Sequence record: NC_052663.1
Length of the DNA: 64,000 bases
Source: Escherichia phage VEcB
Reading direction: 5' to 3' (one strand)
A model generated the notes under the pieces. The model did not search any database, had not been told where the DNA came from, and saw nothing but the letters and a program-made list of their open reading frames with translations. This document shows, in pieces, positions 1-64,000 of this stretch (positions within the stretch are counted from its first letter, which is position 1; each line of letters opens with the position of its first letter). The position numbers were made by a program, and so were the translations under genes.

Positions 1-332
1 CCTGTAAAATCTTCTTCTCCAAAGTGCAAAATATCTACACCTTGATAGATTCGCTTATATTTATAGTCTTGTCGAACTGGGAAAGTATACAATGTAGTAT
101 TTGCAAACACCACACGTCGATTGTTGTTACTACGAATATTAACACCACGTTCTACTGTATAATGTCCATCGGTAGACATACCAAGCATTACTAATGCTGC
201 TCGCAATGTGGTGTTATGATACTCGTGAGGAATTTTTCCTCCGTGCTTTTTAGCCATTTCTTTCCAGATCGGTGTAGCCTTAATGGTAGACATACTTACG
301 GTCGCCCAAATGGTTGTATTAATTAGTGACAT
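1..332 (-). CDS. hypothetical protein, N-terminal part only (gene continues past window start)
   Basis: ATG at 332-330 preceded by AAGGAG RBS on minus strand; frame open to position 1; no recognisable motif. Confidence 0.45.
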   Translation of the reverse strand, partial: MSLINTTIWATVSMSTIKATPIWKEMAKKHGGKIPHEYHNTTLRAALVMLGMSTDGHYTVERGVNIRSNNNRRVVFANTTLYTFPVRQDYKYKRIYQGVDILHFGEEDFT

Positions 333-429
333 AAATTCTCCTTCTCTCTTTTAAGGAGAGCATAGCTCTCCTAACGTTAGCCTATACTACACGAATCTCA
401 ATTAAAAGTCAACTATAATTTTAAGTTGA

Positions 430-1401
430 TCACCATTTTGTATGGTTCGTCAAAAGTTGACGATGTTGAATCCAACCACAGAAGTTTCCACTCCACAAAC
501 GATGTTTACGATCCATATGTGTAATACCTTCTTCCCAAGAGGAAGGGAACGGAGGAATATTAATACCACCTTTCTGTTGTTTTAATCCTGACAAATCCAT
601 TTCTTTCATTGGCGTTGCCTGGTGTTCAAACGGAGATGCATGTACCTTTTGTCCAGACAGCAAACGAGAATAGATATCCAATGCTTTATCTTTAGTATCA
701 TTCAATTTACGATAACTTACCTGAGCGCAACAAGAAGCTGAAATAGCTTTTGCTTCCTCTTCTGTCAACATTTTCTCGTTGGAGAAGGTTTCACCCAAGA
801 AATAACGGATCATACCAGTTTCTGGATCTCGATCACGATTAACGTAAGGTGTATGCCATTCCCCTGGGAAAAGAAGATATGGTTCAGAAGATTCATACAG
901 TTTTTTAATTTCTTTAGCAAGAGCCTCAATAGTAGGATCTGCATCAGCATCTACGCGCAACCACAAGAAGTTTTCTAGCTCTGTAGCGGTTACTACAGTC
1001 TTCATACGCTGGAATGGTTCTAGTAGGCGGTTTGCAACCTGTTTATGATAACCAGCAAGGGCAAACTCTTCTGCAAAACGTGCAGCACTTAGTGCAGCCA
1101 AGTCCCACCATTCTTTTGCAGTGTAACCTGCATCAATCAGGGCATCGTGATCTGTGCCTTTATCTTGCATACCTGGTTGGTTAGCACCAAAACGATAAGG
1201 ACGTGCTGGAGATTGCCGTACCATTTCAATTAGAGTTTTAACAGGGATAGCTCGACTTGATGCGGCATTACGAGAAAACAAACGATGCGTCATCAATTCA
1301 GAGTGAATGATTCGAGGATATTCAAGTTCAAAGGTAACAATATCCTTACCTTCGGATGTTTGAGAGTGTGCAATAATTTTTGCTGAAATAGAATTTGTCA
1401 T
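430..1401 (-). CDS. thyX: flavin-dependent thymidylate synthase (ThyX-like)
   Basis: 323 aa; segment FELEYPRIIHSELMTHRLFSRNAASSRA matches the ThyX RHR-x7-S-x-R signature region with Thr replacing the first Arg; AAGGAGA RBS. Confidence 0.55.
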   Translation of the reverse strand: MTNSISAKIIAHSQTSEGKDIVTFELEYPRIIHSELMTHRLFSRNAASSRAIPVKTLIEMVRQSPARPYRFGANQPGMQDKGTDHDALIDAGYTAKEWWDLAALSAARFAEEFALAGYHKQVANRLLEPFQRMKTVVTATELENFLWLRVDADADPTIEALAKEIKKLYESSEPYLLFPGEWHTPYVNRDRDPETGMIRYFLGETFSNEKMLTEEEAKAISASCCAQVSYRKLNDTKDKALDIYSRLLSGQKVHASPFEHQATPMKEMDLSGLKQQKGGINIPPFPSSWEEGITHMDRKHRLWSGNFCGWIQHRQLLTNHTKW

Positions 1402-1410
1402 TATTTCTCC

Positions 1411-2001
1411 TTAAGGTAGTAAAATACTTTCAATTTCTTCCCACTGATTATCTAAACCAGTGATAATTACATTAGGAAGTTTCTTTAACTCTTCCAAGTA
1501 TGGATCTTCGTAAATAGTGTTGAAATATATTTTCAACGTTTCATCTGGAAATAGGACAAGATTTTCAGCCCTATCGTCAATAGTTACGTCGCAAGGTAAT
1601 AAGTATTTTTCTTTTGTTGCGAAAAAGCCATTACCAGATGTTCTGCTAAAGTCCACTTTATCTAAAGATCGTGTTACGTGTCTATATTTAGAACTAAGGT
1701 GTCCACCCTTAGTGTGGCTTGCTATAGATATATTAGCTCCATTTGCAATTATACGATGAACAACATCTGTACTATTAGGTACTACTCCCATAGTATCATA
1801 TAGATGTTGGTTATCCCAAAAAGAGTAAGGATCTACACCAAATTGCTTTTTAAAATCAGGAAAATATTTCGTAATATCATAATGCACAGTCTTTTGTGTC
1901 TTATCAAACTTGATATTAGATCTACTTACCGCATTTAACCAACTCAACCATTCTATATCGGCAGGAGCTATTACTAAATCCCAATCACATACTAGACGCA
2001 T
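1411..2001 (-). CDS. hypothetical protein (start uncertain; longest ORF reaches 2115 but would overlap tdk by 131 nt)
   Basis: 234 aa ORF in track; internal Met at 2001 reduces the overlap with tdk to 17 nt; no recognisable motif. Confidence 0.4.
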   Translation of the reverse strand: MRLVCDWDLVIAPADIEWLSWLNAVSRSNIKFDKTQKTVHYDITKYFPDFKKQFGVDPYSFWDNQHLYDTMGVVPNSTDVVHRIIANGANISIASHTKGGHLSSKYRHVTRSLDKVDFSRTSGNGFFATKEKYLLPCDVTIDDRAENLVLFPDETLKIYFNTIYEDPYLEELKKLPNVIITGLDNQWEEIESILLP

Positions 2002-2548
2002 TATTTCTCCTGTTATAACATTTTCTACACATTGTTTCGTAAATATCTTCTCCTCCAATAACAATCTGTTCTTTAGAGTCGATAAGTCTAGCATTGAAAA
2101 TAGCTTTTCTTCCACATTTACAAATGCTTTTCAATTCTGTAATTGAATCTGCTATGGCTAATAACCGTTCAGAACCTTCAAACAATTCTGTAGCAAAATC
2201 TGTTTTAAGCCCATAACAGAATACAGGAATATCGTAATTATCTACCACATCTCCAAGAATGTCAACCATATCTTTAGTTAGGAATTGTGATTCGTCCACA
2301 AACACTGCATCTACTGGATTTTCTTTAAGTTGTGTATAAATTTCCAGCATATCTTCTTTTGTTTTTACTGGTTTTGCTTCCTCTTTAATACCTATCCTAG
2401 AAGCAATAGCACAACCAGATCTGGTATCTAAAGCTGAAGTTAAAAGAAGAACTTTCATATTTCTTTCTTTATAGTTCCAAGCTGTTTGTAGCAGATGTGT
2501 GCTTTTACCACTGTTCATCGGACTATATCGGAAATAAAGTTTAGCCAT
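1985..2548 (-). CDS. tdk: thymidine kinase
   Basis: 187 aa; P-loop SPMNSGKST, FVDESQF, C-terminal zinc ribbon CKCGRKA...CRKC typical of type II thymidine kinases. Confidence 0.85.
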   Translation of the reverse strand: MAKLYFRYSPMNSGKSTHLLQTAWNYKERNMKVLLLTSALDTRSGCAIASRIGIKEEAKPVKTKEDMLEIYTQLKENPVDAVFVDESQFLTKDMVDILGDVVDNYDIPVFCYGLKTDFATELFEGSERLLAIADSITELKSICKCGRKAIFNARLIDSKEQIVIGGEDIYETMCRKCYNRRNNASSM

Positions 2549-2593
2549 ATTTTCTCCTCTAACGCTCCCATTTGTGGGAGCGATAATACTTTA

Positions 2594-3169
2594 TTATTTC
2601 TCTTCGTCAAGAAGAATTTTTACTATTTGTTTTCTTCGCTTACTTACTGTACTTTCTGGTGAAATTCCGCGCTTCGTTAGCCAATTTTTATCCTTTTTAG
2701 ACTGGCATAAAGCTATCGCTTCCTTCTCCGCTTTTGCTTCCCTGAATGTCATATCGTGCTTGTCAGCATAAGCCAAGATAGCGTTACACTGCTTACAAAC
2801 TACACGCAGGTCGTCTTCTGTTACGTACAATAGGCGTAAAACAAAACTTGGGATATCTTCATAACAGGTTAATGTACCTGCTGCATTAATATGGTCTACT
2901 TGAAAGTCTTTCATACCTCCTGTATGTCCACACAATTCACACTTACAATTCCAAACCTGTTTCGGTTTGCCTGTTTTCTTATCTAAAACTATATTTCCAT
3001 CTTTATCCAACCTATCCGCTTTAAATCGTACAGATTGGATCTTTTTTATCTTATTCGGGTGTCTCACCCATGCTTTCCTTAAGCAACCCCTTAAATATGT
3101 ATAAAAGGCTGCTTGAGTTTTCCAAGGTGTTCCATCTCCCCAAATAACTTTAGGTTCTTTATTTTCCAA
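2594..3169 (-). CDS. HNH-type endonuclease (possible homing endonuclease)
   Basis: 191 aa; CELCGH...VDHI...CKQCN arrangement resembles HNH Zn-finger nuclease motif. Confidence 0.5.
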   Translation of the reverse strand: MENKEPKVIWGDGTPWKTQAAFYTYLRGCLRKAWVRHPNKIKKIQSVRFKADRLDKDGNIVLDKKTGKPKQVWNCKCELCGHTGGMKDFQVDHINAAGTLTCYEDIPSFVLRLLYVTEDDLRVVCKQCNAILAYADKHDMTFREAKAEKEAIALCQSKKDKNWLTKRGISPESTVSKRRKQIVKILLDEEK

Positions 3170-3353
3170 TAGTGCTCACCTTTTTAGCTACATAATCTCC
3201 TGGTGGAATGTTATATTTAAAGAAAAGCATACGGTCTAAACCAGCCTTACACATGTTTTCTGGGATTGTGATTGTATATAAGAGTTTATCTCCACGTTTA
3301 TTGTATATTTTATATACTTCACCCTCTCCGTATTGTTTACCGTGAGAAGCCAT
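3159..3353 (-). CDS. hypothetical protein
   Basis: 64 aa ORF, 4-nt overlap with downstream gene. Confidence 0.35.
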   Translation of the reverse strand: MASHGKQYGEGEVYKIYNKRGDKLLYTITIPENMCKAGLDRMLFFKYNIPPGDYVAKKVSTIGK

Positions 3354-3738
3354 CTACGCTCTCCTTCAATGTTTCAATAGCATCTGCTGCTTCAATATAC
3401 TTACCTTTGTACATTGCTTTTAAAGCCTTACGAACAAGATCATCATCTGTGTATAAATCAATTAGCTGATTAGCTAACTCAATTTTTACAGGATTTTTTA
3501 AGTTAGGGTAGGCTTCATACAACATATTGTAATACTTATCACTTAATTCTTTTTCAATATGAATAACGTGAATCGCTTTGTTTAGGTTGATCATACGATC
3601 ACCTTTGTTTCGACAAGCATACTTAGCTAACTTAGTGAAACAAGGAGTTGCACCAATTAGATATGCAAGTTCCAAAGGTTGCATACGCATACGTTTGTAG
3701 TGATCACCATCAATTTGAATATCCAGTGCTGTAGTCAT
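3337..3738 (-). CDS. hypothetical protein
   Basis: 133 aa; GGAGGA RBS; preceded on minus strand by terminator hairpin. Confidence 0.5.
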   Translation of the reverse strand: MTTALDIQIDGDHYKRMRMQPLELAYLIGATPCFTKLAKYACRNKGDRMINLNKAIHVIHIEKELSDKYYNMLYEAYPNLKNPVKIELANQLIDLYTDDDLVRKALKAMYKGKYIEAADAIETLKESVDGFSR

Positions 3739-3749
3739 AAATCCTCCAA

Positions 3750-3779
3750 AAATAAAGGGGCTTTCGCCCCTTTTTTATT
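3750..3779 (-). terminator. rho-independent terminator (hairpin GGGGC-N4-GCCCC flanked by T runs on both strands)
   Basis: GGGGCTTTCGCCCC at 3757-3770 followed by T run; lies just downstream of the minus-strand gene ending at 3778. Confidence 0.6.
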
Positions 3780-4740
3780 AAATTCCAATAACAGTGTTTA
3801 CACGCTTCTCTTTGCTACGCAAATTAACACGTCCACGAGACAGGCTATTACATGATGTGCATCTTAGCACTTGGAATGTACTAACCGCTGTTGTGTAAAC
3901 CTTACCAGGAACAACTTCAAGGTGCTCTTTACCGCAACGAGGACAACGAAGTTTTTCATCGTCATAGAATGCAGATACGTTAGGATGTTGTGGAATCCAT
4001 GCACGAAGTTTGATGTAAAGATCTCTAAGAGAAACAACATCACCATCATTGTATGTTTGCATACGGAAGAAGGCATGTCTATCTCCTTCGCAACATGCTT
4101 TCCACAAAGGAAAACCTTCATTATCAAGTTTAAAGTTTTCTGTATCAAAATACAAACACATTTCTTTAAGCGCATTAGAAGGTAGTGCAAACTGCTTCTT
4201 AGCTGCCTTGAGTGTATCAATTACAACATAATGTGATGGTGGCTCCATACCGTGAAAAGCAAAACGTTGGTTAATATAAGCCTTATCAAACTTAATACCA
4301 TTGTGCGCGATCACAATATCTGCATCGTCAAGCAAGTGCCAGAGATCTTGACATAATTCCCAATCATCTGTATGATCTATGTCAAACAAAGGGTAATTGC
4401 TAAGGTTCTTACCTTCTACTTCCCCTGTTTCTAAATCAGCAGATGAATAGGAAAGCAAGTAACCTCGACGAATAACTTGTTCAGGTGCAATAAAGGCTTT
4501 GAAACGTGAGAAGCTATACACAATCTCCGGTGCTGTCTCTACGTCAATAATTTTAATTACTGGCCCACCTTTATCTTGCGGAGCACCTCGATGTGGTGAA
4601 TTTACACGAGCTAAGTAATCATTTACTGTGCTCTTCTTAGTAGAACTTCCCAACACCTCTTGTGCAATCTTACGCGAAGAATAACCTTGTGCTTTCATAG
4701 ATACAATCAAGGCTTTCTGTTCGTCTGTTAATTTACTCAA
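3778..4740 (-). CDS. DnaQ-like (DEDDh) 3'-5' exonuclease with N-terminal HTH and C-terminal zinc ribbon
   Basis: 320 aa; IIDVETAP (Exo I), AHNGIKFDKAYI (Exo III H-x4-D like), CPRCG...CTSCN ribbon, N-terminal HTH-like segment. Confidence 0.5.
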   Translation of the reverse strand: MSKLTDEQKALIVSMKAQGYSSRKIAQEVLGSSTKKSTVNDYLARVNSPHRGAPQDKGGPVIKIIDVETAPEIVYSFSRFKAFIAPEQVIRRGYLLSYSSADLETGEVEGKNLSNYPLFDIDHTDDWELCQDLWHLLDDADIVIAHNGIKFDKAYINQRFAFHGMEPPSHYVVIDTLKAAKKQFALPSNALKEMCLYFDTENFKLDNEGFPLWKACCEGDRHAFFRMQTYNDGDVVSLRDLYIKLRAWIPQHPNVSAFYDDEKLRCPRCGKEHLEVVPGKVYTTAVSTFQVLRCTSCNSLSRGRVNLRSKEKRVNTVIGI

Positions 4741-5771
4741 TGTTCCTCCTGCTCTGAAATATATGCTTGTAGCATACTTTCAAAAGTTGTTTCATCATTC
4801 GCCCAACGTTTCATATATACCAACTGAAAAATTGTCTCTATCCATTCATCAGTTGTCATTTCTACTTCTTCACCATCCCAAGAAGTAAATTTAACGCCAT
4901 CTGGGAACCATTCATAATACTGATCTTTAACTGTCTGAAAAAGTTCAGCCTGTGTTTTACATTTGGAAATAAGATTAAAGCAAGTAATATCTCCAAACTT
5001 AACATCGAAATCTTGGTAAGGTCGAATACTATCTGTCTTATCGCCCATTAGCATTTGATAAGCTAACCAGTAACTACCCCAACCCTTAACTTCTTTTTTC
5101 TTACCTTTTTCTACGATCCAGATATCACCGATAGATTCATCAATCAGAATAACACAAGGATTTTTATAAACACCATCCTCTTTATAAAAGTTAAAGAGTA
5201 AACTTGGTGTGTGTAAGCTATCTTTGTCGATAGATGCTACAATATGAGAAAACTTACCAGTTTCCTTGTAGGCTTTATACCCTGCATATCCATAGATTTC
5301 TAAAGCATCATCTGCCTCAATACCAGTAACAACGTCACCGTTATGTTTTTCAACTAGATAATCTTTAGTATCTGATAATTGGATTGGTCTTAAATCTGAT
5401 CGTTCTGATTTATATTCTTTTGGCATTTTGAAAGAATGCCGGAAGGTTTTTCCTACCCCGATGACACCGCAATACTTTTGAAGTTTTAGGTGATCCACCA
5501 TCTGGGTTATTTTTGTCTTTGCAGCTTGAAACGTAAAAGAAATATTCTCTGGGACTATTTGAACATCTTTTATTTCAAAATCTTCCTTGGAGAACAACTT
5601 CTTACCAGCAGCTTCGCGTTGCGCGTTAAGTGCTCCTAACCATCCTCCAATATTTTTTGAAGATTTACCCCAAAAATCTGTTCTTGTTTCAAACTCTTTT
5701 ACATTACCGGAAGCCTTGTGTACAGCGTGGATTTTTCTTTGTTCTAAAGCTGAAGACGCTTGGAACGCCAC
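4737..5771 (-). CDS. 5'-3' exonuclease / flap endonuclease (RNase H-like, FEN family)
   Basis: 344 aa; GIEADDALEI (G-x-EADD FEN signature) and LMGDKTDSIRP (H3TH-like LxGDxSDNIPG). Confidence 0.55.
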   Translation of the reverse strand: MAFQASSALEQRKIHAVHKASGNVKEFETRTDFWGKSSKNIGGWLGALNAQREAAGKKLFSKEDFEIKDVQIVPENISFTFQAAKTKITQMVDHLKLQKYCGVIGVGKTFRHSFKMPKEYKSERSDLRPIQLSDTKDYLVEKHNGDVVTGIEADDALEIYGYAGYKAYKETGKFSHIVASIDKDSLHTPSLLFNFYKEDGVYKNPCVILIDESIGDIWIVEKGKKKEVKGWGSYWLAYQMLMGDKTDSIRPYQDFDVKFGDITCFNLISKCKTQAELFQTVKDQYYEWFPDGVKFTSWDGEEVEMTTDEWIETIFQLVYMKRWANDETTFESMLQAYISEQEEH

Positions 5772-5863
5772 TTGATCGTAGTCTATTGCAAGAATTGTGT
5801 TCTCGTCAACATATTTGTGCAGGTCTTCCGGTTGGATTAAAATGTAACCGCTAATATTACCTC

Positions 5864-6076
5864 CTATTCATCATCTGAAATCTCTGTTGAGAATGTTCGT
5901 GTGTAGGGACACTGACGACTTGCAGAAACCTCTATAACCTTGTCGTACATACCGTTAGAGTAAAAACAGTATTTTGTACTTCCAGAAACTTGTTCTCCAG
6001 AATTAATTAAAGTTATTTGACCAGCATAAGAATAAGAACTGATTACTAAAAGTAAACCGACAAGAAGTTTTTTCAT
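5864..6076 (-). CDS. small secreted protein
   Basis: 70 aa; N-terminal signal peptide MKKLLVGLLLVISSYSYA; AAGGAGAC RBS. Confidence 0.45.
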   Translation of the reverse strand: MKKLLVGLLLVISSYSYAGQITLINSGEQVSGSTKYCFYSNGMYDKVIEVSASRQCPYTRTFSTEISDDE

Positions 6077-6151
6077 TGGTGTGTCTCCTTAAAAGCCCAC
6101 CTAACTAAGTAGGTAGGCATATTAACACATATTAAATTAGTAAGTCAAGTA

Positions 6152-7036
6152 TTATTTTTGAATAGTTGACTTAATAAGGTCTTGCATAATACCACGGATT
6201 TCATTAAAGCACAGAAGGACAGATGCTTCAAAAGATCCTTCTTCATCGTTAAAGTATTTAGGGAATTTAATACCACTCAACTTAAATTCTTTATCAACAA
6301 TAAAGTTAACGAAACCGTCATATTCCAGGCCAATGGCAACAACGTGCTTACCATCTTCCATAAGTTCTACTGCACGAGATTCATAAAGGGATTCTTTACT
6401 CCATACAACCACACCTTCAGAATCTTCAAGTTTAATATAATTACCAAGGGTCAGTCGTTCAGCCTCATGTTCTTCTAAGATGGTATCAAAACCTTTAATA
6501 ATGGCCTCTTCGTGTACACTAAACGGCAGGACTGGGAAAGTACCCAACACCTCACGAAGAAACACAGCAATATCTTCACTAATTTTCTTAGTACCATTAA
6601 GAACGTAGGTAATACTGTTTTCAGTGTCTACAACAACATAGTTATAGAAATCATCTGCCTCTGTCTCTGGGAGCAGAGAAAACACGATATCAGCCTCAAT
6701 TGCTTTTTTACTTTCTTTGTCCAAGAAGAATTCTTTAGTAGGATTTGCAGCAATAAACTCTTGTTCCATCTCTTGGAGTTTTTCATTAAGAATGCGTTTA
6801 ACTTTTTTCTTGTTAACTTTCTTAACAGATTGCCCTACTTTAATAACCTCTAAACCAGAGAACACTTTTACATAGGAACCATCATCTTCAAAACGAACAA
6901 GACCAATGGTATGTGCTTGTTGACCCTGTGCCATAACAAAATCCAGCGGTTTGTCTGTTACTGTGTTCAGTGCGGAAATAGACAGACCATCACCAGAAAT
7001 CAGGGTTACGCAAGATTTGAAATTTTTAGCAAACAT
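6152..7036 (-). CDS. hypothetical protein
   Basis: 294 aa ORF with RBS; no confident motif. Confidence 0.5.
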   Translation of the reverse strand: MFAKNFKSCVTLISGDGLSISALNTVTDKPLDFVMAQGQQAHTIGLVRFEDDGSYVKVFSGLEVIKVGQSVKKVNKKKVKRILNEKLQEMEQEFIAANPTKEFFLDKESKKAIEADIVFSLLPETEADDFYNYVVVDTENSITYVLNGTKKISEDIAVFLREVLGTFPVLPFSVHEEAIIKGFDTILEEHEAERLTLGNYIKLEDSEGVVVWSKESLYESRAVELMEDGKHVVAIGLEYDGFVNFIVDKEFKLSGIKFPKYFNDEEGSFEASVLLCFNEIRGIMQDLIKSTIQK

Positions 7037-7046
7037 AGTTTTCTCC

Positions 7047-7325
7047 TCAAATAATAACTACAAAATATTTTACACCATCATATTCGACAATATGATCAGG
7101 ATATTTAAATCCTTTATAAGATTTACCAAACAGACTAACAGCCTCATTAGCTTTGTTTTGCGGATTACTCAGCCACTGTTCTTCTGTGTAAAACTTAAAC
7201 TCTGTTCTCTTACCTTCTTTTTCTAAACCAACAATTTCCTGTGTGATATCTTCAATACCTGCATTCTTCAAGGATTTGATTACCTGACGCAAACCGTGTT
7301 TAAAGATATCTTCTGCTGTTAACAT
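7047..7325 (-). CDS. hypothetical protein
   Basis: 92 aa ORF with GGAGG RBS. Confidence 0.45.
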   Translation of the reverse strand: MLTAEDIFKHGLRQVIKSLKNAGIEDITQEIVGLEKEGKRTEFKFYTEEQWLSNPQNKANEAVSLFGKSYKGFKYPDHIVEYDGVKYFVVII

Positions 7326-7361
7326 AATACCTCCAATAAGCCCCCGAATGGGCTTTATTTC

Positions 7362-8084
7362 TTAAGCAATGATTGCTGCGATATTAGGTTTAACAAAGGT
7401 AGATGGTTTCATAATTTTACCTTTGTCATCAAAGAATACGTATACCTTTTGAACTTCGTTATATACAGCATGTACCCCAGTATAAGAACCTTCTGCACGA
7501 TCTTTGCTTCGCATCTCGATAGCATCGCACTCTTTTTCAAGAGCTTCAATAATATCCTTAGTTTCCCAAATAGCCAGGAGTTGCTTCTTGGTAGGATACT
7601 TGGACTCATTGCTATTCAACACTTCACGCATAACCTTCTTCTCGTTATAAACAGAACGCACCAAAGTATCTCGTGCCATACGGGTAAGTGTAAGAGACAT
7701 TAAGGCAAATTGCAAGTCATTTTCTACCATTTTATCAAATTCAATGATAACATCGTAAATGTTCTCTGCCAGAACATCTCCTGTCGGCATTTCCAGAGCT
7801 TTATCAACACCTTCTTTACCAAAGAACATAAATGCCAGATAGGATGCTACCACAAAAATATCTGCTGCTGCATCAAGTAATTCAACGTGATCATTTTCCT
7901 GTGCTGCTGCTTGGAACTCTTTAAGTTCTTCTCGTACAAAAGAAAGTTGAGCTTCAAACATCTCTTGAGTAAACTCTGGAGTTACTCCACCACGTGCCTT
8001 AGCATTCCAAGCAACAATTTGATCGGCAGCTTTGATAAAGAAGCTATTGTCCACTTTTACTTGTTTGAAAAAATTCTCGATCAT
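7362..8084 (-). CDS. hypothetical protein, possibly MazG-like all-alpha NTP pyrophosphohydrolase
   Basis: 240 aa; ELKEFQAA...ELLDAAADIFVV loosely resembles MazG/dUTPase-like EExxE...D motifs. Confidence 0.3.
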   Translation of the reverse strand: MIENFFKQVKVDNSFFIKAADQIVAWNAKARGGVTPEFTQEMFEAQLSFVREELKEFQAAAQENDHVELLDAAADIFVVASYLAFMFFGKEGVDKALEMPTGDVLAENIYDVIIEFDKMVENDLQFALMSLTLTRMARDTLVRSVYNEKKVMREVLNSNESKYPTKKQLLAIWETKDIIEALEKECDAIEMRSKDRAEGSYTGVHAVYNEVQKVYVFFDDKGKIMKPSTFVKPNIAAIIA

Positions 8085-8093
8085 TGTTTCTCC

Positions 8094-8285
8094 TTATTTA
8101 AAATATTGTTTTGTAAATTCCACCAGATATACAACAACTGCACCCATTTGTACACCTGCTGCACCGTAGACAATCATCAGACTAGCCTTCTGCCACCATG
8201 TTGGGTGAGGGAAAGTTGATGCGACAATTATACCACAAGCAACAATAGAAAGCAACACAAGAATCAAAATAACTTCAATGCTCAT
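8094..8285 (-). CDS. small membrane protein (two predicted TM helices)
   Basis: 63 aa, two hydrophobic stretches. Confidence 0.45.
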   Translation of the reverse strand: MSIEVILILVLLSIVACGIIVASTFPHPTWWQKASLMIVYGAAGVQMGAVVVYLVEFTKQYFK

Positions 8286-8296
8286 TGCAACCTCCT

Positions 8297-8926
8297 TTAT
8301 GTTTTAATCTTGCCAAAATACAATACTTCAGCTTCCTGTCTTGCTGATATAGCATCTTCAATATCAATAAATGCTCCAAGACGGATATCTTTTCCTTGAT
8401 AGGATATACGAGCAATCCATCTTTTTTCTTTCTCGCTCCACACAACACCTGTTTTACCAGAAGTGTTATTTTTCTGTTTTCGTGTATTGTATGACTGGAC
8501 AGACCTTGTAGCCCAGCGACAATTTTCTTTACTGTAATCTTTTTCAGAGTCTATTCTGTCAAGAGATAAACCTTTAGGTCTATCTCCCATATCCTCAAAG
8601 AATGCAGAGAATGAATTTCTCCAAGCATCACAAACCTTAATACCACGACCACCGTAGTATTCAAAGTGAGTATTGTTTTTGTTATAGCATCTCCCTAACA
8701 TAGCTTCCCACGATTTGTATGCTCCTGTTTGTGTTGTTTTCGGTCTACACTTGGAACAATAAGAACTTCTATTCTTCCTAAGTGTTTCCATAGTTACCGT
8801 GCAAATATTACCACAATCACAAGAACAAGTAAAACGTCTTTTGCCATGTTTGTCCCTTTCAATCTCTTCTAAGACAGTATAACAACCGCATTTCTTACCT
8901 ACAAGGTCTACTCTCTTGGCTCCCAT
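8297..8926 (-). CDS. HNH homing endonuclease with AP2 DNA-binding domain
   Basis: 209 aa; WEAMLGRCYNKNNTHFEYYGGRGIKVCDAW and GVVWSEKEKRWIARISYQGKDIRLGAF (AP2-like). Confidence 0.6.
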   Translation of the reverse strand: MGAKRVDLVGKKCGCYTVLEEIERDKHGKRRFTCSCDCGNICTVTMETLRKNRSSYCSKCRPKTTQTGAYKSWEAMLGRCYNKNNTHFEYYGGRGIKVCDAWRNSFSAFFEDMGDRPKGLSLDRIDSEKDYSKENCRWATRSVQSYNTRKQKNNTSGKTGVVWSEKEKRWIARISYQGKDIRLGAFIDIEDAISARQEAEVLYFGKIKT

Positions 8927-10023
8927 GTTCCCTCCACCATTTCCCGTAAACGGACACCTGTTGGTTTCGTAGGTATTCCACCATCGGAAAACTCTTCATA
9001 CTCAATCTCAACAAATTTACCAATTAACATTTCGGCATTTTCTGCTTTACGATAGTTAATGGTTTCATCTGAATCCTTACGCATCAGGAATTCGACTACT
9101 TTACCATTTTCCATCTCTCCTGTCAATACCCCGTCACCATTTTTATCACGCTTTGCACTTACCACTTTAACTTCAAGCGTCTGACGTGGTTTACGTTTAA
9201 TAACATCATAAGAACGTTTATCGAATTCGTAAACACCTTTTGCGTTACGATACACTACACCTTCCGCTTTCTCACGTAGAGCTTTTGCATAGAAAGCATC
9301 AAACTGTTCTTGGTTTTCAATGTACTCTGTATGTACTACACAAATAAGTTCATCTAAACCTTTATCTTCAACAACTTCTTTTAGAGCAGCCAAAACTTGA
9401 ACCCTCTTCTCAAATGGTACAGATGCCACAGGAACATCGTATACATAATATTTAAGAAGCGGTGTGTTAGCATTATGCTTTTTCCACGCACTATTAATTT
9501 GTTGAAGGCTAAGGACACCCAAGCCAGCAAAAACTTCACCGTCAAGAGGATGACCAACTACTTCTTTAATGAAGGTTGGAATTTCTTCCCAGTGAGGTGG
9601 AAGTTTATATACCTCCCCAGCTTTAGATAAACATTCACCTTGCATGTTAATCATTGAACGTAGACCATTCAATTTATATTGTGCATAACCTGGGAACAAA
9701 ACACGGTCAGCATAATCTTTATAATCCTGACATTTCATGGGTGTGGAAGGAACATGGTTTTCAGCTTCCTCTTTTGTTTTATAATACCCATTCTTAAGTT
9801 GCTTTGTCCACTTGGCAAGAGCTTCTATTTCAGCTTGTTCTTCTGCTGTTGTTTCATTTGAGCGACCAATATTTTTAGGTTCTGCCGTATAAGATTTGCT
9901 AGTAATCTTTCCACCTAATTGACCATGAGCAACAGTTACAACACTACCTTCGGTATAGACTGACCACTGTTTAATTTTACCTGTAGAAGTTTTACCATAT
10001 AACGTAGGATTAGTTTGTTTCAT
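8908..10023 (-). CDS. ATP-dependent polynucleotide ligase (nucleotidyltransferase superfamily; DNA or RNA ligase)
   Basis: motif I YKLNGLR, motif III LDGEV, motif IV EGVVYR, motif V KRK; start placed at Met17 (GGAGG RBS) rather than track start 10071. Confidence 0.6.
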   Translation of the reverse strand: MKQTNPTLYGKTSTGKIKQWSVYTEGSVVTVAHGQLGGKITSKSYTAEPKNIGRSNETTAEEQAEIEALAKWTKQLKNGYYKTKEEAENHVPSTPMKCQDYKDYADRVLFPGYAQYKLNGLRSMINMQGECLSKAGEVYKLPPHWEEIPTFIKEVVGHPLDGEVFAGLGVLSLQQINSAWKKHNANTPLLKYYVYDVPVASVPFEKRVQVLAALKEVVEDKGLDELICVVHTEYIENQEQFDAFYAKALREKAEGVVYRNAKGVYEFDKRSYDVIKRKPRQTLEVKVVSAKRDKNGDGVLTGEMENGKVVEFLMRKDSDETINYRKAENAEMLIGKFVEIEYEEFSDGGIPTKPTGVRLREMVEGTWEPRE

Positions 10024-10213
10024 CTTTAACCTCCAGTTGCGAAAGAACCCATTTAGCCATTTCAATTTCACCGTGCAGTCTGCCTAGTTCATAGGCATCA
10101 TCAATATTACCACCAGTGTAATCATCCACCATAAAGTAAGGATCTTCGCTACTGTTAGGTGCGTTTGCAATTCTCGTTAGTTCTTCAATAAATGTCATAG
10201 TTACCCTTACCAA
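10010..10213 (-). CDS. hypothetical protein
   Basis: 67 aa ORF. Confidence 0.4.
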   Translation of the reverse strand: MVRVTMTFIEELTRIANAPNSSEDPYFMVDDYTGGNIDDAYELGRLHGEIEMAKWVLSQLEVKDETN

Positions 10214-10431
10214 TTATACACAAGAGTTTGAATCTCTTCCATCAAGTCTTCAAGATCTGTATCAACATATTCAGAAGATGTTGCCATAAAGTATGTAATC
10301 ATTGTGAACCCTTCCGAAGAAAGGGCATCAAGGATATCATTAAACATATCTTCCATTTCAGTATTCTCACCAAATGAGAATAACATTTGTTGATCTTCGC
10401 TTACACCTTTAACATAGATAGCTGTACTCAT
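10207..10431 (-). CDS. hypothetical acidic protein
   Basis: 74 aa ORF, Asp/Glu-rich. Confidence 0.4.
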   Translation of the reverse strand: MSTAIYVKGVSEDQQMLFSFGENTEMEDMFNDILDALSSEGFTMITYFMATSSEYVDTDLEDLMEEIQTLVYNW

Positions 10432-10434
10432 ATA

Positions 10435-10755
10435 TTAATCCTTAAGACGTTCATTTAAATCTGCAATAACATCACCTAAATCTTCACATTCCAGTGTTAA
10501 CTCTGAAACTTGTCCACTCAAATAACAAACCTCTTCATTTAGATCTGAAATAATGTTTTCTAATGAATCTACTTGGTCATCATACGAACGTTTTGTTTCT
10601 TCAAGTTCTTCCGTAAGATCATTAATCAAACTGAGCAAAGATAAGATATAGCCGTCTCCTGTCTCGTTCCTCCACTCACTTCCGTAGCGATAAATAATAA
10701 TTTCACCATTATCGACTACTGTAAAATACTTACCTTCACCAGAATAAATTTCCAT
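10435..10755 (-). CDS. hypothetical protein
   Basis: 106 aa ORF. Confidence 0.4.
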   Translation of the reverse strand: MEIYSGEGKYFTVVDNGEIIIYRYGSEWRNETGDGYILSLLSLINDLTEELEETKRSYDDQVDSLENIISDLNEEVCYLSGQVSELTLECEDLGDVIADLNERLKD

Positions 10756-10764
10756 ACGCTCTCC

Positions 10765-11169
10765 TTATTGTAGCTTAAGTGAACTGCGAAGACGTTTCTC
10801 TTGCTGATCACGAATATGTTGTGGAACCTCATGAATTGAGTCGTTACCGTGCCTATTTTCAACAACTAAAGAGATAACTTGATAACCAAACTCTTCGGCA
10901 AGAGTAAAATAAGGTTTAAGTTCTTTCTCTGTGGTTGAAGTGTTAGAGACAATAATCTTTTTAATATTAGATGCCATAGCATCACGAACAATACTCTGAC
11001 ACCATGCGTGTGCTTTACCTACATTTTCTGGCTTCCAATCGTAAGCCCCGTTTTCTGTGTAATGATATTGATCTGCCTCACAGATAGGCCAATAACCTTC
11101 AGAAATAATTTCTGCTACTGTAGATTTACCTGCACCTGAAACACCACGTAAAATGATAAGTTGTTTCAT
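10765..11169 (-). CDS. P-loop kinase (polynucleotide-kinase-like)
   Basis: 134 aa; Walker A GVSGAGKST at N-terminus; adjacent to ligase-like and phosphoesterase genes. Confidence 0.55.
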   Translation of the reverse strand: MKQLIILRGVSGAGKSTVAEIISEGYWPICEADQYHYTENGAYDWKPENVGKAHAWCQSIVRDAMASNIKKIIVSNTSTTEKELKPYFTLAEEFGYQVISLVVENRHGNDSIHEVPQHIRDQQEKRLRSSLKLQ

Positions 11170-12102
11170 TTAGCCTCCAAAGAAGTTTTCTATTTCTTTA
11201 CGTCGCTCTTGTGGGTCTAGAGCAGCCCATTGAACCTTCGTAAAGTTATTTCGAAGCCATTCTAGCAAAGTATAATATTCTTCGTCAACAATTTGTTTAG
11301 CATTTTTTGGGTTGTCCCAAATCATATCCCACTTCTTATTGCCACCACGCATAAGGAACTTCTTAGCAAGATAGTATGGTGACTTAATCTTTAAGAGTAA
11401 GTTAAACGGATAGTTTGTTTCACGAACAACAAAGCCTTCGTGTCTACAATGTTTAGACATTTCAACAACATCTGAAAATTTAATCATCGGATAAACTTCA
11501 GGACGTTTAAATTTTGTAATAGATGCAATCCCATCAAGAACACCTTCAGGTAACATGAAACTTGTCCCATCCAGGTTTTGAATTCTTGCTCCAATTAAGT
11601 ACGCGCCTGGTTCTTCTTCGACAATATGTGGATCAGAAGGATCGCAGATTTCAAAAAGAAAAGTTGCTTTTGCACTTTCTGTCCACTTAATGAAATACTC
11701 TATGTCGTCACACTCGGAAACAATACGGTTCTTTGCCATAATTGCAAAATCTGATTCTAGGCTCCCTGTTGTTGATACAACAAGTTTCCCTTTGTACACA
11801 CCTACAGATGCCATAAAACCGTTTACTTTACGGACAGCATCTACAAGTTGGTCTGCTGGAAGATCTGTACCATTTTCAAAACGATTAAAGATTTTAGTAA
11901 AAGGCCAAATAACAACATTGTCTTCTGAGTCAACAACCAACCCACGACAATCTAGAAGGCGTTTGTCTACGTCCCACAAATTGTCCCAGAATACATTGTT
12001 TTTGTATTTAAGTACAGCAAGACCAGCATACTCTCCAGATTTAACTTCTTTTTTATGCACTAAACCTTTTGCAATCAGGTCATCACAATTGAACTTAGCC
12101 AC
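11170..12102 (-). CDS. RNA-ligase-like nucleotidyltransferase
   Basis: 310 aa; candidate motif I RKVNG, motif IV EGFVVRE, motif V LLLKIKSP. Confidence 0.5.
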   Translation of the reverse strand: MAKFNCDDLIAKGLVHKKEVKSGEYAGLAVLKYKNNVFWDNLWDVDKRLLDCRGLVVDSEDNVVIWPFTKIFNRFENGTDLPADQLVDAVRKVNGFMASVGVYKGKLVVSTTGSLESDFAIMAKNRIVSECDDIEYFIKWTESAKATFLFEICDPSDPHIVEEEPGAYLIGARIQNLDGTSFMLPEGVLDGIASITKFKRPEVYPMIKFSDVVEMSKHCRHEGFVVRETNYPFNLLLKIKSPYYLAKKFLMRGGNKKWDMIWDNPKNAKQIVDEEYYTLLEWLRNNFTKVQWAALDPQERRKEIENFFGG

Positions 12103-12103
12103 C

Positions 12104-12655
12104 TTAATCTCCTTTGATTATCTTATGATGATCTACAACAACAATATCACGCTTATCCATAATAGAGATGATTTCGTCAAAATGCAAGATTTTTCCGTGT
12201 ACGTCCCAACCAACATCCAACATTTTCCCATACAAATGATCAGGGAATGATCCGTGAGAGTGCCCGTGTAGCATGATTGATCCATGCCCTTGTTTATTCC
12301 AGGCAGCCATAGGGTAATGACTTAAGACGAAGAACAGTTTCTGATATTTCACTTCGTCATAATATACCACTTCACCATACTCTGCAAGCACTTTTCTGTG
12401 CTTACTGTAATCATGGTTCCCAACACAGTAAGTAATATCCCCTTGGAGACGGGAAGCAATCTTACGGGTATCTTCTTCAGTCCCGAAACAGAAGTCCCCA
12501 AGATGGTACATTTTTACTCCTGGTGTTGTGGCACATTTGTTCCATGCTTCGATCAGTGCTTCTGTCATATGCTCCATATCTTCCCACGGGCGATATTCAG
12601 GAGCAAACTCTCGAATACGTTTGTGCATAAAATGCAAATCACTTGTAATAAACAT
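12104..12655 (-). CDS. calcineurin-like metallophosphoesterase
   Basis: 183 aa; DLHF, HLGDF, VGNHDY, HGHSHG metallophosphatase motifs. Confidence 0.7.
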   Translation of the reverse strand: MFITSDLHFMHKRIREFAPEYRPWEDMEHMTEALIEAWNKCATTPGVKMYHLGDFCFGTEEDTRKIASRLQGDITYCVGNHDYSKHRKVLAEYGEVVYYDEVKYQKLFFVLSHYPMAAWNKQGHGSIMLHGHSHGSFPDHLYGKMLDVGWDVHGKILHFDEIISIMDKRDIVVVDHHKIIKGD

Positions 12656-13014
12656 TAGTATAATCCCTCGCTGAATAGTTCACTGTCGTGACCATTTCTT
12701 TCATAGTTAATTTGTTTGGCGTTATCTGCAATGATATAAGCATCTTTGCGACTCCACCAATTATAATACTGATCAATAAACCCTTGATTATCAGGTAAGC
12801 AAAACAGTTTATCGATCAATCCTGCATCTTTTAAAACATTAAGTTGTGCAGATAGTACAGGATTTGCATGCCTAACACAAGGAATAATTAACTCTTCGCC
12901 ATTGTTGAGAATATACTTATTCGCAGCGCAGACTATAACACGTTGAGCATAGTGATCCTCACCAATCCAGGTAAGAGGTTGGTAACAAATATCATGTTGA
13001 TTAGTAGCGCACAT
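12655..13014 (-). CDS. hypothetical protein
   Basis: ORF; ATG at 13014 preferred over TTG at 13017. Confidence 0.45.
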   Translation of the reverse strand: MCATNQHDICYQPLTWIGEDHYAQRVIVCAANKYILNNGEELIIPCVRHANPVLSAQLNVLKDAGLIDKLFCLPDNQGFIDQYYNWWSRKDAYIIADNAKQINYERNGHDSELFSEGLY

Positions 13015-13160
13015 CAATTTTCTTCATACTCTTCGTCTGTATATATATCGTAAAAGCAATCTTCAAAAGTTGCAAGTGCTTTTTCTACATCGGGCCAATG
13101 GTTAGTGTGTTTGTATACATAAAACCCATCCCCTTCATCTACCCAAATAACATAAAGCAT
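13014..13160 (-). CDS. small hypothetical protein (48 aa, not in ORF track)
   Basis: ATG with AAGGAGG RBS; stop overlaps next start (ATGA). Confidence 0.3.
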   Translation of the reverse strand: MLYVIWVDEGDGFYVYKHTNHWPDVEKALATFEDCFYDIYTDEEYEEN

Positions 13161-13169
13161 AACACCTCC

Positions 13170-13544
13170 TTAATAGTTAACACGTTTAATTTCAACACCA
13201 TAGGATGAAATAAAATTTTCCTTAGCTAACATATATTTACCAGCAGCAGAAGGATTTGATGTATGAACATAGATAGTTTTAAGAGCATCCCATTCACCTG
13301 CGTACAACATACATTCTACATCTAAGAACGCATGATATCCTTCTTGATCTTCCCCAAGATCATTATCGAAGTGTATTTCTGAGATGTTATTGAAATTATC
13401 TTCATCTGAAACAAAAGATGACCAATCCCCAAAAGATTTTAACCAAATGGCATCCTCATAACCATAATCTTTAGGATCTCTTAAATCGTCTAACCAAAGA
13501 ATTTTAGCCACTATCAACCCCCTTCCTGTTTCTCTTCTTTCCAA
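13170..13544 (-). CDS. hypothetical protein
   Basis: 124 aa ORF. Confidence 0.45.
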   Translation of the reverse strand: MERRETGRGLIVAKILWLDDLRDPKDYGYEDAIWLKSFGDWSSFVSDEDNFNNISEIHFDNDLGEDQEGYHAFLDVECMLYAGEWDALKTIYVHTSNPSAAGKYMLAKENFISSYGVEIKRVNY

Positions 13545-13705
13545 GTTTTACCTTTATCTACCAATTGCTTAGAAACAGCAAATCTTTCTCCATTGACATA
13601 AAACAGATAAAGAATAAAGGATTTTCCTATAGTTACAGTATCTACTACTTCTACACGCTTTACACCTTGCATGTATTTGGCTTTACCTGAATAAATAAGG
13701 AACAT
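13514..13705 (-). CDS. hypothetical protein
   Basis: 63 aa ORF. Confidence 0.35.
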   Translation of the reverse strand: MFLIYSGKAKYMQGVKRVEVVDTVTIGKSFILYLFYVNGERFAVSKQLVDKGKTWKEEKQEGG

Positions 13706-13983
13706 TATTTATTCCTTTTGTTGTTGATCACATCTAAAGCTGTGTAAGGTTTGTTTGTACCGCTGTATTCAAGAATAATTGGTGCATGTTCATAGACAAA
13801 CTCAAAAGTACCATACACAGAATCTGCAACTGAAATAAGCATTTCAGTGCCTTCATCGTTCTTAATTAATGAAAACCTTGCCCCTGGTTTATTGAGCACT
13901 TCATATTTCTTACCTGCTGTCAGCAAACCTGAATACCATTCATTTTGCACAACAGACAAACACTTCAGATAGGTTTTTCTCAT
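13705..13983 (-). CDS. hypothetical protein
   Basis: 92 aa ORF. Confidence 0.4.
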   Translation of the reverse strand: MRKTYLKCLSVVQNEWYSGLLTAGKKYEVLNKPGARFSLIKNDEGTEMLISVADSVYGTFEFVYEHAPIILEYSGTNKPYTALDVINNKRNK

Positions 13984-14321
13984 TTCTTTTTGCTCCTTCT
14001 TTTAGGCTTCTCGTATAAACCTAACACAGCAGACTCTTTTGCACAAATAGGAACTGACTTCATTCCTCGTTTTTTGGCTTCTGGTAGATTCAAAACCCAC
14101 CAGCCAAACCAATACAATTCATCTTCTGTGAAAGGATCTGCCATAGGATCTGCATCACGTTCTTCAAATCTAGCAAGAGCTTCTTCTATCTTCTCTATTG
14201 GAGTATCAAAGACAAAAGCCTCTGTGTCAAATTTTTGTTTCTTAGGAGCGGCCTTTGCCGCCCCATCTTTAGATGCGTGCTTTGTTACGGATCGCTTCTT
14301 CGGTGTTTTCGCCATCAACAA
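13980..14321 (-). CDS. hypothetical protein with basic termini
   Basis: 113 aa ORF. Confidence 0.4.
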   Translation of the reverse strand: MLMAKTPKKRSVTKHASKDGAAKAAPKKQKFDTEAFVFDTPIEKIEEALARFEERDADPMADPFTEDELYWFGWWVLNLPEAKKRGMKSVPICAKESAVLGLYEKPKRRSKKK

Positions 14322-14508
14322 CCTCCATACGGTGTAAGAAATCTTGCTGGAATCGCCAATACTGTTGACCAGTCCTTACATCTTCGTAGATCACAACAGG
14401 ATCAAACACTTTAGATACACCAGCTGGTTTAGGAAAACCAACTACACGATATAAACCACCTTTACTAATACAAGAATATGTTACATCAGTTAAAATTTCT
14501 TTTTTCAT
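14269..14508 (-). CDS. hypothetical protein
   Basis: 79 aa ORF. Confidence 0.35.
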   Translation of the reverse strand: MKKEILTDVTYSCISKGGLYRVVGFPKPAGVSKVFDPVVIYEDVRTGQQYWRFQQDFLHRMEVVDGENTEEAIRNKARI

Positions 14509-14702
14509 TTTTTAATAAACTCCAAAACAGGTACGTGATCAGCAGTCAAAGTTACACAATTGTAACTTACCTTTTCAACTTCAGAGAATGCTTCAACCCA
14601 AAGCAAGAAATTCTCTTTAGCTTCTTCATAATTCAATGTTGACTTAACAACATGGAACTCACCAAGAATTACTCTATAGATTGTTTGCATAGTTTGATTC
14701 AT
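14505..14702 (-). CDS. hypothetical protein
   Basis: 65 aa ORF. Confidence 0.35.
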   Translation of the reverse strand: MNQTMQTIYRVILGEFHVVKSTLNYEEAKENFLLWVEAFSEVEKVSYNCVTLTADHVPVLEFIKK

Positions 14703-14768
14703 TTATTTTTCCTTTGTTTAAAATGTGTTAAACAATCGCAAATGCTTGTGACGCACTTTGTGATCCCA

Positions 14769-15137
14769 CTAATTAACGTCAGCACTATGATTGTTGAGAG
14801 TATAGGATACTCCATCGCCCAAGTCAACATGAATCTCAACTCCTAACTGTCTTTCTAATGGTAAACGTTTTGAGAATTGATAATTACAAAGTTTGCAATC
14901 TAAGTCAAGCAACTCATGTTTGCTTAAGCCTGGGATGATAACTTTGCTTCCTACTGTCCACTCAATACCTTCAAAGTTATCTCTTCTTTTCAAAATGTCA
15001 AGTAAGAAGATGATTTGTTGCCATTCCGTAGACAAGTCTTCTTCATAGAACGCAGAACAAAAAGTTTTATCATCGTAGAAAGCATACATTATGCCTCCAT
15101 CTATTGTTTCACTTCTAACGTACCGTGTGACCCTCAT
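14769..15137 (-). CDS. hypothetical protein
   Basis: 122 aa ORF with GGAGGG RBS. Confidence 0.45.
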   Translation of the reverse strand: MRVTRYVRSETIDGGIMYAFYDDKTFCSAFYEEDLSTEWQQIIFLLDILKRRDNFEGIEWTVGSKVIIPGLSKHELLDLDCKLCNYQFSKRLPLERQLGVEIHVDLGDGVSYTLNNHSADVN

Positions 15138-15479
15138 TATTCCCTCCTATACGGCTCTGTAACGAGCTAATGGCCTTTAAGATATGCAATCACCTTACCT
15201 CACAGTAAAACTCGTTACAATCGTTTTTAGGAGGTTTAGGTTGTACTTAAAAATAATCCAAAAAGGTGTTGACAAACGCAAAAAAGTATGCTACCCTAAC
15301 CCCCGAAAAACGCCGAGCGCAGCGAGGGGGGTGTTATCTAATCTTGTGATACATGATCTAACAGACAACTGAGTAGTCTACATATAGCACTATGTTATGT
15401 CTATAATACTAACATACGTACTCTATACTAACAATAGATTCTTTAATAATTTTATTATTAATTAAATAATAAATATCTA

Positions 15480-15508
15480 TTGACTTTAGATCTATCTGTA
15501 TGTAGAGT
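15480..15508 (+). promoter_or_regulatory. sigma70-like promoter TTGACT-N17-TAGAGT with AT-rich upstream region
   Basis: -35 at 15480-15485, -10 at 15503-15508, about 40 nt upstream of prs start. Confidence 0.45.
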
Positions 15509-15547
15509 AGAGAACATAAAGTCCTAACTCAACTAAGGAGATAAACA

Positions 15548-16441
15548 ATGAAAGTTAGTATTCTACATGGTGTTGACTGTTATGTTACTGATGTAGACGT
15601 TAAAGTCTTTACATTCTCTGGTGGAGAACAACATGTTCAACTAGACACGAATCTATCAGGTTTCAATCATGCTACAGACAGAATCTTACTCTCTTTAGAA
15701 GTAAGATCTGCTAAAGACTTGATGACTTTGGTTATGACTAAGAATGCATTGGACAATATGCTATATCATAAACCATATTGTGTTGATTTGCTCATGTTGT
15801 ATGTGCCATATGCACGACAAGACAGAGTGTGTGAACCTGGGGAAGCATTCGGAGTTAAAGCATTTGCTTCTATAATTAATTCATTAAATTTCTCACGTGT
15901 TATCGTTGCTGATCCACATAGTGATGTTACTCCAGCGGTGTTTGACAGACTCTGTGTAATACCTCAAGAAGAGATTGCTTACGAAACTTTAAAGTGGAAG
16001 TTACGTATGGAGAATTTTGCTCTTGTTAGTCCTGATGGTGGTGCTCTTAAGAAAATATTTAAATTATCTAAGAAAATGTCTTTAGATGTGTTCTGTGCAG
16101 AGAAGGTTAGAGATACTGCAACAGGTGCTATTGTTCGTACAGACATTTCTGTACAGGATTTCAATAAGCGTAACCTGATGATCGTAGATGATATCTGTGA
16201 TGGTGGTAGAACTTTTATCGAATTGGCTAAAGTGCTACGTGCTCGTAACGCAGGTAAGATTGAGTTATATGTTACACACGGTATCTTTTCTAAAGGTCTT
16301 AAAGAGTTAAGTGAGCACTTTGACTGCATTCATTCTCTTAATGTGTGGGAAGATAACATCCAAGAAGATTCCGGTGTTCTTGTTAAGAATCAGTCAGATT
16401 TGCAACAACAAATTGTATCTCCATACGTGTGGAATTTTTAA
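15548..16441 (+). CDS. prs: ribose-phosphate pyrophosphokinase (PRPP synthetase)
   Basis: 297 aa; PRPP-binding motif LMIVDDICDGGRTF; AAGGAG RBS. Confidence 0.8.
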   Translation: MKVSILHGVDCYVTDVDVKVFTFSGGEQHVQLDTNLSGFNHATDRILLSLEVRSAKDLMTLVMTKNALDNMLYHKPYCVDLLMLYVPYARQDRVCEPGEAFGVKAFASIINSLNFSRVIVADPHSDVTPAVFDRLCVIPQEEIAYETLKWKLRMENFALVSPDGGALKKIFKLSKKMSLDVFCAEKVRDTATGAIVRTDISVQDFNKRNLMIVDDICDGGRTFIELAKVLRARNAGKIELYVTHGIFSKGLKELSEHFDCIHSLNVWEDNIQEDSGVLVKNQSDLQQQIVSPYVWNF

Positions 16442-16451
16442 ATAATAAATG

Positions 16452-16480
16452 TTGACAATAGGGAGTATGCTTAGTAAGAT
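16452..16480 (+). promoter_or_regulatory. sigma70-like promoter TTGACA-N17-TAAGAT overlapping an 8-bp inverted repeat
   Basis: -35 at 16452-16457, -10 at 16475-16480; GGGAGTAT...ATACTCCC palindrome spans spacer and -10. Confidence 0.45.
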
Positions 16481-16512
16481 ACTCCCACACTAACAAACAA
16501 GGAGACATAACT

Positions 16513-18246
16513 ATGAATATTTTTGCACCTTTTGCTACTGATTGGTATAAGCCTGGTCACAAGCAGATGTACAACCAAAATACAAAACTCATTTTCTCTA
16601 ATTTAACTCCTCGTAATGATAAAAACTTTGCACACTATGCAGATCGTGAAGCACGTGGTGTCATTGTTTTAGGTATTCGTCGAGCAGTAACCGATGCTCT
16701 TGTAACTATGTGGGACGGCTTCTTTAAAATGTCTCGTAGTGCAGCAGTAAATAAATTTTATCGTATGTCTAAAAATGCATTAGGTGCTTCTGCTCCTTCT
16801 GCTGAATGTTGGGGAGAATTGCACGATTTAGGTTATCTTCCGCTAGAAGTTCGATCTCTGCCAGAAGGTGTTTTGTGTCCTATTGGTGTTCCTGTGTTTA
16901 CTGTGCATAACACTTTAGAAAAATTCTTTTGGTTAACTAACTATGTGGAAACACTATTGTCAGATGAAACTTGGAAGACAATGACTAACGCCACAGCAGC
17001 TTTTCAGTATAAGCGTATCGCTATGGCGTATGCGATGGCAACGTGTGATAACATTGATCACGTTAATTTCCAGTGTCATGACTTTAGTCTACGTGGCTTA
17101 AGCAATATCGAAGATGGTTATAAGAGTGGTATCGCTCATTTGGCATCTTTCACAGGAACAGATAATATTCTGGCTATTGAGACTGTGCATGATTATTATG
17201 GTATTGATTATGATCAGTTTGTTGCAGGTTCTATTCCGGCAACAGAACATTCAGTAGCAACGACTAACATTGGAGCTATTGTTGAAGATCTGAAGAAACA
17301 TTTCCCACATCTTAAAGATGATGTTGATGGGCTTCGTTATGTAGCAGAGAAAGAGTTTCTTCGCCGCTATATCGAAGAAATTGTTCCAGAAGGTTTTTGT
17401 TCATATGTAGCAGATTCTTATGACTACTGGGCTGTCTTGACTCGCATTCTGGTAGAATTGAAAGAATCCATTATGTCACGAAATGGTCGTCTTGTTATTC
17501 GTCCAGATTCAGGAGATCCGGTTAAAGTTGTTGCAGGATACAATGTTGAATCTTTTGATAACTATGAAGACCTTTTAAATAATGGTATTGCTCCAGCCAC
17601 TGAAGTAGTTCATTTGGCTGATGTTAATAAGTATTACAATGTTCTTCAGGATTGCAGTGTTGCTGATTGTATTGATGAAACTTATGAGATTCCTTATTGT
17701 GAAGCAGTAGGTTCTATTCAAATCCTTTGGGAAGTGTTTGGTGGTACTATCAACCGAAAAGGCTACAAGGTTCTTGATCAGCACATCGGTATGATTTATG
17801 GTGATTCTATTACTGTTGAACGAGAACACGAAATCTTACGCCGACTGAAGAAGAAAGGTTTTGCAGCTTCCAATATTGTATTTGGTGTTGGTAGTTATAC
17901 TTATCAGTTCAATACACGAGATACTTTTGGTTTTGCTGTTAAAGCAACAGGTAGTATCATCGGTGAACACGAAATTTTGGTAAGTAAGGAGCCTAAAACT
18001 GATCCTGGTAAACGTTCTGCAAAAGGTTTTATTAAGGTTGTTAAGGATACAAACGGTAAACTTTCTCTCGTGGATAATCTTTCTTTTAAAGATATTCAAG
18101 ATGAAGACAATGAGTTAAAAGTTATCTTCAGGGATGGTACGGTTATTACACCACAAGTAGAAGGACGTGATGAAACATTTACGGATATCCGCAATCGTGT
18201 TGATGTAGAGGTTCTTCGTACTATGGGAACCATCCAGGTTGACTAA
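16513..18246 (+). CDS. nadV: nicotinamide phosphoribosyltransferase (NAMPT/NadV)
   Basis: 577 aa; N-terminal FATDWYKPGHKQMY resembles the conserved NAMPT TDSYK-x-THYKQY region; size typical of NadV. Confidence 0.8.
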   Translation: MNIFAPFATDWYKPGHKQMYNQNTKLIFSNLTPRNDKNFAHYADREARGVIVLGIRRAVTDALVTMWDGFFKMSRSAAVNKFYRMSKNALGASAPSAECWGELHDLGYLPLEVRSLPEGVLCPIGVPVFTVHNTLEKFFWLTNYVETLLSDETWKTMTNATAAFQYKRIAMAYAMATCDNIDHVNFQCHDFSLRGLSNIEDGYKSGIAHLASFTGTDNILAIETVHDYYGIDYDQFVAGSIPATEHSVATTNIGAIVEDLKKHFPHLKDDVDGLRYVAEKEFLRRYIEEIVPEGFCSYVADSYDYWAVLTRILVELKESIMSRNGRLVIRPDSGDPVKVVAGYNVESFDNYEDLLNNGIAPATEVVHLADVNKYYNVLQDCSVADCIDETYEIPYCEAVGSIQILWEVFGGTINRKGYKVLDQHIGMIYGDSITVEREHEILRRLKKKGFAASNIVFGVGSYTYQFNTRDTFGFAVKATGSIIGEHEILVSKEPKTDPGKRSAKGFIKVVKDTNGKLSLVDNLSFKDIQDEDNELKVIFRDGTVITPQVEGRDETFTDIRNRVDVEVLRTMGTIQVD

Positions 18247-18317
18247 ATAAAAACTTCGTGATAAGATTAAGGTAAGGAGAGCCTGCAACTGCCCTGGATG
18301 GGCTTCACGAAGGATTT

Positions 18318-18539
18318 ATGAAACAACATAATTTTTATTTTCGTTGCCGAGCCTGTAACAGACACTTGACTAATCATTCCCGTAGAGACAGGAATGGTAA
18401 TATTCAAGAGTCGGATCTATGCTCGATTTGTACAAGTTTGGCATTCGACGACAGTCCCGAAAGGGTTTATCAACATCAAAGTGTAACTGATCTTCTTCTA
18501 AATTACACAGCACCAGAGGAGGAATTAGATTTCACATAA
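18318..18539 (+). CDS. hypothetical small Cys-rich (zinc-finger-like) protein
   Basis: 73 aa; CRAC...CSIC. Confidence 0.4.
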   Translation: MKQHNFYFRCRACNRHLTNHSRRDRNGNIQESDLCSICTSLAFDDSPERVYQHQSVTDLLLNYTAPEEELDFT

Positions 18540-18551
18540 TTAAGGAAACAG

Positions 18552-18662
18552 TATGTCTACAGAAATTATTTTTGGCTTATCTGTTTTTATTGCTCTTGTA
18601 TCTTTTGTATGCGGTTATACACTAGGTTACAGATCAAGAAAAAATATTGTAAAAACTAGTTG
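18552..18662 (+). CDS. possible small hydrophobic peptide (36 aa, not in ORF track)
   Basis: ATG preceded by AAGGAAAC; single hydrophobic helix FGLSVFIALVSFVCGY. Confidence 0.25.
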
Positions 18663-18688
18663 ACAACATAGCTAGTTATTTGCTAAGA
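18659..18688 (+). promoter_or_regulatory. sigma70-like promoter TTGACA-N18-TAAGAT
   Basis: consensus -35 and near-consensus -10 upstream of ORF 18720. Confidence 0.4.
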
Positions 18689-18719
18689 TAAGCCCAAGTT
18701 AAACAAAAAGGAGAAAACT

Positions 18720-18986
18720 ATGACAGAACGTACTTATGGTAAAGAATTGATTGAGAAGCACGTATTGATTGATAATAAAGGTGGAGCAATCTTTATTTTT
18801 GAACCTGAATCAGTTCTTACTGAAAACGAAAATGGTAGCGTTAGCCTTAAAACAGAAAGTTTGGTAATTGACTTCCTTGCTCTTCTGGATGAAATGGGGC
18901 TTCCTCACGAAGAAGAAGCAGCTATTGCTTTGATTGCAGTTCTTCTGGAGAAACGCGAAGCTGGTGAAATGACCCAGTATGCTTAA
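18720..18986 (+). CDS. hypothetical protein
   Basis: 88 aa; AAAGGAG RBS. Confidence 0.45.
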   Translation: MTERTYGKELIEKHVLIDNKGGAIFIFEPESVLTENENGSVSLKTESLVIDFLALLDEMGLPHEEEAAIALIAVLLEKREAGEMTQYA

Positions 18987-18993
18987 TATTCAA

Positions 18994-19069
18994 GGTTCCA
19001 TAGCTCACTGACGAGAGCGCACACCTCATAAGTGTCGAGGGCAGGGATTGTAACCCTGGGGAACCACCA
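18994..19069 (+). tRNA. tRNA with anticodon CAT (Met or Ile2), atypical T-loop
   Basis: hand fold: acceptor GGTTCCA/GGGAACC, D-stem GCTC/GAGC, anticodon loop CTCATAA, T-loop ATTGTAA, encoded CCA. Confidence 0.5.
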
Positions 19070-19100
19070 TTTAAAAGGAGGTGCTATGCATCTCCTATAT

Positions 19101-19186
19101 GCAAGTGTGGTGGAATTGGTGATACACATTGTGCTTAAAACGCAACGCTTAAATGATTGAGGGTTCGAATCCCTCCACTTGCACCA
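19101..19186 (+). tRNA. tRNA-Leu (anticodon TAA), type II
   Basis: acceptor GCAAGTG/CACTTGC, anticodon loop CTTAAAA, long variable arm, T-arm GAGGGTTCGAATCCCTC, CCA. Confidence 0.75.
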
Positions 19187-19188
19187 AC

Positions 19189-19297
19189 GCCTAGTAGGGT
19201 ATTTGGTAATTCCGAGGCCATCAAAGCCTGAAAAATATGTTAGACCGTTTTGTCTAACTAAATACGAAATATGGTTCGATTCCATAACTAGGCTCCC
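19189..19297 (+). tRNA. atypical tRNA-like element; anticodon-like loop CATCAAA (TCA) with about 40-nt variable region; possibly pseudogene
   Basis: perfect 7-bp acceptor GCCTAGT/ACTAGGC and T-arm TATGGTTCGATTCCATA, but 4-bp anticodon stem, A at position 33, internal 7-bp hairpin GTTAGAC/GTCTAAC, no CCA. Confidence 0.35.
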
Positions 19298-19329
19298 GAT
19301 TTAAATAGTAATTTTTTAATAAAAATATC

Positions 19330-19358
19330 TTGACATTTACTTAGTTTTTTGTTATAGT
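19330..19358 (+). promoter_or_regulatory. sigma70-like promoter TTGACA-N17-TATAGT
   Basis: -35 at 19330-19335, -10 at 19353-19358, immediately upstream of a tRNA-like element. Confidence 0.5.
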
Positions 19359-19369
19359 TACTATGAAAA

Positions 19370-19451
19370 CGGGGTGTATCTCACCTGACTTCTAATCAGG
19401 CGTTAACCGAGTAATTGGAGTATGCAGGTTCGAATCCTGTCACCCCGGCCA
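19370..19451 (+). tRNA. atypical tRNA-like element (canonical acceptor, T-arm and CCA; anticodon-like loop CTTCTAA; no recognisable D-arm)
   Basis: acceptor CGGGGTG/CACCCCG, T-arm GCAGGTTCGAATCCTGT, hairpin CCTGA-CTTCTAA-TCAGG, GNRA hairpin CCGA-GTAA-TTGG; D region only 7 nt. Confidence 0.35.
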
Positions 19452-19469
19452 AAAAGTTTTAAAAACTAC

Positions 19470-19499
19470 TTGACAAGCAAGATAGTTTTATGTTAGATT
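19470..19499 (+). promoter_or_regulatory. sigma70-like promoter TTGACA-N18-TAGATT
   Basis: -35 at 19470-19475 upstream of tRNA-Ser. Confidence 0.4.
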
Positions 19500-19514
19500 T
19501 AAAGTATGGTAACA

Positions 19515-19604
19515 GGAAGGTAGGGCGCAGCGGTGCGCAACCAGGTTTGAACCCTGGCCCATTGTAGCGATACGGTGATGGTTCGACTCCATTATCTTCC
19601 TCCA
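19515..19604 (+). tRNA. tRNA-Ser (anticodon TGA), type II
   Basis: acceptor GGAAGGT/ATCTTCC, anticodon arm CCAGG-TTTGAAC-CCTGG, long variable arm, T-loop TTCGACT, CCA. Confidence 0.7.
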
Positions 19605-19610
19605 AATTCA

Positions 19611-19775
19611 ATGAGTGATTTTATGAATTATAAAACTATTGGACAGGTTGTTACCGGAGTTAAGATTGTAAATAATAAAGTTGTTTATGAGTATTCTAAT
19701 CTTCAACAATCTGAAGATGGTAAGAATATTCGTATGGTAAAAGCAGAACAAAAAGATTCCGGTTGTTTTGAATAA
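19611..19775 (+). CDS. small hypothetical protein inside tRNA island (start uncertain)
   Basis: track ORF 19575-19775 begins inside tRNA-Ser; first ATG outside the tRNA is at 19611; no clear RBS. Confidence 0.25.
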   Translation: MSDFMNYKTIGQVVTGVKIVNNKVVYEYSNLQQSEDGKNIRMVKAEQKDSGCFE

Positions 19776-19783
19776 TTAAAAAC

Positions 19784-19869
19784 GGTAGATTGGTGAAATG
19801 GTAGCCACAACAGTTTGCTAAACTGTCGTCGGAAACGGCGTGTAGGTTCAAGTCCTACATCTACCGCCA
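19784..19869 (+). tRNA. tRNA-Ser (anticodon GCT), type II
   Basis: acceptor GGTAGAT/ATCTACC, 3-bp D-stem, anticodon loop TTGCTAA, long variable arm, T-arm GTAGGTTCAAGTCCTAC, G73, CCA. Confidence 0.7.
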
Positions 19870-19997
19870 AGTTATCTTTAATGTAGCGTTGAGGCTACTT
19901 ACTTTAGCAGAGTAAACTTTCGGCAGATGGTGGCAGCCATTTTACCGATACCTCATAGTCAGTGCCGCAAACACTGGCTATTTTAAAGATAATTTAT
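19870..19997 (+). ncRNA. structured non-coding region without tRNA T-arm (possible small stable RNA)
   Basis: hairpins GTAGC-N6-GCTAC and CAGTG-CCGCAAA-CACTG; no ORF; lies between tRNA genes. Confidence 0.25.
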
Positions 19998-20072
19998 ACA
20001 TCGTTAGCTTAGTTGGTAGAGCAAGGGCTTTTAACTCCAAGGTCGAAGGTTCGAATCCTTCACGATGTACCA
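19998..20072 (+). tRNA. tRNA-Lys (anticodon TTT), weak anticodon stem
   Basis: acceptor ACATCGT/ACGATGT, D-arm GCTTAGTTGGTAGAGC, loop CTTTTAA, T-arm GAAGGTTCGAATCCTTC, CCA; anticodon stem has two mismatches. Confidence 0.6.
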
Positions 20073-20077
20073 AACAC

Positions 20078-20164
20078 GTAGGTATCGCATAGCGGCAATT
20101 GCTGGAGACTGTAAATCTCCTGCCCTTCGGGGCTTCGTTGGTTCGAGTCCAACTACCTGCACCA
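20078..20164 (+). tRNA. tRNA-Tyr (anticodon GTA), type II
   Basis: acceptor GTAGGTA/TACCTGC, anticodon arm GGAGA-CTGTAAA-TCTCC, variable hairpin GCCC-TTCG-GGGC, T-loop TTCGAGT, A73, CCA. Confidence 0.75.
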
Positions 20165-20171
20165 AATTAAA

Positions 20172-20256
20172 GATGGATTGGCCTAGTGGTTGGGCGACGG
20201 ACTGTTAATCCGTGAACGAAAGTTCTAGCAAGGTTCAAATCCTTGATCCATCGCCA
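20172..20256 (+). tRNA. type II (long variable arm) tRNA carrying Asn anticodon GTT
   Basis: acceptor GATGGAT/ATCCATC, D-stem GCC/GGC, anticodon arm ACGGA-CTGTTAA-TCCGT, 15-nt variable arm with GAAC-GAAA-GTTC hairpin, T-arm CAAGGTTCAAATCCTTG, G73, CCA. Confidence 0.6.
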
Positions 20257-20260
20257 AATA

Positions 20261-20328
20261 GTGCTTGTAGAGTTAATAGAAACCTCTAGAATTTTCTAGA
20301 ATTGTAGGTATCAAATCCTACCAAGCAA
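20261..20328 (+). pseudogene. degenerate tRNA-like remnant
   Basis: acceptor-like GTGCTTG...CAAGCA, T-arm-like GTAGG-TATCAAAT-CCTAC (8-nt loop), palindrome TCTAGA-ATTT-TCTAGA in place of anticodon arm. Confidence 0.3.
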
Positions 20329-20335
20329 ATATTTT

Positions 20336-20410
20336 GCTCCTATCGTATAACGGCTATTACGGTTGCCTTGTAAGCAACTTATCAGGGTTCGAGTCCTTGT
20401 GGGAGCACCA
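20336..20410 (+). tRNA. tRNA-Thr (anticodon TGT)
   Basis: acceptor GCTCCTA/TGGGAGC, anticodon arm GTTGC-CTTGTAA-GCAAC, T-loop TTCGAGT, CCA. Confidence 0.75.
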
Positions 20411-20427
20411 ATTTTAACTCTAAAGGA

Positions 20428-20757
20428 GTGTATGTGACAGAAAAAGAGTTAGAGAAATATTTTAATATCAATGTTTTCGATGGTTTTGATGATATTGAAG
20501 ATGTTGAAAGATATTATGAAGTAGAGTTAGATAGGGATAACATTGTAATTCTTTCTGCCACTTATGATTGTGCATATTATGAAGGCGAATCTCACGTTTA
20601 TTTTTATGATATGAAAACATCTTTGTTTTATGAAGTACACGCATATCATTGTTCTTGTTATGGCTTAGAAGGTCAGTGGGAACCTGAAGAAATAGGTGAT
20701 TTGGACTTTACTATTGCATATCTAAACAGACGTGGTTCATCTACTATTTTAAAATAA
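20428..20757 (+). CDS. hypothetical protein (GTG start at 20428 or 20434)
   Basis: 109 aa ORF directly after tRNA-Thr; AAAGGAG RBS abuts the GTG. Confidence 0.4.
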   Translation: MYVTEKELEKYFNINVFDGFDDIEDVERYYEVELDRDNIVILSATYDCAYYEGESHVYFYDMKTSLFYEVHAYHCSCYGLEGQWEPEEIGDLDFTIAYLNRRGSSTILK

Positions 20758-20771
20758 ATATCAAAAGCCTC

Positions 20772-20801
20772 TTGACAAAGGGGCTAATAATATGTTAGAG
20801 T
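20772..20801 (+). promoter_or_regulatory. sigma70-like promoter TTGACA-N18-TAGAGT
   Basis: -35 at 20772-20777 upstream of tRNA-Gly. Confidence 0.4.
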
Positions 20802-20812
20802 AATATTGTTAA

Positions 20813-20887
20813 GCGGGTATAGTGTTAATGGTAGCATATGAGGTTTCCACCCTCCAGGTGCAGGTTCAAGTCCTGTTACTCGCTCCA
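20813..20887 (+). tRNA. tRNA-Gly (anticodon TCC)
   Basis: acceptor GCGGGTA/TACTCGC, anticodon loop TTTCCAC, T-arm GCAGGTTCAAGTCCTGT, CCA. Confidence 0.6.
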
Positions 20888-20901
20888 AGATTATTTAAAT
20901 G

Positions 20902-20967
20902 GAATCGCTAGAGAAAATTTCTCTTTTTGCTCATGGTTTTCTCCTTCAAACTCTAGCGGTTCTTTTT
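20902..20967 (+). other. long imperfect hairpin (12-bp stem, about 37-nt loop) followed by T run
   Basis: GAATCGCTAGAG at 20902-20913 pairs with CTCTAGCGGTTC at 20951-20962 (11 of 12), then TCTTTTT. Confidence 0.3.
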
Positions 20968-20986
20968 AAGTGATTTTTTAGTTTAT

Positions 20987-21061
20987 TGGAGATTAGCCTA
21001 GTGGGAAGGCAACGGCCTTTGAAGTCGTGATGACTAGGTTCGATTCCTAGATCTCCAGCCA
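20987..21061 (+). tRNA. tRNA-Gln (anticodon TTG)
   Basis: acceptor TGGAGAT/ATCTCCA (U1-A72), anticodon arm ACGGC-CTTTGAA-GTCGT, T-arm CTAGGTTCGATTCCTAG, CCA. Confidence 0.7.
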
Positions 21062-21103
21062 ATTAATTGCATAGCATGAGTATTTCTCATTGGTTAAAAG
21101 GAG

Positions 21104-21469
21104 ATGCAAGTGAATTGTGAACATTGTGGTAGTGAGTTTACTTTGATAAAAGGTCATGGTGGACAAAACAGATTATACTGTTACACTTGTATTCCAGAAG
21201 GTTTAGATAAACAAGTACACACAAGATTACATCAAGAGCTTAGAAGAGAGCGATCTCATAGGATGAAACTTGATTTAGGTTGCAAAGTGTGTGGTTATGC
21301 TAAATGTGCAGTAGCACTAGAATGGCATCACCCAGAGGACGATAAGAAACACAATCCATCAAATGCAATCAAAAGATCTTGGTCTGCTTACTTAGAAGAG
21401 ACTGAAAAGTGTATCTTACTATGTGCCAATTGTCATAGAGAAGTACATGCTGGTCTTATACAGGTTTAA
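21104..21469 (+). CDS. HNH endonuclease (small, inside tRNA island)
   Basis: 121 aa; Cys pairs CEHCG and CYTC, C-terminal LLCANCHREVH HNH motif. Confidence 0.55.
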   Translation: MQVNCEHCGSEFTLIKGHGGQNRLYCYTCIPEGLDKQVHTRLHQELRRERSHRMKLDLGCKVCGYAKCAVALEWHHPEDDKKHNPSNAIKRSWSAYLEETEKCILLCANCHREVHAGLIQV

Positions 21470-21470
21470 T

Positions 21471-21546
21471 CAGTGCGTAGCGCAGTTGGTAGCGTGGGAG
21501 CCTTGGACGCTTCAGGTCGCAGGTTCGAGTCCTGCCGCACTGACCA
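21471..21546 (+). tRNA. tRNA-Pro (anticodon TGG)
   Basis: acceptor CAGTGCG/CGCACTG, D-arm GCGCAGTTGGTAGCGT, anticodon loop CTTGGAC, T-loop TTCGAGT, CCA. Confidence 0.7.
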
Positions 21547-21551
21547 AATTT

Positions 21552-21626
21552 GCAGAGATAGCTGAGACGGATTAGTGCTACCCTGAAAAGGTAGAAAGGA
21601 TGGATCGTTACCATCTCTCTGCACCA
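21552..21626 (+). tRNA. tRNA-Phe (anticodon GAA), atypical T-loop
   Basis: acceptor GCAGAGA/TCTCTGC, anticodon arm CTACC-CTGAAAA-GGTAG, T-arm GATGG-ATCGTTA-CCATC, CCA. Confidence 0.6.
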
Positions 21627-21703
21627 AATAACACCATCCAAGGAGTAGACTTGGTTAACTGTCAATAGCACATTGAGGCTTCTTACAGTGGTGTACTTAT
21701 TAT

Positions 21704-21788
21704 GGCTAAGTGGTGGAATGGTATACACGATACGCTTAGAACGTATTGCCCCAAGGGATTGTGAGTTCGAGTCTCACCTTAGCTACCA
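21704..21788 (+). tRNA. tRNA-Leu (anticodon TAG), type II
   Basis: acceptor GGCTAAG/CTTAGCT, anticodon arm ATACG-CTTAGAA-CGTAT, long variable arm, T-arm GTGAGTTCGAGTCTCAC, CCA. Confidence 0.7.
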
Positions 21789-21803
21789 AATTATTACAGA
21801 TTG

Positions 21804-21881
21804 TGCGGGATAGAGGAGTCTGGTCGTCCTCGCCAGTTTCATATGCTGGAGATCATCGGTTCGAATCCGATTCCCGCCTCC
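21804..21881 (+). tRNA. tRNA-Met (anticodon CAT)
   Basis: acceptor TGCGGGA/TCCCGCC with mismatched 1:72 pair, anticodon arm CCAGT-TTCATAT-GCTGG, T-arm ATCGGTTCGAATCCGAT, CCA. Confidence 0.65.
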
Positions 21882-21940
21882 AATAAATACCTCCCTTCTG
21901 GTGTAATGATTAAGTTACATTGACACTTCAAGGAAATCAT

Positions 21941-22023
21941 AGCCGGGTAGATTTAAAAGAGTATGGTACTCAATATGGCTCCAAACCATAGATCAAGGGG
22001 TTCGATTCCTCACCTTGCTGCCA
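21941..22023 (+). tRNA. tRNA-Trp-like (anticodon CCA); 5' boundary uncertain
   Basis: anticodon arm TATGG-CTCCAAA-CCATA, T-arm AGGGGTTCGATTCCTCA, acceptor 3' CCTTGCT-G-CCA; 5' acceptor AGCCGGG pairs 6 of 7; extra 9-11 nt before D-stem. Confidence 0.4.
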
Positions 22024-22028
22024 ATTAT

Positions 22029-22104
22029 TGTGGTATCGTACAGATGGTTAGTACACTCGACCGATAATCGAGAAACAACGGTTCGACTCCGTTTACCACG
22101 ACCA
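22029..22104 (+). tRNA. tRNA-Ile (anticodon GAT)
   Basis: acceptor TGTGGTA/TACCACG, D-stem GTAC/GTAC, anticodon arm CTCGA-CCGATAA-TCGAG, T-arm AACGGTTCGACTCCGTT, CCA. Confidence 0.7.
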
Positions 22105-22215
22105 AACTCCGTGCCAGCGGTGTCTTCGAAGAACAAGCCTAGTTCCTTCTGAGATGGAGGGGTGCGACTCCTTAACGCACAACATACTACTACTAAATAC
22201 TTATCAGGAGATATC

Positions 22216-22485
22216 ATGTATACTTTAAAAGTAATTCGCAAGTTTCCTCAAGAAGAGGAAGTAAGAATTTATAACACTGTACCATTCGTAGTAAATGAAG
22301 AAGAATTCTTTTATTGCTTAGAAGATGAAGTAATTATTCAATATCATTGGGAAGGTTACGACAGACAAGATGGTGTTGTAGCTTCTGTGCTTGCTGGTGA
22401 TAGAGTGTTATTCATTCACAAGACTGAATCAGCATATTTAATGAATGATAAAGGACAAACTGTTAAAGTAATTAACAGACCATAA
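22216..22485 (+). CDS. hypothetical protein
   Basis: ATG at 22216 with CAGGAG RBS preferred over track GTG at 22162, which would run through tRNA-like sequence. Confidence 0.45.
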   Translation: MYTLKVIRKFPQEEEVRIYNTVPFVVNEEEFFYCLEDEVIIQYHWEGYDRQDGVVASVLAGDRVLFIHKTESAYLMNDKGQTVKVINRP

Positions 22486-22498
22486 AGAATTTTATAAA

Positions 22499-22523
22499 AG
22501 CCTCCTCTTTGGAGGTTTTTTAT
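22499..22523 (+). terminator. rho-independent terminator
   Basis: CCTCC-TCTTT-GGAGG followed by TTTTTT. Confidence 0.6.
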
Positions 22524-22591
22524 TATCTATAAAATAAAGATCTTTACAAAACGTATAAAATATGTTATCCTTAAGTAAGGAGGTGCATATT

Positions 22592-22882
22592 ATGCCTAAA
22601 TTGAAAAGAGGTCGAGGTAGACCTACAGCCGAAATGCAACAGATTTATGCTATGGATGCTGCACAGGCGCAAGTAAAAGAAATTTTTGCTGGTCGTTATT
22701 TAGATGCTATGCGTTACATTGCAGATCTTGTTGTAGATGAAAAGGCTTCTGCTAATATTAAGTTGACTGCTTCTAAGATCATCAAAGAACAAGTAGAAGA
22801 ATGGCTGGAAGAACATTATGAATCTATGGAAGAAGAAGATATTCTTCCAGAAAATTCTCCCCCTCAAAAAATCGTTATCTAA
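22592..22882 (+). CDS. hypothetical protein (basic N-terminus KRGRGRPT)
   Basis: ATG at 22592 with AAGGAGG RBS; followed by two hairpins. Confidence 0.45.
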   Translation: MPKLKRGRGRPTAEMQQIYAMDAAQAQVKEIFAGRYLDAMRYIADLVVDEKASANIKLTASKIIKEQVEEWLEEHYESMEEEDILPENSPPQKIVI

Positions 22883-22928
22883 TTCTCCTCTCTTGGGAAC
22901 TTTGTTCCCCCCCTCTCCTTGTTAATTA

Positions 22929-22962
22929 ACACCCCTTTCCGAAAGGTTAGGGGGTTTTTTAT
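22929..22962 (+). terminator. rho-independent terminator
   Basis: ACCCCT...AGGGGG hairpin followed by TTTTTTATTT. Confidence 0.5.
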
Positions 22963-23230
22963 TTATACCTATTGCTTTTATATATGTTTTTATGATATGA
23001 TTAATACAGGAGGACTATAAAATGAGAAACTATGTAGCTAAACACGATTTTAATAGAGCCTCTTATCACAGAGATAAGAAGAACAGTTATTCGCGTAAAT
23101 GGGATCTGGAGGAAGAGTTAGACTATGATTACAGAAGAACAATGGAAGGAGATTTTGGAGAATGCACAACCGATGGTAGTGAAGAAGATAGTTAATAATT
23201 CACCAAATCTGCCTAAAGTAAAATTTAAAG

Positions 23231-23662
23231 ATGATGATACTGACTATGTTAATAAACCTACTGAAGAATAAATGGGTTAGGTATTTTGTTCTTATTATAG
23301 CACTGTTTGGTGGTTTGTATGTTGGTTTAAACAAATTACACGATGACGTGTATGCACAAGGCTATAATGCAGGTGTTGCTAAACAAGAACAAATATTACA
23401 ACAAAACCAAATTAAAGCAAAACAGCAATTCGATATCTTACAAGCAAAAGCAGATTCAGAAAGATCTAAATTGAATGAAAAAATTCATTCGTTAACGAAA
23501 GAAAGAAATGATCTTCTTACACAACTGGATAAGAAGAGTAATAACATAACACAAGAGAGAATAGATTATGCGAAAACATCTTCTGGCGCTATGTCTTGTT
23601 TTAGCCCTAATGATGACGGGTTGCGCATCATCAACAACAGCTTCCCAGCCTCTACTGATTGA
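23231..23662 (+). CDS. putative i-spanin (Rz-like): N-terminal TM helix plus coiled coil
   Basis: 143 aa; TM segment FVLIIALFGGLYVGL then Gln/Lys-rich helical region. Confidence 0.4.
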   Translation: MMILTMLINLLKNKWVRYFVLIIALFGGLYVGLNKLHDDVYAQGYNAGVAKQEQILQQNQIKAKQQFDILQAKADSERSKLNEKIHSLTKERNDLLTQLDKKSNNITQERIDYAKTSSGAMSCFSPNDDGLRIINNSFPASTD

Positions 23663-23897
23663 GCAGTGTAAAGCTGTAGCAACACAACAAATAAAAGCCC
23701 CTGATTCTGTCAGTATGGAAAAACCATCTACCCCTGTTTTATATACCCCTAATCAAATAAAGAAAGGAGTTACAAGATCAGAGGTAGTTGATAATCAAAC
23801 TTTAAACAACGCTTTGTGGGAAAAAGATAGGATAAAACTTATCAGTTTACAAAACTATATTAAAACATTACAAAGCGAAGGAATAATTTCTAATTAG
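23568..23897 (+). CDS. putative o-spanin (Rz1-like outer-membrane lipoprotein), overlapping the 3' end of upstream gene in another frame
   Basis: 109 aa; lipoprotein signal MRKHLLALCLVLALMMTGC. Confidence 0.45.
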   Translation: MRKHLLALCLVLALMMTGCASSTTASQPLLIEQCKAVATQQIKAPDSVSMEKPSTPVLYTPNQIKKGVTRSEVVDNQTLNNALWEKDRIKLISLQNYIKTLQSEGIISN

Positions 23898-23905
23898 GAG
23901 GAGAT

Positions 23906-33398: not shown

Positions 33399-34805
33399 AT
33401 GGCAACTTTTCGTGATAAGGTAGTTTCCGTAACCCTTACCTACGGTGCTACTTCAATTAGTGAAACACAGTTTGATATCCCTCTAATTCTTACAGGGCAT
33501 AACGTTACTGGAAATCTTGTAGATTATTTCACTTCTTCAGACGCACTTCTGCAAGCAGGTTTTGGCACTGCCGATCCAGCTTATAAAATGGCAAAACTAC
33601 TATTTGACGGTCTGTTCGCACCAGAACAAGTTATCGTCGGTAAGCGTGATGTTTCTAAAACAACTCTAACTCCAGTAGTTGAAGATAGTGCAACTTACGT
33701 TATCACTATTAAAGCAAATTCAAAAAGCAAGGACTTCAAGTTTGTTGCCGATGATACTGCAACTGCTCAAGAGATTGTTGTTGGTTTAACAGAAATGATC
33801 AACGCAGACGCAGTGTATAAAGAATTTTTCACTGTGTCAAACGATGGTAGTGTTATCACTGTAACCCCAGTTGCAGGTAAATACGCTACTATGGATAGTT
33901 CAGGATTCACAACTAAAGTAGAATATGCAAATGATATCTTAGAAGATATTGCTAAAATTGCAGACTATGAAAACAGTTGGTTCTGGTTACTATCTGACTC
34001 TCACGCAGAACAAGATATTATCGATCTAGCAGGTTATGTAGAAGAGCATGATAAAGTGTATTTCTTCTCTACCTCGCAACCAGGTGTTCTAACTAAAGAA
34101 GAAGATAACATTCTAGAACGCTTAGGTGATATGGGCTACAATAACACTTGTATGGCATTGTGGATGACTAACGCTGATACAGTGTTCCCAGAGGCTGCTG
34201 TAGTTGGTTCTATCTGCTCTGCAACACCAGGTACTACTACCCTGCATGGTAAAACCCTTGTTGGTATCGAGATTGAAAAACTTGGTCAGACAGCAGAAAA
34301 CTTTATCGTTCAACAGAATGGTAATATTTACCGTAAAGAACACGGTGTTCTGTTCTACCGTGATGGTTTCATGGTTAGTGGTTTCTATGTTGACTATGTG
34401 GTACACGCTCTGTGGTTCAAAGCTCGCGTAGAAGAATCTCTGTTCGCTCTATTCAAACAGCAATCTATGCTTGGTAGTGGTGTTAGAGCAACTTCTGCTG
34501 GTCTTGCGTTGATTCGTCAGGCTGTTACTGCAAACCCAATCCAAGTAGGTATTAACAATGGTTCTATTGCCAATGAGGTAGTAACTTCAGAGGAAACAGG
34601 ACTTCTGGTAAGCCTTAAACCTACTATCTATATCCCATCTCGTGCAGATATGACTGATGCTCAAATCAATGCACGTTTGGTTGATGGTATGGTTATTGAA
34701 TACGTATATGCTGGATTCTTCCACTATGTTAAAGTGCAGGTAAACGTTCTGACGAACCGCACTGCAAATAGCCAGAATTCCAATAGCTCTACTGTATCTT
34801 CATAA
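33399..34805 (+). CDS. tail sheath protein (putative)
   Basis: 468 aa directly upstream of a 159-aa tube-sized gene, chaperone and tape measure; by synteny. Confidence 0.5.
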   Translation: MATFRDKVVSVTLTYGATSISETQFDIPLILTGHNVTGNLVDYFTSSDALLQAGFGTADPAYKMAKLLFDGLFAPEQVIVGKRDVSKTTLTPVVEDSATYVITIKANSKSKDFKFVADDTATAQEIVVGLTEMINADAVYKEFFTVSNDGSVITVTPVAGKYATMDSSGFTTKVEYANDILEDIAKIADYENSWFWLLSDSHAEQDIIDLAGYVEEHDKVYFFSTSQPGVLTKEEDNILERLGDMGYNNTCMALWMTNADTVFPEAAVVGSICSATPGTTTLHGKTLVGIEIEKLGQTAENFIVQQNGNIYRKEHGVLFYRDGFMVSGFYVDYVVHALWFKARVEESLFALFKQQSMLGSGVRATSAGLALIRQAVTANPIQVGINNGSIANEVVTSEETGLLVSLKPTIYIPSRADMTDAQINARLVDGMVIEYVYAGFFHYVKVQVNVLTNRTANSQNSNSSTVSS

Positions 34806-34809
34806 TTAA

Positions 34810-34836
34810 AAGCAGCGGGGGAAACCCCCGCTTATA
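34810..34836 (+). terminator. terminator-like hairpin (weak U tract)
   Basis: AGCGGGGG-AAA-CCCCCGCT followed by TATATG. Confidence 0.35.
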
Positions 34837-34864
34837 TGAAAAGTAGTATAAAAGGAGATCCACT

Positions 34865-35344
34865 TTGGATAAAATGCTTACTGGCGTAATGGCCTATGAT
34901 CCTTCTCAAGTAATCCTGTCTTTGGGTGGTTGGGAACCTTGGGGTTTCGCCGCAGATACCAAAATTGTTATTAACAAAACTAACGATATCATCAACCCAT
35001 ATTCAGGTACTGATGGTGACGTTTCCTTGGCTCTTAGTCGTAACCGTTTAGGTACGCTAACAATGTCACTGCAACGTACTTCCCCAGCAAACGAAGTTCT
35101 TGCTGCTTATGCACAAACGATGTATTCTACTCGTCAAGTAGCATTTAGCGTATATCTAGAAGACCCTCGCGGATATTATATCAGCACAATTGGTTGGATT
35201 CAAAGTCAACCGGACGACACTATTGGTGAAACTATTCAAGAAAACCAATGGGTAATTGGTCTTAAAGATGCAAGCCTACTTCGTTCTACTGTAGGTGTTG
35301 GTGTTAACGCACTTAACTCTATTAGTGCTCTAACTATTCAGTAA
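34865..35344 (+). CDS. tail tube protein (putative)
   Basis: 159 aa; track TTG start at 34865, alternative ATG at 34874. Confidence 0.45.
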   Translation: MDKMLTGVMAYDPSQVILSLGGWEPWGFAADTKIVINKTNDIINPYSGTDGDVSLALSRNRLGTLTMSLQRTSPANEVLAAYAQTMYSTRQVAFSVYLEDPRGYYISTIGWIQSQPDDTIGETIQENQWVIGLKDASLLRSTVGVGVNALNSISALTIQ

Positions 35345-35348
35345 CAAA

Positions 35349-35374
35349 AAGGGCAGAAATGCCCTTTATTTTTA
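35349..35374 (+). terminator. rho-independent terminator
   Basis: GGGCA-GAAAT-GCCC followed by TTTATTTTT. Confidence 0.55.
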
Positions 35375-35387
35375 AAGAGAGGAAATA

Positions 35388-35870
35388 ATGGAACAACAAA
35401 AAGATAATACTATTGCAAAATTTGCTCGTCCAGAAGTAATGGTTGAAATTGATCTGGATGAAGGACGCAGTGTAAAATTTAGAGTTCTCAAGTGGAGTCC
35501 AACTAAAGTTTTTGAAAGGATTCCAGAACTAGGTAGTGTACTAGCTGTTCCTATGACAATGTATAATACTGCTCTTATGTCAGCAGACGAAGATCTAGAA
35601 GCTCGTATTGCTATGGCACTGATCCAATTATTCAGTGGTCTGGAAGAAAAAAACTTAGCCGCATTCTTACGTAAAATTTTAGATGAAGTTTACACAGAAG
35701 CAGGTCATAGTGTTTCCGATAATTTTGATGAATTGTTTTTTGCTCACCCAGAATTAGTTGTTGACTTAGCTGCAAAAGTTCTTGAGGTGAACTATGCCCC
35801 TTTTTTCAAACGAGGTTTCGGAAAACTGTTGACCCAATTTCAAGGAATAGAGACTCTAGCGAAGAGTTAA
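35388..35870 (+). CDS. tail assembly chaperone (G-like)
   Basis: 160 aa, immediately upstream of tape measure; contains slippery heptamer near 3' end. Confidence 0.5.
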   Translation: MEQQKDNTIAKFARPEVMVEIDLDEGRSVKFRVLKWSPTKVFERIPELGSVLAVPMTMYNTALMSADEDLEARIAMALIQLFSGLEEKNLAAFLRKILDEVYTEAGHSVSDNFDELFFAHPELVVDLAAKVLEVNYAPFFKRGFGKLLTQFQGIETLAKS

Positions 35871-36145
35871 GTCCGGCAATTAAATCAGCAATTGAAATTG
35901 CCTCACAAACCCTTAGCTTGACATGGTATGAAGTAATTCTTTGTAAGGTAATTAAGAATACCTCCGAAACCTTGTCCTCGTTAGATAATTACGGTGTAGA
36001 TTATCTACTTAAAATTTATGAATATTTAACATTTGAAGACTATGTACAAGATCTTCACGTTAAAGATGCGGATATTAAACGTGGTCAACAGAGAACAATA
36101 AGAGAACTGGATACGGCTATGAAAAAATTAATTCCAGATTCATAA
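35388..36145 (+). CDS. predicted frameshifted chaperone fusion product (GT-like)
   Basis: -1 frame after slip at 35801-35807 reads FFQTRFRKTVDP... with no stop until 36145. Confidence 0.4.
35801..35807 (+). other. candidate -1 programmed ribosomal frameshift site (T_TTT_TTC)
   Basis: X_XXY_YYZ heptamer in zero frame of chaperone gene; the -1 frame is open from here to 36145. Confidence 0.45.
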
Positions 36146-36164
36146 GTAATACGGAGGATTACCC

Positions 36165-38144
36165 TTGTTAGAAATTAACACTTCCAAGATTAAGAATACA
36201 GTAACGTTTACTGTAGATAAAGACAGTTTAAAAAATACTAAAGACGCAATTAAAAACCTTAAAACTTTTACAGAATCTATTGAACCATCTTTAAATATGA
36301 CTAAAATGCGTCGTCAGTTTAAAAGTATGGAAGAGTATGCTAAAAGAATAAGGCAGCAAATGTCAGGTCTTGGCGGCGGTAATCCTCCACCAATCCCACC
36401 AACCGGAGGTTCAAGTGGTGGTGGAAAAGGAGGAAGTGGTAGAGGTGGTTCTGGATCTTCTGGAGGACGTAAGACACCAGAGGAAAGAGCCGCAGAAGCC
36501 GCCGCTAAACGTGCAGCACTTGCTAATATGAAGCAAGACGATTTTAGTTTTAAAGCTATGCCTTTTACAAAAGCAGACAGCAGAATTCTAGAAAAATCTA
36601 AAAAGATTGTAGAAGAAACTGTTGAACTTTATCGTAAAGGTGTAATCACTAGCCAACAAATGAATAATACTTTGGCTAGACAGTTAGAAGAACTACGCAG
36701 ATCTCATAAAGAGAAGAATGCACAACTTCTTGATGAAGAGAGAGCTAGACGTAGAATTGCCCGTCTGCAAGAAGCAGAAGATAAAAGAAGACAGCGTGTT
36801 CGAGAAAGAGAAAGAAAGGAGTTCGAACGTCAGCAAAGGAGAGAAAAAGAAGCAAGACAGCGAGATAGACAACGTAAGCTATCTGGTGTAGGTAATGCTG
36901 CTATTGCTCTTAACCCTGCTATGTTTGGTGCTGCTCTTTTAGGTGCTGGTTTATATCAAGGTATAAGCAAAATAGCTGAAAGTATCACAACTGCGGCAGA
37001 ACGTATTAATATGGTTAGTAAAGGTGGTCAGAACGTACAGGTAAACCCTAATGCAATTTTAACAATGCGTACTTGGGGTGAGATGAACGGTGTAGACTCT
37101 GCCAGCATTATTAAAGCCATTGACAATATTAAAGACGTTCGTGAACGTTTAGGTAATACTGTACTCCACTCTGAATTTGATGAAAAATCAGGTAAATGGA
37201 AAGGTGGAGATAGTGGTATTAATGAAATCATGAACCAATTTGGTTGGTCGAAAGAAGATGTTGCTAAATTCCAGAACAGACCTTTAGACTTTGTTCAAGC
37301 ACTTGTTAATGAAGGTCAAAAAAGAGGAATGAACTCCGCGCAAATTGGTCGTTTGATGGAAAACCTTGGTGATGACTTAATGCACTACCAACGTATGTTT
37401 TTGGATAACGGTAAAGAGTACATGAAAGTCTTGGATATGTTAAAAAATTCAGGAGCAACTCTTAACGATGAAAACATCAAAGCAGCACAAGATTTTGTTA
37501 AGCTAAGAGCACAAATTAGTGCAGCAGGAGAAGGTTTTACCAATAACTTACTTATAGGATTTATGGATGGTTTAAAATCTGCACCAGATTTTGCAGAGAA
37601 TATGAAAACTTTCCAAGAAGCTGCTCGTGGTCTTGGTGAAATGTCTGGTAGTATTGTAAGTAGCCTTGCAAAAATTGCGAAATATTTCCTTGATTTTTCA
37701 AATAAGGTTGGGCCAAAAAACAATACTAAAGAAGCTGTAAGAGATTATTATAATGGTACGCAGTATGGGTACGATGCACAGGTTGGTGGTAATCCTTGGG
37801 CTTATTGGCCTATTGGAAGAGATCAACATAAACCTGAAAATCAACCTTTAGGTGACTTTGATAGTAGTTTCTTAACTAGTGCCTTAAACCCAAGTGCTTC
37901 TAGTATCGGTTACAATAGACCTGATTTAACAGCATCTATGCTAACACCACGCCAAGGTGTTCCAGTACCATTAAGTGTAGAGAATACGGTTGTTATCCCA
38001 GACAACGCATTCCAGATTAATGTTATTCCAGATGGCTATGGTTTTAGTAATTATCTAGATGCGACAATGAATACCAGTTTTAGTAACTTCTCACAAGGTT
38101 TAACTCTTCAGTTAAGCAGTGGACAATCTTCTACTGGTGGTTAA
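36165..38144 (+). CDS. tail tape measure protein
   Basis: 659 aa; Gly-rich and Arg/Glu-rich coiled-coil segments; TTG start with GGAGGA RBS; follows chaperone pair. Confidence 0.7.
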   Translation: MLEINTSKIKNTVTFTVDKDSLKNTKDAIKNLKTFTESIEPSLNMTKMRRQFKSMEEYAKRIRQQMSGLGGGNPPPIPPTGGSSGGGKGGSGRGGSGSSGGRKTPEERAAEAAAKRAALANMKQDDFSFKAMPFTKADSRILEKSKKIVEETVELYRKGVITSQQMNNTLARQLEELRRSHKEKNAQLLDEERARRRIARLQEAEDKRRQRVRERERKEFERQQRREKEARQRDRQRKLSGVGNAAIALNPAMFGAALLGAGLYQGISKIAESITTAAERINMVSKGGQNVQVNPNAILTMRTWGEMNGVDSASIIKAIDNIKDVRERLGNTVLHSEFDEKSGKWKGGDSGINEIMNQFGWSKEDVAKFQNRPLDFVQALVNEGQKRGMNSAQIGRLMENLGDDLMHYQRMFLDNGKEYMKVLDMLKNSGATLNDENIKAAQDFVKLRAQISAAGEGFTNNLLIGFMDGLKSAPDFAENMKTFQEAARGLGEMSGSIVSSLAKIAKYFLDFSNKVGPKNNTKEAVRDYYNGTQYGYDAQVGGNPWAYWPIGRDQHKPENQPLGDFDSSFLTSALNPSASSIGYNRPDLTASMLTPRQGVPVPLSVENTVVIPDNAFQINVIPDGYGFSNYLDATMNTSFSNFSQGLTLQLSSGQSSTGG

Positions 38145-38152
38145 TGCATAAA

Positions 38153-38178
38153 GCCTCGCTTCGGCGGGGCTTTTTATT
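38153..38178 (+). terminator. rho-independent terminator
   Basis: GCCTCGC-TTCG-GCGGGGC followed by TTTTT. Confidence 0.65.
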
Positions 38179-38182
38179 TGTC

Positions 38183-38211
38183 TTGACAAAGAGTTGTTTT
38201 TCGTGATAAAA
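38183..38211 (+). promoter_or_regulatory. sigma70-like promoter TTGACA-N17-ATAAAA
   Basis: -35 at 38183-38188 immediately after terminator. Confidence 0.4.
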
Positions 38212-38259
38212 TGAGTGATAAGGGAGAATGTTTCTTATCACATTAAGAGGTAAAATTAT

Positions 38260-38970
38260 ATGGCAGCAAACACTCCAGAACAACACGTTCAAGCGGTTTA
38301 TAAAGCGGAACAAGATATAAATTCTACAAAAAACACAAATAACTCTGCCTCTACTGTGAAAGGGGAGAATGGTTTTTGTATTTTAGCAAGTGTTTACAAT
38401 AGTGCAAGTGATCAATATATTCAAAACTACCAAGCTATAGTTTTTGATGCTGTTCCAAATATCGGTGTAAAACGTCAAGCAGATGTAACTAGTTATCCTG
38501 TAGAAAATGGAGCTAATGTATCGGATCACGTTCAAGTTAAAAATAATACTTTCTCTTTATCAGGAATGATTACAGAGACACCTGTAAGATTAATGCGAGA
38601 TATGCTATATAGTGCTGGTGTTAACGGTACTCGTATCAGTCAAGCAATTACTTACTTAGATAAAATATTTGATGAAAGACAGCCTATCATTTTAATAACA
38701 GAACATAAGGTGTATGAGAATGTTATTTTGAAAGGCATATCATATGAATATCAAACAGAATATGCAATGCAATTTGACTTGGAATTTGAACAAGTAAGAT
38801 TAGTTTCTTACGGGGAAACAAATGCTATTGCACTTAAGACAAAACCAAATAAGAATACAGGTGTTAAAAACAAGAAAGGTACTAGTCCAGATGCTGATTT
38901 GGATGCAAGAACAGGGAAAGCAACTGGTACAGAACATCTTAGTGATCACAGTGCAGATGGTAAAAAATAA
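38260..38970 (+). CDS. putative baseplate or tail structural protein
   Basis: 236 aa ORF in tail module. Confidence 0.4.
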   Translation: MAANTPEQHVQAVYKAEQDINSTKNTNNSASTVKGENGFCILASVYNSASDQYIQNYQAIVFDAVPNIGVKRQADVTSYPVENGANVSDHVQVKNNTFSLSGMITETPVRLMRDMLYSAGVNGTRISQAITYLDKIFDERQPIILITEHKVYENVILKGISYEYQTEYAMQFDLEFEQVRLVSYGETNAIALKTKPNKNTGVKNKKGTSPDADLDARTGKATGTEHLSDHSADGKK

Positions 38971-38981
38971 GGAGAAAATTT

Positions 38982-39401
38982 TTGGCTATTTCATCTTATT
39001 CAAAGATCAGTAGAAGCACATCTAATAGTGGCTACAATGCAGTATTTATTGATCGAAATTTAGGTTATTATTCTTGGTACTTACCTACAGAACAGTACCC
39101 AGACCAAACATATACAGTAACTCTCGATGGAGTAGATTATGATATACGTTTGAGATGGAATACAAGAGATCAAGCGTGGCAAATGCAATTAGGATTATCA
39201 GGAGACAATCCTAGTGTAACTTTTAAAGTAACCAATGGTTTAGATCTTCTAGAACCATATAAGTATATAGAATCTGTACCGGATGGTCAACTCTATTTGG
39301 TAGATACTGTTAAAATAAACGGTAGACCTAATTACTATGACACAGGTGTAGATAAAAGATTTGCTTTGGTTTATATCGACGCTCTTCCATATCAAGCATG
39401 A
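38982..39401 (+). CDS. putative baseplate or tail structural protein
   Basis: 139 aa ORF. Confidence 0.4.
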   Translation: MAISSYSKISRSTSNSGYNAVFIDRNLGYYSWYLPTEQYPDQTYTVTLDGVDYDIRLRWNTRDQAWQMQLGLSGDNPSVTFKVTNGLDLLEPYKYIESVPDGQLYLVDTVKINGRPNYYDTGVDKRFALVYIDALPYQA

Positions 39402-39416
39402 TAAAAGGAGTTTTAA

Positions 39417-40427
39417 ATGGCAGAAAAAAGAGATTATACAAAAGCTCCTGCACCCAATCTAAACAGAGCATACAAACTGTTAATAGGTACAGCTACTAAT
39501 ACTAAAGAAAAAAGGACAAAAAATTCCTCTTTCAAATCTACAGTAGACTTAGATACTAAACTAGGGGATGCTAAAAAATCAACCCCTAATTTGTATGTTA
39601 TTACGGAGCACCAAATATCTTTCACAATAAGAAAAGATAATAATAAAGATCCTAATCAAGCCGAGATAACTATTTATAACCTAAGTGATGATACTGTTAA
39701 TTATATTAACAAAGGTATTCGTAACAACTTGGCTGTTGCTTTAGCGGTAGGTTATGAAGGTCAAGAGTTAATTATGATCTTTAAGGGAACGGTGCAATGG
39801 GTGAGTGATACGTTTAACAATACAGACAGACGTACAGTGTTACATTGCCTGGATGGTGGTATTAACATCTCCGAAGCAAGGACAAGCCGAAGTTATCCGA
39901 AAGGTACAAAAGTAAGTAAAGTTGTTAAAGACCTAGTTAAAGATTTAGGTACTACAGAAGGTAATATTCACGTAGACACAGAGAAAACTTTATCATCTGC
40001 AACAGCTATGTGTGGTAACACATCACATTACTTAGAAAGTATCTGTAAAGGTATTGATCACAATGTGTCGATACAAGATGGATCTGTTTACGTGACACCA
40101 AGATCACAAATGTCTAGTGCAAGATGTGCATATATTAGTGCAGAAACAGGTTTAATTGGTAGTCCAGAACCTTTCCACAATGATATTAAACCGACACAAA
40201 AAGTAACCAAATCTTCTAAGAAAGCTAAAAAGCCTACCGATGGTGTTAAGTTCAGATGTGAAATGAACGGTGCTATCTTACCAGAAAAAACTGTTTGGCT
40301 CAAGAGCCATAACTATGATGGTGGTTTTAAGGTGGTGTCTGTTGTTCATACAGGAGATAGGGAAGGTAAAGACTGGACAACTGAAGTAGAGTCTGTATCT
40401 GTATCTGCAATTATTAAGAAGGGCTAG
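39417..40427 (+). CDS. putative baseplate protein
   Basis: 336 aa ORF. Confidence 0.4.
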   Translation: MAEKRDYTKAPAPNLNRAYKLLIGTATNTKEKRTKNSSFKSTVDLDTKLGDAKKSTPNLYVITEHQISFTIRKDNNKDPNQAEITIYNLSDDTVNYINKGIRNNLAVALAVGYEGQELIMIFKGTVQWVSDTFNNTDRRTVLHCLDGGINISEARTSRSYPKGTKVSKVVKDLVKDLGTTEGNIHVDTEKTLSSATAMCGNTSHYLESICKGIDHNVSIQDGSVYVTPRSQMSSARCAYISAETGLIGSPEPFHNDIKPTQKVTKSSKKAKKPTDGVKFRCEMNGAILPEKTVWLKSHNYDGGFKVVSVVHTGDREGKDWTTEVESVSVSAIIKKG

Positions 40428-40429
40428 AA

Positions 40430-41167
40430 ATGGATGCTTTAAATTTTGTAACAGCAATCCGTGGATTAATCAACGAGCAAGTTGCGGAAGTACATACATC
40501 TTTACCTGTAAGGGTAATTGGTGTAGATTATGGATCTAAGACAGTAACTTTAGAATCTATTGTAAAAAACACCAGATCTACTGAAGATGAAATAGATTAC
40601 CCAACATTCCACGATGTTCCTTTTATGGTAAATGGTGGTGGTACAGGTAGAATTTCATTTCCAATTAAAGCAGGAGATATTGGTGTTGTTGTCTTTTCGG
40701 AAAGAGATCCGTCGAATGCTTTCCAGACAGATGGAGATACAGCCAGCAGCGGGACGTTAATTCAACCTTGTGGTTTATATCCAGCCTGTTTTATTCCTAA
40801 GATAGCAACAGCTACAGATTCTTCAGAAGAAGTAGATTCTGAAAAAGTTGTTATCTCAAATAATAAGCAAACTTACGCTTCGTTTGATCCTAACGGTAAT
40901 ATATCTGTGTACAACACACAAGGTATGAAAATAGATATGACACCAAACAGTATCGTTCTTACTGATGCAGGAGGAGGAAAACTTACACTGCAAGGTGGGA
41001 CTATGACATATAAAGGTGGCACTGTAAATTTAAACGGTTTAACAATCACACCTGACGGTCGTATGAAAGATAGTGGTGGCATTGGTTTACACACACATAC
41101 ACACCCTGTGCGCGGTGTTGAAACTGGTGGTAGCACTGTTACTTCCGACAAACCAAATGGAGGTTAA
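40430..41167 (+). CDS. putative baseplate central spike protein
   Basis: 245 aa; Gly-rich C-terminal beta-helix-like repeats and HTHTHP histidine cluster resembling metal-binding spike apex. Confidence 0.4.
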   Translation: MDALNFVTAIRGLINEQVAEVHTSLPVRVIGVDYGSKTVTLESIVKNTRSTEDEIDYPTFHDVPFMVNGGGTGRISFPIKAGDIGVVVFSERDPSNAFQTDGDTASSGTLIQPCGLYPACFIPKIATATDSSEEVDSEKVVISNNKQTYASFDPNGNISVYNTQGMKIDMTPNSIVLTDAGGGKLTLQGGTMTYKGGTVNLNGLTITPDGRMKDSGGIGLHTHTHPVRGVETGGSTVTSDKPNGG

Positions 41168-41170
41168 CAG

Positions 41171-41806
41171 ATGGGAATACCATTTGATTTAAAACTTGAT
41201 GGTTCTAACGATTTAATAATGGTGGATGGTGATTTAACACTAACCACAACTAAAAGTGAAATTGCAGCACAGACGCTTGGAATAACACTTAGAACTTTCC
41301 GTGGAGAATGGTTCCTCAATTCTAATTTTGGGGTTCCATATCTACAAGAGATTATTGGTGTTGCCAAGAAGAAAGAGATTGTTGATCGCATTTTCTTATC
41401 AACTATCGCAAGTAATGTTTATATAGATAATATTAATTCATACACGTCCTCTTATGATAGAGATGATAGGTATTACTCAATGAACGTTACTGTTACAGTT
41501 GGTGAACAAGTTGTTAGTGCGCTGTTCAGTACGCAGCCGTCTGAAGAATATATCTATCCAGAAGCTGGTGATGATAATGCAGCAATCACTTGTGAAGCAT
41601 TTGAAATTGTTGAATCTGCAAATAGACTCTATCGCTTTATTAACATTGTTGGTCTTCCTAGAGATACTTATTCTACTTGGTGGAATGAATGGTCTAACGA
41701 GGCATTGATTGAAAAATACCTTGTTAACGAAGCCAATAAAGGTCTTGCAACCAATTACAACTATGCTATAACAGCAACAATGGGAGCTACAAATAATAAT
41801 GGCTGA
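41171..41806 (+). CDS. putative baseplate wedge protein (gp25/GPW-like)
   Basis: 211 aa; FRGEWFLNSNFGVPYL segment loosely resembles gp25/GPW family. Confidence 0.35.
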   Translation: MGIPFDLKLDGSNDLIMVDGDLTLTTTKSEIAAQTLGITLRTFRGEWFLNSNFGVPYLQEIIGVAKKKEIVDRIFLSTIASNVYIDNINSYTSSYDRDDRYYSMNVTVTVGEQVVSALFSTQPSEEYIYPEAGDDNAAITCEAFEIVESANRLYRFINIVGLPRDTYSTWWNEWSNEALIEKYLVNEANKGLATNYNYAITATMGATNNNG

Positions 41807-42272
41807 TTTAACTACAATCAAGGTGTCTGATCTACCTGTAACAACATCTGTTTCAGACACAGATTATTTTGTAACAGATCAATCAGGCATCACTAAGAAA
41901 ACATCATTACGTGTTCTTCTTGCGGGTGCTGGTGTTACACGAAATCGTCTTTCTGCAAGGGGTACTGTCACAAATACCCTAGCTTTAGATATTAGCACGG
42001 CAGAGTATTTCTCTGCCACTTTATCTAGTCCAACTTGCAGTATTTCATTTAGTAATGTTCCAGTTACAACTAACATTGTTCAAAACTTTACTCTATCTCT
42101 ACGTCAAGGTAGTGGAGCAAATAAAGTAACGTGGCCTCAATCTGTTAAATGGAGTTTTGGTCGCGCTCCTGTTTTGAGTTATAAACAGGGAGCTACAGAT
42201 ATTTTTGAATTTGTTAGTTATGATAATGGAGCTACCTGGATAGGTAGTTTAGTGATGGCAGGAGTGATTTAA
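41799..42272 (+). CDS. putative baseplate protein
   Basis: 157 aa ORF. Confidence 0.4.
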   Translation: MADLTTIKVSDLPVTTSVSDTDYFVTDQSGITKKTSLRVLLAGAGVTRNRLSARGTVTNTLALDISTAEYFSATLSSPTCSISFSNVPVTTNIVQNFTLSLRQGSGANKVTWPQSVKWSFGRAPVLSYKQGATDIFEFVSYDNGATWIGSLVMAGVI

Positions 42273-45148
42273 TGTCAAGAATTAAGCACAGAATTGACAA
42301 TGTTTTTCAACTGATCGATGGACATATTCAGTTCTTAGATCGTAATACAGGTTTAACTGTAGATCCTACAGTGCAACACTATGTATTAAACCCACAAAAC
42401 GTTCTAGCTAATAACAGACACTTTATAAACTGGACTGCTCAAGAAGGGCAACCAAACGGGGATGCTACAACAGAAGGTCAATCCGTGCTTATTCTTGGTT
42501 GCGCTTATGCATATCTAGCTTCCGGCGATACAAAGTATTTAGACTCTGCTAAAAAATATTGGCAAGCCTATATAGATTACTTCTTTGGTGGTCAACCTAT
42601 CCCAGATCCGCCAGCAAAGTATCGCCCTAACTGGATTATTAACGGTAAAGAACCACGTCTTGCACACTATCCTCTTACAGATGATGGCTACCCTACACAC
42701 GGAGGTTTTAAGGGTAGCTTAATGACGTGGACTAACGGTAGAACAGTTATTCCTCATGGTGCTCCACATTGGGGAGAATACCTTGACAAAGCATGGTTTG
42801 CTTTTAATGGTAATCTAGGATGGAACTCTGTAAACGCTACAGTATATGCTGTTAATGCAGATGGAACAACAGATTGGTCTAAGAATGGAGATCAATGGGA
42901 CGTTGATTGGATCATTGATCGTCTAGGACGTAAAGTTGATTGGGATGGAAATATCTTAGAAGAAGGTTTTCCAACATCTCAATACGGAACAGTTCAACTA
43001 AAAAATACTTCTGTAAACGGTACATATAAATTTAACTACGCGACTTGTAACCCTGTTGAACACGGTGGTTATTTAATGGAGCGTAACACTATGTGGCATA
43101 ACAGACCAGTTAACGTTCCGGTAGAAATGGGCTTTCAGGATAATGCGTCAGATGCCGAAACTTGGTGGTGTGATGCTAATTACCTGATGTACCAAATTAC
43201 AGGAGAAAGAAAATATTGGCTATGCTGGCAGTCTTCACTGTTAGTGTGTCAAGATTACTCAAACATTGATATGTTTGATAAATTTTTCCGTAAGTCTACA
43301 TATGCAACTATTCCGTTTACAGATGGCATCTCTTACGATTATTCATATCCATCTACAGCAATACCTAAATATTCAAGAGATACTTTAGGCTATATTGTTA
43401 TTAGACAAGATGTTGCTGCTCAAACAACATTAGAACAGCAAGCCATTTGGTTTAAAGTTGATCAGAACTCTAAGTTACGAGTCCAGTTTCAAGGTGTAGA
43501 TGACGCAGGACATGGTATTCTTTTCCGTCCAGAGTTGGAATTAAGTAAGACCAAAGATGAAAATAACACAGTAACTTACCGCTGTGGCTTACCACTAGGT
43601 ACAGCTAATATGACAAGCATGGATATTCCACTATCCAGCTTTATGAGAAGTACCCCTCCTAGTGGTGGAACATATATTATCGCAGATCCGCGAATTATTG
43701 TTGACTGGGGTGACAATACTGTGGTACAATATAAGTATGTAACAGGTATTGCTGGAACTAATAATGACCAGATTGTTACTGCATCAATGGATACGGATGG
43801 TGGTGTTACTGTTGGTTTTTGGTTAACTCCTACATCAAAAGCTAATGTTAAGTCTATTACATATAGAACATATGAAGATGACTTTAACATGACTATCACG
43901 GATGCTCAAGGTTGGAGATGGTGGGCTATGCTGCCTAAAACGCAAGGGGCATGGAGTACGAAGACTTTATCAGCCTCTGCTTTTAAGTTAAGTGCTTACC
44001 AGCCTAATCATCCAGAAACAGATCCTAAACCTTCAGCAATAAATCTTACTGCTGTAGATCAGGTAAATTTAGTTCTTGATACGGCTCCTGTCAATGGTTT
44101 AACAGGAACAATAGATTTCTATTGTATTAACGATGTACCTGAAAGATATTCGTCATCTTCTGGTGATGATTATACCATGTACTTCCGTATTACTGTACAG
44201 GCTTCAAGTCCTCATACTGCTAAGTTAGGTGATTGTACTATTATTGACTATAAGTTAAATAGTCTTAATTACACACCAGGAATAATTCCATTCTCTAATA
44301 TCAGTGACCCAAACACTGCATTATACGATGGATGGCGTGGTATTCCATACCCAGGATACCAGTATCCTTCCTTATACTGTTTCGCAGGTAGGGATATTGA
44401 TTGGACACGTTTAAACAACAGTATTGATTTCTTGTATGATGCTCAAATGTGGTTTTATAACACGTTTGATCCTGTGATGCCTGGGCCTATGGCACAAGCA
44501 TATGTGTGGGATCGTTGGGATGCAAGAAAATACGGTGAACCTAATACGTTTACAATGAAACACTGGAATGAAAAAGCGTGGGATGGTTATGAAGCTCGTG
44601 CATTCTACTGTGCTTGTCATGCTGTATACGAACTTGTACAAAGAGGAGAAACACCTCCTGAAAAACTAGTAACTGTTTGTAAAAATTGGATCAACTACCT
44701 TAAATGGTTCCAAGACAATAATGATGGAAGAACACCAACTATCTTTAATCCAGATGGTACAGTTCTTGCACCTATAGATGACTTTACTAGTCATATGTCT
44801 GCACTGTTTATGGCGGGTTGTTCAATCATGGGCTTGGCAGGTTATGATTCACAAATTCCAAACATTGGTATTGTAGCAGACAGATGTTTTGATCTGATTC
44901 AGCAAAACTATATTGTGCTTTCCCCTAACCATCCGATGAATGGTTCCTGGAGTGTTGCACCACGCCCAGATTCAGATAACGGAATGTTCTTTGGTTTCCA
45001 TGCTGGAGAACTATTACGTGGTTTTGGTTTATATGCCTTGTATCGTAAACTAAACCCTCAAAACGCTTTACCAATTTTGGATAATAGTAACATACCAACA
45101 CTAACTGTTCTAACTATGAATGATATTAGTGTTGATGTAACCAAATAA
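42272..45148 (+). CDS. large tail or baseplate structural protein
   Basis: 958 aa ORF. Confidence 0.5.
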   Translation: MSRIKHRIDNVFQLIDGHIQFLDRNTGLTVDPTVQHYVLNPQNVLANNRHFINWTAQEGQPNGDATTEGQSVLILGCAYAYLASGDTKYLDSAKKYWQAYIDYFFGGQPIPDPPAKYRPNWIINGKEPRLAHYPLTDDGYPTHGGFKGSLMTWTNGRTVIPHGAPHWGEYLDKAWFAFNGNLGWNSVNATVYAVNADGTTDWSKNGDQWDVDWIIDRLGRKVDWDGNILEEGFPTSQYGTVQLKNTSVNGTYKFNYATCNPVEHGGYLMERNTMWHNRPVNVPVEMGFQDNASDAETWWCDANYLMYQITGERKYWLCWQSSLLVCQDYSNIDMFDKFFRKSTYATIPFTDGISYDYSYPSTAIPKYSRDTLGYIVIRQDVAAQTTLEQQAIWFKVDQNSKLRVQFQGVDDAGHGILFRPELELSKTKDENNTVTYRCGLPLGTANMTSMDIPLSSFMRSTPPSGGTYIIADPRIIVDWGDNTVVQYKYVTGIAGTNNDQIVTASMDTDGGVTVGFWLTPTSKANVKSITYRTYEDDFNMTITDAQGWRWWAMLPKTQGAWSTKTLSASAFKLSAYQPNHPETDPKPSAINLTAVDQVNLVLDTAPVNGLTGTIDFYCINDVPERYSSSSGDDYTMYFRITVQASSPHTAKLGDCTIIDYKLNSLNYTPGIIPFSNISDPNTALYDGWRGIPYPGYQYPSLYCFAGRDIDWTRLNNSIDFLYDAQMWFYNTFDPVMPGPMAQAYVWDRWDARKYGEPNTFTMKHWNEKAWDGYEARAFYCACHAVYELVQRGETPPEKLVTVCKNWINYLKWFQDNNDGRTPTIFNPDGTVLAPIDDFTSHMSALFMAGCSIMGLAGYDSQIPNIGIVADRCFDLIQQNYIVLSPNHPMNGSWSVAPRPDSDNGMFFGFHAGELLRGFGLYALYRKLNPQNALPILDNSNIPTLTVLTMNDISVDVTK

Positions 45149-45156
45149 GGAAAATA

Positions 45157-47316
45157 ATGAAACAGGCTATTTTTACTGTAACTCGAAATACGAGAGTAAA
45201 TGCCAGTTCATTCAGCTATAAGACCGTCGATGGAACGGCGGTCGCTGGTAGAGATTATGTAGCTAAACAGGGAACAGTAACGTTCCCTTCTGATGCAGAT
45301 TCTGCTACTGTGGTGGTTGATGTATATGAACGTCCGGCAAACTCTTTAGATCTTTATTTTACTCTTGAGATTACTAGCATAAGTCAAAATAACATGATGA
45401 TCAATGAAGAAATTCGTTGTGTTATTACGACTAATCAATCGAATACAACCCCGCTAACTTGGCCTGTTGTGAAGTCTAGAATGTTTGATCCTAAGTTTTG
45501 GACAATAGATTCTCAATCAACAGAAAGTTGTTCTATTATCTCTAATGGTGATTCTTTCACGGCAAGAATGGTTAATAGGACAGTGGCTGGTCTTGCTGGG
45601 ATTATTTGGTCAACTTACGATAAATATGATCACAAAGGATTAGGCTACCAAGAACATTCTGATTTAAGTAAAGAAAAACTTTGGTTTAAAATGGAACTTA
45701 GTCAAGGTGTTCCTGGGTTAAAAGAAGAAAAATTAATGCCATCCTTAACAGTGACACTGAAGGATGAAACAGTTCATTATGTATCTCTAAACTTTTATGC
45801 AGAAGAAGTTTCAGAGGACGGTAAAACAGCAATAATCAAATTAGATTTCTCAAATTTAAAATCTGGGCCAGAAAATGATATTGTTGTTGACACTACACAG
45901 ATAGATAACATGTTCTTCTCCTTGATCTCCGCAAGGTATCAAGAAATTGAAGATGTTATACCTGTAGACAATATGGATCTTTCCTTTAAGTTTACCATAC
46001 TAGAGCCTGATACTGGTTACAGTATGATGAATATGGGTAATTTAAATGTTCCGGCGCACACCATAAGAATGTGTACATCTTATGATGATATGTATAACCT
46101 AACCCCAGAGCGAGTTATTTCTAACACCTATAGATTAGGTTATAGAGATATGATTAACCATTATAATGGTATGTCACACTATTATCAATTTAGTTGGGAT
46201 GCTGGATCTAATAAATGGGCTTTGAATAGAACAGAATATTTAAACCCAGCAACAGAAGCCTGGTTTGATAATTTCCACGCTAATGCAAAAGCTATGGGCT
46301 ACACAGTAATGAACTCCTTAAGTTTTGAACTTATGAGTACAGTGTGTCCTGTAGAATGGGTACAACATACTTGGAATGATGATCTGGCTGCTACAGGTTA
46401 TGAGCCACCAAGTTATGTTTTATCTCCTTCAATTGATGAAGGGATGAATTATTTACAAGGTGTAATAAATAAGATAGCTTCTATATCCGCTACCAATGAT
46501 CTTCCTGTTATTATTCAGGTTGGTGAACCGTGGTGGTGGTATAACACAGCTACCAATCTCCCGTGTATTTATGATTATGCAACCAAAGTTGCATTTAATA
46601 ATGAAACTGGATTATATGCACAAGATGTTGGTACAGTTAAGAATTATAAAACTGGTACACCATATGATGAATATTATGCATTCCTATCTAAAACATTAGG
46701 ACTGCGTGTTGCTAAATTTGCAACAGATACTAGATTAGCATATCCTGGAGCAAAAGTTACATTGTTACCATTTGTGCCATCCATTTTGGGTAATGGTATG
46801 ATGGAGTTTGTTAACTTCCCTAAAGATTATTATATCCCAGAAAACTTTGACTTTTATTGTTCAGAATGTTATGATTGGTTGTTGGAAGGTAAGATGGAAA
46901 GATCTTTCGACGCTATCACAATACCTAATGAGCAACTAGGTTTTAGTTACAATAAGATACATTATCTTGCAGGGTTTGTTCCAGATGCAACTCTAGCACC
47001 ATTATATGGCTTTGATCCTGAATCAAACTATAGAACATATTTGTGGAAAATGATTATAGGTAATATTGTATTGAATGATCAGAAGTTTGTTGGTTTATAT
47101 CAATACATATGGGCTTATCCACAAATAATGCATGATTCAATAACTGTTCTTAATTCAAAATCCCAAGTTTTTTATATGGGTAATGTGCCTTTGAATTGCT
47201 ATTTGCAAGATATCACTCTTAAACAGGTAAATGTTACGATTGCTACTATAAGCGGAATTACATTAGCCACTAAATCTGGAGAAGATTTAGTAACAACACA
47301 AAAATTTTATATATAG
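45157..47316 (+). CDS. large tail structural protein
   Basis: 719 aa ORF. Confidence 0.5.
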   Translation: MKQAIFTVTRNTRVNASSFSYKTVDGTAVAGRDYVAKQGTVTFPSDADSATVVVDVYERPANSLDLYFTLEITSISQNNMMINEEIRCVITTNQSNTTPLTWPVVKSRMFDPKFWTIDSQSTESCSIISNGDSFTARMVNRTVAGLAGIIWSTYDKYDHKGLGYQEHSDLSKEKLWFKMELSQGVPGLKEEKLMPSLTVTLKDETVHYVSLNFYAEEVSEDGKTAIIKLDFSNLKSGPENDIVVDTTQIDNMFFSLISARYQEIEDVIPVDNMDLSFKFTILEPDTGYSMMNMGNLNVPAHTIRMCTSYDDMYNLTPERVISNTYRLGYRDMINHYNGMSHYYQFSWDAGSNKWALNRTEYLNPATEAWFDNFHANAKAMGYTVMNSLSFELMSTVCPVEWVQHTWNDDLAATGYEPPSYVLSPSIDEGMNYLQGVINKIASISATNDLPVIIQVGEPWWWYNTATNLPCIYDYATKVAFNNETGLYAQDVGTVKNYKTGTPYDEYYAFLSKTLGLRVAKFATDTRLAYPGAKVTLLPFVPSILGNGMMEFVNFPKDYYIPENFDFYCSECYDWLLEGKMERSFDAITIPNEQLGFSYNKIHYLAGFVPDATLAPLYGFDPESNYRTYLWKMIIGNIVLNDQKFVGLYQYIWAYPQIMHDSITVLNSKSQVFYMGNVPLNCYLQDITLKQVNVTIATISGITLATKSGEDLVTTQKFYI

Positions 47317-47324
47317 GAGTAAAA

Positions 47325-49574
47325 ATGTCAACTACAATTACTAATTTACCCGAAACATCAAAAGTTAATGGTTCTGATTACCTGGTTTTAGACCAACCTG
47401 ATAAGACTGTTAAAAGCACAGTTTCCAACTTTCTTACTGACACTGGGGTGGTTTTAGCCACCCAGCTAAAAGATGTTTCTGGAGCTACCAAGTATCCAGA
47501 ACTTCAGATTGCACGCTGGCGAGACGAGGGAGATATCAGAGGGTGGGGCACGGAAACGAACGGTGATGTTACCGAAGCAATCATTAAGGCGGTAGCGGCG
47601 ACAAGCGGCACTATCATTGTGCCTCCAGGCAATTATACGGCCACGCCAACCTTGGAGCAGGTTCCTTCTGTACTGAAATTGCTTTCACAAGCAGAGTTTC
47701 GAGGATCATTAGATATCAATCTCCCTGCGGGAACAGTTAACCTTTCTGAAAAAACGGTAATACGTTCGCAAAATGTCCATAACCTGTCTATCTCTGGGGT
47801 TAAATACTCGACATCCCTAACCGGTCTGGTAAGTGTTAGTGGCAGTCCAAAGGCATATCTGGTAACTATCTCTCTGGCAGATGCATCGAATGTTTCTGTC
47901 GGCGACGTGGTGATGATTCGCCACGACATCTCAGGAACTGGAGGGTATCACATTCACTGTGGTGGATGGGTTGTGGATGCGGTATCTGGTAATAATGTCA
48001 CCGTAAAAAATACCTGCCACCTTTCTGCATTCCCGACATCAACGATTACTAGTGGGTCGGTAGTCATTCTTAAAAGCATTCTGAAATACACTGGCTGTGA
48101 TGGTATTGTGGCAGCAGGCTCGGGATGCATTAAGACGATAAATGGTGTCGCTATTGTCGGTGATTATGATCTGGCAACAGGCTCTGGAACTATCGGGGCA
48201 CACGGCTTCTCCCTTACCACTCCAGACATAACCGTTGCTAGTCCAGACCCATCCAATGAAGTTTTTGATGCATCAGGCTGCATAGCTATTGGCCCTGATT
48301 TGGCGATTGTTGGGTTCGGTGAGCAGGGGTTTGTAGCGTCAGAGAGATCTGGTGTGGTTTCAAACTTTATATCTTCATGCTCTAACCGCAAGCGCGGTGT
48401 ATATTCTGAAGGCGCTCATATACGCGGTAAATTTATGCTTTGCTCAGGGAATGGTGAGGATGGGATTATTTCAGACATTGGTGGCGCAATTCAGGCTAAC
48501 GGTTCAGTTTGCTCAGGAAATGGACTTAACGGTTTTTGGTCATTCAACCACAGTCTCTTGAGTGCTCCTGGCGGGATTTCGTGTGGTAACTTCACGAATG
48601 GTGCGGAAGCGCGCGGACCAGGTGCATTAAATCTGCAAAATGGGAAGAGCTATTTAAACAGGCTAATTGGTGCAACCGCGTCAAATGGTGGGACGGTTAT
48701 TTTTACTGGCTCAACATCAACGCAGAATGGCACGGATGGACTGGTTGCAGTTTATGATGGTTTGATCTCTGCCGCCAATGCCAGCTCAGTGGGCAACGGA
48801 CGCTATGGGGTTGCCGTAACTCACGCAAAAATTGTGCTTACAGGCTCAGGAAGCGTAAGCGGAAATTCAACTGTAGATTTCATCGATCGCGGCGAGGGTA
48901 CTATAATTAAGCCGGATGGAACGATGCTGCCAAGAAAGGCTGCCCCGCAAAGCATCCTTTCTATTCGTAACGCCAATCTTTCCGGTGCTGATGTTACGGC
49001 ATCATCAATTGGTGATATTACCGTCTCGCAAAGAAACACATCCTCGGGTGCATTAACCCCCCTGTATGTATTCAAATCTGACGGAACCCAGCTTCCAGTC
49101 AATGACGCCACGCAGAACCTTGGCAGGGCAAGCAATCGCTACAATGTTGGTTTCTTCGCTGGCGGAACACAGTCAACTTCAGATGCCACACTTAAAGACC
49201 CTATCCGAGAGTTCAATCAGGCCGAACTCAATGCAGCAATGCGCATCTCGAAAATGTTTGGATTCTGGACGTGGCTTGATGATGACAATAAGCGTTTGCA
49301 TGCAGGGACTACGGTTCAAGCAGTGTTAGCTGTTCTGGAAGAGGAAGGTCTAGACTGGCGTAGCTATGGATTTATCTGTTTTGATGAGTGGGATGATGAA
49401 TATACCCCGGTAACCATTGAGGTAGATGGCGAAGTCGTTGAAACAGGGGAAATGAAATTAGTGCGTGAGGCTGGTTCTGTCTGGCAACTGCGCGATCAGG
49501 AATTTGACCGTTTCGTTATGCGTGGACTTTCTGAAAGGCTGAGTATTATAGAAAGTAAGCTGGATTTACTGTAA
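47325..49574 (+). CDS. tail fibre or tailspike with GC-rich central domain and C-terminal chaperone-like domain
   Basis: 749 aa; central region about 47500-49300 markedly GC-rich and Gly/Ser/Ala-rich; STSDATLKDPIREF near C-terminus. Confidence 0.55.
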   Translation: MSTTITNLPETSKVNGSDYLVLDQPDKTVKSTVSNFLTDTGVVLATQLKDVSGATKYPELQIARWRDEGDIRGWGTETNGDVTEAIIKAVAATSGTIIVPPGNYTATPTLEQVPSVLKLLSQAEFRGSLDINLPAGTVNLSEKTVIRSQNVHNLSISGVKYSTSLTGLVSVSGSPKAYLVTISLADASNVSVGDVVMIRHDISGTGGYHIHCGGWVVDAVSGNNVTVKNTCHLSAFPTSTITSGSVVILKSILKYTGCDGIVAAGSGCIKTINGVAIVGDYDLATGSGTIGAHGFSLTTPDITVASPDPSNEVFDASGCIAIGPDLAIVGFGEQGFVASERSGVVSNFISSCSNRKRGVYSEGAHIRGKFMLCSGNGEDGIISDIGGAIQANGSVCSGNGLNGFWSFNHSLLSAPGGISCGNFTNGAEARGPGALNLQNGKSYLNRLIGATASNGGTVIFTGSTSTQNGTDGLVAVYDGLISAANASSVGNGRYGVAVTHAKIVLTGSGSVSGNSTVDFIDRGEGTIIKPDGTMLPRKAAPQSILSIRNANLSGADVTASSIGDITVSQRNTSSGALTPLYVFKSDGTQLPVNDATQNLGRASNRYNVGFFAGGTQSTSDATLKDPIREFNQAELNAAMRISKMFGFWTWLDDDNKRLHAGTTVQAVLAVLEEEGLDWRSYGFICFDEWDDEYTPVTIEVDGEVVETGEMKLVREAGSVWQLRDQEFDRFVMRGLSERLSIIESKLDLL

Positions 49575-49639
49575 TTAAGAGCCGCTATCTCCTACTATGA
49601 TGGCGGCAACCTTAAAATATTTAAGTGGGGAGCCACCTA

Positions 49640-49885
49640 ATGAGAAAATTTTTAATAGGTATGTTTTGTACATATCCTGATAATAAAGTCAGTTCTACTA
49701 AAGTTTGGAATGCTATTGGTATGATTGTTATGTCCAGTATGTTTATTTATTTGGGAATTGATAAAGAAATTCCTGAATGGATGGGCTGGGCTTTTGTTTT
49801 TATGATCACGCCATCCAGACTAATGAAGAATTTAATAGATTTACGTTGGGGCAGATCACCTGCCCCTGATAAGGAGGATAACTAA
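49640..49885 (+). CDS. small membrane protein (two TM helices; holin-like topology)
   Basis: ATG at 49640 preferred over GTG 49625. Confidence 0.35.
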   Translation: MRKFLIGMFCTYPDNKVSSTKVWNAIGMIVMSSMFIYLGIDKEIPEWMGWAFVFMITPSRLMKNLIDLRWGRSPAPDKEDN

Positions 49886-51372
49886 TGGCAGATTATGGTT
49901 TAACAGATGCTGGTTTTGTCATTCCAACGTTTGATGATATTCTAAATAATTATATGACAGCATTGAAAAACACTTTCGGTGCAGATACAGCTACATCTGA
50001 AGATACAGTCTTTGGTCAACTGTTTCGTATTATTGCATATACAGATTACACCCTTTGGGAAGGTATGCAAGGTGTTTACAATACCCAAACCTTAGATGGT
50101 GCAGAAGGTATTTACCTTGATGAAATTTTCTCTAAAAGGGGTTTTTATCGTAAAGCTGCTTCTGCTGGTAGTGGTTATGCTTATGTTAAATCTAACAATA
50201 AGGCAGCTTGGACTTATGAACTAAGCACAGATGTTTATTTTAATGCCGATAACGATTTAACATATTATGTCAGTGCACCGACAATGTTGAATGCTAAGAT
50301 TGGAGCATATACCATTTCTAAAGCAAACGCAACAGCTTCTGGTGAAACTTCTATTACTTTCTACATTCAAAGTGCTATTGATGGTGGTCTTAACAGTAAA
50401 ACACTAAGTCCTAGCAATACAAACTTTATTGTAGATCTCACGAATTTCATTAAAGCTAACGTATCAACAACAGATCGTGCTTTAGTATGGAATGATGCCA
50501 GTAATGTTTACATGGGTTATAATCCAGAAGATAATGTTAACCCAGTAGGTCTAGTAACACCAGTGAAATTTTACGCATCTATTGCAATAGGTACAAAATG
50601 GAGTGAAATTCCAGTTACGTGCTCAGACGTTGGTTATAATCCAGTAGGCACAGAAAGTATCACAGGTATTTCTTCAACGTTTACAGGCTTTTTAGATACA
50701 GGTAACTTCTATCCATTCTCTCCAGGTACAGATGTTGAAACAGATGCAGAATTCCGTTCTCGTTTCAATGATAATATGGATGAAGCTAATGCTGCTACTC
50801 GTGCTGCTATTGTTAAAGCTCTACTACTGACAGATGGTGTGACAAAGGTTAAGATTTATGATAACCCTACATTACACGATCAGGAACATGCTCCAGCTAT
50901 GACATTCCAGACTATTGTGTATGGTGGTACAGCAGAAGAAGTTGCACAGGTTATTTATAATACTAAGCCTATTAACACCTTAACCTATGGTACAACAGCA
51001 ATTACTATCGTAACAGAAGATGGCGGTCAAGAAGTAATTCGTTTTTCTCCTGGTGACAATGCTGAATATTCACTTAAACTAGTATATCAAACTGGCAATG
51101 GTAGTGTGTTAAGTACAACAGAAAGAGAAAATATTGTTTCTGCTCTTTCAAATCTACAGGCTTATTTTGAGCTAGGGTCAACAGTAACTAACGATCAGAT
51201 AAAAGGTGTAATTTATTCTGCACTTGCGTTCGGACGCTTGACTTCTCTCCGTGTTTATGTTAAACTTAATACTGAGGATGACAGTAAATATAATGAGGGA
51301 GATATCACTCCAGCGTACAATGTTGTACCATCCTTTGACCTTGATAATATTTCCTACGAGTACGGAGTCTAA
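49885..51372 (+). CDS. putative baseplate J-like protein
   Basis: 495 aa; weak resemblance only. Confidence 0.3.
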   Translation: MADYGLTDAGFVIPTFDDILNNYMTALKNTFGADTATSEDTVFGQLFRIIAYTDYTLWEGMQGVYNTQTLDGAEGIYLDEIFSKRGFYRKAASAGSGYAYVKSNNKAAWTYELSTDVYFNADNDLTYYVSAPTMLNAKIGAYTISKANATASGETSITFYIQSAIDGGLNSKTLSPSNTNFIVDLTNFIKANVSTTDRALVWNDASNVYMGYNPEDNVNPVGLVTPVKFYASIAIGTKWSEIPVTCSDVGYNPVGTESITGISSTFTGFLDTGNFYPFSPGTDVETDAEFRSRFNDNMDEANAATRAAIVKALLLTDGVTKVKIYDNPTLHDQEHAPAMTFQTIVYGGTAEEVAQVIYNTKPINTLTYGTTAITIVTEDGGQEVIRFSPGDNAEYSLKLVYQTGNGSVLSTTERENIVSALSNLQAYFELGSTVTNDQIKGVIYSALAFGRLTSLRVYVKLNTEDDSKYNEGDITPAYNVVPSFDLDNISYEYGV

Positions 51373-51374
51373 AA

Positions 51375-52004
51375 ATGGCAGTGAGTGTTGACCATGTGAC
51401 AACGTGGGATAGTATCAATGAAGATGTTAAAGACCTACTGATTGAAGATTTTAAATCTTCTCCGAACATTGTCAAACTACTCTATATCATTTCTAGCGAA
51501 AAACAAAAGATAGATCAGGCAATGATCTATCTTGCCAAACACCGCTTAATCTCTACTGCAACTGGTAAGTATTTAGATCTTATTGGTGAAGAGATGGGGA
51601 TGGAAAGAAATGGTGCTACAGATGAAGAGTATCGTACAATATTAAAAATCAGGGCTTATCGTGTTGCGTCTTCTGGTACGCGAGATGATATCATTGATAT
51701 GTTCGCTCGTTTTACAGGAACAGAAAAAGAAACGATTAATACATACGTTGGATTAAATAAAACATTCGACGTATTCTTTTATAATTTGTGTCTACAATCC
51801 GATCAGGCAGTAGCACAGTTACTTAACGTTTTCCCGATCCTAAGTAGTTATCGCTTAGGTGCGAAAGCGGGTGCAGCCTTTGGTTTCACTTCCTATTATG
51901 CCACAACTCCACCTCATGGTATAGGTGGTTTAGGTTCTCTTTACACAGAGGCTGAAGGAGATGATACAGGGCGAATGACTATGCTGATAGCTCAAATAGA
52001 ATAA
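51375..52004 (+). CDS. putative tail or baseplate protein
   Basis: 209 aa ORF. Confidence 0.4.
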   Translation: MAVSVDHVTTWDSINEDVKDLLIEDFKSSPNIVKLLYIISSEKQKIDQAMIYLAKHRLISTATGKYLDLIGEEMGMERNGATDEEYRTILKIRAYRVASSGTRDDIIDMFARFTGTEKETINTYVGLNKTFDVFFYNLCLQSDQAVAQLLNVFPILSSYRLGAKAGAAFGFTSYYATTPPHGIGGLGSLYTEAEGDDTGRMTMLIAQIE

Positions 52005-52017
52005 GGAGTTACTCTTA

Positions 52018-53001
52018 ATGGCAAAGCCACAATACTACCCTGACTGGGCGACACAAACAGTAACCCTCCCAGGAACGGGAAACACAAACAAGATTAGACC
52101 AAAAGAAACCATCCGTAATGTTGGTATGGACTTTGGTCAGATTATGACTTGTGAAGAAATGAACTGGATCTTAAACAATATTGGGTCTTGGATTCGCTAT
52201 ATGCAAGATGAATTCTTCCCAACATTGCCTACTACATATCTTCCTATAGTCGGTACTAAAATTACAATGGCAGGTGATGCTACAGGTGAAGTTACATGGA
52301 ATGGTAATGCTGCTGTAACATTATCTATTCAAGTCGTAGATAACAGCCATAATCACTTATCAGCTAACATTACAGACGCAACATCAAACCAAGTTGTAGG
52401 GAACGTCCTTGTTAAGCGTGATAATGGTGGTGCTATCTATGCAGGTGATATTTACACTTGTGGTACAGGTGCTACAGATCCTGCAACATTATTCTTTAGA
52501 AACTACAACGGACAAACAGTAGGTAATATGTCCTCTGAACCAGGTGCAGGTGGTCAACTCTATATTTATAGAATGAATCCATCAACTGGGGGAACATCTT
52601 GTGCAGTCCGTTTATATGATGCAGGTTATGTTTTAATAGACAATCCTCGTTCTAATTCTGGTCAAGATACTGGTAATGGTAATGCTCTTGTAAGATTAGA
52701 CTATCTTAACTCCAGACTAAACTCATTGCAAAGCACACTGCAAAATAATATTAACAACGTTAATAGTAACTTGCAAGGCCAAATTAATAGCATTAACAAT
52801 AGAGTTTCTTCTGTTGTGTCTGCTATCCGTCTTGGAACACGTATCCAAGCTGGTGTGTCTGAGTCTCGTTTCTATGCTGGTCACGTGATCACAGGTTGGG
52901 GTTTTGGTGACAAGAAAGAACTTCGTGGTGCTTGGTATTGGTCAGCCCCGCTACAATATTATATTAATGGTAGCTGGATAACAGTAACCAACGTTTCGTA
53001 A
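52018..53001 (+). CDS. putative tail fibre protein
   Basis: 327 aa; Asn-rich heptad-like repeats NNINNVNSNLQGQINSINN. Confidence 0.4.
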   Translation: MAKPQYYPDWATQTVTLPGTGNTNKIRPKETIRNVGMDFGQIMTCEEMNWILNNIGSWIRYMQDEFFPTLPTTYLPIVGTKITMAGDATGEVTWNGNAAVTLSIQVVDNSHNHLSANITDATSNQVVGNVLVKRDNGGAIYAGDIYTCGTGATDPATLFFRNYNGQTVGNMSSEPGAGGQLYIYRMNPSTGGTSCAVRLYDAGYVLIDNPRSNSGQDTGNGNALVRLDYLNSRLNSLQSTLQNNINNVNSNLQGQINSINNRVSSVVSAIRLGTRIQAGVSESRFYAGHVITGWGFGDKKELRGAWYWSAPLQYYINGSWITVTNVS

Positions 53002-53010
53002 GGAGAGTCT

Positions 53011-53562
53011 ATGAAAAAAGATGTTATTTTTACAGGTTTTGAATTGTATGAACCAGAATTAACAGAAGAAAATATTCTTTATCTTTCTGTTGGTGGTGGT
53101 TTTTTGCAAGACAAAGATGGTAACGACTGGTATCAGCTTCAAAAAACTTTGATGGTAGAATATCCCGACGCTTATTTTATTACCTTAGATGATAATAATA
53201 TTGTACGTGGTGCTACTAAAGATGTTACTACCTATTTCCCTGCCGGACAATCTATTTTAGTTACATATAATGTACCAGATAAAATAGAAGATGAAAGTAA
53301 CATTGGCTCTTGGCAATATGTTGAAGGTAAGTTTGTTCCTCACAATAATCTTGCTATTGAAGATGCTACTCTTAAGTTAGAAAAGGAGCTAACTTGGGCT
53401 ACGAATCAAGTGTCTGCGATTCAAGATTTAGAGGAATTACAAGGTTTATCTGAAGAACAAAAAGATTGGTTAGGAAAAGTTAAACTCTATCGTGCAACAT
53501 TAATTCAAATTAACGTTGAAGATGCACCTAATATAACTTGGCCTACAAGACCTAAGAAATAG
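53011..53562 (+). CDS. hypothetical protein (possible tail fibre assembly protein)
   Basis: 183 aa ORF. Confidence 0.35.
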   Translation: MKKDVIFTGFELYEPELTEENILYLSVGGGFLQDKDGNDWYQLQKTLMVEYPDAYFITLDDNNIVRGATKDVTTYFPAGQSILVTYNVPDKIEDESNIGSWQYVEGKFVPHNNLAIEDATLKLEKELTWATNQVSAIQDLEELQGLSEEQKDWLGKVKLYRATLIQINVEDAPNITWPTRPKK

Positions 53563-53571
53563 GGGCAATGT

Positions 53572-53913
53572 ATGGAGCTAACAGAAGTATGGGATATCGC
53601 TAAAGAGGCGATTATCCCTCTTATTGGCGTAATCTGGGTGGTCTTCAAACAGAAGATAGATGATATGGCAAGTGATTTGGATAAAATGGAAGACAAATAC
53701 CGCGAACTAGAAAAGAAGTTGGTGTTTGTTGAATCCACTTATGCTACCAAAGCAGAACTTGCTCAAATGCTTAACCAGATCAACTCTACATTAATGGCAA
53801 ATAATACTGCCTTAGAACAGAAGATTGAAAAAATAATGGATTTAAAAAATGCTCCTGTTCAATTAATGCTAGAGGAGATTACAAAGCGCACACAAAGTAA
53901 GGACAAAAATTAA
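53572..53913 (+). CDS. hypothetical coiled-coil protein
   Basis: 113 aa ORF. Confidence 0.4.
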   Translation: MELTEVWDIAKEAIIPLIGVIWVVFKQKIDDMASDLDKMEDKYRELEKKLVFVESTYATKAELAQMLNQINSTLMANNTALEQKIEKIMDLKNAPVQLMLEEITKRTQSKDKN

Positions 53914-56327
53914 TGGCGAATTTTCCAACATATCCTGCTACGACACTAGAACAAGGTGTTGATCTGGTTATATTCTCGTCTAACCAGATGCATGATGTTA
54001 TTAATGGAGATGCTACAGCAACTGTAGAAACCGAAACAGGTTTAATACCTACACTGCGTAAAGCACTTGTTGATAACTTCTTCTTTAAGAGTCCTGTTGC
54101 TTGGTCAGCAGGATCAACTGAAACTGTATTTAACCAGTTACGTTATTTTGAAAACGGTATCTTGAGTGGGTACTATTATGCCCCATCTGCCACTACTGCG
54201 AACCCTGTACCTATGCAGGGCACACCTGTAGGAGACAGTAACTGGACTCTGTACGCTCTTAAAACTGAACAGTTAGCTTCAGATGTGTATCCTTGGTATT
54301 TTAAAGGTGCTACAGGATATGAAACAGAAATCAGTCCTCCTTATATCTTTGATAATGCTATTGTCACCATTAACGGTGTAATTCAGATTCAAGGTGAAGC
54401 ATTTACTATCAGAGATAGTAAAATTATTCTGGCAGAACCATTAGGTTTAGATCCGTCTACTGGTCTACCTAACAAATTGTTTGCTTTTATTGGTAAAACA
54501 ACAGCCTCTACTTCTTACGTAGAGAAAAACCTTTTGTCATCTACCACTGGTGCAGCAATGGTTGGTCTTCCATCTGGAGGCAACCTGTTACAAGCTCAAT
54601 ACTTTGTAACGCCTGAGCAGTTTGGTGCAATTGGTGATGGAGTTACCGATGATACTCAAGCAATTTTAAAAACTATTACTTTCGCTAACACGAATAACAT
54701 TCAAGTACGTGCAGATAAGAATTATAGATTCACAAGCTCAATTGCTATGTCTGGTATTCGTTGGTATGGTGGTACATTCACTGGTAACGGTGGAACAATG
54801 ATTTCTACTGTGTCCTGTTGGATGGAAAACGTTCGCTTTGAAAAATGTTATGTTAAGATGTTAGGTGGTGATTGCCGATTCTATCGTAATATCTTCTCCA
54901 ACGCAACATCTACAGCAGCATTCTTAATGCAAGCAATGACAAGTGAAGGTACGTTGGACTTCAGTTACAACGAAATGTATGGTTGTAAATATGCGATCCT
55001 GCAACAAGGTACTGGAGAAGTAATGACCTATGGGCGTTACTCTAACAACTATATTCACGATATCAAAGGTGATGCTATTGAACTTAACGTAGTTCAAAAA
55101 CACTACACTGAAGGTTTGATTATCGAGAATAACCACATTGCTAACGTAGATGCTTCTGGACAAGGGGCAAACTGGGGTATTGGTATTGGTGTAGCAGGTA
55201 GTGGCCCATATGGTGTTGATGTTCCTGATTCACAATATGTACGTAATTTCAGTATCGTTGGGAATAGGGTTTACAATTGCCGTCAATGTTTACACGTTGA
55301 AATGGGTAAAAACTTCACAATACGTGATAATGAAGTTTATCCTAACACAGCAGTTTCAACAGGTACAGGTTTAACTACTTGTGGTGTTGCATTATACGGA
55401 TGCCAAGATTTTGAAGTTGATGGTTTAACTGGTTATCTGCTCAATGATCCTTCTGTTTCAACACGTATGGTCTTTATTGACTGGGGTGTTAACAGTGGAA
55501 GATATGCGGGGCCACCAATTAACTTTACAATTAAGAATTTGGATATTCCAGAATCTTCAATTGAGATTGCAACATCTGGATCAGATGCCTGGGAAAACTC
55601 TACAATTGTTAGTAATATCAATTGTAATGTTTTTAAATGGCGTGGGCTACCATCTAGCTCTACCTTTAATAATATTCGTTGCCGTAGTATTGACTTTATT
55701 GGTCAACACGGAAGCGGAGAAGGAAGTGGTGGCGGTTTCTATACTCGCAGCCAATTCACGTATATGAAGTGGGTAGGATGTACAGCACTTAGCGGAGATG
55801 AAACAACAGTTTCTTTTGCTAAAATCTACACTGATCGTTGCGATCAGGTTGGAAATAACTTTGGTGTTCCAACTGCTGTTGATGGTACAGGTCATCGTGG
55901 GCCAGTTTTAACTACTATTTCTGAACAATATTTTACAACTTATGATGAATTCCCAGGTGGGCGTGAATTCCCTACTGGAACAGTTATTCATTGTGCAAGC
56001 GGTAAAAAACATGTTGTTACAGTAGGTGGTGCTTTCTTTAGTGCCAACGAGAAAATAAAAGCAACTGTTACAGGTCAAACCTATCTACAGTCTAATGCTT
56101 TAAACTGGGCTAGTAATGGCTACGCTAAAGCAGCAGGTACTAAAATTGTTATTCCAGGTGCAGGTGCAAATGGCGGCGATCTTGTGACAACTATAGCACG
56201 TGCTACATATGTGACAAATAGTTTGTACACAATAGATATTGCAGATCCAATTGTAACACCTACAGCAGAGAATACACAAATCAAAGCTCTGAACCCTGTT
56301 ACTTTTGTTACTGTCAATAATGCTTAA
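53913..56327 (+). CDS. tailspike-like protein with predicted beta-helix
   Basis: 804 aa; repetitive Gly/Asn-rich segments consistent with pectate-lyase-like fold. Confidence 0.45.
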   Translation: MANFPTYPATTLEQGVDLVIFSSNQMHDVINGDATATVETETGLIPTLRKALVDNFFFKSPVAWSAGSTETVFNQLRYFENGILSGYYYAPSATTANPVPMQGTPVGDSNWTLYALKTEQLASDVYPWYFKGATGYETEISPPYIFDNAIVTINGVIQIQGEAFTIRDSKIILAEPLGLDPSTGLPNKLFAFIGKTTASTSYVEKNLLSSTTGAAMVGLPSGGNLLQAQYFVTPEQFGAIGDGVTDDTQAILKTITFANTNNIQVRADKNYRFTSSIAMSGIRWYGGTFTGNGGTMISTVSCWMENVRFEKCYVKMLGGDCRFYRNIFSNATSTAAFLMQAMTSEGTLDFSYNEMYGCKYAILQQGTGEVMTYGRYSNNYIHDIKGDAIELNVVQKHYTEGLIIENNHIANVDASGQGANWGIGIGVAGSGPYGVDVPDSQYVRNFSIVGNRVYNCRQCLHVEMGKNFTIRDNEVYPNTAVSTGTGLTTCGVALYGCQDFEVDGLTGYLLNDPSVSTRMVFIDWGVNSGRYAGPPINFTIKNLDIPESSIEIATSGSDAWENSTIVSNINCNVFKWRGLPSSSTFNNIRCRSIDFIGQHGSGEGSGGGFYTRSQFTYMKWVGCTALSGDETTVSFAKIYTDRCDQVGNNFGVPTAVDGTGHRGPVLTTISEQYFTTYDEFPGGREFPTGTVIHCASGKKHVVTVGGAFFSANEKIKATVTGQTYLQSNALNWASNGYAKAAGTKIVIPGAGANGGDLVTTIARATYVTNSLYTIDIADPIVTPTAENTQIKALNPVTFVTVNNA

Positions 56328-56332
56328 TTAAA

Positions 56333-56352
56333 AAGGGGCGAAAGCCCCTTTA
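56333..56352 (+). terminator. rho-independent terminator
   Basis: GGGGC-GAAA-GCCCC followed by TTTAT. Confidence 0.55.
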
Positions 56353-56368
56353 TAAAAGGAGTAGTAAA

Positions 56369-58330
56369 GTGATTTTAACACGTCCAAATAGTGCCATTGC
56401 AGACATGGTAGAGTCTCGCTATAGAAAGCGTAGAAGTTTTGCAAGTGGTTTTACCTTAAGAGATGCTCGTGAAGCATTGCTCTTTGAAACTGACGGTAAC
56501 TACTATCAGTGGAAAGGTTCTCTACCTAAAGTTGTACCTGCTAACTCTACTCCTACATCTACTGGAGGGATTTCAGATACAGCTTGGAAAAATGTGGGTA
56601 ATGCAGATGACATTGCTCAAATAGAATCAGAATTAGATGCTATTGAAGCTGAAATTGAAGATCTTAGAGAATCCATTCCAGAAGCTGGTAAATCAGCTTA
56701 CCAGATTGCCGTAGACAATGGTTTCCAAGGTGCTGAGACAGACTGGTTGGCTTCTTTAAAAGGTGATCCAGGTGCTCCATTAAAGCTGCTAGGGACGCTA
56801 TCTAATACCAACCAATTACCTACAACCGGAAACAATGCAGGAGATGCATGGATTGTAGGAGAAAATATGTATGCTTGGGATGGTACTGCTTGGAGAAAAG
56901 TAAACTCACAGGGGCCAGAAGGTAAATCAGCTTATCAAGTTTGGCTTGCAGCAGGAAACCAAGGTACAGAACTAGATTATCTTGCTTCAATTAAAGGTGA
57001 TAAAGGGGAACCTGGCCCAGAGGGGCCACAAGGTGTACCAGGTAACAATGCTAATGGTTTTGATTACCAAGGTGCAGCTAATTCCGTTTCAGATCTTCCT
57101 TCTGCATCTCCTGGAAACACATCTCAAGCATGGAGTATTGGTACATATCTATACGTGTCAAACGGTGTAGAATGGATCAATATGGGCGCTATAGTGGGGC
57201 CAAAAGGAGATAAAGGCGACAAAGGAGATAAGGGTAACACTGGTGATTCAGCTTATCAAGTCTGGTTAAACGCTGGTAACGTTGGTACTATTGACGAATA
57301 TATTGCCTCTCTGAAAGGAGAAAAAGGTGATAAGGGAGACAAGGGTGATCAAGGTGAGCAGGGTATACAAGGCTTGACGGGGCCAACTGGTGCAGGGTTG
57401 ACCATTATTGATATTCTGACTGACACTTCTGAACTACCACAAACTGGAGAAGATGGTGATGGTTATCTGATCAATAATGAACTTTGGGTTTGGTTGCAAG
57501 GAGCCACACAGTGGACAAATGTTGGTCGTTTAGCTGGTACTCCAATCACTGCAAAAGGACACGTTGCGTCTGCAAGTGCACTTCCTCCTACATCCAATTA
57601 CGGTGATGCTTATCTAACGGAAGACACAGGTCATCTTTACATTTACACCTATGATGAACAAACTCAAACTGCTGAATATGTAGATATGGGTAGTTTGAAA
57701 GGTGATAAGGGTGAGAAAGGTGACGCTGGTACTAACGGTACGGATGGTGCAACTTGGATTGTTAAAACAACAGATCCAATCTCTAGTGATGGTAAACAAG
57801 GTGATTATGCCTTTAATATCTCCACTGGCGAGGTGTTCTTAAAAACATCTGCAACTGTCTGGACTTCTCAAGGTACACTACCTAGCATCACAGATGCACC
57901 TAGTGACGGTAAGATCTATGCTCGTAAAGATGGAGCATGGGAAGAACTAACTAGTTCTGTAGATGGTCAAGATATAGTTCCAACAAAAGTAACAGCTAAT
58001 TTTATAGAGGTTACAGCATACACCAACAACTCTGTTATAGGTGACTGGACACCTCCAGGAACACATAACATGAATGTGTTGAATCTTACTGGTAACGCTA
58101 CTATAAAAGCATGGCCTGGTGTCGAAGATAGCACAAAACCTAAACCATTCTCTGCAATAGTTTATCTTATCCAAGATGCCACTGGAGGTCGTACTGTTAC
58201 TTTAGATCCATCTTACAAAGTAATTGGTTCTAGTGATATTAATACAGATCCTAACGGAGTAACAATACTACAACTAACATATTGTGGTGTTGGCAATTAC
58301 GTGGATGCTATTGTTGCTAAACGCACATAA
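56369..58330 (+). CDS. tail fibre protein with collagen-like Gly-X-Y repeats
   Basis: 653 aa; repeats KGDKGEPGPEGPQGVPG and GDKGDKGDKGNTGD; GTG start with AAGGAG RBS. Confidence 0.55.
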   Translation: MILTRPNSAIADMVESRYRKRRSFASGFTLRDAREALLFETDGNYYQWKGSLPKVVPANSTPTSTGGISDTAWKNVGNADDIAQIESELDAIEAEIEDLRESIPEAGKSAYQIAVDNGFQGAETDWLASLKGDPGAPLKLLGTLSNTNQLPTTGNNAGDAWIVGENMYAWDGTAWRKVNSQGPEGKSAYQVWLAAGNQGTELDYLASIKGDKGEPGPEGPQGVPGNNANGFDYQGAANSVSDLPSASPGNTSQAWSIGTYLYVSNGVEWINMGAIVGPKGDKGDKGDKGNTGDSAYQVWLNAGNVGTIDEYIASLKGEKGDKGDKGDQGEQGIQGLTGPTGAGLTIIDILTDTSELPQTGEDGDGYLINNELWVWLQGATQWTNVGRLAGTPITAKGHVASASALPPTSNYGDAYLTEDTGHLYIYTYDEQTQTAEYVDMGSLKGDKGEKGDAGTNGTDGATWIVKTTDPISSDGKQGDYAFNISTGEVFLKTSATVWTSQGTLPSITDAPSDGKIYARKDGAWEELTSSVDGQDIVPTKVTANFIEVTAYTNNSVIGDWTPPGTHNMNVLNLTGNATIKAWPGVEDSTKPKPFSAIVYLIQDATGGRTVTLDPSYKVIGSSDINTDPNGVTILQLTYCGVGNYVDAIVAKRT

Positions 58331-58333
58331 TCA

Positions 58334-58358
58334 AAGCCCCTTCGGGGGCTTATTATTT
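58334..58358 (+). terminator. rho-independent terminator
   Basis: AGCCCC-TTCG-GGGGCT followed by TATTATTT. Confidence 0.55.
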
Positions 58359-58369
58359 AAGGAGATTAA

Positions 58370-60256
58370 ATGTATCCTATTCCTTTATTTATGTCAACAA
58401 CATCAGCTTCAGTAGTAACAGCTACATCTATAACCACTTCCTCTATTGGTATTGCAATAGTTGGTAGTAAAAAGCAACTGACATACACAGTTTCACCGGA
58501 AGATGGTGCGTTATTTGATATAGCTTTTTCATCTTCAGATAATACCAAAATGGTTATAGATAATAGTGGTATGATGGAGTTTGTTGCCGAAGGTGGTTTT
58601 GATGCAATAATGACAGCTAAAAATAATTTAGGTGCTGTCTTAACTGATCAATCTGGTGGTTATGCTTCAGAATTAAGCGTGTACACTGAAAGTCTATCCG
58701 CTATGGATGTAGGCACTACTCAACAGTTGGTTGCTACAATCAGTCCAGAAGGTGCTAAAGACCTTCCAGATATGGTAATTACATACACCACAACAGATCC
58801 AGAAGTAGCTACTGTAAGCCCTACAGGATTAATAACTGCTCTTAAAGATGGCAATTGCCGTATAGGTTGTACTGCAACGTATCAAGGAACAGTTGTGGCC
58901 TCTGATAGTTCTTATTTAGGTGTTAATGCTATTCCTGTTATTTCTAATGTAACAGCCGTGGCAAACAGTTATGGAGACGTTCGTGTTGCTTGGGATGTAA
59001 CTGATCCACTAGACGGTGATACTTATACTGTAGAAGTATTAGATTTAAGTGATAATAGTGTTCAGTGGACTACAACAACCACGAATACTTACGCTTACTT
59101 TGATATCTCTGACTCTATTCCTCTTTATGGGTTTGCTCCAACATACCTTAAAATTAGCGTTAAGAGCACCAAAGCAGCAGCCGTTATCTTTAATAACTCA
59201 ATAGCTACAGATGATTCGTTCATTAAAGAAGTTATTGTCTTTGCTGGACAAGATAACGTAAATGCACACTTTACAGAATTATCTGGTGCAAATAAAGCAG
59301 TAATGAGTAGCACAACAACCCGTAATGCATATGCTACGCAACGTGGTTTAGCAAATGCTGAAGTTCTTCCGTTAAATACAGCTTCTGGATCATCAGCAGC
59401 AGATAAATATGCTGACGATAAAGCTGGAACAGGTACACCAGACAACTACTGGTATGATCTGGATAACACAGCAGATGGGCCATGCTTAACTAACTTTATC
59501 ACTAAAGTCACACCTTATGCAAGTAAGGTTAAAGCAATTATTTGGGGACAAGGTGAAAATGATGCTGTATCAGCATCTTCGACTGTTGCAGGTAGGTACA
59601 GTAACACTACACGTTACCATGATGCTACGATAGCTATCTTTGATAAGATGCGTACAATAGTTCCTGCTTCTCAAGCAAAAATTGTTTGGCAGATCCTAGG
59701 ACGTTCTTATTTATATGGTGTAGAAGTTAATGGTGTGGATTGGCAGAAGTACAGAAATGTACAAAGAACCATCTCTACAGCACGTGATGATGTTATCATT
59801 GGTTCTTGGGTAGATGGTGCTGAACGTTACAGTGGTTATGTTTATGAAGAAGGTATTGATGGTCGTATCCATTATATTTCTTCTGTATATCAAACAGCAG
59901 CTACAAAACTTGCTAAATCAGCAGCAGACGGTACAGATTTAACATCAACACCACCTGTTTGGGTTGATATGTCTGTTCCAACAGGAGGAGCCGCTGTAAG
60001 ACAAGCTAACCAAGATGCAATTATTTCTTGGGAACCAGCAGGATATACCAAACATTACTTCCGAAATGTAAACGTCCTCACAGCAGCAATTCTTACAGAA
60101 CAAACTCTTGATACTAACACTTACACATTTACTTATGCAGATCAGGTTGAACAATACGGGTTTGCAGCAGGTACAGCAGTGTTTGATGTTGCACACTATG
60201 ATGCTGATAATGACGTGTTATCACCTCTTGTCAGATTTACAGTCAATGTTACATAA
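58370..60256 (+). CDS. tail protein with Ig-like domains and C-terminal SGNH/SASA-like carbohydrate esterase domain
   Basis: 628 aa; VIVFAGQDNVNAH (GQSN-like) and AIIWGQGENDA (QGES-D-like) motifs. Confidence 0.5.
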   Translation: MYPIPLFMSTTSASVVTATSITTSSIGIAIVGSKKQLTYTVSPEDGALFDIAFSSSDNTKMVIDNSGMMEFVAEGGFDAIMTAKNNLGAVLTDQSGGYASELSVYTESLSAMDVGTTQQLVATISPEGAKDLPDMVITYTTTDPEVATVSPTGLITALKDGNCRIGCTATYQGTVVASDSSYLGVNAIPVISNVTAVANSYGDVRVAWDVTDPLDGDTYTVEVLDLSDNSVQWTTTTTNTYAYFDISDSIPLYGFAPTYLKISVKSTKAAAVIFNNSIATDDSFIKEVIVFAGQDNVNAHFTELSGANKAVMSSTTTRNAYATQRGLANAEVLPLNTASGSSAADKYADDKAGTGTPDNYWYDLDNTADGPCLTNFITKVTPYASKVKAIIWGQGENDAVSASSTVAGRYSNTTRYHDATIAIFDKMRTIVPASQAKIVWQILGRSYLYGVEVNGVDWQKYRNVQRTISTARDDVIIGSWVDGAERYSGYVYEEGIDGRIHYISSVYQTAATKLAKSAADGTDLTSTPPVWVDMSVPTGGAAVRQANQDAIISWEPAGYTKHYFRNVNVLTAAILTEQTLDTNTYTFTYADQVEQYGFAAGTAVFDVAHYDADNDVLSPLVRFTVNVT

Positions 60257-60290
60257 ACAAAAAGGAGCCAATAGGCTCCTTTTCTTTTAT
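60257..60290. terminator. bidirectional terminator between convergent genes
   Basis: AAAAA-GGAGCC-AATA-GGCTCC-TTTTCTTTT. Confidence 0.65.
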
Positions 60291-60291
60291 C

Positions 60292-60723
60292 TTAATCAGT
60301 GAAAATTACGCTCACATCTTCTTTAGAGAAGAGTTTATGATCTTCACCTTTTGTCTCAAGAGTTTCATACAGGTTAAGAAGTTCTGAAACATCTTTCTCT
60401 ACTAGTTTCTTCAATGTTGCAATTTTCTGTTTGCGATTTTTAATACGTTCAGCTACAACCTTACGTTGGTATCCGGCAGTACGATAACCTGAGAAAGTTA
60501 CACCAGTGAGACTTGCAGTTACAGGATCGTAATGACGTTCAATCTGAAATTTATTAAAAGGTACAGCGTCATCACGAATAATCTTACCGCCATTACTTAC
60601 TTGACGAAGACCAGTAACTTGTTCTAGTCGTGCCATAGAAATCTTTGGAGACAGACCAGAGTCCAGGTTCATACCGTTGTTAATCAGTGCTTTCAGGGTG
60701 ATTTTGCTGTTCAGTGTACTCAT
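60292..60723 (-). CDS. hypothetical protein
   Basis: 143 aa; GGAGGA RBS. Confidence 0.45.
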   Translation of the reverse strand: MSTLNSKITLKALINNGMNLDSGLSPKISMARLEQVTGLRQVSNGGKIIRDDAVPFNKFQIERHYDPVTASLTGVTFSGYRTAGYQRKVVAERIKNRKQKIATLKKLVEKDVSELLNLYETLETKGEDHKLFSKEDVSVIFTD

Positions 60724-61411
60724 TTAGTCGTTCCTCCGCTTGCTTAAAAATATTTACATCGGCTTCACAGCCTAAGTATTCTCTACCTGTTAAAAGTGCC
60801 GCAACTTGTGTTGTTGCACTCCCAGAGAAGAAGTCTAAGACTACATCTCCTTCGTTGGTGTGTATATTAATAAGGTCACAAAACAAAGTCAAGTGTTTTT
60901 GTGTTGGATGAAAACGATCTGCTCCTTGATAGATAGGATACTCAAACACACCCTTATGGTAGGAAGCATTGAAGGTTGGCTTCGAACCTTTAACACAAAC
61001 AATAGCCATCTCTTTAGCGTTACTAAGATAGTTAACACCACTGTTGATGGGTACAGGGTTTGTTTTAATCCATTCGATAGTACGGAACATACGAAAACCA
61101 AGCGGTTCAAGGATTTCACGTAGCTCCTGGATCTTCCAGATATCATACCAAACTATGCAAGTACCACCTTTTCTAAGCACCCTGTAGGCTTCTTTGAATA
61201 CTTCTTTAAAGTAAGGAATATCTACAACATCCCAATCACCAAAGTTGTAAGATACACGGAATCTATCCGTATCTTTTCCAGTAGGCTCTCCAGATTGAAA
61301 ATTTGTGTCACGAGAAATAGCATATGGTGGGTCAGTAAGAATCAAATCTACACTATTGCTTTCGAGGGTTTGCAGGTAGTTTAATGCGGTGTTGTTTACA
61401 AATTCGCTCAT
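60680..61411 (-). CDS. DNA methyltransferase (amino-MTase, N6-adenine or N4-cytosine)
   Basis: 243 aa; catalytic DPPY motif near N-terminus and AdoMet-binding FFSGSATT near C-terminus. Confidence 0.75.
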   Translation of the reverse strand: MSEFVNNTALNYLQTLESNSVDLILTDPPYAISRDTNFQSGEPTGKDTDRFRVSYNFGDWDVVDIPYFKEVFKEAYRVLRKGGTCIVWYDIWKIQELREILEPLGFRMFRTIEWIKTNPVPINSGVNYLSNAKEMAIVCVKGSKPTFNASYHKGVFEYPIYQGADRFHPTQKHLTLFCDLINIHTNEGDVVLDFFSGSATTQVAALLTGREYLGCEADVNIFKQAEERLNEYTEQQNHPESTD

Positions 61412-61420
61412 TATATCTCC

Positions 61421-61448
61421 TTCAAAGAAAAGGAGCCGTTAGGCTCCT
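61421..61448 (-). terminator. terminator hairpin upstream of methyltransferase RBS
   Basis: GGAGCC-GTTA-GGCTCC followed on minus strand by TTTTCTTT; same stem as terminator at 60264-60279. Confidence 0.55.
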
Positions 61449-61471
61449 TATATTCACACAATATTTAACTA

Positions 61472-62419
61472 TTAGAAACAGTGCAGGAAGTTTCGACCAT
61501 ACTGCAAACCAATAGGAGCAAATGGGATATCATCATCGAAATCTTGAACAACAGGTTCTGGTTCTTTCGGTGCTGGCTCTTTCTTCTCTACTTTTTTAGT
61601 TTCTTTCTTAACTTCTTGTACTGGGGTAGACATTCCACGGATAGCAGCAGCTACTTTATCAGACAAAGCAAGAACTTCACGAGCAGCTTCAATAATCTCT
61701 TCTGCCGTTACAGTTTTACCTGTATGATCACGACAAGCGTTAAGAATTGCGTGTCCAACTGAAGCACCAAGATCATAGTCAGTCACATCAACGCCACGAT
61801 CTTTAGCAATTTCTGCTTTCAGAGTAACAGTTGCAGATTGTACCACACCAGCCAAGTCGAAAGCATCACCTTTCACACCAGCACGTAGAAGCTCCAGAGC
61901 GCCATTTACAGCGTGTCCTGTTTCAATCCCTACAGTATCACGTTTTTTGTAGTTAGGTTTGCTACCTTCGTTATTAGATGGCTTATTTCCACCTTTTGAA
62001 GAAGATTGTGCTTGCTGAACACCTTCTGTTGAAAGAACAGTGATTTTACCTTTAGAGGAGTTGTAGTATGTTTTGCCATTCCATTCGGAAGGTTTAACAT
62101 CCATAGTTACTTCTACACCTTTTTCGATAGTAATCCACTTATCACCATCTTTAACTTGCAGGTTTTCATGTTCTGGGTGCAGTTTAACTTCACCTAGGCT
62201 AACCCAAACACCTTTATCATCAGCACCAGCACCTTTCTCTTTAATAAGCAGAGATGCTTTGTGAGTTGATTCAATTTTCTTATCTGGCTGACCTGCAACC
62301 TTAATATAAGAGACTTTCATTTCATCAAACTTATCCAGTTTGACATATTCAACGATACCTTCAGCCCAGAATGCTTCTTTTTTAGTACGACGGTCGATTT
62401 CAGAATTAATTACTGGCAT
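61472..62419 (-). CDS. putative ssDNA-binding protein with SSB-like acidic DFDDDIPF motif
   Basis: 315 aa; DFDDDIPF located 15 residues before the C-terminus. Confidence 0.4.
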   Translation of the reverse strand: MPVINSEIDRRTKKEAFWAEGIVEYVKLDKFDEMKVSYIKVAGQPDKKIESTHKASLLIKEKGAGADDKGVWVSLGEVKLHPEHENLQVKDGDKWITIEKGVEVTMDVKPSEWNGKTYYNSSKGKITVLSTEGVQQAQSSSKGGNKPSNNEGSKPNYKKRDTVGIETGHAVNGALELLRAGVKGDAFDLAGVVQSATVTLKAEIAKDRGVDVTDYDLGASVGHAILNACRDHTGKTVTAEEIIEAAREVLALSDKVAAAIRGMSTPVQEVKKETKKVEKKEPAPKEPEPVVQDFDDDIPFAPIGLQYGRNFLHCF

Positions 62420-62435
62420 AAATTCTCCTCTATAA

Positions 62436-62834
62436 TTACATTACTTTAACACAAAACTCTCGTAAAAGAGTAGCGTCAGTTTCTTCCAACAGGTATTTAC
62501 CAAGACCAATACCAAATCCTATTTCACCACTTTCGAAATGGAGGATTTGTATCTTTTCTCCACCAAGGTTAATTACTTTTGCTTTTCCAGGATTATCCAA
62601 AACATCTCGTATTGTATCCTGTAGTAACATAAGTTCACGTTTTGTGATAGTGGTTTCAGATATCTCTTTGTTTTCTACTCTCACTGTTAAACGATTGTAT
62701 CCACCAAAGAGACATAGTATTTGAATAAAAAAGGTATTATCTTGAGGTTCAACATCTTTTTTAGTTAGCTCAAGACGATTAGTTTCTCTACTATAGAACG
62801 TCTCGACTAAGATTTTAGAACGATTATCTGTCAT
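62436..62834 (-). CDS. hypothetical protein
   Basis: 132 aa; GAGGA RBS. Confidence 0.4.
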   Translation of the reverse strand: MTDNRSKILVETFYSRETNRLELTKKDVEPQDNTFFIQILCLFGGYNRLTVRVENKEISETTITKRELMLLQDTIRDVLDNPGKAKVINLGGEKIQILHFESGEIGFGIGLGKYLLEETDATLLREFCVKVM

Positions 62835-62877
62835 TCAAGTCCTCATAATAACACATAATTATAATGTTTGTCAACAC

Positions 62878-63471
62878 TTAAATTTTAAATTCTTCGTTGT
62901 TAAATGAATCCAGTGTACGTACTTCTGGTTCTTTGGGAATGAAAACGTCTTTTACAAAGCGGAACATAGGGAAACGTTCTGCCATTTTACGGACGTGTGC
63001 TTCTTTACCTGTGTATCGGTGATTAATAGTACAAATATTAGTTTTCAGTGCAAATTCAAAATCTGGATGATATACATAATTTTGACCATCCCAGTAACAC
63101 AAGCAAATAGCTACATCAAAGTTCCATACGATTTCACTGCGTACACCTTCTTCCATGATCATAAAGTTAAACTTAAGATCTTTATAGTATGCTTCAAATA
63201 CCCATTTCAAATGTGGTAGTTCGGCATAAGTGTGTTCTGTTTGCTTAGTAATTTGTTTAACATTACGTGCACCAACACCCAACATCAAAAATTTCTCTAC
63301 TAATACAAGTGTATTGTGGTTAGGCATACGCAAGTAAATGTCAATATCTTGCGCAGGTTTCTCTAATCGCCAGTCACGTACAGCGCCGCCAGCTACAATT
63401 GCAAACGGATCTACCAGTTGGCACATACGTAATACTTCTAAAGCTCGTACTTTTTGATCTTCAATATTCAT
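62878..63471 (-). CDS. minimal nucleotidyltransferase with CCA-adding-enzyme head-domain signature
   Basis: GGAVRDWRLEKPAQDIDIY matches GGxVRD...DxD; ATG at 63471 with AGGAG RBS preferred over GTG 63492. Confidence 0.5.
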   Translation of the reverse strand: MNIEDQKVRALEVLRMCQLVDPFAIVAGGAVRDWRLEKPAQDIDIYLRMPNHNTLVLVEKFLMLGVGARNVKQITKQTEHTYAELPHLKWVFEAYYKDLKFNFMIMEEGVRSEIVWNFDVAICLCYWDGQNYVYHPDFEFALKTNICTINHRYTGKEAHVRKMAERFPMFRFVKDVFIPKEPEVRTLDSFNNEEFKI

Positions 63472-63479
63472 ATTTTCTC

Positions 63480-63992
63480 CTATCGTGTCCACTCTTTGTG
63501 TTGTTCTACATGCTCAAGCATTTCATTATATAGTGCTTTAAGATGTGGAACAACTCTTTCATCTTCAGTTTCAAAGAATTTTGTAAGCTGTTCTGCCTTA
63601 GCCTTCAACCAACAAAGATGCGCTTCAATTTCAGTATTAAAACGTCCCAGTGTTATAACACGTCCATCACGTTGAATATGGGCTTTATACTTTTTACGAT
63701 CTTTTTCGTAACTACATCCTACCATAGTCCCATGAGATCTTTTACTTACTCTATAAGCTAAGAACTTGTTAAGATCTCCTGTTACTAAAAGACAGGTATC
63801 GGGAGAGTAAACTCTCCCTCCTATAATATCTTTATCAAGTTCTAAGTTTTCCCAGTTATCCCAAGTTTGCAACCAAGAGTAGAAATTGGAGAACAGTTTC
63901 CATTCTTCACAAACCGTCACCCCATTATAACAAGGATCACGTTCTTGTTGACAAGGGGAGTAACACCTCCCCAACATAGCCATCCATTTCAT
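63480..63992 (-). CDS. HNH-AP2 family homing endonuclease
   Basis: 170 aa; WMAMLGRCYSP and AP2-like GCSYEKDRKKYKAHIQRDGRVITLGRF; paralogous to 8297-8926. Confidence 0.55.
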   Translation of the reverse strand: MKWMAMLGRCYSPCQQERDPCYNGVTVCEEWKLFSNFYSWLQTWDNWENLELDKDIIGGRVYSPDTCLLVTGDLNKFLAYRVSKRSHGTMVGCSYEKDRKKYKAHIQRDGRVITLGRFNTEIEAHLCWLKAKAEQLTKFFETEDERVVPHLKALYNEMLEHVEQHKEWTR

Positions 63993-64000
63993 ATAATGCG

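Follow-up and report, generated by a model that had tools for sequence, protein, structure and literature searches.

An Rnl1-type RNA ligase encoded between metallophosphoesterase and polynucleotide-kinase-like genes in a Justusliebigvirus/Phapecoctavirus-like coliphage: a probable tRNA repair cassette

The window, i.e., the whole 64-kb stretch of DNA analyzed, derives from a Justusliebigvirus/Phapecoctavirus-like coliphage showing ∼98% identity to Bas60, and harbors three contiguous genes whose products probably form a stand-alone heal-and-seal system for the repair of cleaved tRNA. The tRNAs mended by the trio are most likely those cut by host defense nucleases. The three genes are as follows:

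12104..12655, minus strand: metallophosphoesterase (MPE), 183 aa, aq_1665 type, binuclear
11170..12102, minus strand: Rnl1-type ATP-dependent RNA ligase, 310 aa, GTG start
10765..11169, minus strand: P-loop polynucleotide-kinase-like protein, 134 aa, minimal

A preliminary description of this DNA had reported three co-oriented, tightly packed genes. The ORFs were found on the minus strand, and the motifs quoted for the MPE (DLHF, residues 6–9; GNHD, 79–82), the ligase (KVNG, 92–95; EGFVVR, 222–227; KIK, 238–240) and the kinase (GVSGAGKST, 9–17) were located in the respective proteins. Unlike in Pnkp, the kinase, MPE, and ligase modules are not joined in one polypeptide; stop codons separate them into three ORFs. 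The spacings across the upstream ORF, MPE, ligase, and kinase are −1, 1, and 0 nt, respectively. The upstream ORF and the MPE are joined by a TAATG overlap, the MPE/ligase junction reads ...AAAGGAGATTAA-G-GTG and the ligase/kinase junction ...GGAGGCTAA-ATG, with the Shine-Dalgarno sequence for each junction located within the preceding gene. The cassette is, as confirmed here, a real three-gene module that is tightly translationally coupled. The three enzyme classes assigned earlier (phosphoesterase, ligase, and P-loop kinase) were correct by profile matches, and the catalytic motifs of all three proteins are intact and invariant across homologues. A promoter/terminator scan of the 7–16 kb region was uninformative since the counts were no higher than those of shuffled controls.

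The product of the middle gene matched the PF09511 RNA_lig_T4_1 model over positions 2–227 of 227 (6.9e-14, 52.7 bits; gathering score 28.3). T4 Rnl1 (2c5u) was the sole PDB sequence match of the ligase family profile (4.4e-11, residues 51–250). It was also the top match when the AF2 model of the ligase (pLDDT 89.7) was searched against the PDB using Foldseek (2.6e-13 to 3.6e-12, TMq 0.62–0.66), followed by fungal Trl1-LIG (9qw7, 6n0t, and 8rbj; ∼1e-11) and, further down, by Rnl3 (1e-10 to 1e-8), Rnl2 (∼1e-6), and Rnl5 (∼1e-5). The overall fold is nearer to Rnl1 than to Rnl2, Rnl3, Rnl5, or DNA ligases in these comparisons, and Pnkp ligase structures were not among the top 50 Foldseek matches. 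Over 25 homologues with identity down to 48%, the residues R53, K70, K92-x-N94-G95, S110-T-T-G113, F150-E151, E222-G223, and K238-x-K240 were invariant, and F72 was conserved at 90% or more. The invariant positions align with lecRG, meKfFN, KeDG, FEfv, EGYV, and fKiKs of T4 Rnl1, and the ligase contains the covalent nucleotidyltransferase motifs I (KxxG), Ia, III, IV, and V along with the Rnl1-specific N-terminal Arg and Lys/Phe. Sequence and modeled structure thus place the ligase in the Rnl1 family, in the tRNA-repair/splicing clade, and it is the predicted sealing enzyme of the cassette. Its earlier designation as a ligase-like nucleotidyltransferase held good, as T4 Rnl1 headed both searches and no placement outside the covalent nucleotidyltransferase superfamily was seen. 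The alignment to T4 Rnl1 ends at T4 residue 250, and in the model motif V is followed by a helical stretch of only ∼65 aa (residues 242–307), against the ∼120 aa of the T4 Rnl1 C-domain. As the ligase showed no detectable match to this C-terminal tRNA-specificity domain, tRNA is its putative substrate.

The 134-aa protein showed similarity to PF13671 AAA_33 (5e-10, 40.2 bits; gathering score 27) and to the phrog_505 polynucleotide kinase (3e-9, residues 1–104). When its family profile was searched against the PDB, Pnkp1 (4xrp, 2.6e-6), CthPnk (4gp7, 2.7e-5), a Mucorales RNA 5′-OH kinase (9d8a, 3e-5), and T4 Pnk (1ly1, 1.3e-4) outranked the gluconate, NR, adenylate, and thymidylate kinases. The invariant residues include G12, G14, K15, T17, D33, N76-T77, and E104-R106-H107, of which D33 aligns with the aspartate of CthPnk SSD/Pnkp1 RDD, and R106 (lid Arg) with the Arg position of CthPnk. 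The equivalent of T4 Arg38 is His36 or Phe, and the lack of a conserved Arg at this position counts against a 5′-kinase function. The protein is devoid of a second domain, a C-terminal DxDxT acylphosphatase was not found in it, and the cassette neighbors showed no HAD-type PNK phosphatase. Judged from its sequence, the protein is a predicted 5′-OH kinase of the polynucleotide-kinase clade. A small-molecule kinase was considered and rejected, as the polynucleotide kinases were matched in the PDB more strongly than gluconate and NR kinases, by a factor of 100 to 1000. Likewise, the match to a dNMP-kinase PHROG was limited to the P-loop (residues 1–35, 1.4e-4), and the P-loop kinase of the preliminary description does not fall into a dNMP-kinase family.

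The MPE matched the phrog_547 phosphoesterase (8e-55) and reached 21 bits with Pfam Metallophos_2, which is under the gathering score of 27. Its binuclear metal site is complete and invariant in homologues. The nearest solved relative is aq_1665, followed structurally by LpxH and generic phosphodiesterases (MJ0936 and YfcE), and the CthPnkp phosphatase was placed at rank 40 among the structural neighbors. The MPE belongs to the aq_1665 family and not to the lambda/CthPnkp type. A literature search on the function of aq_1665 revealed nothing relevant. MPE-superfamily enzymes such as the CthPnkp phosphatase and lambda phosphatase heal 2′,3′-cyclic phosphate ends (PMC2190708; PMC3675462). The cassette MPE is predicted to be a 3′-end healing enzyme, acting as a 2′,3′-cyclic phosphodiesterase and/or a 3′-phosphatase. 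Two 275-aa MPE homologues (P0336 and P0342) were considered as possible fusion proteins; Pfam found the MPE domain alone.

The linkage of the three genes was evaluated in 70 IMG/VR loci that carry a ligase of this clade, corresponding to 51 ligase clusters at 80% identity. The same MPE family was present in 67 of the 70 loci and the same kinase family in 65. Both partner genes were located ≤10 kb from the ligase in 46/51 clusters and ≤3 kb from it in 44/51, and these 44 clusters, all organized on one strand, showed the order M-R-K (20) or K-R-M (24). Overall, the ligase is nearly always the middle gene. Such a linkage is far beyond chance. Among 50,697 phage records, the ligase was detected in 605 and the kinase in 614, with the same genus counts, and the carriers include therapeutic Pseudomonas Pakpunavirus phages as well as rV5/phi92-like coliphages. 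Related fusions exist in bacteria. In Cardiobacteriaceae MAGs, a gene of the same MPE family follows a kinase-ligase fusion, and Leptolyngbyaceae encode a single 712-aa kinase-MPE-ligase protein, the healing domains of which are of the CthPnkp type. RNA end healing and sealing, the function put forward in the preliminary description, is the best-supported reading of the trio, which constitutes a conserved functional module.

Several genes in the vicinity of the cassette bear on its interpretation:

13170..13544, minus strand: cREC (cyclic-phosphate-processing receiver) domain protein, PF20274 3.9e-13
12655..13017, minus strand: 120-aa phrog_839 protein, coupled to the MPE via the TAATG overlap
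8908-10071, minus strand: ATP-dependent DNA ligase, PF01068; phrog_114 1e-75
7362..8084, minus strand: MazG-like nucleotide pyrophosphohydrolase, PF01503 3.2e-7, phrog_671
15548-16441, plus strand: PRPP synthetase, Pfam Pribosyltran/Pribosyl_synth
16513-18246, plus strand: nicotinamide phosphoribosyltransferase (NAMPT), Pfam NAPRTase 2.6e-37
18994..22104, plus strand: tRNA gene array, 15 genes by ARAGORN and 14 by Rfam, with one extra at 19370-19448

The cREC protein shares 49% identity with the Bas59 ORF flanked by the RNA ligase and a sirtuin, and was detected in 10/70 ligase loci. cREC domains are predicted to open 2′,3′-cyclic phosphates (PMC7824862; PMC9503650), and the protein is probably an accessory, lineage-restricted partner of the cassette. 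The MazG-like protein (30% identical to Bas59 orf193; present in 13/70 ligase loci) is likewise lineage-restricted and part of the published neighborhood. The phrog_839 ORF was rejected as a fourth component as it occurred in only 3/70 ligase loci and showed no match in Pfam, NCBIfam, or PDB searches; its membership in the module is doubtful. PRPP synthetase and NAMPT are NAD+ salvage genes, divergent from the cassette, and were found ≤10 kb from the ligase in 29/70 and 39/70 loci, respectively. The tRNA array may be a source of both repair substrates and replacement tRNAs; the island of 18 tRNA genes reported earlier is reduced to ∼16 by the union of the ARAGORN and Rfam predictions.

In the proposed pathway, a single early-region operon with translational coupling would express the trio. 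The MPE would convert a cyclic or 3′/2′ phosphate end to a 3′-OH, and the cREC protein, encoded two genes upstream, could help by opening the cyclic phosphate. The kinase would phosphorylate the 5′-OH by means of its P-loop (K15, S16/T17), with Asp33 as the general base and Arg106 as the lid Arg. The ligase, adenylylated on Lys92, would then activate the 5′-phosphate and seal the nick. A more far-reaching proposal, for which the chances appear slightly less than even, is that the aq_1665-type MPE represents an unrecognized RNA 3′-end healing family. Together with the kinase and the short Rnl1, it would form an NAD+-independent three-protein tRNA repair system, the core of a module present in ∼1.2% of sequenced phages, to which sirtuin, cREC, and MazG are lineage-specific add-ons.

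Among the alternatives, the one that survives best, though it is unlikely, is that only the ligase and the kinase act on RNA and that the MPE is a general phage phosphodiesterase travelling with the cassette. Nucleotide second messengers that act in host immunity, derivatives of ADP-ribose, or further small phosphoesters could then be its substrates; in keeping with this, MJ0936, YfcE, and LpxH follow aq_1665 among its structural neighbors, well before the CthPnkp phosphatase. With 1183 phage records, the MPE family is roughly twice as common as the ligase. It occurs in the absence of ligase or kinase in Staphylococcus phage K and T5-like Vibrio phages, and stands alone in Vibrio phage D414, Aeromonas TS3, and a 192-kb contig. 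A narrower MPE alignment served to collect 50 MPE-anchored viral loci, 29 of which had neither the ligase nor the kinase nor NAMPT in the vicinity. Owing to this wider spread and its occurrence without ligase or kinase, the role of the MPE is not restricted to the cassette pathway. A role for the MPE as an NAD+-salvage helper (e.g., ADP-ribose pyrophosphatase) was also considered, since its recurrent neighbors, in Staphylococcus phage K too, include PRPP synthetase and NAMPT. It was rejected as NAMPT without the ligase was present in only 2 of the 50 MPE-anchored loci, and it survives solely within this low-confidence alternative on the MPE substrate.

Against a substrate other than RNA, the MPE adjoins the ligase in nearly all the ligase loci (67/70), on the same strand and often with gaps of 0–500 nt, and the two are neighbors in either of the mirrored gene orders. 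In the window, the MPE and the ligase are translationally coupled, and in Cardiobacteriaceae the MPE directly follows the kinase-ligase fusion. Moreover, without the MPE the cassette would lack a 3′-end healing enzyme, which the ligase chemistry requires after cuts by metal-independent RNases.

It is improbable that the kinase and the MPE heal DNA ends (5′-OH and 3′-phosphate) for a nearby DNA ligase in phage DNA replication or repair, with the Rnl1-like enzyme being secondary. The ORF at 8908, which had been described as a second ligase, proved to be an ATP-dependent DNA ligase, lying 0.7 kb downstream of the cassette on the same strand, and a DNA ligase occurs ≤10 kb away in 27/70 related loci. 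DNA and RNA are both substrates of T4 Pnkp, and the surrounding block contains recombination/replication genes (RdgC-like, exonucleases). However, only 39% of the loci contain the DNA ligase, and its distance varies, whereas the Rnl1-type ligase is the conserved partner, placed between or beside the healing genes in ∼90% of clusters. Further, the fusions pair the kinase with an RNA ligase and not with a DNA ligase.

Least probable of all is an NAD+-dependent RNA repair as envisaged by Iyer et al., in which a KptA-like sirtuin strips the 2′-phosphate and the MPE/cREC process ADP-ribose cyclic phosphate by-products instead of RNA ends: cREC, MazG, and NAD+ salvage genes are all present in the window, the neighborhood is set around a sirtuin in phage V5-type phages (PMC9503650, section 3.7.3), and the Bas59 sirtuin lies two genes after the RNA ligase, but a sirtuin homologue was absent from the 64-kb window (tblastn of the Bas59 sirtuin, best E 1.8), SIR2 Pfam had no match among the ∼30 neighboring ORFs scanned, KptA/Tpt1, 2H, and Macro matches were absent among the neighbors scanned, and sirtuin occurs at 11/70 ligase loci as against 67/70 for the MPE.

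Heal-and-seal repair by the trio follows the same logic as that of T4, also a lytic coliphage, in which Pnkp and Rnl1 counter the PrrC anticodon nuclease by means of a 5′-kinase, a 3′-end phosphatase, and an Rnl1-family ligase. The cassette ligase and T4 Rnl1 are truly homologous, although the former is shorter (310 aa vs. 374 aa), and the cassette kinase is related to the kinase domain of T4 Pnk. The T4 genes pseT and rnlA are dispersed in the genome, unlike the contiguous trio of the cassette. The T4 kinase is fused to a HAD/DxDxT acylphosphatase (PMC3592404), whereas the 134-aa cassette kinase is unfused, and the cassette phosphatase, a binuclear metallophosphoesterase, is unrelated to that of T4.

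The superfamilies represented in the cassette are the same as those of CthPnkp (Clostridium thermocellum, Pnkp-Hen1), namely, a P-loop kinase, a binuclear MPE 2′,3′-phosphatase, and an ATP-dependent ligase (PMC3675462; PMC2190708). In the Pnkp1-Rnl-Hen1 complex of Capnocytophaga, the ligase is already a separate polypeptide (PMC4411300). The interpretation of the trio as a split Pnkp finds support only in the kinase, which is nearest to Pnkp1, CthPnk, and T4 Pnk, the first two being the best PDB matches of its profile. It fails for the Rnl1/Trl1-like ligase and for the MPE of the aq_1665 family. The cassette does not share the single polypeptide, the lambda-phosphatase-like MPE, or the Pnkp-type ligase with a Hen1 partner; no Hen1/methyltransferase was found among the immediate neighbors scanned against Pfam (7362-15137 of the window). 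Hence, the cassette did not arise by the splitting of a Pnkp.

The fungal/plant Trl1, a ligase-kinase-CPD fusion, contains an Rnl1-like ligase domain that was the second-best structural match of the cassette ligase. Similar to the cassette, Trl1 pairs the ligase with a P-loop RNA 5′-kinase, and the Mucorales kinase 9d8a is among the matches of the cassette kinase profile (3e-5). However, Trl1 is one fused polypeptide with a different domain order, and its cyclic phosphodiesterase is of the 2H type, leaving behind a 2′-phosphate for later removal by Tpt1, whereas the cassette has an MPE and no 2H/Tpt1.

The split arrangement had been thought to be possibly undescribed; in fact, sister phages already carry annotations of the cassette, and comparative-genomics papers have described it. 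The GenBank records of Bas60 and Bas59 annotate a PNK, an RNA ligase, and a phosphoesterase, the Bas60 entries at homologous positions reading ‘polynucleotide kinase / RNA ligase / putative phosphoesterase.’ Phage RNA ligases have been reported to partner polynucleotide kinases and phosphoesterases, calcineurin-like ones included (PMC7824862, section 3.4.9). Iyer, Burroughs, Anantharaman, and Aravind (2022) described a T4-like tRNA ligase with cREC, a nucleotide kinase, MazG, and a calcineurin-like phosphoesterase in phage V5-type phages (PMC9503650, section 3.7.3). All five genes of this ‘Escherichia phage V5 / Proteus phage Mydo’ neighborhood are present at 7362-13544 of the window, on one strand. 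The published system is centered on the sirtuin, with the phosphoesterase as ‘occasional,’ while the window is without a sirtuin, and the constant core of the ligase-anchored loci is the MPE (67/70) and the kinase (65/70), sirtuin being present in 11/70. No biochemistry or genetics paper on the cassette was found in the literature search.

Phage tRNA repair by an RNA ligase, a kinase, and a phosphoesterase is thus an established idea, which both databases and the literature have already extended to these phages. If the proposed function is true, the cassette, which is present in ∼600 of 50,697 phage genomes and differs from T4 in its end-healing phosphatase, would be a widespread phage counter-defense against PrrC/RloC-type anticodon nucleases and other ribotoxins that generate cyclic phosphates. 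This would bear on phage host range and on phage-therapy design, and the cassette could supply compact new RNA end-modifying enzymes. If the MPE is indeed an RNA 3′-end healer, an orphan structural-genomics fold would gain a function, and phage tRNA repair would have a second paradigm besides that of T4.

Toward the other end of the window, the ORF 62878-63492, for which a CCA-adding-like enzyme had been suggested, encodes a Pol-beta-type nucleotidyltransferase (phrog_1614, 1e-34), its match to the Pfam PolyA_pol head domain being below threshold. The sole methyltransferase match in the Pfam scans was a DNA methylase at 60680-61411, ∼48 kb away from the cassette.

The window belongs to a Stephanstirmvirinae coliphage of the Justusliebigvirus/Phapecoctavirus type. 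The region 10000-14000 showed 98% identity to phages EC_OE_11 and KKE7M and to the BASEL phage Bas60 PaulScherrer, and the kinase protein matched vecB_091 of phage VEcB at 100% identity. The interval 10765-12655, for which the preliminary description had proposed an RNA repair cassette, was found to be filled exactly by three ORFs with all the quoted motifs in the expected positions, and the cassette observation is confirmed. The genes of this minus-strand stretch are as follows:

13170-13544, minus strand, upstream of the cassette, cyclic-phosphate-processing receiver domain (cREC) protein (PF20274, 3.9e-13)
12655-13017, minus strand, upstream of the cassette, 120-aa ORF (phrog_839)
12655-12104, minus strand, metallophosphoesterase (MPE) ORF, 183 aa
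12102-11170, minus strand, ligase ORF, 310 aa
11169-10765, minus strand, P-loop kinase ORF, 134 aa
downstream of the cassette, minus strand, three small ORFs
8908-10071, minus strand, ATP-dependent DNA ligase
8297-8926, minus strand, HNH homing-endonuclease-like gene
7362-8084, minus strand, MazG-like pyrophosphatase

The cassette is organized as an operon with translationally coupled junctions. The start of the MPE gene is overlapped by the upstream ORF as TAATG; a single base separates the end of the MPE gene, ...AAAGGAGATTAA, from the GTG of the ligase, and the ligase gene ends in ...GGAGGCTAA with the ATG of the kinase directly after it.

The ligase matched the Pfam family RNA_lig_T4_1 with 52.7 bits (gathering score 28.3) over the whole model. 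T4 Rnl1 was the sole PDB match (4.4e-11) of a profile built from 25 homologues with identities down to 48%, and the invariant residues R53, K70, F72, K92-x-N94-G95, E151, E222-G223 and K238-x-K240 correspond to known essential residues of T4 Rnl1, showing an intact active site. Foldseek analysis of the AlphaFold model (pLDDT 89.7) also placed T4 Rnl1 first (2.6e-13), followed by the fungal tRNA ligase Trl1 and then by Rnl3, Rnl2 and Rnl5. Past motif V the ligase contains only ∼65 helical residues, and its sequence alignment stops short of the C-terminal domain of T4 Rnl1. The kinase matched AAA_33 (5e-10) and, among the PHROGs, the polynucleotide kinase family (3e-9). The best matches of its profile (29 sequences) were Pnkp1 (2.6e-6) and the C. 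thermocellum Pnkp kinase (2.7e-5), followed by the Mucorales RNA 5'-OH kinase (3e-5) and T4 Pnk (1.3e-4), with small-molecule kinases ranking below the polynucleotide kinases. The kinase has an invariant P-loop, Asp33 and Arg106, which line up with the catalytic Asp and a lid Arg of CthPnk. Neither of the outcomes named beforehand as contrary to RNA repair, a ligase outside the nucleotidyltransferase superfamily or a kinase of a dNMP family, was observed.

The MPE is of the aq_1665 type. The cassette had been described as a split Pnkp-like one; it is an analogue of Pnkp and not a split version, as its MPE and ligase are of other families. Among the closest systems, T4 Pnkp and Rnl1 share a homologous kinase and ligase, but the T4 phosphatase is a HAD enzyme. 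Bacterial Pnkp-Hen1 and the split Pnkp1-Rnl-Hen1 complex combine the same three superfamilies but with other MPE and ligase families and with Hen1 in addition (PMC4411300), and fungal Trl1 is the third.

The linkage of the trio was evaluated in 70 ligase-anchored IMG/VR loci (30-97% identity; 51 clusters at 80% identity), the six-frame ORFs of which were searched with HMMs of the MPE, ligase and kinase families. The MPE family was found in 67 of these loci (E 1e-29 to 1e-80) and the kinase family in 65 (E 1e-22 to 1e-67). Both were present within 10 kb of the ligase in 46 of the 51 clusters and within 3 kb in 44, and at least three of the nine misses were at contig ends. The gene order was MPE-ligase-kinase (M-R-K) in 20 clusters, as in the window, and the reverse in 24, with all three genes on one strand; the single exception was an rV5-like cluster with the order M'K'R. 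Among 50,697 phage genomes, 605 records contained the ligase and 614 the kinase, with matching counts per genus (ligase/kinase: Escherichia 197/196, Pseudomonas 175/173, Vibrio 83/89 and Klebsiella 36/36, among others). Seen from the ligase, MPE and kinase are the constant core and the sirtuin is an occasional element.

Functional coupling of the trio is supported by fusions:

L079:7434-9573, Cardiobacteriaceae MAG locus, kinase-Rnl1 ligase fusion and MPE; likewise in L087, L101 and L108
L098:6768-8906, chromosomal locus of Leptolyngbya sp. PCC 7375, 712-aa fusion; similar in L104 and ∼25 other Leptolyngbyaceae loci

In the Cardiobacteriaceae MAGs, a ∼500-aa kinase-ligase protein is directly followed by an aq_1665-type MPE, and Leptolyngbyaceae cyanobacteria encode kinase, MPE and ligase as one protein. 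The healing domains of the latter are of the CthPnkp type (4gp6, 3.5e-11; 4j6o, 2.5e-24), whereas its ligase domain, to which the phage ligase is more closely related than to any other cellular one, is Rnl1-like (RNA_lig_T4_1) and not Pnkp-type. This protein resembles a hybrid, a Pnkp fitted with an Rnl1 ligase, and seems restricted to a single cyanobacterial family.

In the proposed repair pathway, the MPE would yield a 3'-OH, possibly with the help of the cREC protein, the kinase would yield a 5'-phosphate and the Rnl1-type ligase would seal through Lys92-AMP. The present data establish the protein families, their intact active sites, the operon, its conserved linkage and the fusions; the substrates, the MPE chemistry and a putative anti-defence role are suggested by the precedent of T4 Pnkp/Rnl1, CthPnkp and lambda phosphatase (PMC3592404, PMC2190708, PMC3675462). 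Association of the MPE with the trio is asymmetric: its family occurs in 1183 of the phage records, among them Staphylococcus phage K and T5-like Vibrio phages with no ligase or kinase nearby, and when 50 loci were anchored on the MPE, each flanked by 5 kb or more on both sides, 19 contained the ligase and 29 were devoid of ligase, kinase and NAD+ salvage genes. The MPE is the weakest link of the repair pathway, since its family is broader than the module and its nearest solved relative has no known function; action on a non-RNA substrate is an unlikely, though appreciable, alternative. Less likely still is that the healing enzymes work for the DNA ligase encoded downstream. A sirtuin/NAD+-dependent variant is highly improbable, as tblastn detected no sirtuin in the window (best E 1.8) and one is present in just 11 of the 70 ligase loci.

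The specific neighbourhood of the cassette was already described by Iyer et al. (2022, PMC9503650, section 3.7.3). According to Iyer et al. (2021, PMC7824862, section 3.4.9), phage ATP-dependent RNA ligases pair with polynucleotide kinases and with phosphoesterases, among them calcineurin-like enzymes. GenBank annotations of Bas60 and Bas59 likewise read "polynucleotide kinase," "RNA ligase" and "putative phosphoesterase." There is therefore no support for the suggestion of a possibly undescribed arrangement. The cassette is real and well conserved, and its prediction as an RNA repair module is not new; a literature search found no biochemical or genetic study of it. The present analysis makes modest additions, namely, the constant core with its occasional sirtuin, the type of the MPE and the fused relatives.

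The 120-aa phrog_839 ORF, translationally coupled to the MPE through the TAATG overlap, had no match in Pfam, NCBIfam or PDB and was found in close relatives only (3 of the 70 ligase loci). The "second ligase" of the preliminary description is the ATP-dependent DNA ligase, the 3' end of which is overlapped by 19 nt by the HNH gene at 8297-8926. Some close relatives (L007) carry this HNH gene and others (L006) lack it, consistent with a mobile insertion; further HNH genes are located at 2594-3169 and 63480-63992. Other features of the window are:

15.5-18.2 kb, divergent from the cassette, PRPP synthetase and NAMPT
18994-22104, plus strand, tRNA array (ARAGORN, Rfam)
60680-61411, minus strand, N6/N4 DNA methyltransferase (PF01555, 1.9e-30)
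62878-63492, minus strand, Pol-beta-type nucleotidyltransferase, 204 aa (phrog_1614, 1.2e-34)

The GC skew reverses its sign at ∼15-16 kb, at the junction (∼15100-15550) from which the minus-strand early block, with the cassette in it, and the plus-strand block of PRPP synthetase, NAMPT and tRNA genes diverge; a simple sigma-70 scan of this junction gave no signal above shuffles. In 39 of the 70 loci, NAMPT and the ligase were no more than 10 kb apart. No Rnl1 ligase or kinase is near the MPE family members gp076 of Staphylococcus phage K (L112:6998-7525) and that of Vibrio phage D414 (L113:5956-6528), both distant phages. In phage K, the MPE precedes PRPP synthetase and NAMPT by 3.2 kb, and such proximity of MPE and NAD salvage genes recurs in phages of Gram-negative and Gram-positive hosts.

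ARAGORN called 15 tRNAs and Rfam 14; Rfam lacked those at 18994-19069 (Met) and 19515-19604 (Ser) but had an additional tRNA-like element (19370-19448; 38.6 bits). The array includes Lys-UUU, Tyr, Asn, Thr and Gln, isoacceptors that are known targets of anticodon nucleases. The ORF at 62878-63492 scored 20.6 bits against the Pfam PolyA_pol head, below the gathering score of 23. Its 204 aa do not suffice for a canonical CCA-adding enzyme; a role as an RNA-end nucleotidyltransferase is conceivable, though the ORF is 50 kb from the cassette. The methyltransferase at 60680-61411 is probably an anti-restriction self-methylase.

Follow-up and report, generated by a model that had tools for sequence, protein, structure and literature searches.

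The window analysed here is a 64-kb stretch of DNA from a Justusliebigvirus, a phi92-like myovirus of E. coli, and shares 99% of its nucleotides with phages Nernie, alia and phi92. It encodes two adjacent genes, and from the names given to them, "ribose-phosphate pyrophosphokinase" and "nicotinamide phosphoribosyltransferase", one would expect an NMN salvage pathway that is incomplete. Do these genes provide only part of a route to NAD+, or do they encode a different and complete one? A sequence-only reading had taken them for a PRPP synthetase and a NAMPT that counter NAD+-depleting defences, and had left the NMN adenylyltransferase (NMNAT) step to another part of the genome or to the host.

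Osterman et al. (2024) described NARP1 as a pathway of two enzymes: Adps, which converts ADP-ribose and ATP to ADPR-PP, and Namat, which converts ADPR-PP and nicotinamide to NAD+. The enzymatic activities are known for the SPbetaL1, ICP1, DyoEdafos and P. foliorum homologues, and structures are available for Namat (PMC12774641; 9W5X/9W5W) and for ICP1 Adps (PMC13586617, NAR 2026). The supplementary tables of Osterman et al. (2024) list alia and phi92 proteins as Adps and as 'Adps-associated' Namat; the alia gp231 row of Table S1 reads Adps, with Namat association 'Yes'. Publications thus already cover the system, its chemistry and structures, and the fact that this phage genus belongs to it. 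The counter-defence theme of the sequence-only reading was borne out, as the pair is a catalogued NARP1, and we put the probability that adps and namat form the NARP1 counter-defence pathway of this phi92-like phage at roughly 0.9.

Genetic organisation of the locus

Analysis of the window revealed two intact ORFs on the + strand, adps being followed directly by namat after a 71-bp spacer (Table 1). Their coordinates, strand and lengths were exactly those given by the sequence-only reading. The order adps then namat is common to Bas63, SPbetaL1, ICP1 and SRT6, and the two genes of the window are adjacent where the NARP1 neighbour criterion asks for adps and namat within 10 genes of each other. 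The locus was retained in 54 phage records, all of them phi92-like, at 97–99% nucleotide identity. Its G+C content (0.37–0.39) equalled the window mean (0.38), so there was no compositional signal of acquisition and a recent horizontal origin was rejected.

Table 1. Coordinates of the features discussed, as positions in the window
Feature	Position	Strand	Remarks
AAA_33 kinase	10765-11169		
Rnl1-type RNA ligase	11170-12102		
Metallophosphoesterase ORF	12104-12655	-	
cREC_REC ORF	13170-13544	-	'cyclic-phosphate processing'
sigma70-like promoter-like site before adps	15480..15508	+	TTGACT-N17-TAGAGT, 9/12; consensus match only
Ribosome-binding site of adps	15535-15540	+	AAGGAG, 7-8 nt before ATG
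adps	15548..16441	+	297 aa, ATG; ADP-ribose pyrophosphate synthetase, PRPS-like, putative NARP1 enzyme 1
Adps Lys186 codon	16103..16105	+	aligns with catalytic Lys185 (ICP1) and Lys162 (SPbetaL1)
Adps PP loop, Cys217-Thr222 (CDGGRT)	16196..16213	+	aligns with ICP1 Cys215-Ser220 (CDGAAS)
sigma70-like promoter-like site in adps-namat spacer	16452..16480	+	TTGACA-N17-TAAGAT, 10/12; consensus match only
Ribosome-binding site of namat	16499-16504	+	AAGGAG, 7-8 nt before ATG
namat	16513..18246	+	577 aa, ATG; nicotinamide ADP-ribose transferase, NAMPT-like, putative NARP1 enzyme 2
Namat selectivity-clamp loop start, TPRNDKNF (residues 32-39)	16606..16629	+	K37 aligns with SPbetaL1 Arg40
Namat selectivity-clamp helix motif, GSYTYQFNTRD (residues 460-470)	17890..17922	+	published signature match

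Each gene had been said to carry its own TTGACA-N17 promoter. This held for the site before namat but not for the one before adps, where the -35 hexamer is TTGACT and a stretch of 97% A+T lies upstream. A stricter pattern, TTGAC[AT]-N16-18-TAnnnT, had 28 matches in the window, where first-order Markov simulations gave 8.5 ± 2.8; promoter-like sites are therefore more frequent than chance, and 8 of the 28 lay on the + strand between 15,269 and 20,772. At an equal threshold the spacers of Bas63, 4MG, SRT6 and ICP1 showed no equivalent promoter-like site, so the spacer site appears to be lineage-specific. Host RNA polymerase would transcribe the pair from the two sigma70-like sites, probably early in infection.

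The minus-strand genes upstream of the locus were considered as candidates for NARP1 ADPR-cyclic-phosphate processing and were rejected because, with the RNA ligase and kinase next to them, they make up a split RNA-repair module that adjoins the tRNA array. A 62-aa ORF (15,184–15,372) in the divergent intergenic region was judged spurious, since its reading frame is broken in alia and phi92. The phi92 record annotates a 151-nt 'hypothetical tRNA' within namat; ARAGORN and Rfam find nothing at that place, so it is probably an artefact of annotation.

The first gene product

The product of adps matched Pribosyltran/Pribosyl_synth in Pfam and scored 305.7 bits on PHROG 619. Its match to the broad subfamily model TIGR01251 was marginal (118.8 against a cut-off of 113), and it fell below every NCBIfam Prs equivalog cut-off, with 98 bits against 296 for the equivalog model NF002095; on the subfamily model NF002320 it scored 99.6 bits against a cut-off of 297. 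The protein was identical to alia gp231 (297/297 residues, 100%) and differed from phi92 gp107 at a single residue (296/297 identical). Amino acid identity was 40.8% to ICP1 Adps, 32% each to Bas63 and SPbetaL1 Adps, and 24% to E. coli Prs. With E. coli Prs and human PRPS1 it shares the fold (AF2 model, pLDDT 94.7; TM 0.70–0.76 to PRPS structures) and the catalytic Lys, Asp and His residues, whereas its low identity to E. coli Prs, its scores far below the equivalog cut-offs and its PP loop set it apart from canonical Prs.

Alignment with ICP1 Adps showed that F18, R87, H121, D161 and K185 are kept as F23, R90, H124, D163 and K186, and D212, D213, I214, C215 and D216 as D214–D218; most of these residues were invariant or at least 90% conserved among 56 homologues. 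K186, the beta-hairpin lysine, was invariant across all 56, and mutation of the corresponding catalytic lysine abolishes activity in ICP1 Adps (PMC13586617) and SPbetaL1 Adps (bioRxiv 2024). In the PP loop, CDGGRT where E. coli Prs has IDTGGT, residues C217, D218, G219 and G220 were each at least 90% conserved. F23, the equivalent of the aromatic adenine contact F18' of ICP1, was likewise invariant in the homologues. The other ICP1 adenine contact, Phe92, is replaced by Cys95 in the window protein and in at least 90% of its close homologues, and the position differs in Bas63 Adps too.

Loss of the PRPS C-terminal alpha11-alpha12 filament/regulatory module is a published signature of the Adps family. 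The Prs HMMs matched the window protein up to residue ~250–257 and left ~50 C-terminal model positions unmatched, and its tail did not align with E. coli Prs in MAFFT, but the AF2 model keeps one C-terminal helix (282–295). By its identities, model scores and predicted fold the first gene product is classed as an Adps-group protein with a PRPS fold and not as a canonical Prs.

The second gene product

The product of namat matched PF04095 (NAPRTase) and NF006629, scored 624.9 bits on PHROG 448, and was identical to alia gp232 at 575/577 residues (99.7%) and to its phi92 counterpart at 572/577. A phmmer search matched the crystal structure of SPbetaL1 Namat at E 1e-117 and human NAMPT at 4e-48. 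The best Foldseek matches were 9W5X and 9W5W, both SPbetaL1 Namat, with a TMt of 0.92 to 9W5X. In a NJ tree it clustered with six Adps-linked Namats (41–49% identity), apart from four Nampts (27–33%). The catalytic core is kept as D10, Y12, F191, R194, D217, H246, R330 and D332, the SPbetaL1 reference residues being D13, Y15, F189, R192, D215, the catalytic His, R306 and D308.

The published Namat signature, GS-X-phi-X-phi-X-phi-TRD (PMC12774641), was found as GSYTYQFNTRD, in which Y462 and F466 occupy motif positions 3 and 7. Among the Adps-linked proteins compared, position 3 was aromatic in 7/7 and position 7 in 6/7, SRT6 having Cys; 4MG has Thr at position 5. The four Nampts compared, none with a neighbouring adps, all have GGGLLQxxxRD instead. 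Haemophilus ducreyi NadV (9KE8) shares the fold (TMt 0.92), but its clamp segment, GAQTYQRNTRD, lacks aromatics at positions 3 and 7. A looser pattern, G[SA]-x6-TRD, was present in 118 of the 120 closest database homologues; F or Y occupies position 3 in all 118 and position 7 in 115, the other three having Met there.

According to the published rule, the clamp loop between beta1 and beta2 is lengthened, has Arg, Lys or Tyr as its third residue and includes a stacking residue. The loop of the window protein is longer than that of Nampts, and both K37 and F39 were at least 90% conserved in 47 homologues. The residue following the clamp-loop lysine is a non-aromatic Asn, so that the conserved aromatic, F39, lies one position past that of the published rule. 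The protein also contains two extra segments (~253–277 and ~343–396), confidently folded in the AF2 model, which have no counterpart in SPbetaL1 or ICP1 Namat. These lineage-specific insertions follow, in sequence, the catalytic His and RPDSGDP motifs. On the strength of its alignments, the second gene product is classed as a NAMPT-fold Namat with the adenine-clamp motif.

The locus thus resembles the NARP1 of Bas63 (JohannRWettstein), SPbetaL1, FADO and ICP1 in having two genes with adps upstream, in the catalytic Lys, acceptor residues and PP loop of Adps, and in the core and clamp motif of Namat. It differs in the promoter-like site within its 71-bp spacer, the Bas63 and SPbetaL1 genes abutting or nearly so, in the two extra Namat segments and in the Cys in place of ICP1 Phe92. 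That this phage carries the pair only as a remnant, decayed or inactive and without function, is extremely unlikely, and nothing was found to favour it: both ORFs are intact and have strong ribosome-binding sites, the catalytic residues are all conserved, the AF2 folds are confident and complete, and the motifs are retained in homologues at 49–75% identity, besides the near-identity maintained across the 54 phage genomes.

Predicted chemistry of the pair

In the NARP1 route, a host NADase effector of SIR2, TIR or SEFIR type (example defences are SIR2-HerA, type I Thoeris and DSR1/DSR2) would cleave NAD+ to ADP-ribose and nicotinamide. On Adps, the 1'' hydroxyl of ADP-ribose, on its distal ribose, would receive the beta,gamma-pyrophosphate from ATP, yielding ADPR-PP and AMP, and nicotinamide would displace the pyrophosphate of ADPR-PP on Namat to give NAD+ in a single step. 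Such a route would involve no NMN intermediate and no NMNAT. Because it is fed by what the defence reaction itself releases, it would run only during NAD+ cleavage. We infer these activities for the window pair itself by analogy, the chemistry and phenotype coming from the SPbetaL1, Bas63, ICP1 and FADO homologues and the window proteins being only 32–44% identical to the assayed enzymes.

Under the rival enzymology, a genuine PRPP synthetase would supply PRPP to a NAMPT (NadV) that forms NMN, and a phage or host NMNAT would complete the pathway in a NARP2-like or host-completed manner. The generic names agree with this model (Pribosyltran, NAPRTase, NF006629, the GenBank products and TIGR01251, the last just over its cut-off), as does the NMN-forming activity with PRPP retained by SPbetaL1 Namat in vitro. 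However, the Prs-like protein scored under all Prs equivalog cut-offs and is nearer to verified Adps than to E. coli Prs, while the NAMPT-like protein has an adenine-clamp motif absent from Nampts and clusters with Adps-linked proteins. The homologous SPbetaL1 'Prs' gave no measurable product in the PRPP-synthetase assay and instead converted ADPR and ATP to ADPR-PP, the NAMPT-like enzyme prefers ADPR-PP even with PRPP present (Osterman et al. 2024), and counter-defence by Bas63 is independent of host PncC and NadR. We consider the PRPP model very unlikely, and the enzymology of the sequence-only reading was set aside in favour of the Adps and Namat signatures of the pair and its near-identity to catalogued NARP1 proteins. 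Since SPbetaL1 Namat makes NMN from PRPP in vitro if ADPR-PP is absent (Osterman et al. 2024), the window Namat may have a minor NAMPT-type side activity.

The same holds for the proposed NMNAT partner, as NARP1 makes NAD+ directly and needs none. No NMNAT was found in the window by annotation, Pfam or tblastn, in agreement with the sequence-only reading. The genome-wide search for an NMNAT or Nudix partner that it had called for was carried out on the complete genome of the 99%-identical phage alia, in which no NMNAT, NadR or Nudix protein is annotated; tblastn with the NadM-Nudix NMNAT of phage B1VFA gave no significant match (E > 1), the sensitivity of these searches being that of annotation and BLAST. 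The sole 'nucleotidyltransferase' of the window (62,878–63,492, minus strand) was rejected as an NMNAT, having only a weak match to a PolyA_pol/CCA-type head domain and not to CTP_transf_like.

NARP2 of KVP40, which consists of the Nampt NadV and the bifunctional Nmnat/Nudix protein NatV, is like the window pair in its NAMPT fold and in restoring NAD+ under NADase defence. It differs in having no Adps and in needing an Nmnat, which was not found here; KVP40-type Nampts, compared through the KVP40-like phage PG216, also have GGGLLQ..RD, a short clamp loop and 27–33% identity to the window Namat. NARP3 of Bas30 (a PnuC-like transporter and a NadR-like enzyme) is alike in purpose, but its proteins and its substrate, nicotinamide riboside, are unrelated, and neither gene is annotated in alia.

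A further alternative accepts NARP1 chemistry but draws the ADP-ribose mainly from NAD+-consuming enzymes of the phage itself and not from host defence. Adps and Namat could then complete an NAD+ cycle internal to the phage, given that the phi92-like genome encodes Sir2-family and Macro-domain proteins, in alia gp165 (PF02146, E 1.6e-22) and gp066 (PF01661), and the solved relatives closest to gp066 include O-acetyl-ADP-ribose deacetylase 1 (E 3.5e-10). This cycle is purely inferential, however, and neither the Sir2 nor the Macro gene is in the window or close to adps and namat. The NARP1 deletions published so far, moreover, show a phenotype specifically on hosts with NADase defences, sensitising Bas63 to SIR2-HerA and FADO to DSR2 (Osterman et al. 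2024), and NARP1 yields no excess NAD+ when no defence system is present. A mainly phage-internal source of ADP-ribose is accordingly highly improbable in our view.

A Macro protein outside the locus

In the NARP1-AP of Vibrio phage Gary, Adps and Namat are joined by the Macro phosphatase Adpp (Osterman et al. 2026 preprint), and the likeness to the window locus lies in the Adps and Namat core. Among the ORFs up to about three genes away on each side of the pair, Pfam detected neither a Macro nor a RyR domain, and tblastn with the NARP1-linked Macro protein of SRT6 gave no significant match in the window. On the evidence of the window the locus is a minimal two-gene NARP1, a form predicted in the literature not to be effective against aRES. 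The 177-aa protein 4MG_092, encoded between adps and namat of 4MG, had no Pfam match and was rejected as a Macro phosphatase; a homologue of it was not found in the window or in alia.

The Macro protein gp066 of alia was 41% identical to the validated Adpp of Gary. Relative to NARP1-AP it is unlinked, ~81 kb from adps, and carries an extra N-terminal segment of ~85 aa. It is conceivable, though we think it rather doubtful, that the phi92-type locus is a dispersed and distinct NARP1, with Namat insertions, its own namat promoter and an unlinked Macro protein completing the pathway in trans. If this were true, it would give NARP1-AP-like resistance to aRES that is missed by operon screens spanning two genes each side.

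Implications for phi92-like phages

Identification of NARP1 here leaves the present understanding of the system unchanged but corrects the annotation of the two genes. Read as NARP1, the pair would be a complete, self-contained means of recycling the products of host NADase defences to NAD+. A phi92-like phage carrying it is expected to resist NAD+ depletion by SIR2-, TIR- and SEFIR-based systems and, short of a phosphatase acting in trans, to stay vulnerable to aRES; these expectations are relevant to phage therapy and to the prediction of host range.

Identification of the adps–namat pair as NARP1

The sequence-only reading had claimed two adjacent open reading frames, and both were found on the plus strand exactly where it had placed them, separated by a 71 bp spacer and each preceded by an AAGGAG ribosome-binding site 7-8 nt 5′ of the ATG. 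The source, a Justusliebigvirus, is a phi92-like myovirus of E. coli. Among the 54 phage records that share the locus at 97-99% identity are Nernie, alia, phi92 and three BASEL phages. The region 3′ of the pair holds 15 tRNA genes in an array. The adps product matched phosphoribosyltransferase and PRPP-synthetase domains; it narrowly passed the broad model TIGR01251 (118.8 bits vs a cut-off of 113) and scored far under all curated Prs equivalog models (e.g. 99.6 vs 297). The namat product matched PF04095 and NF006629, and the two products fell in PHROGs families phrog_619 (Adps) and phrog_448 (Namat).

NARP1 is already known, membership of this phage genus included; the study of Osterman et al. 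reportedly came out in Nature in 2024. It began with the same Pfam reading as the sequence-only reading, PRPP synthetase plus NAMPT, and then disproved it (bioRxiv 10.1101/2024.02.11.579819). The purified SPbetaL1 Prs-like enzyme gave no product in a PRPP-synthetase activity test and converted ADP-ribose and ATP to ADPR-PP, from which the NAMPT-like enzyme, with nicotinamide, formed NAD+, favouring ADPR-PP when PRPP was also present; the authors called the pathway NARP1 and its two enzymes Adps and Namat, and Bas63 without the pair was sensitive to SIR2-HerA (bioRxiv 10.1101/2024.02.11.579819). The phi92 and alia proteins are present in the supplementary tables of that study, where the alia Adps row gives Namat association as ‘Yes’ and both Namats are ‘Adps-associated’ (bioRxiv 10.1101/2024.02.11.579819). 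The window Adps was identical to alia Adps at 297/297 residues and the window Namat matched alia Namat at 575/577. Because of these matches to published entries the pair is one already catalogued, and by that identity together with conserved signatures it is assigned to NARP1. Its Adps and Namat activities are those we infer from homologues 32-44% identical. The theme of phage NAD+ counter-defence was thus right, and the enzymes named for it, PRPP synthetase and NAMPT, were wrong.

Features of the adps–namat locus, its surroundings and related genes
Feature	Position	Strand	Description
AAA_33 kinase	10765-11169	-	
Rnl1-type RNA ligase	11170-12102	-	PF09511
Metallophosphoesterase	12104-12655	-	
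cREC_REC ‘cyclic-phosphate processing receiver’ protein	13170-13544	-	PF20274, E 3.9e-13
Promoter-like site 5′ of adps	15480-15508	+	TTGACT-N17-TAGAGT, consensus match
adps	15548-16441	+	297 aa
Promoter-like site in adps–namat spacer	16452-16480	+	TTGACA-N17-TAAGAT, consensus match
namat	16513-18246	+	577 aa
Namat segment 1	17269-17343 (residues ~253-277)	+	Extends helical hairpin (AlphaFold2)
Namat segment 2	17539-17700 (residues ~343-396)	+	Small alpha/beta unit after RPDSGDP motif in sequence (AlphaFold2)
Third promoter-like site	18239-18267	+	Overlaps namat stop codon, 5′ of 73-aa ORF
Unannotated 73-aa ORF directly 3′ of namat	18318-18539	+	Two CxxC pairs, zinc-ribbon-like; weak RecR_ZnF match, E 0.004
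alia gp066, Macro protein	L011:5853-6569 (alia, outside window)	-	238 aa, Macro domain C-terminal
alia gp165, Sir2-family protein	L012:1319-2131 (alia, outside window)	-	PF02146, E 1.6e-22

Signatures of Adps and Namat

The structure and mechanism of ICP1 Adps were published in 2026 (PMC13586617). The window Adps showed 40.8% identity to ICP1 Adps vs 24% to E. coli Prs. Its F23, R90, H124, D163, K186 and D214-D218 aligned with ICP1 F18, R87, H121, D161, K185 and D212-D216, all of which were kept; across 56 aligned database homologues, most of the signature positions never varied or were conserved in at least 90%. In the PP loop, the window Adps has CDGGRT and Prs has IDTGGT. The window Adps agrees less clearly with two published features, the first being ICP1 Phe92, replaced by Cys95 in it and in most close homologues. 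An AlphaFold2 model (pLDDT 94.7) had the PRPS fold, with TM scores of 0.70-0.76 to the human, E. coli and Legionella enzymes. The second published feature with a less clear match is loss of the PRPS alpha11-alpha12 module, as the model keeps one C-terminal helix (282-295).

By sequence, the closest solved relative of the window Namat was SPbetaL1 Namat (crystal structure 9W5X/9W5W, E 1e-117), followed by H. ducreyi NadV (3e-100) and human NAMPT (~4e-48), and fold matches of an AlphaFold2 model (pLDDT 90.3, pTM 0.90) came in the same order. The catalytic residues D10, Y12, F191, R194, D217, H246, R330 and D332 were kept. A comparison set was made up of seven Adps-linked proteins and four Nampts without an adjoining adps (KVP40-like PG216, phiEap-3, Aes012 and B1VFA, the last adjoining a NadM-Nudix gene). 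In the clamp motif, GS, the aromatic at position 3 and TRD were present in 7/7 Adps-linked proteins and position 7 was aromatic in six, SRT6 having Cys; all four Nampts carried GGGLLQxxxRD at this place. The window Namat was 41-49% identical to the Adps-linked group and 27-33% to the Nampts, and the groups fell apart in a neighbour-joining tree. H. ducreyi NadV, which is closer in sequence, reads GAQTYQRNTRD without the two aromatics. A Namat-type motif occurred in 118/120 of the closest database homologues. The clamp loop is lengthened, with K37 in place of SPbetaL1 R40, and its conserved aromatic, F39, lies one position past that of the published rule.

NARP1 requires no NMNAT. The sequence-only reading had recognised none in the window, which was upheld: tblastn with a phage NadM-Nudix protein gave no match to either the window or alia, and NMNAT, NadR, NadD and Nudix annotations were absent from the complete alia genome. 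Its suggestion that the step might be filled elsewhere in the genome or by the host did not hold. The window ‘nucleotidyltransferase’ (62878-63492) was rejected as an NMNAT, being a weak PolyA_pol-type match.

Insertions and irregularities in namat

Both Namat segments were predicted with high confidence in the AlphaFold2 model and are common, in part or whole, to the 4MG, SRT6 and Bas63 Namats, whereas the SPbetaL1 and ICP1 Namats and all Nampts compared lack them. They receive no comment in the published account of the Namat structure (PMC12774641). A metagenomic Namat homologue of 867 aa, P0095, carries a ~290-aa insertion exactly within the catalytic motif, between RPD and SGDP, with borders …VIRPD-CYDGETK … VMVCGN-SGDPV…; from its sequence this looks like an intein. 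The phi92 GenBank and RefSeq records place a 151-nt ‘hypothetical tRNA’ inside namat (49736-49886, window ~17105-17255), for which ARAGORN and Rfam gave no support. In ICP1 isolate 2018_Mat_001 (L009:2501-2641) a stop severs the N-terminal ~27 codons of namat from the remaining frame and the annotated CDS begins 3′ of it; this Namat may be truncated or started elsewhere.

Promoter-like sites

The sigma70-like promoter proposed for each gene was borne out in that plus-strand sites precede both; the -35 of adps is TTGACT rather than TTGACA, and the sites are consensus matches, not mapped starts. A stricter pattern, TTGAC[AT]-N16-18-TAnnnT, occurred 28 times in the window, where Markov simulations gave 8.5 +/- 2.8. 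On the plus strand, eight of these sites fall within 15269-20772, most of them 3′ of A+T-rich stretches and 5′ of ORFs or tRNA genes, and GC skew flips sign near 15300, where leftward and rightward gene blocks part. The equivalent spacers of Bas63, 4MG, SRT6 and ICP1 held no promoter-like match, and the spacer site is, on sequence comparison, peculiar to this lineage. The best site of the region (19330-19358, 11/12) lies just 5′ of a sixteenth tRNA-like element at 19370-19448 (+), matched by Rfam RF00005 (38.6 bits) and not reported by ARAGORN. Alia and phi92 both have the 73-aa ORF intact, yet neither record annotates it.

Neighbouring modules and accessory genes

Close to the tRNA array and just upstream of the NARP1 locus, the minus-strand genes at 10765-13544 make up a split RNA-repair module, which by its domains resembles a Pnkp/Rnl-type countermeasure against anticodon nucleases. 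On the chromosome of Geminocystis sp. NIES-3708 (L020:4001-7191), genes for an Adps-like protein (45% identical to the window Adps), a NAMPT/Namat-like protein and an NrtR-type Nudix regulator stand in a row, a putative bacterial NARP1-like cassette adjoining a regulator gene; the NrtR-type family responds to ADP-ribose. In alia, the 71-aa ORF gp113 (L011:31674-31889, outside the window) carries the name ‘phosphoribosylpyrophosphate synthetase’, copied from the record of another phage; this is probably an annotation error, since the ORF is much too short to encode such an enzyme. The same genome encodes gp165, of the NAD+-consuming Sir2 family, alongside the NAD+ rebuilding pathway.

Some NARP1 operons carry the Macro-domain phosphatase Adpp (NARP1-AP), which widens protection to aRES defence, or the RyR-domain glycosidase RyDEP. 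Pfam searches found neither Macro nor RyR domains within ~3 genes either side of the window pair. The gap between adps and namat, in the window a spacer with a promoter-like site, holds a 177-aa ORF not assigned to a family in 4MG, two small ORFs in a metagenomic relative and Adpp in Vibrio phage Gary. The alia Macro protein gp066 lies ~81 kb from adps, unlinked to adps and namat. Its Macro domain covered the validated Gary Adpp, an ADPR-1′′-phosphate phosphatase, from end to end at 41% identity (E 2e-36), and gp066 shared 44% identity with the NARP1-linked Macro protein from Pseudomonas phage SRT6. It may serve NARP1 in trans, and operon-based NARP1-AP screens would overlook such an unlinked gene.

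Follow-up and report, generated by a model that had tools for sequence, protein, structure and literature searches.

A gene for a tRNA with the asparagine anticodon GUU, built with the long variable arm that in cellular bacteria is reserved for Ser, Leu, Tyr and Sec tRNAs, is carried by Escherichia phage VEcB, a phi92-like E. coli myophage, and the same design is common in phages, where it most likely keeps asparagine identity and may help the tRNA escape host tRNA-cutting defences. The gene lies on the + strand of the 64,000-nt stretch of NC_052663.1 that was analysed here (the window). A reading of the sequence alone had described a type II tRNA with G73, a 15-nt variable arm, a 3-bp D stem and an asparagine anticodon, and this observation was confirmed, apart from the extent of the D stem. 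Its interpretation, which left open either serylation while reading AAC/AAU or an Asn tRNA of unusual architecture, was partly supported: the evidence favours the second option and disfavours the first, although serylation is not excluded by experiment. The accompanying premise that long arms are restricted to Leu, Ser, Tyr and Sec tRNAs holds for cellular bacteria, but not for phage tRNA sets.

To assess whether the gene and its fold are real, we combined gene prediction, covariance-model alignment, minimum-free-energy folding and comparison with homologues. ARAGORN called tRNA-Asn(gtt) at exactly the coordinates given in the table. A standard type I fold from a covariance model had been named beforehand as the outcome that would count against a type II tRNA; instead, Rfam RF00005 matched over its full length at 56.5 bits (gathering score 29; E = 2.9e-12 for the local search), in line with the canonical tRNAs of the cluster, and placed a 12-nt insertion in the variable region. 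The minimum-free-energy fold was a five-arm cloverleaf at -29.5 kcal/mol (z = -2.6). Across 12 homologues from four phage groups, 100% of 299 pair cells formed standard pairs and 14 of 25 pairs carried changes on both sides, with covariation in all five helices, including the extra arm (GAAC/GUUC, GAGA/UCUC, GUUC/GAAC, GAGU/ACUC), and no shuffled or slid control came close. The anticodon, G73, CCA and the conserved tRNA core bases were invariant in these 12 sequences. The cloverleaf thus has the 7-bp acceptor, the D, anticodon and T arms and the conserved core bases (U8, G18G19, U33, GTTCRA T loop) expected of a tRNA, and its 15-nt variable region satisfies the type II criterion of at least 10 nt forming its own stem-loop. 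By contrast with the 3-bp GCC/GGC D stem of the sequence-only reading, a fourth pair, 13:22, is U.G here and covaries as G.U/U.G/A-U across the family. The D arm is therefore closer to a type I 4-bp stem with a 7-nt loop, as also aligned by Rfam, and lacks the unpaired 13:22 and enlarged loop of E. coli Ser, Leu and Tyr tRNAs (11 nt between the 3-bp stems of E. coli Ser/Tyr), whereas phAPEC8-type homologues are closer to that type II pattern. A pseudogene or prediction artefact is highly improbable given these data, although some neighbouring genes in related records are flagged as pseudo-tRNAs. An intron or assembly artefact as the source of the extra 10 nt was likewise rejected, since the segment is a covarying hairpin in the variable region and is identical in dozens of independent genomes.

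Table. Features of the long-arm tRNA-Asn(GUU) gene and the cluster that holds it, in window coordinates.
Feature	Coordinates (strand)	Sequence or content	Further observations
Whole tRNA gene	20172..20256 (+)	Type II tRNA-Asn(GUU), 85 nt including the encoded CCA	100% identical in phi92 and about 50 other phage records, where it is annotated tRNA-Asn
Acceptor stem, 5' strand	20172..20178 (+)	GAUGGAU, pairing with 20246-20252 (AUCCAUC): G1-C72, A2-U71, U3-A70	5 of 7 pairs show changes on both sides across homologues
D arm	20181..20195 (+)	GCCU-AGUGGUU-GGGC: G10-C25, C11-G24, C12-G23 and a U13.G22 wobble; 7-nt loop	13:22 covaries
Anticodon arm	20197..20213 (+)	ACGGA-CUGUUAA-UCCGU, anticodon GUU at 20204-20206	Retains the U36-A-A-U-C|C41 sequence at which AriB cuts host tRNA-Asn (PMC12409363)
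Long variable arm	20214..20228 (+)	4-bp stem GAAC/GUUC, GAAA (GNRA) tetraloop, then three unpaired bases UAG (15 nt)	3 of 4 pairs compensatory across homologues; same geometry as most viral type II Asn arms
T arm	20229..20245 (+)	CAAGG-UUCAAAU-CCUUG	2 of 5 pairs compensatory
Discriminator and 3' end	20253..20256 (+)	G73 and encoded CCA	
tRNA gene cluster	18994..22104 (+)	15 ARAGORN tRNAs plus tRNA-like elements; immediate order Lys(UUU) 19998-20072, Tyr(GUA) 20078-20164, Asn(GUU), Thr(UGU) 20336-20410	No other Asn tRNA; same order in the phi92 RefSeq annotation, between the PRPP synthetase/NAMPT genes and the lysis/terminase genes

To determine how widespread the architecture is, we searched phage and cellular sequences. 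Homologues of 83-86 nt were found in phAPEC8-like, Klebsiella, Seunavirus, many T5-like and some T4-like phages, with hundreds of matching cultured enterobacterial phage records, whereas T5 itself has a type I Asn. In IMG/VR, about 9% of sampled phage tRNA-Asn genes were type II. In cellular assemblies such genes occurred almost only inside tRNA arrays, and a BLAST search of 5,426 complete E. coli genomes returned no match, indicating no host or prophage copy at that sensitivity. Literature searches, together with term look-ups in the main phage-tRNA and defence papers, found no mention of a long-arm Asn tRNA in phages.

We next asked which amino acid the tRNA is likely to carry. It has the complete published E. 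coli Asn identity set, GUU plus G73, and these two elements transfer Asn identity into tRNA-Lys in E. coli (Giege and Eriani 2023). Its anticodon arm differs from that of E. coli asnT at one base (A27 for G27) over positions 26-43, and the family consensus is identical. Relative to the type I tRNA-Asn of E. coli (asnT/U/V/W), with which it presumably shares the synthetase, the Q34/t6A37 modification context and the codons, it has a stem-loop variable arm in place of the 5-nt loop AUGUC, G1-C72/A2-U71 in place of U1-A72/C2-G71, and otherwise unrelated acceptor, D and T arms. U1-A72, which is typical of bacterial tRNA-Asn and a determinant for GatCAB transamidation, is thus absent here, but it is not required in hosts with AsnRS, such as E. 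coli. Across the viral class in IMG/VR, type II Asn tRNAs had U1-A72 in 67/96 and G73 in 89/96, against 79/124 and 116/124 for type I Asn, while U1-A72 occurred in 0/118 Ser and 3/68 Tyr. With the arm and anticodon loop masked, the nearest body was a type I Asn for 46/96, although type I Asn made up only about 6.5% of the comparators. V-armed Thr tRNAs likewise kept G1-C72 (12/13) and C2-G71 (13/13). The body of the window tRNA itself, however, is not clearly Asn-like: crude, sequence-only isotype profiles gave Gln 38.8, Trp 32.9 and Asn 29.7 bits. To test for an origin from the phage's own Tyr or Ser tRNAs, identity was compared with the arm and anticodon loop masked, and was only 51-64% to the window's Tyr/Ser and 67% to Gln. 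A Tyr origin for the class is weakened by the arm loops, which are GNRA in 49/86 Asn arms against 3/55 Tyr arms. Tyr identity is also at odds with G73 and GUU, as A73 is present in 68/68 viral Tyr tRNAs, and G73 is an antideterminant for the Tyr and Leu synthetases, whose tRNAs carry A73.

A serine-accepting or dual-identity tRNA, in which host SerRS would recognise the long arm plus G73 so that AAC/AAU codons are partly read as Ser (deliberate mistranslation), appears unlikely. In its favour, the tRNA has a long arm, G73, G1-C72 and C11-G24, the last reportedly a Ser element (Normanly et al. 1992); SerRS ignores the anticodon and relies on the arm and tertiary shape; tRNA-Ser anticodon mutants mistranslate in yeast; and allo-tRNAs with a long arm and G73 insert Ser in E. 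coli. In addition, T5-like homologues carry G1-C72, G2-C71, C11-G24 and G73, which together resemble the Ser set. By contrast, the window tRNA has A2-U71, whereas G2-C71 is reported in a review as absolutely conserved in E. coli tRNA-Ser and was present in 110/118 viral tRNA-Ser. Its arm, with 4 bp and 3 unpaired 3' bases, matches the geometry of viral Tyr/Leu arms rather than that of Ser arms (5-7 bp in 84/119 and 0-2 unpaired bases in 112/119 viral Ser; 5-7 bp in E. coli Ser), and the arms of viral type II Asn tRNAs in general are short (3-4 bp, 3-4 unpaired 3' bases). The D loop lacks the extra bases of Ser D loops, and acceptor features across the class track Asn, not Ser. Asn codons are 5.6% of codons in the sampled ORFs of this AT-rich phage, including the structural genes, so substantial Ser insertion would be highly mutagenic for the phage itself, and AsnRS would compete through a full cognate anticodon.

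Taken together, these data lead us to favour, with moderate confidence, a functional phage-encoded asparagine tRNA that host AsnRS most likely charges through GUU and G73, which then decodes AAC/AAU, and whose compact arm (3-4 bp capped by a GNRA loop, followed by 3-4 unpaired bases) is inserted in the variable region while the anticodon arm stays host-like. In this view the arm is under selection, since it covaries and recurs in many phage lineages, and its most likely role would be to change the shape of the anticodon/D-arm limb, so that host defence nucleases which cut host tRNA-Asn, of which PARIS AriB is the known example, or other body-recognising tRNases bind it poorly, leaving the AsnRS determinants and the decoding-optimised anticodon arm untouched. 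The gene, its fold, its conservation, its Asn-type sequence features and its phage-restricted distribution are established by the analysis, whereas charging by AsnRS, in the absence of charging data for any type II Asn tRNA, and any protective role of the arm are inferred. Class II synthetases of the AspRS type approach tRNA from the variable-region side, so a long arm could also hinder AsnRS.

Several lines of evidence make evasion plausible. E. coli tRNA-Asn(GUU) is a secondary target of AriB, cut at 40/41, and the second AriB subunit is modelled on the D loop. The phage gene sits in a tRNA-rich region beside Lys(UUU), Tyr and Thr(UGU), like the phage tRNAs known to evade defence nucleases (T5 tRNA-Lys/Thr/Asn against AriB; SP15/T5 tRNA-Tyr against Retron-Eco7 PtuAB), and SP15 tRNA-Tyr escapes PtuAB through a longer variable loop. 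The type I Asn of T5 instead has a disrupted anticodon stem. V-armed Thr(UGU) also co-occurs with V-armed Asn (12/65 against 1/61, p = 0.002). However, known escapes change bases at or near the cut site or lengthen an existing arm, whereas here the exact AriB cleavage sequence is kept and a whole new arm is present, so that protection would have to come from shape alone. We considered whether the T5 tRNA-Asn used in the PARIS rescue experiments is a homologue of this tRNA, but the T5 gene is a 78-nt type I Asn with a mismatched anticodon stem, and the Asn tRNA of Bas34 (SelmaRatti), which fails to protect against PARIS, is annotated at 77 nt, also type I; neither is informative on this architecture. 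A single-nuclease explanation is also too narrow, as V-arms in these phages are not confined to known AriB targets, with Met, Ile, Cys, His and Trp variants also present. A search for a phage-encoded tRNA-handling partner found no homologue in the window of the YqeY-like 'tRNA amidotransferase' of T5, and the phi92 neighbourhood shows no tRNA enzymes.

Two other accounts of the arm were weighed against this one. The arm may be a neutral relic of tRNA gene remoulding in fast-evolving phage tRNA arrays, arising from an insertion or from recruitment of a type II body by anticodon and discriminator changes, with no function of its own because AsnRS needs only GUU and G73. This is possible but unlikely. 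Body changes would be cheap if the anticodon and G73 alone carry identity, phage tRNA sets also contain type I Leu tRNAs and V-armed tRNAs of many isotypes, a mycobacterial tRNA cluster is reported to have a short-arm tRNA-Leu, and the D arms of viral type II Asn range from type I-like to Ser-like, which suggests several origins. By contrast, the arm is maintained by compensatory changes across Stephanstirmvirinae, Seunavirus and Demerecviridae, converges on one GNRA-capped design, recurs in about 9% of sampled phage Asn tRNAs and co-occurs non-randomly with V-armed Thr, and 20 of 91 loci keep a type I Asn beside it, which argues for a distinct role. Alternatively, the RNA could act mainly as a sponge or competitive inhibitor of a defence nuclease, for example AriB, or V-arm-cutting PtuAB, which cuts tRNA-Tyr(GUA) in the variable loop. 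The PARIS authors raise the possibility that overexpressed viral tRNAs inhibit AriB by competition, and tRNA-Tyr differs by one anticodon base, has a similar arm geometry and is encoded next to this gene. This reading is very unlikely, since full conservation of GUU, G73, CCA and a decoding-type anticodon arm is what a working translator requires and more than a decoy needs, the gene is the only Asn tRNA of an Asn-rich phage, and GNRA loops are rare in Tyr arms.

These observations bear on the textbook view that in bacteria only Ser, Leu, Tyr and Sec tRNAs carry a long variable arm, and that the arm is a major identity mark for SerRS, as a tRNA of this design is fixed in well-studied E. coli phages (phi92, phAPEC8 relatives, many T5-like phages). 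If AsnRS charges it, a class IIb synthetase tolerates an extra arm and SerRS discrimination relies on finer features than arm plus G73. If the arm blocks defence nucleases, it adds a new mechanism to phage tRNA counter-defence, and would also explain why these phages keep a host-identical anticodon arm. The design may also be useful for engineering nuclease-resistant or orthogonal tRNAs.

More tentatively, and with considerable doubt, long-arm versions of normally short-arm tRNAs, with Asn the most frequent and Thr(UGU), Met, Ile and Lys co-occurring with it, may form a widespread phage-specific tRNA class not described in the literature searched. Phages would add a compact GNRA-capped arm to ANN-decoding tRNAs as a shape disguise, keeping cognate synthetase identity and a host-optimal anticodon arm while escaping tRNA-targeting immune nucleases such as AriB, which would be a second, architecture-level route of tRNA immune evasion alongside the known point mutations in the anticodon stem-loop. 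Long variable arms combined with anticodons outside Ser/Leu/Tyr are already known in eukaryotic nev-tRNAs (Hamashima 2016) and in bacterial/phage allo-tRNAs (Mukai 2017, PMC5389517), which raise the same question of whether the anticodon or the arm decides the amino acid. Allo-tRNAs, however, have 8/4 or 9/3 acceptor/T branches and Sec-like D arms, and insert Ser or Ala, whereas the tRNA described here has a normal 7/5 branch and retains the identity set of its anticodon's amino acid.

To establish the extent and architecture of the gene, tRNA prediction with ARAGORN was combined with a search using Rfam's tRNA model and with folding of the sequence. ARAGORN found 15 tRNA genes in the cluster on the + strand, one of which was called as tRNA-Asn(gtt) at exactly the coordinates tabulated below. 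The Rfam model matched this gene full-length at 56.5 bits, against a gathering score of 29, and placed a 12-nt insertion in the variable region. Read directly from the sequence, the gene is GAUGGAU UG GCCU AGUGGUU GGGC G ACGGA CUGUUAA UCCGU GAACGAAAGUUCUAG CAAGG UUCAAAU CCUUG AUCCAUC G CCA, and the unconstrained MFE fold is the corresponding five-arm cloverleaf (-29.5 kcal/mol, z = -2.6). The observation made in the sequence-only reading, of an anticodon loop CUGUUAA, a 15-nt variable arm with a GAAC-GAAA-GUUC hairpin and G73, was therefore confirmed, with one correction: the D stem, which had been described as 3 bp, has a fourth pair, U13.G22.

Coordinates of the tRNA-Asn gene and of the other features described in the text (window, the phage sequence analysed; L258, the phage T5 locus used for comparison).
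Feature	Sequence	Coordinates	Strand
tRNA gene cluster	window	18994-22104	+
tRNA-like gene, loop CUUCUAA	window	19370-19451	+
tRNA-Ser(UGA)	window	19515-19604	+
tRNA-Lys(UUU)	window	19998-20072	+
tRNA-Asn(GUU), ARAGORN call	window	20172-20256	+
tRNA-Asn(GUU), Rfam tRNA model match	window	20172-20253	
tRNA-Asn position 15	window	20186	
tRNA-Asn position 48	window	20228	
Spacer following tRNA-Asn	window	20257-20335	+
T5 rna3	L258	5878-5952	-
T5.081, 'tRNA amidotransferase'	L258	13618-14052	-

The window belongs to a phi92-like E. coli myophage (Justusliebigvirus, Stephanstirmvirinae), and its 3.2-kb tRNA cluster is 96-98% identical to those of vB_Eco_PATM, ALITA and related phages. The 85-nt gene is 100% identical in phi92 and about 50 other records, where it is annotated simply as tRNA-Asn. 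Diverged homologues of 83-86 nt, all with GUU, were found in Klebsiella Stephanstirmvirinae (92-93% identity), in Seunavirus SSE121 and KE23 (84%), in phAPEC8-like Phapecoctavirus (75%), in T5-like Demerecviridae (Lindwurm, Stubb, PSTCR5, and roughly 250 Tequintavirus/Epseptimavirus records), and in T4-like Klebsiella, Cronobacter and Salmonella phages. In an alignment of 12 of these, all 299 pair cells of the five-helix structure formed standard pairs, and 14 of 25 pairs showed changes on both sides. Within the variable-arm helix, 3 of 4 pairs showed compensatory change (GAAC/GUUC, GAGA/UCUC, GUUC/GAAC, GAGU/ACUC), and the 13:22 pair covaried as GU/UG/AU, whereas shuffled and slid controls were far lower. 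GUU, G73 and CCA were invariant. These data show that the gene is real and under selection. In the same alignment, the Levitt pair 15:48 was G:G in the phi92-like, Klebsiella and Seunavirus members, A:U in the phAPEC8-like members and G:C in the T5-like members; G15:G48 is unusual, and is best known from E. coli tRNA-Cys.

To assess how widespread this architecture is, we scanned IMG/VR with a pattern that only long-arm Asn tRNAs can match (CTGTTAA, 20-30 nt, GGTTCRANTCC). At least 120 stretches matched, and among the 120 taken forward ARAGORN called about 100 tRNA-Asn(gtt) of 80-94 nt, which were very diverse in sequence and many of which came from 100-400-kb contigs. A pattern that matches both architectures gave 10 type II among 108 Asn tRNAs (about 9%). 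By contrast, when the long-arm pattern was applied to one genome per prokaryotic species, only about 16 long Asn tRNAs were found in 120 stretches. Three of these were archaeal genes whose extra sequence lies beside the anticodon, apparently introns, while 10 of the 12 clearly bacterial ones lay in loci with 10-36 tRNAs per 8 kb, that is, in tRNA arrays. Among these cellular assemblies, long-arm tRNA-Asn genes in Mycobacterium, Verrucosispora, Thermoguttaceae and others (our loci L142, L150, L205, L233, L238 and others) sit in dense arrays of 18-36 tRNAs within 8 kb. No copy was found in 5,426 complete E. coli genomes. The architecture is therefore a feature of phages and mobile tRNA arrays, not of cellular tRNA sets. 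Twenty of 91 viral loci with a type II Asn also held a type I Asn, whereas the phi92-like window does not.

The sequence-only reading had proposed either that the tRNA is serylated while reading AAC/AAU or that it is an Asn tRNA of unusual architecture. To discriminate between these, we compared it with published identity elements. For E. coli, the Asn identity set is the three anticodon bases plus G73, which together are sufficient to transfer Asn identity into tRNA-Lys (Giege and Eriani 2023), and both are present here. The anticodon arm differs from that of E. coli asnT at one base (A27 for G27), and the family consensus GGCGGACUGUUAAUCCGU is identical to asnT positions 26-43. For Ser, the review states that identity rests mainly on the size of the extra arm and on tertiary shape. 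Measured against that, the window tRNA has G1-C72 but A2-U71, and its arm is a 4-bp stem followed by three unpaired bases. In unique viral tRNAs the arm geometry of type II Asn matches that of Tyr, not Ser; E. coli Ser arms have 5-7 bp. All 68 viral Tyr and 90 of 92 viral Leu tRNAs, however, have A73.

Variable-arm geometry in unique viral tRNAs.
Isotype	n	Stem length	Unpaired 3' bases
Ser	119	5-7 bp in 84	0-2 in 112
Asn (type II)	96	3-4 bp in 71	3-4 in 64
Tyr	68	3-4 bp in 46	3 in 39

At the class level, type II Asn tRNAs carry the acceptor signature of type I Asn. With the arm and anticodon loop masked, the closest body was a type I Asn for 46 of 96, although type I Asn made up only about 6.5% of the comparators. 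V-armed Thr tRNAs likewise keep G1-C72 (12/13) and the Thr-type C2-G71 (13/13). These long-arm tRNAs thus look like their anticodon's isotype with an arm added, not like Ser or Tyr tRNAs with a changed anticodon.

Acceptor-stem and discriminator features by tRNA class (number of tRNAs carrying each feature).
Class	n	U1-A72	G73	G2-C71
Asn type II	96	67	89	38
Asn type I	124	79	116	60
Ser	118	0	95	110
Tyr	68	3	0	48

For the window's own lineage the body is idiosyncratic: crude profiles gave Gln 38.8, Trp 32.9 and Asn 29.7 bits, with Ser outside the top five, so that its ancestry is unresolved but nothing points to Ser. Asn codons make up 5.6% of codons in the window's long ORFs, and this is the only Asn tRNA that the phage encodes in the cluster; substantial Ser insertion would damage the phage's own proteins. 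On this sequence evidence alone, we consider charging with Asn likely and significant serylation unlikely. The T5-like homologues, which have G1-C72, G2-C71, C11-G24 and G73, are the members in which dual charging is least unlikely. The interpretation in the sequence-only reading was therefore partly supported, in that this is an unusual Asn tRNA, for which serylation is unlikely. The finding broadens from one odd gene to a common phage tRNA design.

Whereas the fold, its conservation and its distribution are drawn directly from the sequence comparisons, the amino acid with which the tRNA is charged and any role of the arm are inferred. The nuclease AriB of PARIS cuts between positions 40 and 41 of the anticodon stem, and in an AlphaFold 3 model its second subunit sits on D-loop U16-U17. 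T5 tRNA-Lys escapes through substitutions at positions 39 and 41, and base-specific contacts distal to the anticodon loop are also needed (PMC12409363). T5's own Asn is type I with a mismatched anticodon stem. The window tRNA instead keeps the host cut-site sequence U36-A-A-U-C|C41, and adds an arm that emerges between the 3' strand of the anticodon stem and the D/T core, along the limb that the AriB dimer is modelled to span. There is a direct precedent for variable-arm changes defeating a defence nuclease, since the phage SP15 tRNA-Tyr escapes through a 5-nt longer loop (PMC12673091; see also PMC13096335). Within the window, the Asn gene sits in the run Lys(UUU)-Tyr-Asn-Thr(UGU), which are the tRNAs known to be targeted by PrrC, PARIS and Retron-Eco7. 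The phage tRNA-Lys(UUU) in this run has a very weak anticodon stem (AAGGG/CUCCA, only three pairs including one G.U), and its sequence U36-A-A-C-U-C-C differs from the E. coli U36-A-A-U-C-A at the AriB cut site, which fits a nuclease-escape variant.

Exploratory statistics, obtained as post hoc tests on ARAGORN calls, fit a shared pressure. V-armed Thr(UGU) co-occurred with V-armed Asn (12/65 against 1/61, p = 0.002), and in loci with a type II Asn, other U36 (ANN-decoding) tRNAs were V-armed more often than the rest (37/275 against 31/509, odds ratio 2.4, p = 0.0008). The arm also converges on a compact design with a GNRA cap (49/86, GAAA in 33). Across the IMG/VR loci (L018-L137 and L259-L366), phage tRNA sets contained long-arm versions of many normally short-arm isotypes, namely Thr(UGU) 13/88, Met 12/111, Cys 9/55, Ile(UAU) 9/30, Lys 7/116, His 5/59 and Trp 5/64, together with 62 short-arm tRNA-Leu. 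The appearance of V-arms on Cys, His and Trp tRNAs, and the occurrence of the class in phages from many environments, argue against a PARIS-only story, and T5 and Bas34, which were used in the PARIS work, both have type I genes, so that protection by the arm is at present a hypothesis without nuclease data for any type II Asn. A neutral-relic explanation therefore remains a serious, if less likely, rival.

Compared with known systems, the gene satisfies every criterion tested for a tRNA, and has a type II variable arm but not the typical type II D arm. It carries the two sequence elements of E. coli Asn identity, lacks the Ser features that could be assessed (G2-C71 and arm geometry), and lacks the Tyr features (A73 and GUA). 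It is not an allo-tRNA, because it has a 7/5 branch rather than 8/4 or 9/3. In its inferred function, its closest analogues are the phage tRNA variants that evade defence nucleases, whereas structurally they are the non-canonical V-arm tRNAs of nematodes and the allo-tRNAs, which appear to follow the arm rather than the anticodon in identity. The existence of the gene is not new, as it has been annotated as tRNA-Asn since the phi92 genome was published. However, full-text searches and term look-ups in the main phage-tRNA and defence papers returned no description of its long-arm architecture or of the phage-wide class, although a prior mention cannot be excluded since these searches did not extend to most subscription journals or to the 1980s T5/BF23 tRNA sequencing literature.

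Further observations were made in the cluster and in T5. The tRNA-Ser(UGA) folds with an 8-bp acceptor stem, a 4-bp T stem, a 5-bp D stem with a tetraloop, a 7-bp variable arm and U73, and is scored best by Rfam as tRNA-Sec-like, at 35.3 bits, below the gathering score. This is the 8/4 'allo-tRNA-like' tRNA-Ser shape that Mukai et al. reported for some bacteria and their phages, and it is annotated as a pseudogene in phi92. A further tRNA-like gene was missed by ARAGORN but scored 38.6 bits with the Rfam tRNA model. It has a 7-bp acceptor stem, only 7 nt where the D arm should be, an anticodon arm with loop CUUCUAA (UCU, Arg AGA), a long variable region with a 4-bp hairpin, a normal T arm, and G73 plus CCA, whereas phAPEC8 has an ordinary tRNA-Arg(UCU) in its cluster. 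Near its tRNA region, T5 annotates a 144-aa 'tRNA amidotransferase' (T5.081), for which tblastn found no homologue in the window. Finally, the spacer right after tRNA-Asn folds into a tRNA-like shape, with a 6-bp closing stem, a 6-bp hairpin and a T-arm-like hairpin (z = -2.7). It shares the motif UGUAGAGUUAA..AAACC and the same fold with phage T5 'rna3', which is annotated in T5 as a putative tRNA-like RNA and which also lies directly after T5's tRNA-Asn.

What the first reader, a model, noticed from the sequence alone, without database searches (positions are those of the whole stretch)
35388..36145. Candidate -1 programmed frameshift giving a G/GT-like tail chaperone pair upstream of the tape measure gene
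The 160-codon chaperone ORF contains the slippery heptamer T_TTT_TTC at 35801-35807, 21 codons before its stop. The -1 frame is open from that point for a further 113 codons to 36145, ending just before the tape measure start. This mirrors the conserved G/GT frameshift of tailed phages.
Basis: partly seen in the sequence, partly recalled or inferred. Interest (0 to 1): 0.5.

Follow-up and report, generated by a model that had tools for sequence, protein, structure and literature searches.

The report
Unannotated tail-chaperone frameshift in phi92-like phage
This E. coli phage (phi92/alia type) very probably makes its tail assembly chaperone in a short and a long form by a programmed -1 ribosomal slip on T_TTT_TTC, an ordinary and expected phage device that public annotations of this phage group have missed.

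Summary
The window is a Justusliebigvirus (99.6% to Escherichia phage alia). Gene order is sheath, tube, chaperone 35388-35870 (Pfam Phage_TAC_15, E=1.6e-22), a -1-frame ORF reaching 36145, then tape measure at 36165.

T_TTT_TTC (35801-35807) is in 0-frame register. The -1 frame is open from 35786 to 36145, which has a chance of about 3e-7.

In all 52 related loci (33 distinct contexts, about 30% amino-acid identity between the two subfamilies), the heptamer is invariant. This includes its synonymous positions (CCT/TGT/AGT, TTT, TTC). The -1 frame always runs to just before the tape measure gene.

Residues R-F encoded in the -1 frame inside the overlap are invariant. The stretch upstream of the annotated TTG start evolves as -1-frame coding sequence (pN/pS 0.35). 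There is no start codon or Shine-Dalgarno sequence there. One relative has a -1-frame TAG abutting the T-run, which pins the entry point.

No conserved stimulatory RNA structure was found. The predicted products are a 160-aa G-like protein and a 252-aa GT-like protein.

The mechanism is inferred, not demonstrated. None of the records inspected (about 20 in detail, about 200 by listed feature name) annotates a fused product, and none of the papers I found reports the frameshift for this lineage. Related families do have such predictions. Verdict: a real but ordinary new member of a known kind.

The parts
35348..35367 (+). Terminator-like hairpin (AAAGGGCA-gaaa-TGCCCTTT followed by a T-run) between the tail tube stop and the chaperone start. 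It probably lowers transcription of the chaperone and tape measure genes relative to sheath and tube.
   Evidence: A terminator is annotated at the equivalent place in phAPEC8. The function is inferred.
35379..35382 (+). Shine-Dalgarno GAGG of the chaperone gene.
   Evidence: Sequence. The phi92 record annotates the same RBS.
35388..35870 (+). Tail assembly chaperone, 0-frame product (G-like / TAC-N), 160 aa. The modelled fold spans about residues 13-141. Residues 142-160, after the slip site, are predicted to be disordered.
   Evidence: Pfam PF21822 E=1.6e-22; phrog_3840 E=4e-54; AlphaFold2 model pLDDT 70, pTM 0.66; BFVD fold matches to phage tail assembly / tape measure chaperones.
35784..35787 (+). 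SD-like GAGG (GGAGG in several relatives) 13 nt upstream of the heptamer. It is a possible stimulator of the -1 shift, but it is confounded by the conserved Leu-Glu-Val codons.
   Evidence: It is present in most lineages but not all (absent in the phiTE, KB57, SSBI34 and L045 types). Its role as a stimulator is inferred only.
35798..35804 (+). Second, overlapping in-register heptamer C_CCT_TTT. It would give the same fusion protein. It is conserved only within Stephanstirmvirinae.
   Evidence: It is absent from Vequintavirinae-like relatives, which have TGT or AGT in place of CCT.
35801..35807 (+). Slippery heptamer T_TTT_TTC, the proposed site of the -1 ribosomal frameshift (P site TTT to TTT, A site TTC to TTT).
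   Evidence: It is invariant in 52 of 52 loci and 33 distinct contexts, including at synonymous positions. L031 has a -1-frame TAG directly before the T-run.
35807..35870 (+). Dual-coding overlap. The 0 frame encodes the disordered tail of the short chaperone. The -1 frame encodes QTRFRKTV... with invariant Arg-Phe.
   Evidence: R143 and F144 are invariant in alignment A2. The 0-frame synonymous diversity drops to 0.19 against 0.71 upstream. The 0-frame Gly codon is always GGT, because its T is the first base of the -1-frame Phe codon.
35807..36145 (+). -1-frame extension (T-like / TAC-C part): 112 codons plus TAA. With residues 1-140 of the chaperone it gives a predicted 252-aa fusion. It has a flexible linker (about 19 aa) followed by a helical domain.
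   Evidence: Coding signature in the -1 frame: the linker 35870-35917 has pN/pS 0.35 and the domain 35918-36142 has pN/pS 0.30. phrog_16039 E=3e-45. The model has low confidence (pLDDT 60) and is helical.
35918..36145 (+). The 75-codon ORF that public records annotate as a separate hypothetical protein (TTG start, no SD). Here it is interpreted as the 3' part of the frameshift product.
   Evidence: Gene callers give homologues 64-84 aa long, with inconsistent start positions.
36165..38144 (+). Tape measure protein gene (TTG start, GGAGG at 36153-36157). Its product is the presumed client of the chaperone.
   Evidence: phrog_16051 E=0. Its phi92 orthologue gp134 was identified as the tape measure protein by cryo-EM (PMC13450770).

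Best explanation
Ribosomes translating the chaperone gene (35388-35870) mostly terminate at 35868-35870 and make the 160-aa chaperone. A minority slip back one base on U_UUU_UUC (35801-35807), when tRNA-Phe occupies both the P and A sites. These ribosomes continue in the -1 frame to 36145 and make a 252-aa protein (...NYAPFF|QTRFRK...). It shares residues 1-140 with the chaperone and carries a linker and a helical C-terminal domain.

By analogy with lambda G/GT and P2 E/E+E', both forms would bind the tape measure protein encoded immediately downstream. The extra domain of the long form would recruit tail tube subunits. Neither form would remain in the virion.

Shown here: the site, its phasing, its deep conservation, -1-frame coding selection from the site onward, and the lack of an independent start. 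Inferred: that the slip is ribosomal, its efficiency, and the assembly role of the two proteins.
For: - Anatomy and phasing.
- The gene is a tail assembly chaperone lying between the tube and tape measure genes.
- The open -1 frame has a chance probability of about 3e-7, and the site is unique in the window.
- The heptamer is invariant in 52 loci. The residue before Phe-Phe varies (P, C or S) but its wobble base is always T, and Phe-Phe is always TTT-TTC. Neighbouring synonymous sites are close to saturation, with pS about 0.7.
- The -1 frame is never interrupted, and the two parts are never fused in frame.
- R-F encoded in the -1 frame within the overlap is invariant.
- FV3 changes the 0-frame Phe to Leu yet keeps R-F-R in the -1 frame.
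- The linker upstream of the annotated TTG start has substitution counts of 145/74/288 at -1-frame codon positions 1/2/3, with pN/pS 0.35.
- There is no ATG, GTG or TTG in the -1 frame between the stop at 35783-85 and 35918. No SD is present, and candidate starts are not conserved among relatives.
- A -1-frame TAG abuts the T-run in L031, which sets the 5' limit of the shift window.
- All-pyrimidine UUN heptamers are frameshift-prone in E. coli (PMC4066793).
- Myophage P2 uses TTTTTTG with no downstream structure (PMC3091744).
- The same kind of frameshift has been predicted in related families (PMC12846349; Moogle, PMC4319497).
- The phi92 cryo-EM component list lacks gp132 and gp133.
Against: - No protein or reporter data exist for this phage or any relative that I could find.
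- No conserved downstream RNA structure was found (z = -1.2; consensus energy -1.8 kcal/mol).
- The upstream SD-like motif is not universal. Heptamers without stimulators typically shift at a low rate in E. coli reporters.
- A run of six T could in principle also support RNA polymerase slippage. Sequence analysis cannot separate that from ribosomal slippage.
- The model of the C-terminal domain has low confidence, so its T-like function rests on position and analogy.
Confidence: 0.85

Rival explanations
1. Transcriptional slippage. RNA polymerase adds one extra U on the T6 run (C4T6 in this phage). This creates a minority mRNA in which standard translation yields the same 252-aa fusion.
For: The conserved element is a homopolymeric run. 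The product would be identical, so all the comparative evidence fits this reading equally well. No ribosomal stimulator was found. The review PMC5009743 documents slippage on T/C runs in other systems.
Against: Six U is shorter than the runs of about 8-9 or more that usually give appreciable slippage by bacterial RNA polymerase (general knowledge; not tested here). The window contains 30 T6 runs and 39 A6 runs, so T6 is not avoided elsewhere. The final C and the exact X_XXY_YYZ phasing are invariant. However, the C is also fixed by the -1-frame Q/H/R codon. Homologous chaperone pairs studied experimentally (lambda, P2) use ribosomal frameshifting.
Confidence: 0.08
2. Two separate genes, as in the public annotations. 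In this reading, ORF 35918-36145 is translated from its own TTG (or another start) as an independent small protein, and the heptamer is incidental.
For: Many GenBank records annotate a separate hypothetical protein here. A TTG exists at 35918.
Against: The TTG has no SD. Candidate starts fall at different codons in relatives (29, 31, 36, 38), and some relatives have only late ones. The called ORF lengths vary from 64 to 84 aa, and several records omit the ORF altogether. The 48 nt upstream of the TTG evolve as -1-frame coding sequence. -1-frame residues inside the overlap are invariant. Synonymous positions of the heptamer are frozen.
Confidence: 0.04
3. Chance co-occurrence with no recoding. 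In this reading, the -1 ORF is not expressed.
For: None beyond the lack of experimental data.
Against: P is about 3e-7 for the open frame. pN/pS is 0.30 in the -1 ORF. The arrangement is conserved in two subfamilies at about 30% identity.
Confidence: 0.01

Closest known systems
Bacteriophage lambda G/GT tail assembly chaperones (-1 PRF at G_GGA_AAG; Levin 1993, Xu 2004/2013/2014, as summarised in PMC5009743)
   Same: There are two proteins with a common N-terminus, made from overlapping ORFs. The ORFs sit between the major tail/tube gene and the tape measure gene. [quoted passage not shown] The extension has no start of its own. The arrangement is conserved despite sequence divergence.
   Different: There is no detectable sequence homology: the Pfam scan gave only PF21822 for the N part and nothing for the extension. 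The heptamer is different. The host phage is a myovirus. The sizes are 160 and 252 aa. The lambda product ratio (about 30:1) is unknown here.
Myophage P2 E / E+E' (-1 PRF at TTTTTTG; PMC3091744 citing Christie 2002 and Xu 2004)
   Same: It is a contractile-tailed phage with a poly-T heptamer of almost the same sequence. No downstream RNA structure is present. The gene position is the same.
   Different: The last base is C rather than G. The proteins are much larger than E (91 aa) and E+E' (142 aa), and they are unrelated in sequence.
[quoted passage not shown]
   Same: These clades are evolutionarily related, with syntenic tail modules. They have a conserved poly-T motif (GTTTTT) near the 3' end of TAC-N and an uninterrupted -1 frame across regions annotated as intergenic or as hypothetical proteins. 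The evidence is the same kind of comparative evidence. The Moogle chaperone appears among the fold matches.
   Different: Those studies did not cover Stephanstirmvirinae or Vequintavirinae. Here the full heptamer T_TTT_TTC is defined and its position is bracketed. In Stephanstirmvirinae the base before the run is C rather than G.
E. coli dnaX gamma/tau -1 PRF (A_AAA_AAG with an upstream SD and a downstream hairpin)
   Same: It is a heptamer-type -1 shift in the same host. An upstream SD-like element at a comparable distance is possible (GAGG, 13 nt upstream).
   Different: dnaX has a strong downstream stem-loop and shifts at about 50% to a truncated product. Here no structure was found, and the shift extends the protein.

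Membership tests
Conserved tail-assembly-chaperone -1 frameshift (lambda G/GT type, Xu et al. 2004) | Two overlapping ORFs located between the major tail (tube) gene and the tape measure gene | tested here: met
   Tube 34865-35344, chaperone 35388-35870, -1 ORF to 36145, tape measure 36165-38144.
Conserved tail-assembly-chaperone -1 frameshift (lambda G/GT type, Xu et al. 2004) | [quoted passage not shown] | tested here: met
   T_TTT_TTC at 35801-35807, ending at codon 140 of 160.
Conserved tail-assembly-chaperone -1 frameshift (lambda G/GT type, Xu et al. 2004) | The downstream ORF lacks its own start and RBS, and is coding upstream of any candidate start | tested here: met
   No ATG, GTG or TTG between 35786 and 35917, and no SD. 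The linker has pN/pS 0.35 in the -1 frame.
Conserved tail-assembly-chaperone -1 frameshift (lambda G/GT type, Xu et al. 2004) | The arrangement and slip site are conserved among diverged relatives | tested here: met
   52 of 52 loci and 33 distinct contexts, spanning two subfamilies at about 30% amino-acid identity.
Conserved tail-assembly-chaperone -1 frameshift (lambda G/GT type, Xu et al. 2004) | Two proteins with a shared N-terminus are actually produced, in a fixed ratio | not testable with these tools
   This needs mass spectrometry, western blots or a reporter assay. I found no published proteomic evidence.
Conserved tail-assembly-chaperone -1 frameshift (lambda G/GT type, Xu et al. 2004) | Both products are required for tail assembly but are absent from virions | not testable with these tools
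   There is only indirect support: the phi92 cryo-EM component list does not include gp132 or gp133.
Pfam PF21822 Phage_TAC_15 (tail assembly chaperone) | Score above the family gathering threshold | tested here: met
   80.8 bits against a cutoff of 22, covering residues 29-144. All 45 homologues carry PF21822.
Lambda gpG / gpT sequence families | Detectable sequence homology of the N part to gpG or of the extension to gpT | tested here: not met
   The Pfam scan at E<=1 returned no lambda G or T family for either part. No PDB sequence relative was found. The HK97 chaperone 2OB9 gave only a non-significant fold hit, E=0.4.
Stimulated -1 PRF cassettes (dnaX / IS911 type) | Conserved downstream hairpin or pseudoknot 5-9 nt after the heptamer | tested here: not met
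   MFE z-score -1.2. RNAalifold consensus energy -1.8 kcal/mol with no supported helix. No Rfam family reached its threshold.

The most novel reading that the evidence does not exclude
The roughly 56-nt island centred on the heptamer is frozen at the nucleotide level across two phage subfamilies. It might be more than a slip site plus dual coding. It could contain an unrecognised stimulator, such as the upstream SD-like GGAG or a nascent-peptide effect of the invariant NY-x-x-FF motif. Alternatively, the long form could be made by RNA polymerase slippage on only six U. That would be an unusually short programmed transcriptional slippage site for E. coli RNA polymerase.
Probability: 0.1. Interest if true: 0.45.

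Novelty: new member of a known kind. Interest (0 to 1): 0.27.

Why it matters
It corrects the annotation of a large group of therapeutic and typing coliphages: phi92-like, phAPEC8-like, rV5-like and PVP-SE1-like phages, about 370 GenBank records by tblastn. In the records inspected, the 3' part of the long chaperone is either listed as a separate hypothetical protein or left as an intergenic gap.

It adds a well-bracketed slip site (T_TTT_TTC, apparently without a stimulatory structure) to the catalogue of phage recoding signals. It also extends the recent prediction for Pakpunavirus and Felix O1-like phages to two further related subfamilies. This supports the view that the frameshift is ancestral to that whole myovirus assemblage.

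It does not change any concept. The G/GT-type frameshift has been known since 1993 and has been recognised as near-universal in long-tailed phages since 2004.

Tried and rejected
- **Downstream stimulatory RNA.** Single-sequence folding of 35808-35900 and RNAalifold on six relatives gave nothing conserved. The small hairpins that can be drawn directly after the heptamer differ between subfamilies and lie too close to the slip site.
- **Rfam.** There were only two sub-threshold hits (SraG and a CRISPR repeat, both on the minus strand). I treat them as chance.
- **Natural in-frame fusions.** A search with the 252-aa fusion found 45 homologues, all about 160 aa and covering only the N part. A search with the extension alone found only ORFs of 64-84 aa.
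- **Structure of the whole fusion.** The extension alone gave a low-confidence helical model (pLDDT 60), so I did not run a fold search on it. The N-part model matched phage chaperones in BFVD but had no significant PDB match. A PDB sequence search was empty.
- **Other heptamers in the gene.** A_AAA_AAC at 35648 gives only a 6-codon -1 extension. The T6 run at 35736 leads to the TGA at 35783-85.
- **Other long -1 extensions in the window.** These are nested spurious ORFs.
- **Literature.** I found no report of a frameshift for phi92, phAPEC8 or rV5. The paper by Vladimirov et al. 2022 on T4-like chaperones is not held in the library.

Full report
**Identity of the window.** The region 33399-38144 is 99.6% identical to Escherichia phage alia (Justusliebigvirus, Stephanstirmvirinae, the phi92 group). 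On the + strand the gene order is:
- tail sheath, 33399-34805
- tail tube, 34865-35344
- a 160-codon ORF, 35388-35870
- a 75-codon ORF, 35918-36145
- the tape measure gene, 36165-38144

The 160-aa protein is a tail assembly chaperone. It hits Pfam PF21822 Phage_TAC_15 at 80.8 bits (cutoff 22) and phrog_3840 at E=4e-54. The tape measure assignment rests on phrog_16051 and on the cryo-EM identification of the phi92 orthologue gp134 (PMC13450770).

**The observation.** It is exact.
- The 0-frame codons are CCT(35799-801) TTT TTC(35805-807), so T_TTT_TTC at 35801-35807 is a phased X_XXY_YYZ heptamer ending at codon 140.
- After a -1 slip, decoding continues with CAA at 35807 for 112 codons, to TAA at 36143-36145. 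That is 19 nt before the tape measure start.
- An overlapping second heptamer, C_CCT_TTT (35798-35804), would give the same protein (...NYAPFF|QTRFRK..., 252 aa).
- The -1 frame of long genes in this 38% GC window has a stop every 8.5 codons on average. The longest other open run is 55 codons. The probability of an open run of at least 119 codons is about 3e-7.
- The three other heptamers with long -1 extensions lie in spurious ORFs. Two are nested inside real long genes; the third, on the minus strand, I did not check.

**Comparative test.** I collected the locus from five diverged Stephanstirmvirinae (65-79% DNA identity), phi92, nine Vequintavirinae-type phages (rV5/FV3, phiTE, KB57, GAP31, SSE121, Hena1, SSBI34, ABPH49, 24-2-1), three more records and 34 IMG/VR loci.
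- In 52 of 52 loci that contain the chaperone, T_TTT_TTC is present in the same register, within the invariant motif N-Y-x-x-F-F.
- The -1 frame runs from the heptamer to just before the tape measure gene, adding 107-127 codons. One locus, L042, runs off the contig end with the frame still open.
- The two subfamilies share only about 24-30% amino-acid identity over the fusion.
- The residue before Phe-Phe varies (Pro, Cys or Ser) but its codon always ends in T (CCT, TGT, AGT). Phe-Phe is always TTT-TTC. Meanwhile the adjacent codons vary synonymously (AAC/AAT, TAT/TAC, GGC/GGA/GGT).
- 0-frame synonymous diversity drops to 0.19 in the ten codons around the site, against 0.71 upstream. In the Vequintavirinae-like set it drops to 0.38 against about 0.75.

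**Is the -1 frame translated from the heptamer onward?** Four results say yes.
1. In the alignment of conceptual fusions, the invariant columns run N135, Y136, F139, F140 and then R143, F144. The last two are encoded in the -1 frame inside the overlap. The 0-frame Gly codon there is GGT in every lineage, because its T is the first base of the -1-frame Phe codon. FV3 changes the 0-frame Phe to Leu yet keeps Arg-Phe-Arg in the -1 frame.
2. The 48 nt between the 0-frame stop and the annotated TTG start (35870-35917) evolve as -1-frame coding sequence. Substitutions at -1-frame codon positions 1/2/3 number 145/74/288, with pN/pS 0.35. This is indistinguishable from the downstream domain (0.30).
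3. The -1 frame has no ATG, GTG or TTG between its preceding stop (TGA 35783-85) and 35918. The TTG has no Shine-Dalgarno sequence. Candidate starts in relatives fall at different codons. Gene callers accordingly produce 64-84-aa versions or omit the ORF.
4. In metagenomic relative L031 the sequence is GGT AGT TTT TTC, which puts a -1-frame TAG directly against the T-run. Entry into the -1 frame therefore cannot be upstream of the heptamer. Together with the invariant R-F a few codons downstream, this brackets the shift to the heptamer and the following one to three codons.

**Mechanism.** The best-supported reading is tandem -1 slippage of the two tRNA-Phe on U_UUU_UUC.
- Systematic measurements in E. 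coli show that UUN A-site codons, and heptamers with all-pyrimidine X and Z, are among the frameshift-prone classes (PMC4066793).
- The myophage P2 uses the near-identical TTTTTTG without any downstream structure (PMC3091744).
- I found no conserved stimulatory structure here: the MFE z-score is -1.2, the alifold consensus energy is -1.8 kcal/mol, and no Rfam family reached threshold.
- An SD-like GAGG/GGAGG lies 13 nt upstream in most lineages but not all, and it coincides with conserved Leu-Glu-Val codons. It is a possible stimulator, not an established one.
- The frameshift efficiency cannot be estimated from sequence.
- Transcriptional slippage on the T6 run would give the same protein and cannot be excluded computationally. 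I rate it at about 8%, because the run is short and T6/A6 runs are common elsewhere in the window.

**Protein architecture.**
- The AlphaFold2 model of the 160-aa protein (pLDDT 70, pTM 0.66) has a folded core ending at residue 141, exactly at the slip site. Its 0-frame tail (142-160) is disordered.
- The model matches predicted structures of phage tail assembly and tape measure chaperones in BFVD. These include Citrobacter phage Moogle's frameshift-annotated 'tape measure chaperone' and a 'pre-tape measure frameshift protein G'.
- PDB matches were not significant; the HK97 chaperone 2OB9 scored E=0.4.
- The extension begins with a disordered linker of about 19 residues, followed by helices, at low confidence (pLDDT 60). 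In the Vequintavirinae-like phages the linker is longer and rich in Gly and Ser.
- This core-linker-domain layout is what a G/GT pair needs. The specific partners (tape measure protein for the core, tube protein for the extension) are inferred from lambda (PMC5009743).

**Comparison with what is known.** The conserved chaperone frameshift of long-tailed phages is textbook knowledge.
- For the clades related to this phage, a 2025 study predicted a -1 frameshift with a conserved GTTTTT motif in Vandenendeviridae and Andersonviridae, using the same kind of comparative argument (PMC12846349). The Moogle genome announcement already noted a translational frameshift in its chaperone (PMC4319497).
- For Stephanstirmvirinae and Vequintavirinae I found no paper reporting a frameshift. 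The rV5 genome/proteome paper, the LL12 announcement and the 2026 phi92 cryo-EM paper do not mention it.
- No inspected GenBank or RefSeq record annotates a joined CDS. Among the roughly 180 further records whose feature names were listed, none shows a frameshift product.
- There is no sequence homology to lambda G or T. Membership is therefore in the functional class and in Pfam PF21822, not in the lambda families.

**Verdict.** It is an unannotated new member of a very well known kind. Its value lies in annotation and in a tidy example of a slip site pinned down by comparative genomics, not in conceptual novelty.

Noticed in passing
window 35348-35367: Terminator-like hairpin with a T-run, exactly between the tail tube stop (35344) and the chaperone start (35388). 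phAPEC8 has an annotated terminator at the same spot. It probably attenuates transcription into the chaperone and tape measure genes relative to sheath and tube.
   Followed up: partly
window 34814-34832: GC-rich 8-bp hairpin (AGCGGGGG-ttt-CCCCCGCT on the minus strand) in the short gap between the sheath and tube genes. The scan scored it as a minus-strand terminator, although all neighbouring genes are on the plus strand.
   Followed up: no
window 35345-35470 (minus strand): Sub-threshold Rfam match to the enterobacterial sRNA family SraG (36 bits against a gathering score of 50, E=3e-4). It overlaps the terminator hairpin and the start of the chaperone gene, and is probably chance.
   Followed up: no
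window 35772-35827: Only this island of about 56 nt, centred on the slip site, is retained at the DNA level in distant phages (83.9% identity to Klebsiella phage KP13-16). The equivalent island of the rV5-type locus behaves the same way in phages 18-1-2 and TH18.
   Followed up: partly
GenBank MG0656xx records: More than 20 records named 'Campylobacter phage', with host given as C. jejuni, are 98-99.7% identical to E. coli phi92-like or rV5-like phages over this locus. The host label looks doubtful: contamination, or an E. coli phage carried along with the sample.
   Followed up: no
L031:1582-1599 (IMGVR_UViG_3300045988_163358): This relative has GGT AGT TTT TTC, which places a -1-frame TAG directly against the T-run. 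It is a natural marker for the 5' boundary of the frameshift window.
   Followed up: yes
window 35733-35741: A second run of six T (TTG TTT TTT) lies 65 nt upstream in the same gene. A -1 slip there would terminate at TGA 35783-85 and give a truncated chaperone.
   Followed up: partly
window 36165 versus about 36317: Public records disagree on the tape measure start. alia and phi92 use the TTG at 36165, which has a strong GGAGG. Phage Eryne's record starts 152 nt further downstream.
   Followed up: no

Follow-up and report, generated by a model that had tools for sequence, protein, structure and literature searches.

The gene at 58370..60256 on the plus strand of the analysed DNA (the window, a stretch of 64,000 nt from Escherichia phage VEcB, NC_052663.1) raises the question of whether a tail protein that resembles a carbohydrate esterase is really an enzyme. 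A preliminary description, made from the sequence alone, had proposed a tail protein with Ig-like regions and a C-terminal SGNH/SASA-like domain, and had considered a virion-borne esterase that deacetylates O-antigen or capsule. The open reading frame is exactly as proposed in coordinates and strand, having an ATG start, 628 codons and a TAA stop. A ribosome-binding site (AAGGAG, 58360..58365, +) is located 4 nt before the ATG. The counterpart in phage phi92 is annotated as gp152 plus gp153, being split there by a deletion (see below), and a matching AGGAG is annotated as ribosome-binding site for gp152 in the phi92 record. The protein is assigned to PHROG 32204 ("tail protein"). It represents the short one (628 aa) of two alleles in circulation, the long one having 939 aa.

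The gene is the last of the plus-strand tail-fibre cluster. It is preceded by a colanidase tailspike gene (53913..56327, +) and, immediately upstream, by the gene for a collagen-like fibre that carries Tail_spike_N (56369..58330, +). A GC-rich hairpin with a T-rich tract (58334..58351, +; 7-pair stem with 5 GC pairs) is found between the fibre gene and the ORF and is terminator-like or attenuator-like. Directly 3' of the stop codon, a bidirectional intrinsic-terminator hairpin (60260..60283) precedes two converging minus-strand genes, coding for a hypothetical protein (60292..60723, 143 aa) and a DNA methyltransferase (60680..61411, 243 aa), which overlap by 44 nt. The GC skew changes its sign near 16 kb and 60 kb, matching the switches in gene orientation. 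In another part of the tail region (47325..49574, +), a 749-aa tailspike-like protein is encoded that ends in an intramolecular chaperone domain of the Peptidase_S74 type (E 4.6e-08); for an endosialidase catalytic domain, Pfam gave no match in this protein. Presumably, this is the slot where phi92 has its endosialidase gp143, and the specificity of VEcB at this slot may differ from that of the phi92 enzyme.

Over the 5 kb surrounding the gene, VEcB shares 99.2% identity with Escherichia phage outra and 94-99% with about 50 further Justusliebigvirus myoviruses (phi92-like, ~146 kb). A match to gp65 of the podovirus N4 (see below) prompted us to consider an N4-like podovirus origin. This was ruled out, as the window is 99% identical to the ~146-kb Justusliebigvirus myoviruses. 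A search for related loci with the 628-aa protein as query returned two Justusliebigvirus loci. Records named "Campylobacter phage" (A150, C3, A110a, A145 and B15) and "Serratia phage KKP_3264" share 98-99% identity with Justusliebigvirus from E. coli; these are likely to have mislabelled hosts or to represent contaminating coliphages.

The protein is composed of several domains. The N-terminal ~30 aa (58370..58459, +; MYPIPLF...) have no assigned fold (pLDDT <50 in AlphaFold2), and MYPIP is kept in a 41%-identical homologue from Avunavirus. This segment is a candidate virion-attachment peptide. An Ig-like region follows (aa ~31-187, 58460..58930, +), which is matched by Pfam Big_2 in two stretches (E 2.3e-12), so that the Ig-like regions had been correctly placed ahead of the esterase motifs. 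It shows ~60% identity to tail proteins of Phapecoctavirus and Vequintavirus phages, which are devoid of the remaining domains: the matched records align at aa 35-220 only, and none matches the SGNH+FN3 part at E<=1e-5. AlphaFold2 models the Big_2 region poorly because the alignment is shallow. Since aa 1-187 are below pLDDT 50 in the full-length model, how many Ig domains the N-terminal part has, and how they pack, is taken from Pfam and PHROG matches only. The next domain is a beta-sandwich (FN3/Ig-like; aa ~190-275, 58937..59194, +; AlphaFold2 strands at 190-277, pLDDT ~90), which is approximately what phi92 has lost by deletion (gene nt ~591-808). It leads into the SGNH/SASA-fold esterase-like domain (aa ~280-530, 59207..59959, +), assigned from its fold, from SASA homology at the family level and from homology to N4 gp65. 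This domain is not C-terminal, as had been thought, because it is followed by an FN3 domain (aa ~535-628, 59972..60253, +), an allele-specific cassette for which Foldseek reports many FN3 matches to the last ~95 residues.

The SGNH assignment required a family-level analysis. With aa 270-628 as query, exhaustive HMMER searching of 1.84 billion cluster representatives yielded no more than 75 related clusters, superseding a word-indexed homologue search that had returned 3 proteins only. The AlphaFold2 model computed from an alignment of 30 of these 75 clusters (mean pLDDT 95.9, pTM 0.91) predicts the three-layer alpha/beta/alpha SGNH fold for aa ~280-530. When this model was compared to the PDB by Foldseek, N4 gp65 was the top match (E 8.6e-26, TMq 0.79) and SGNH enzymes ranked next; the family profile reaches the SGNH structures 2apj and 1zmb with E ~1e-3. 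The Pfam SASA profile (PF03629) scores 15.1 bits on the whole protein (aa 374-437, covering profile positions 106-169 only) and 17.0 bits on the isolated domain, both below the gathering score of 24.8; NCBIfam has no match for the 628-aa protein. Among 30 family members, however, 20 match SASA at E<=0.01 (best E 2.5e-13) and several are well past the gathering score (e.g., 48.5, 48.6 and 43.9 bits). Several high-scoring members match up to the end of the profile, which is the block V region. Given the fold matches, the family profile and the SASA matches of its relatives, the domain is a true SASA-type SGNH homologue, even though the protein alone fails the Pfam threshold. The proposed SGNH/SASA-like domain is thus confirmed, with the reservation that the HMM check succeeds for the relatives and not for the protein itself.

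The catalytic residues were inspected after aligning 82 homologous copies of the domain; the consensus blocks are GQSN, G(G/S)S, W.QGE.D and His. The two motifs noticed at the outset, AGQDN (aa 292-296, 59243-59257) and WGQGENDA, occupy the GQSN and W.QGE.D consensus columns, and the blocks are in the same order as in the E. coli K-12 enzyme NanS, so that the resemblance is not due to chance. NanS has VAGQSNA with Ser19, which we take to be the published nucleophile, GGS at 121, WMQGEFD at 177 and SSHFS with His301. The VEcB protein has FAGQDNV at the start and RIHY (His501) at the end of this series. Between these, hhalign pairs G340-S341 and W392-GQGEND-398 with GGSA and WMQGEFD from NanS. 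According to the alignment and the NanS comparison, the oxyanion-hole Gly of block II (Gly340-Ser341, 59387..59392, +), block III (W392-G-Q-G-E396-N-D398-A, aa 392-399, 59543..59566, +) and the catalytic His of block V (His501, 59870..59872, +; His in 65 of 79 copies in this column) are retained. The nearest Asp to His501 is at position -4 (D497) rather than -3; this is not decisive because NanS also lacks an Asp at -3.

Block I is the exception. The column had been correctly recognized, but it was overlooked that the nucleophilic Ser of GQSN is replaced by Asp295 (codon GAT, 59252..59254, +), while 60 of the 77 copies with a residue at this position have Ser. In the AlphaFold2 model, Asp295 (model residue 26) is at the junction of strand 1 (18-24) and helix 1 (26-32), which is the nucleophile site in SGNH enzymes. 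Asp is found at this position in all orthologues fetched, from short and long alleles alike, and GAT is at least two substitutions away from any Ser codon. The protein therefore does not carry an intact Ser-His(-Asp) set on a tail appendage, although Asn296, Gly340, Glu396, Asp398 and His501 are all present. The strict canonical catalytic set occurs in only 37 of the 74 complete family copies, and the losses cluster in two-copy gp65-like proteins. Judged from this alignment, loss of catalytic residues appears to be recurrent in the SGNH+FN3 family.

Because the nucleophilic Ser is lost while the rest of the pocket is kept, non-catalytic binding is the most likely function of the domain. We consider the protein to be an accessory side-fibre protein, the esterase-derived domain of which would serve as a non-catalytic glycan- or receptor-binding module (probability about 55%). 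There is a precedent in CE2 esterases, whose SGNH active-site cleft serves to bind carbohydrates non-catalytically (PDB 2w9x, title). Of the earlier proposal of a virion-borne deacetylating esterase, the esterase ancestry and the pocket residues are upheld and the nucleophile is not. A point against a binding-only role is that His501, Glu396, Asp398, Gly340 and Asn296 appear to be more than a pure scaffold would need; the same residues are also what an active enzyme would keep.

The protein might then still be a working carbohydrate esterase of a non-canonical type, in which Asp295 serves as the nucleophile or, together with His501, as the general base. It would act on O-acetylated O-antigen, colanic acid, polysialic acid or NGR, unmasking the receptor or walking along it. 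We regard this as unlikely. The defining Ser is absent, and the sister lineage (Avunavirus, 41-49% identical, with GGDN) has in addition exchanged the oxyanion-hole Gly of block II for Ile and the Gln of block III for Leu, which is as expected when catalysis is no longer selected. The closest relatives that have been studied are binding proteins. Orthologues are labelled as "hypothetical", "tail protein", "lateral tail fiber protein" or "non-contractile tail sheath", and as "tail carbohydrate esterase" in KMB37 (WQN06861) and ALITA; the esterase labels in public records appear to stem from automated fold matching and not from assays. A more radical version, in which the Asp295-His pair acts on a host envelope glycan by a new SGNH-fold chemistry, serving as nucleophile plus base or activating water, is highly improbable. 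Asp can serve as a nucleophile in other hydrolase folds, and purifying selection has kept the Asp-His pair in two phage subfamilies; however, an SGNH-fold enzyme that uses Asp as its nucleophile is not known to us. A paper on a "water-mediated triad" in CE20 was considered as a precedent for a non-Ser nucleophile and was rejected, since it concerns the acid member of the triad and not the Ser. Should Asp-His chemistry be true, the domain would be the first hydrolase of SGNH/SASA fold to work without a nucleophilic Ser.

Known esterases with this fold differ from the VEcB domain. The SASA/sialate O-acetylesterase SGNH hydrolases (PF03629; 1zmb, 2apj and NanS, 3pt5) have GQSN where VEcB has GQDN, and they are free enzymes, whereas the VEcB domain is part of a phage fibre, where it is flanked by Ig-like and FN3 domains. 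Esterase spikes of the G7C gp63.1 type are trimeric and belong to more distant SGNH subfamilies, while the VEcB protein lacks the Ser and has Ig/FN3 beads. For G7C gp63.1 (PDB 4qnl), Pectobacterium phage Possum and Acinetobacter phage Aristophanes, an intact Ser-His-Asp triad and demonstrated deacetylase activity are described in the literature (the G7C study, Prokhorov 2017, is cited in PMC8594841).

The closest solved relative is N4 gp65 (PDB 9lc0, 9yf4; PHROG 15324, E 2.1e-40), which is the best match by sequence (phmmer 2.1e-25, profile 9.1e-131) as well as by structure. Both are tail proteins from E. coli phages. The SGNH-like+FN3 module of VEcB aligns to residues 429-592 and 719-1067 of gp65, with an identity of only ~22%. 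The 1382 aa of N4 gp65 comprise an N-terminal NCTSP_N/TIM-barrel part, two SGNH-like copies and four FN3 domains. Together with gp64, it sheathes the tail of a podovirus, while VEcB has a contractile tail and its protein has one SGNH copy and N-terminal Big_2 domains. Copy 1 of gp65 has kept the Ser, and its alignment stops short of block V; copy 2 has Gln and Tyr at the positions of Ser and His. The gp65-like representatives have no His in the block V column. N4 gp65 was described as a 10-domain receptor-binding sheath subunit that is paired with gp64, and the text of that structure paper neither mentions SGNH nor terms gp65 an esterase (PMC13434306). In a gp65 homologue from phiAxp-3, aa 795-1195 are reported to suffice and to be indispensable for receptor binding (PMC5862860); by collinearity, this region probably overlaps gp65 copy 2 and the subsequent FN3 domains. 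Goslar "gp65" was dismissed as a relative, having only the name in common.

The other part of the N4 sheath domain set is encoded by a separate tail gene (45157..47316, +; 719 aa), with Calx-beta, NCTSP_N and NCTSP TIM-barrel domains (Pfam; TIM barrel E 8.5e-82). Pfam finds NCTSP_N and the TIM barrel (PF23844, PF23845) in this product and not in the 628-aa protein. In alignments, aa 105-344 of this product pair with the N-terminal part of N4 gp65 and aa 358-608 with N4 gp64. Thus, the N4 two-chain heterodimer is partly a single chain in VEcB, with the SGNH/FN3 part of gp65 being encoded 11 kb away. The 45157..47316 product may be a partner of the 628-aa protein. A sheath role of the latter around a short non-contractile tail is implausible because the host phage is a contractile-tailed Justusliebigvirus of ~146 kb. 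The family profile (positions 180-245) weakly matches residues 13-78 of N4 gp64 (E 0.0016), which could reflect a shared sub-structure or chance.

In another reading, the protein would correspond, in a myovirus, to the receptor-binding module of N4 gp65 and would recognize NGR or its exporter NfrA together with the 45157..47316 product. This would explain why phi92-like phages share the wecB/nfrB dependence of N4. VEcB encodes both halves of the N4 sheath domain set, and the Justusliebigvirus phages Bas60-62 need wecB/nfrB and NGR as N4 does (PMC8669472, PMC11990801). Eryne, which has the short allele, is reported to use NGR only poorly (PMC11984140), while Bas60-62 carry the long allele. This correlation between allele and NGR use was not accepted as evidence: it compares one phage to three, Eryne differs from Bas60-62 in other genes as well, and the short-allele phages outra and muut were isolated on K-12 MG1655. 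Vequintavirinae phages are also reported to be NGR-dependent (PMC8669472), and since the matched Vequintavirus records lack the SGNH+FN3 part, as do those from Phapecoctavirus, the module is not needed for this phenotype. The authors of the BASEL collection noted homology to gp64 only, which they tied to wecB/NGR dependence, crediting a gp64-like deacetylase domain (PMC8594841, PMC8669472); their "glycan deacetylase" homology was checked as a possible reference to the 628-aa protein, but it concerns N4 gp64 and a different gene. With the identity to gp65 being only ~22%, an NGR- or NfrA-specific role seems quite unlikely to us, slightly more so than a non-canonical esterase.

Comparison of orthologues shows that the gene is modular. 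The long-allele orthologues (939 aa; e.g., bas60_0037 from Bas60 PaulScherrer and WQN06861 from KMB37) are near-identical over aa 1-530, including GQDN, and have 95% nt identity to the VEcB gene over the first 1857 nt. They continue with a divergent FN3 cassette and an extra distal domain of 311 aa (NCBIfam NF048003, "phage head spike fiber domain"; C-terminus of PHROG 11922), whereas the VEcB allele ends right after FN3. Between short and long alleles, dS is ~0.03-0.1 upstream and rises to >1 after ~aa 530. This indicates a recombination boundary at the SGNH/FN3 junction, as read from the alignment, and the distal part (59960..60256) looks like the product of host-range cassette exchange. The SGNH domain has a dN/dS of 0.07-0.24, which indicates purifying selection, with small substitution counts.

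Two phages have a damaged copy of the gene. In phi92 (NC_023693; 3001-4663 of the compared locus), a deletion of ~220 bp (nt ~591-808) causes the frameshift that separates gp152 from gp153. In Salmonella phage UAB_1 (3001-3778 of the compared locus), ~1.1 kb are gone (nt 569-1680), including the entire SGNH domain. Based on these losses, the gene is dispensable. Two structure papers report cryo-EM of phi92, but these cannot show the 628-aa protein because the phi92 copy is broken. The losses, with viability kept, and the missing catalytic Ser also fit a structural or decorative tail protein without a specific ligand, in which the esterase-like domain is a fossil spacer or folding unit that is being lost. 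We consider this improbable, as it is hard to reconcile with the low dN/dS of the SGNH domain, with the intact gene being kept in more than 50 sequenced phages and with the retained pocket residues. Furthermore, the distal cassette is actively exchanged between alleles, which is typical of host-range determinants.

We thus favor a function as a binding module and propose the following scenario. The gene product would be a side-fibre protein (tail appendage) of a phi92-like myovirus, accessory and dispensable, its location on the virion being suggested by gene context and homology. It is built as beads on a string, from the putative attachment peptide via the Big_2 Ig-like domains, the beta-sandwich and the SGNH/SASA-fold domain to FN3. 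The SGNH domain descends from sialate/carbohydrate O-acetylesterases and has lost the nucleophilic Ser (now Asp295) while keeping the remaining pocket. The former active-site cleft has probably turned into a non-catalytic binding site, the ligand of which would be a glycan on the host surface, perhaps in acetylated form, or some other envelope receptor. Such a module would add one specificity to the multivalent adsorption apparatus of the phage, in a role akin to that of the homologous SGNH-like+FN3 modules in the N4 receptor-binding sheath protein gp65.

It is well known that SGNH esterase domains occur on phage receptor-binding proteins, and orthologues are publicly labelled as esterases. 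The replacement of the nucleophile, the identity of the module with that of gp65 and the split of the N4 sheath domain set over two genes appear not to have been stated in the searchable literature. The public "esterase" label is unsupported by the sequence because the nucleophile is absent. Phi92-like phages owe a very broad host range to their many tail appendages, which is why they are studied and have been put forward for therapy; this appendage is missing from their structural model phage phi92, where the copy is broken. If the protein is a glycan-binding pseudo-esterase, it would be an example of phages recycling enzyme folds into receptor-binding modules, of which N4 gp65 looks like a further case, and it would offer a swappable cassette for host-range engineering. 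The distribution of the N4 sheath domains (gp64 and gp65) over two myovirus genes may provide a handle on the NGR-pathway dependence that N4 and phi92-like phages have in common.
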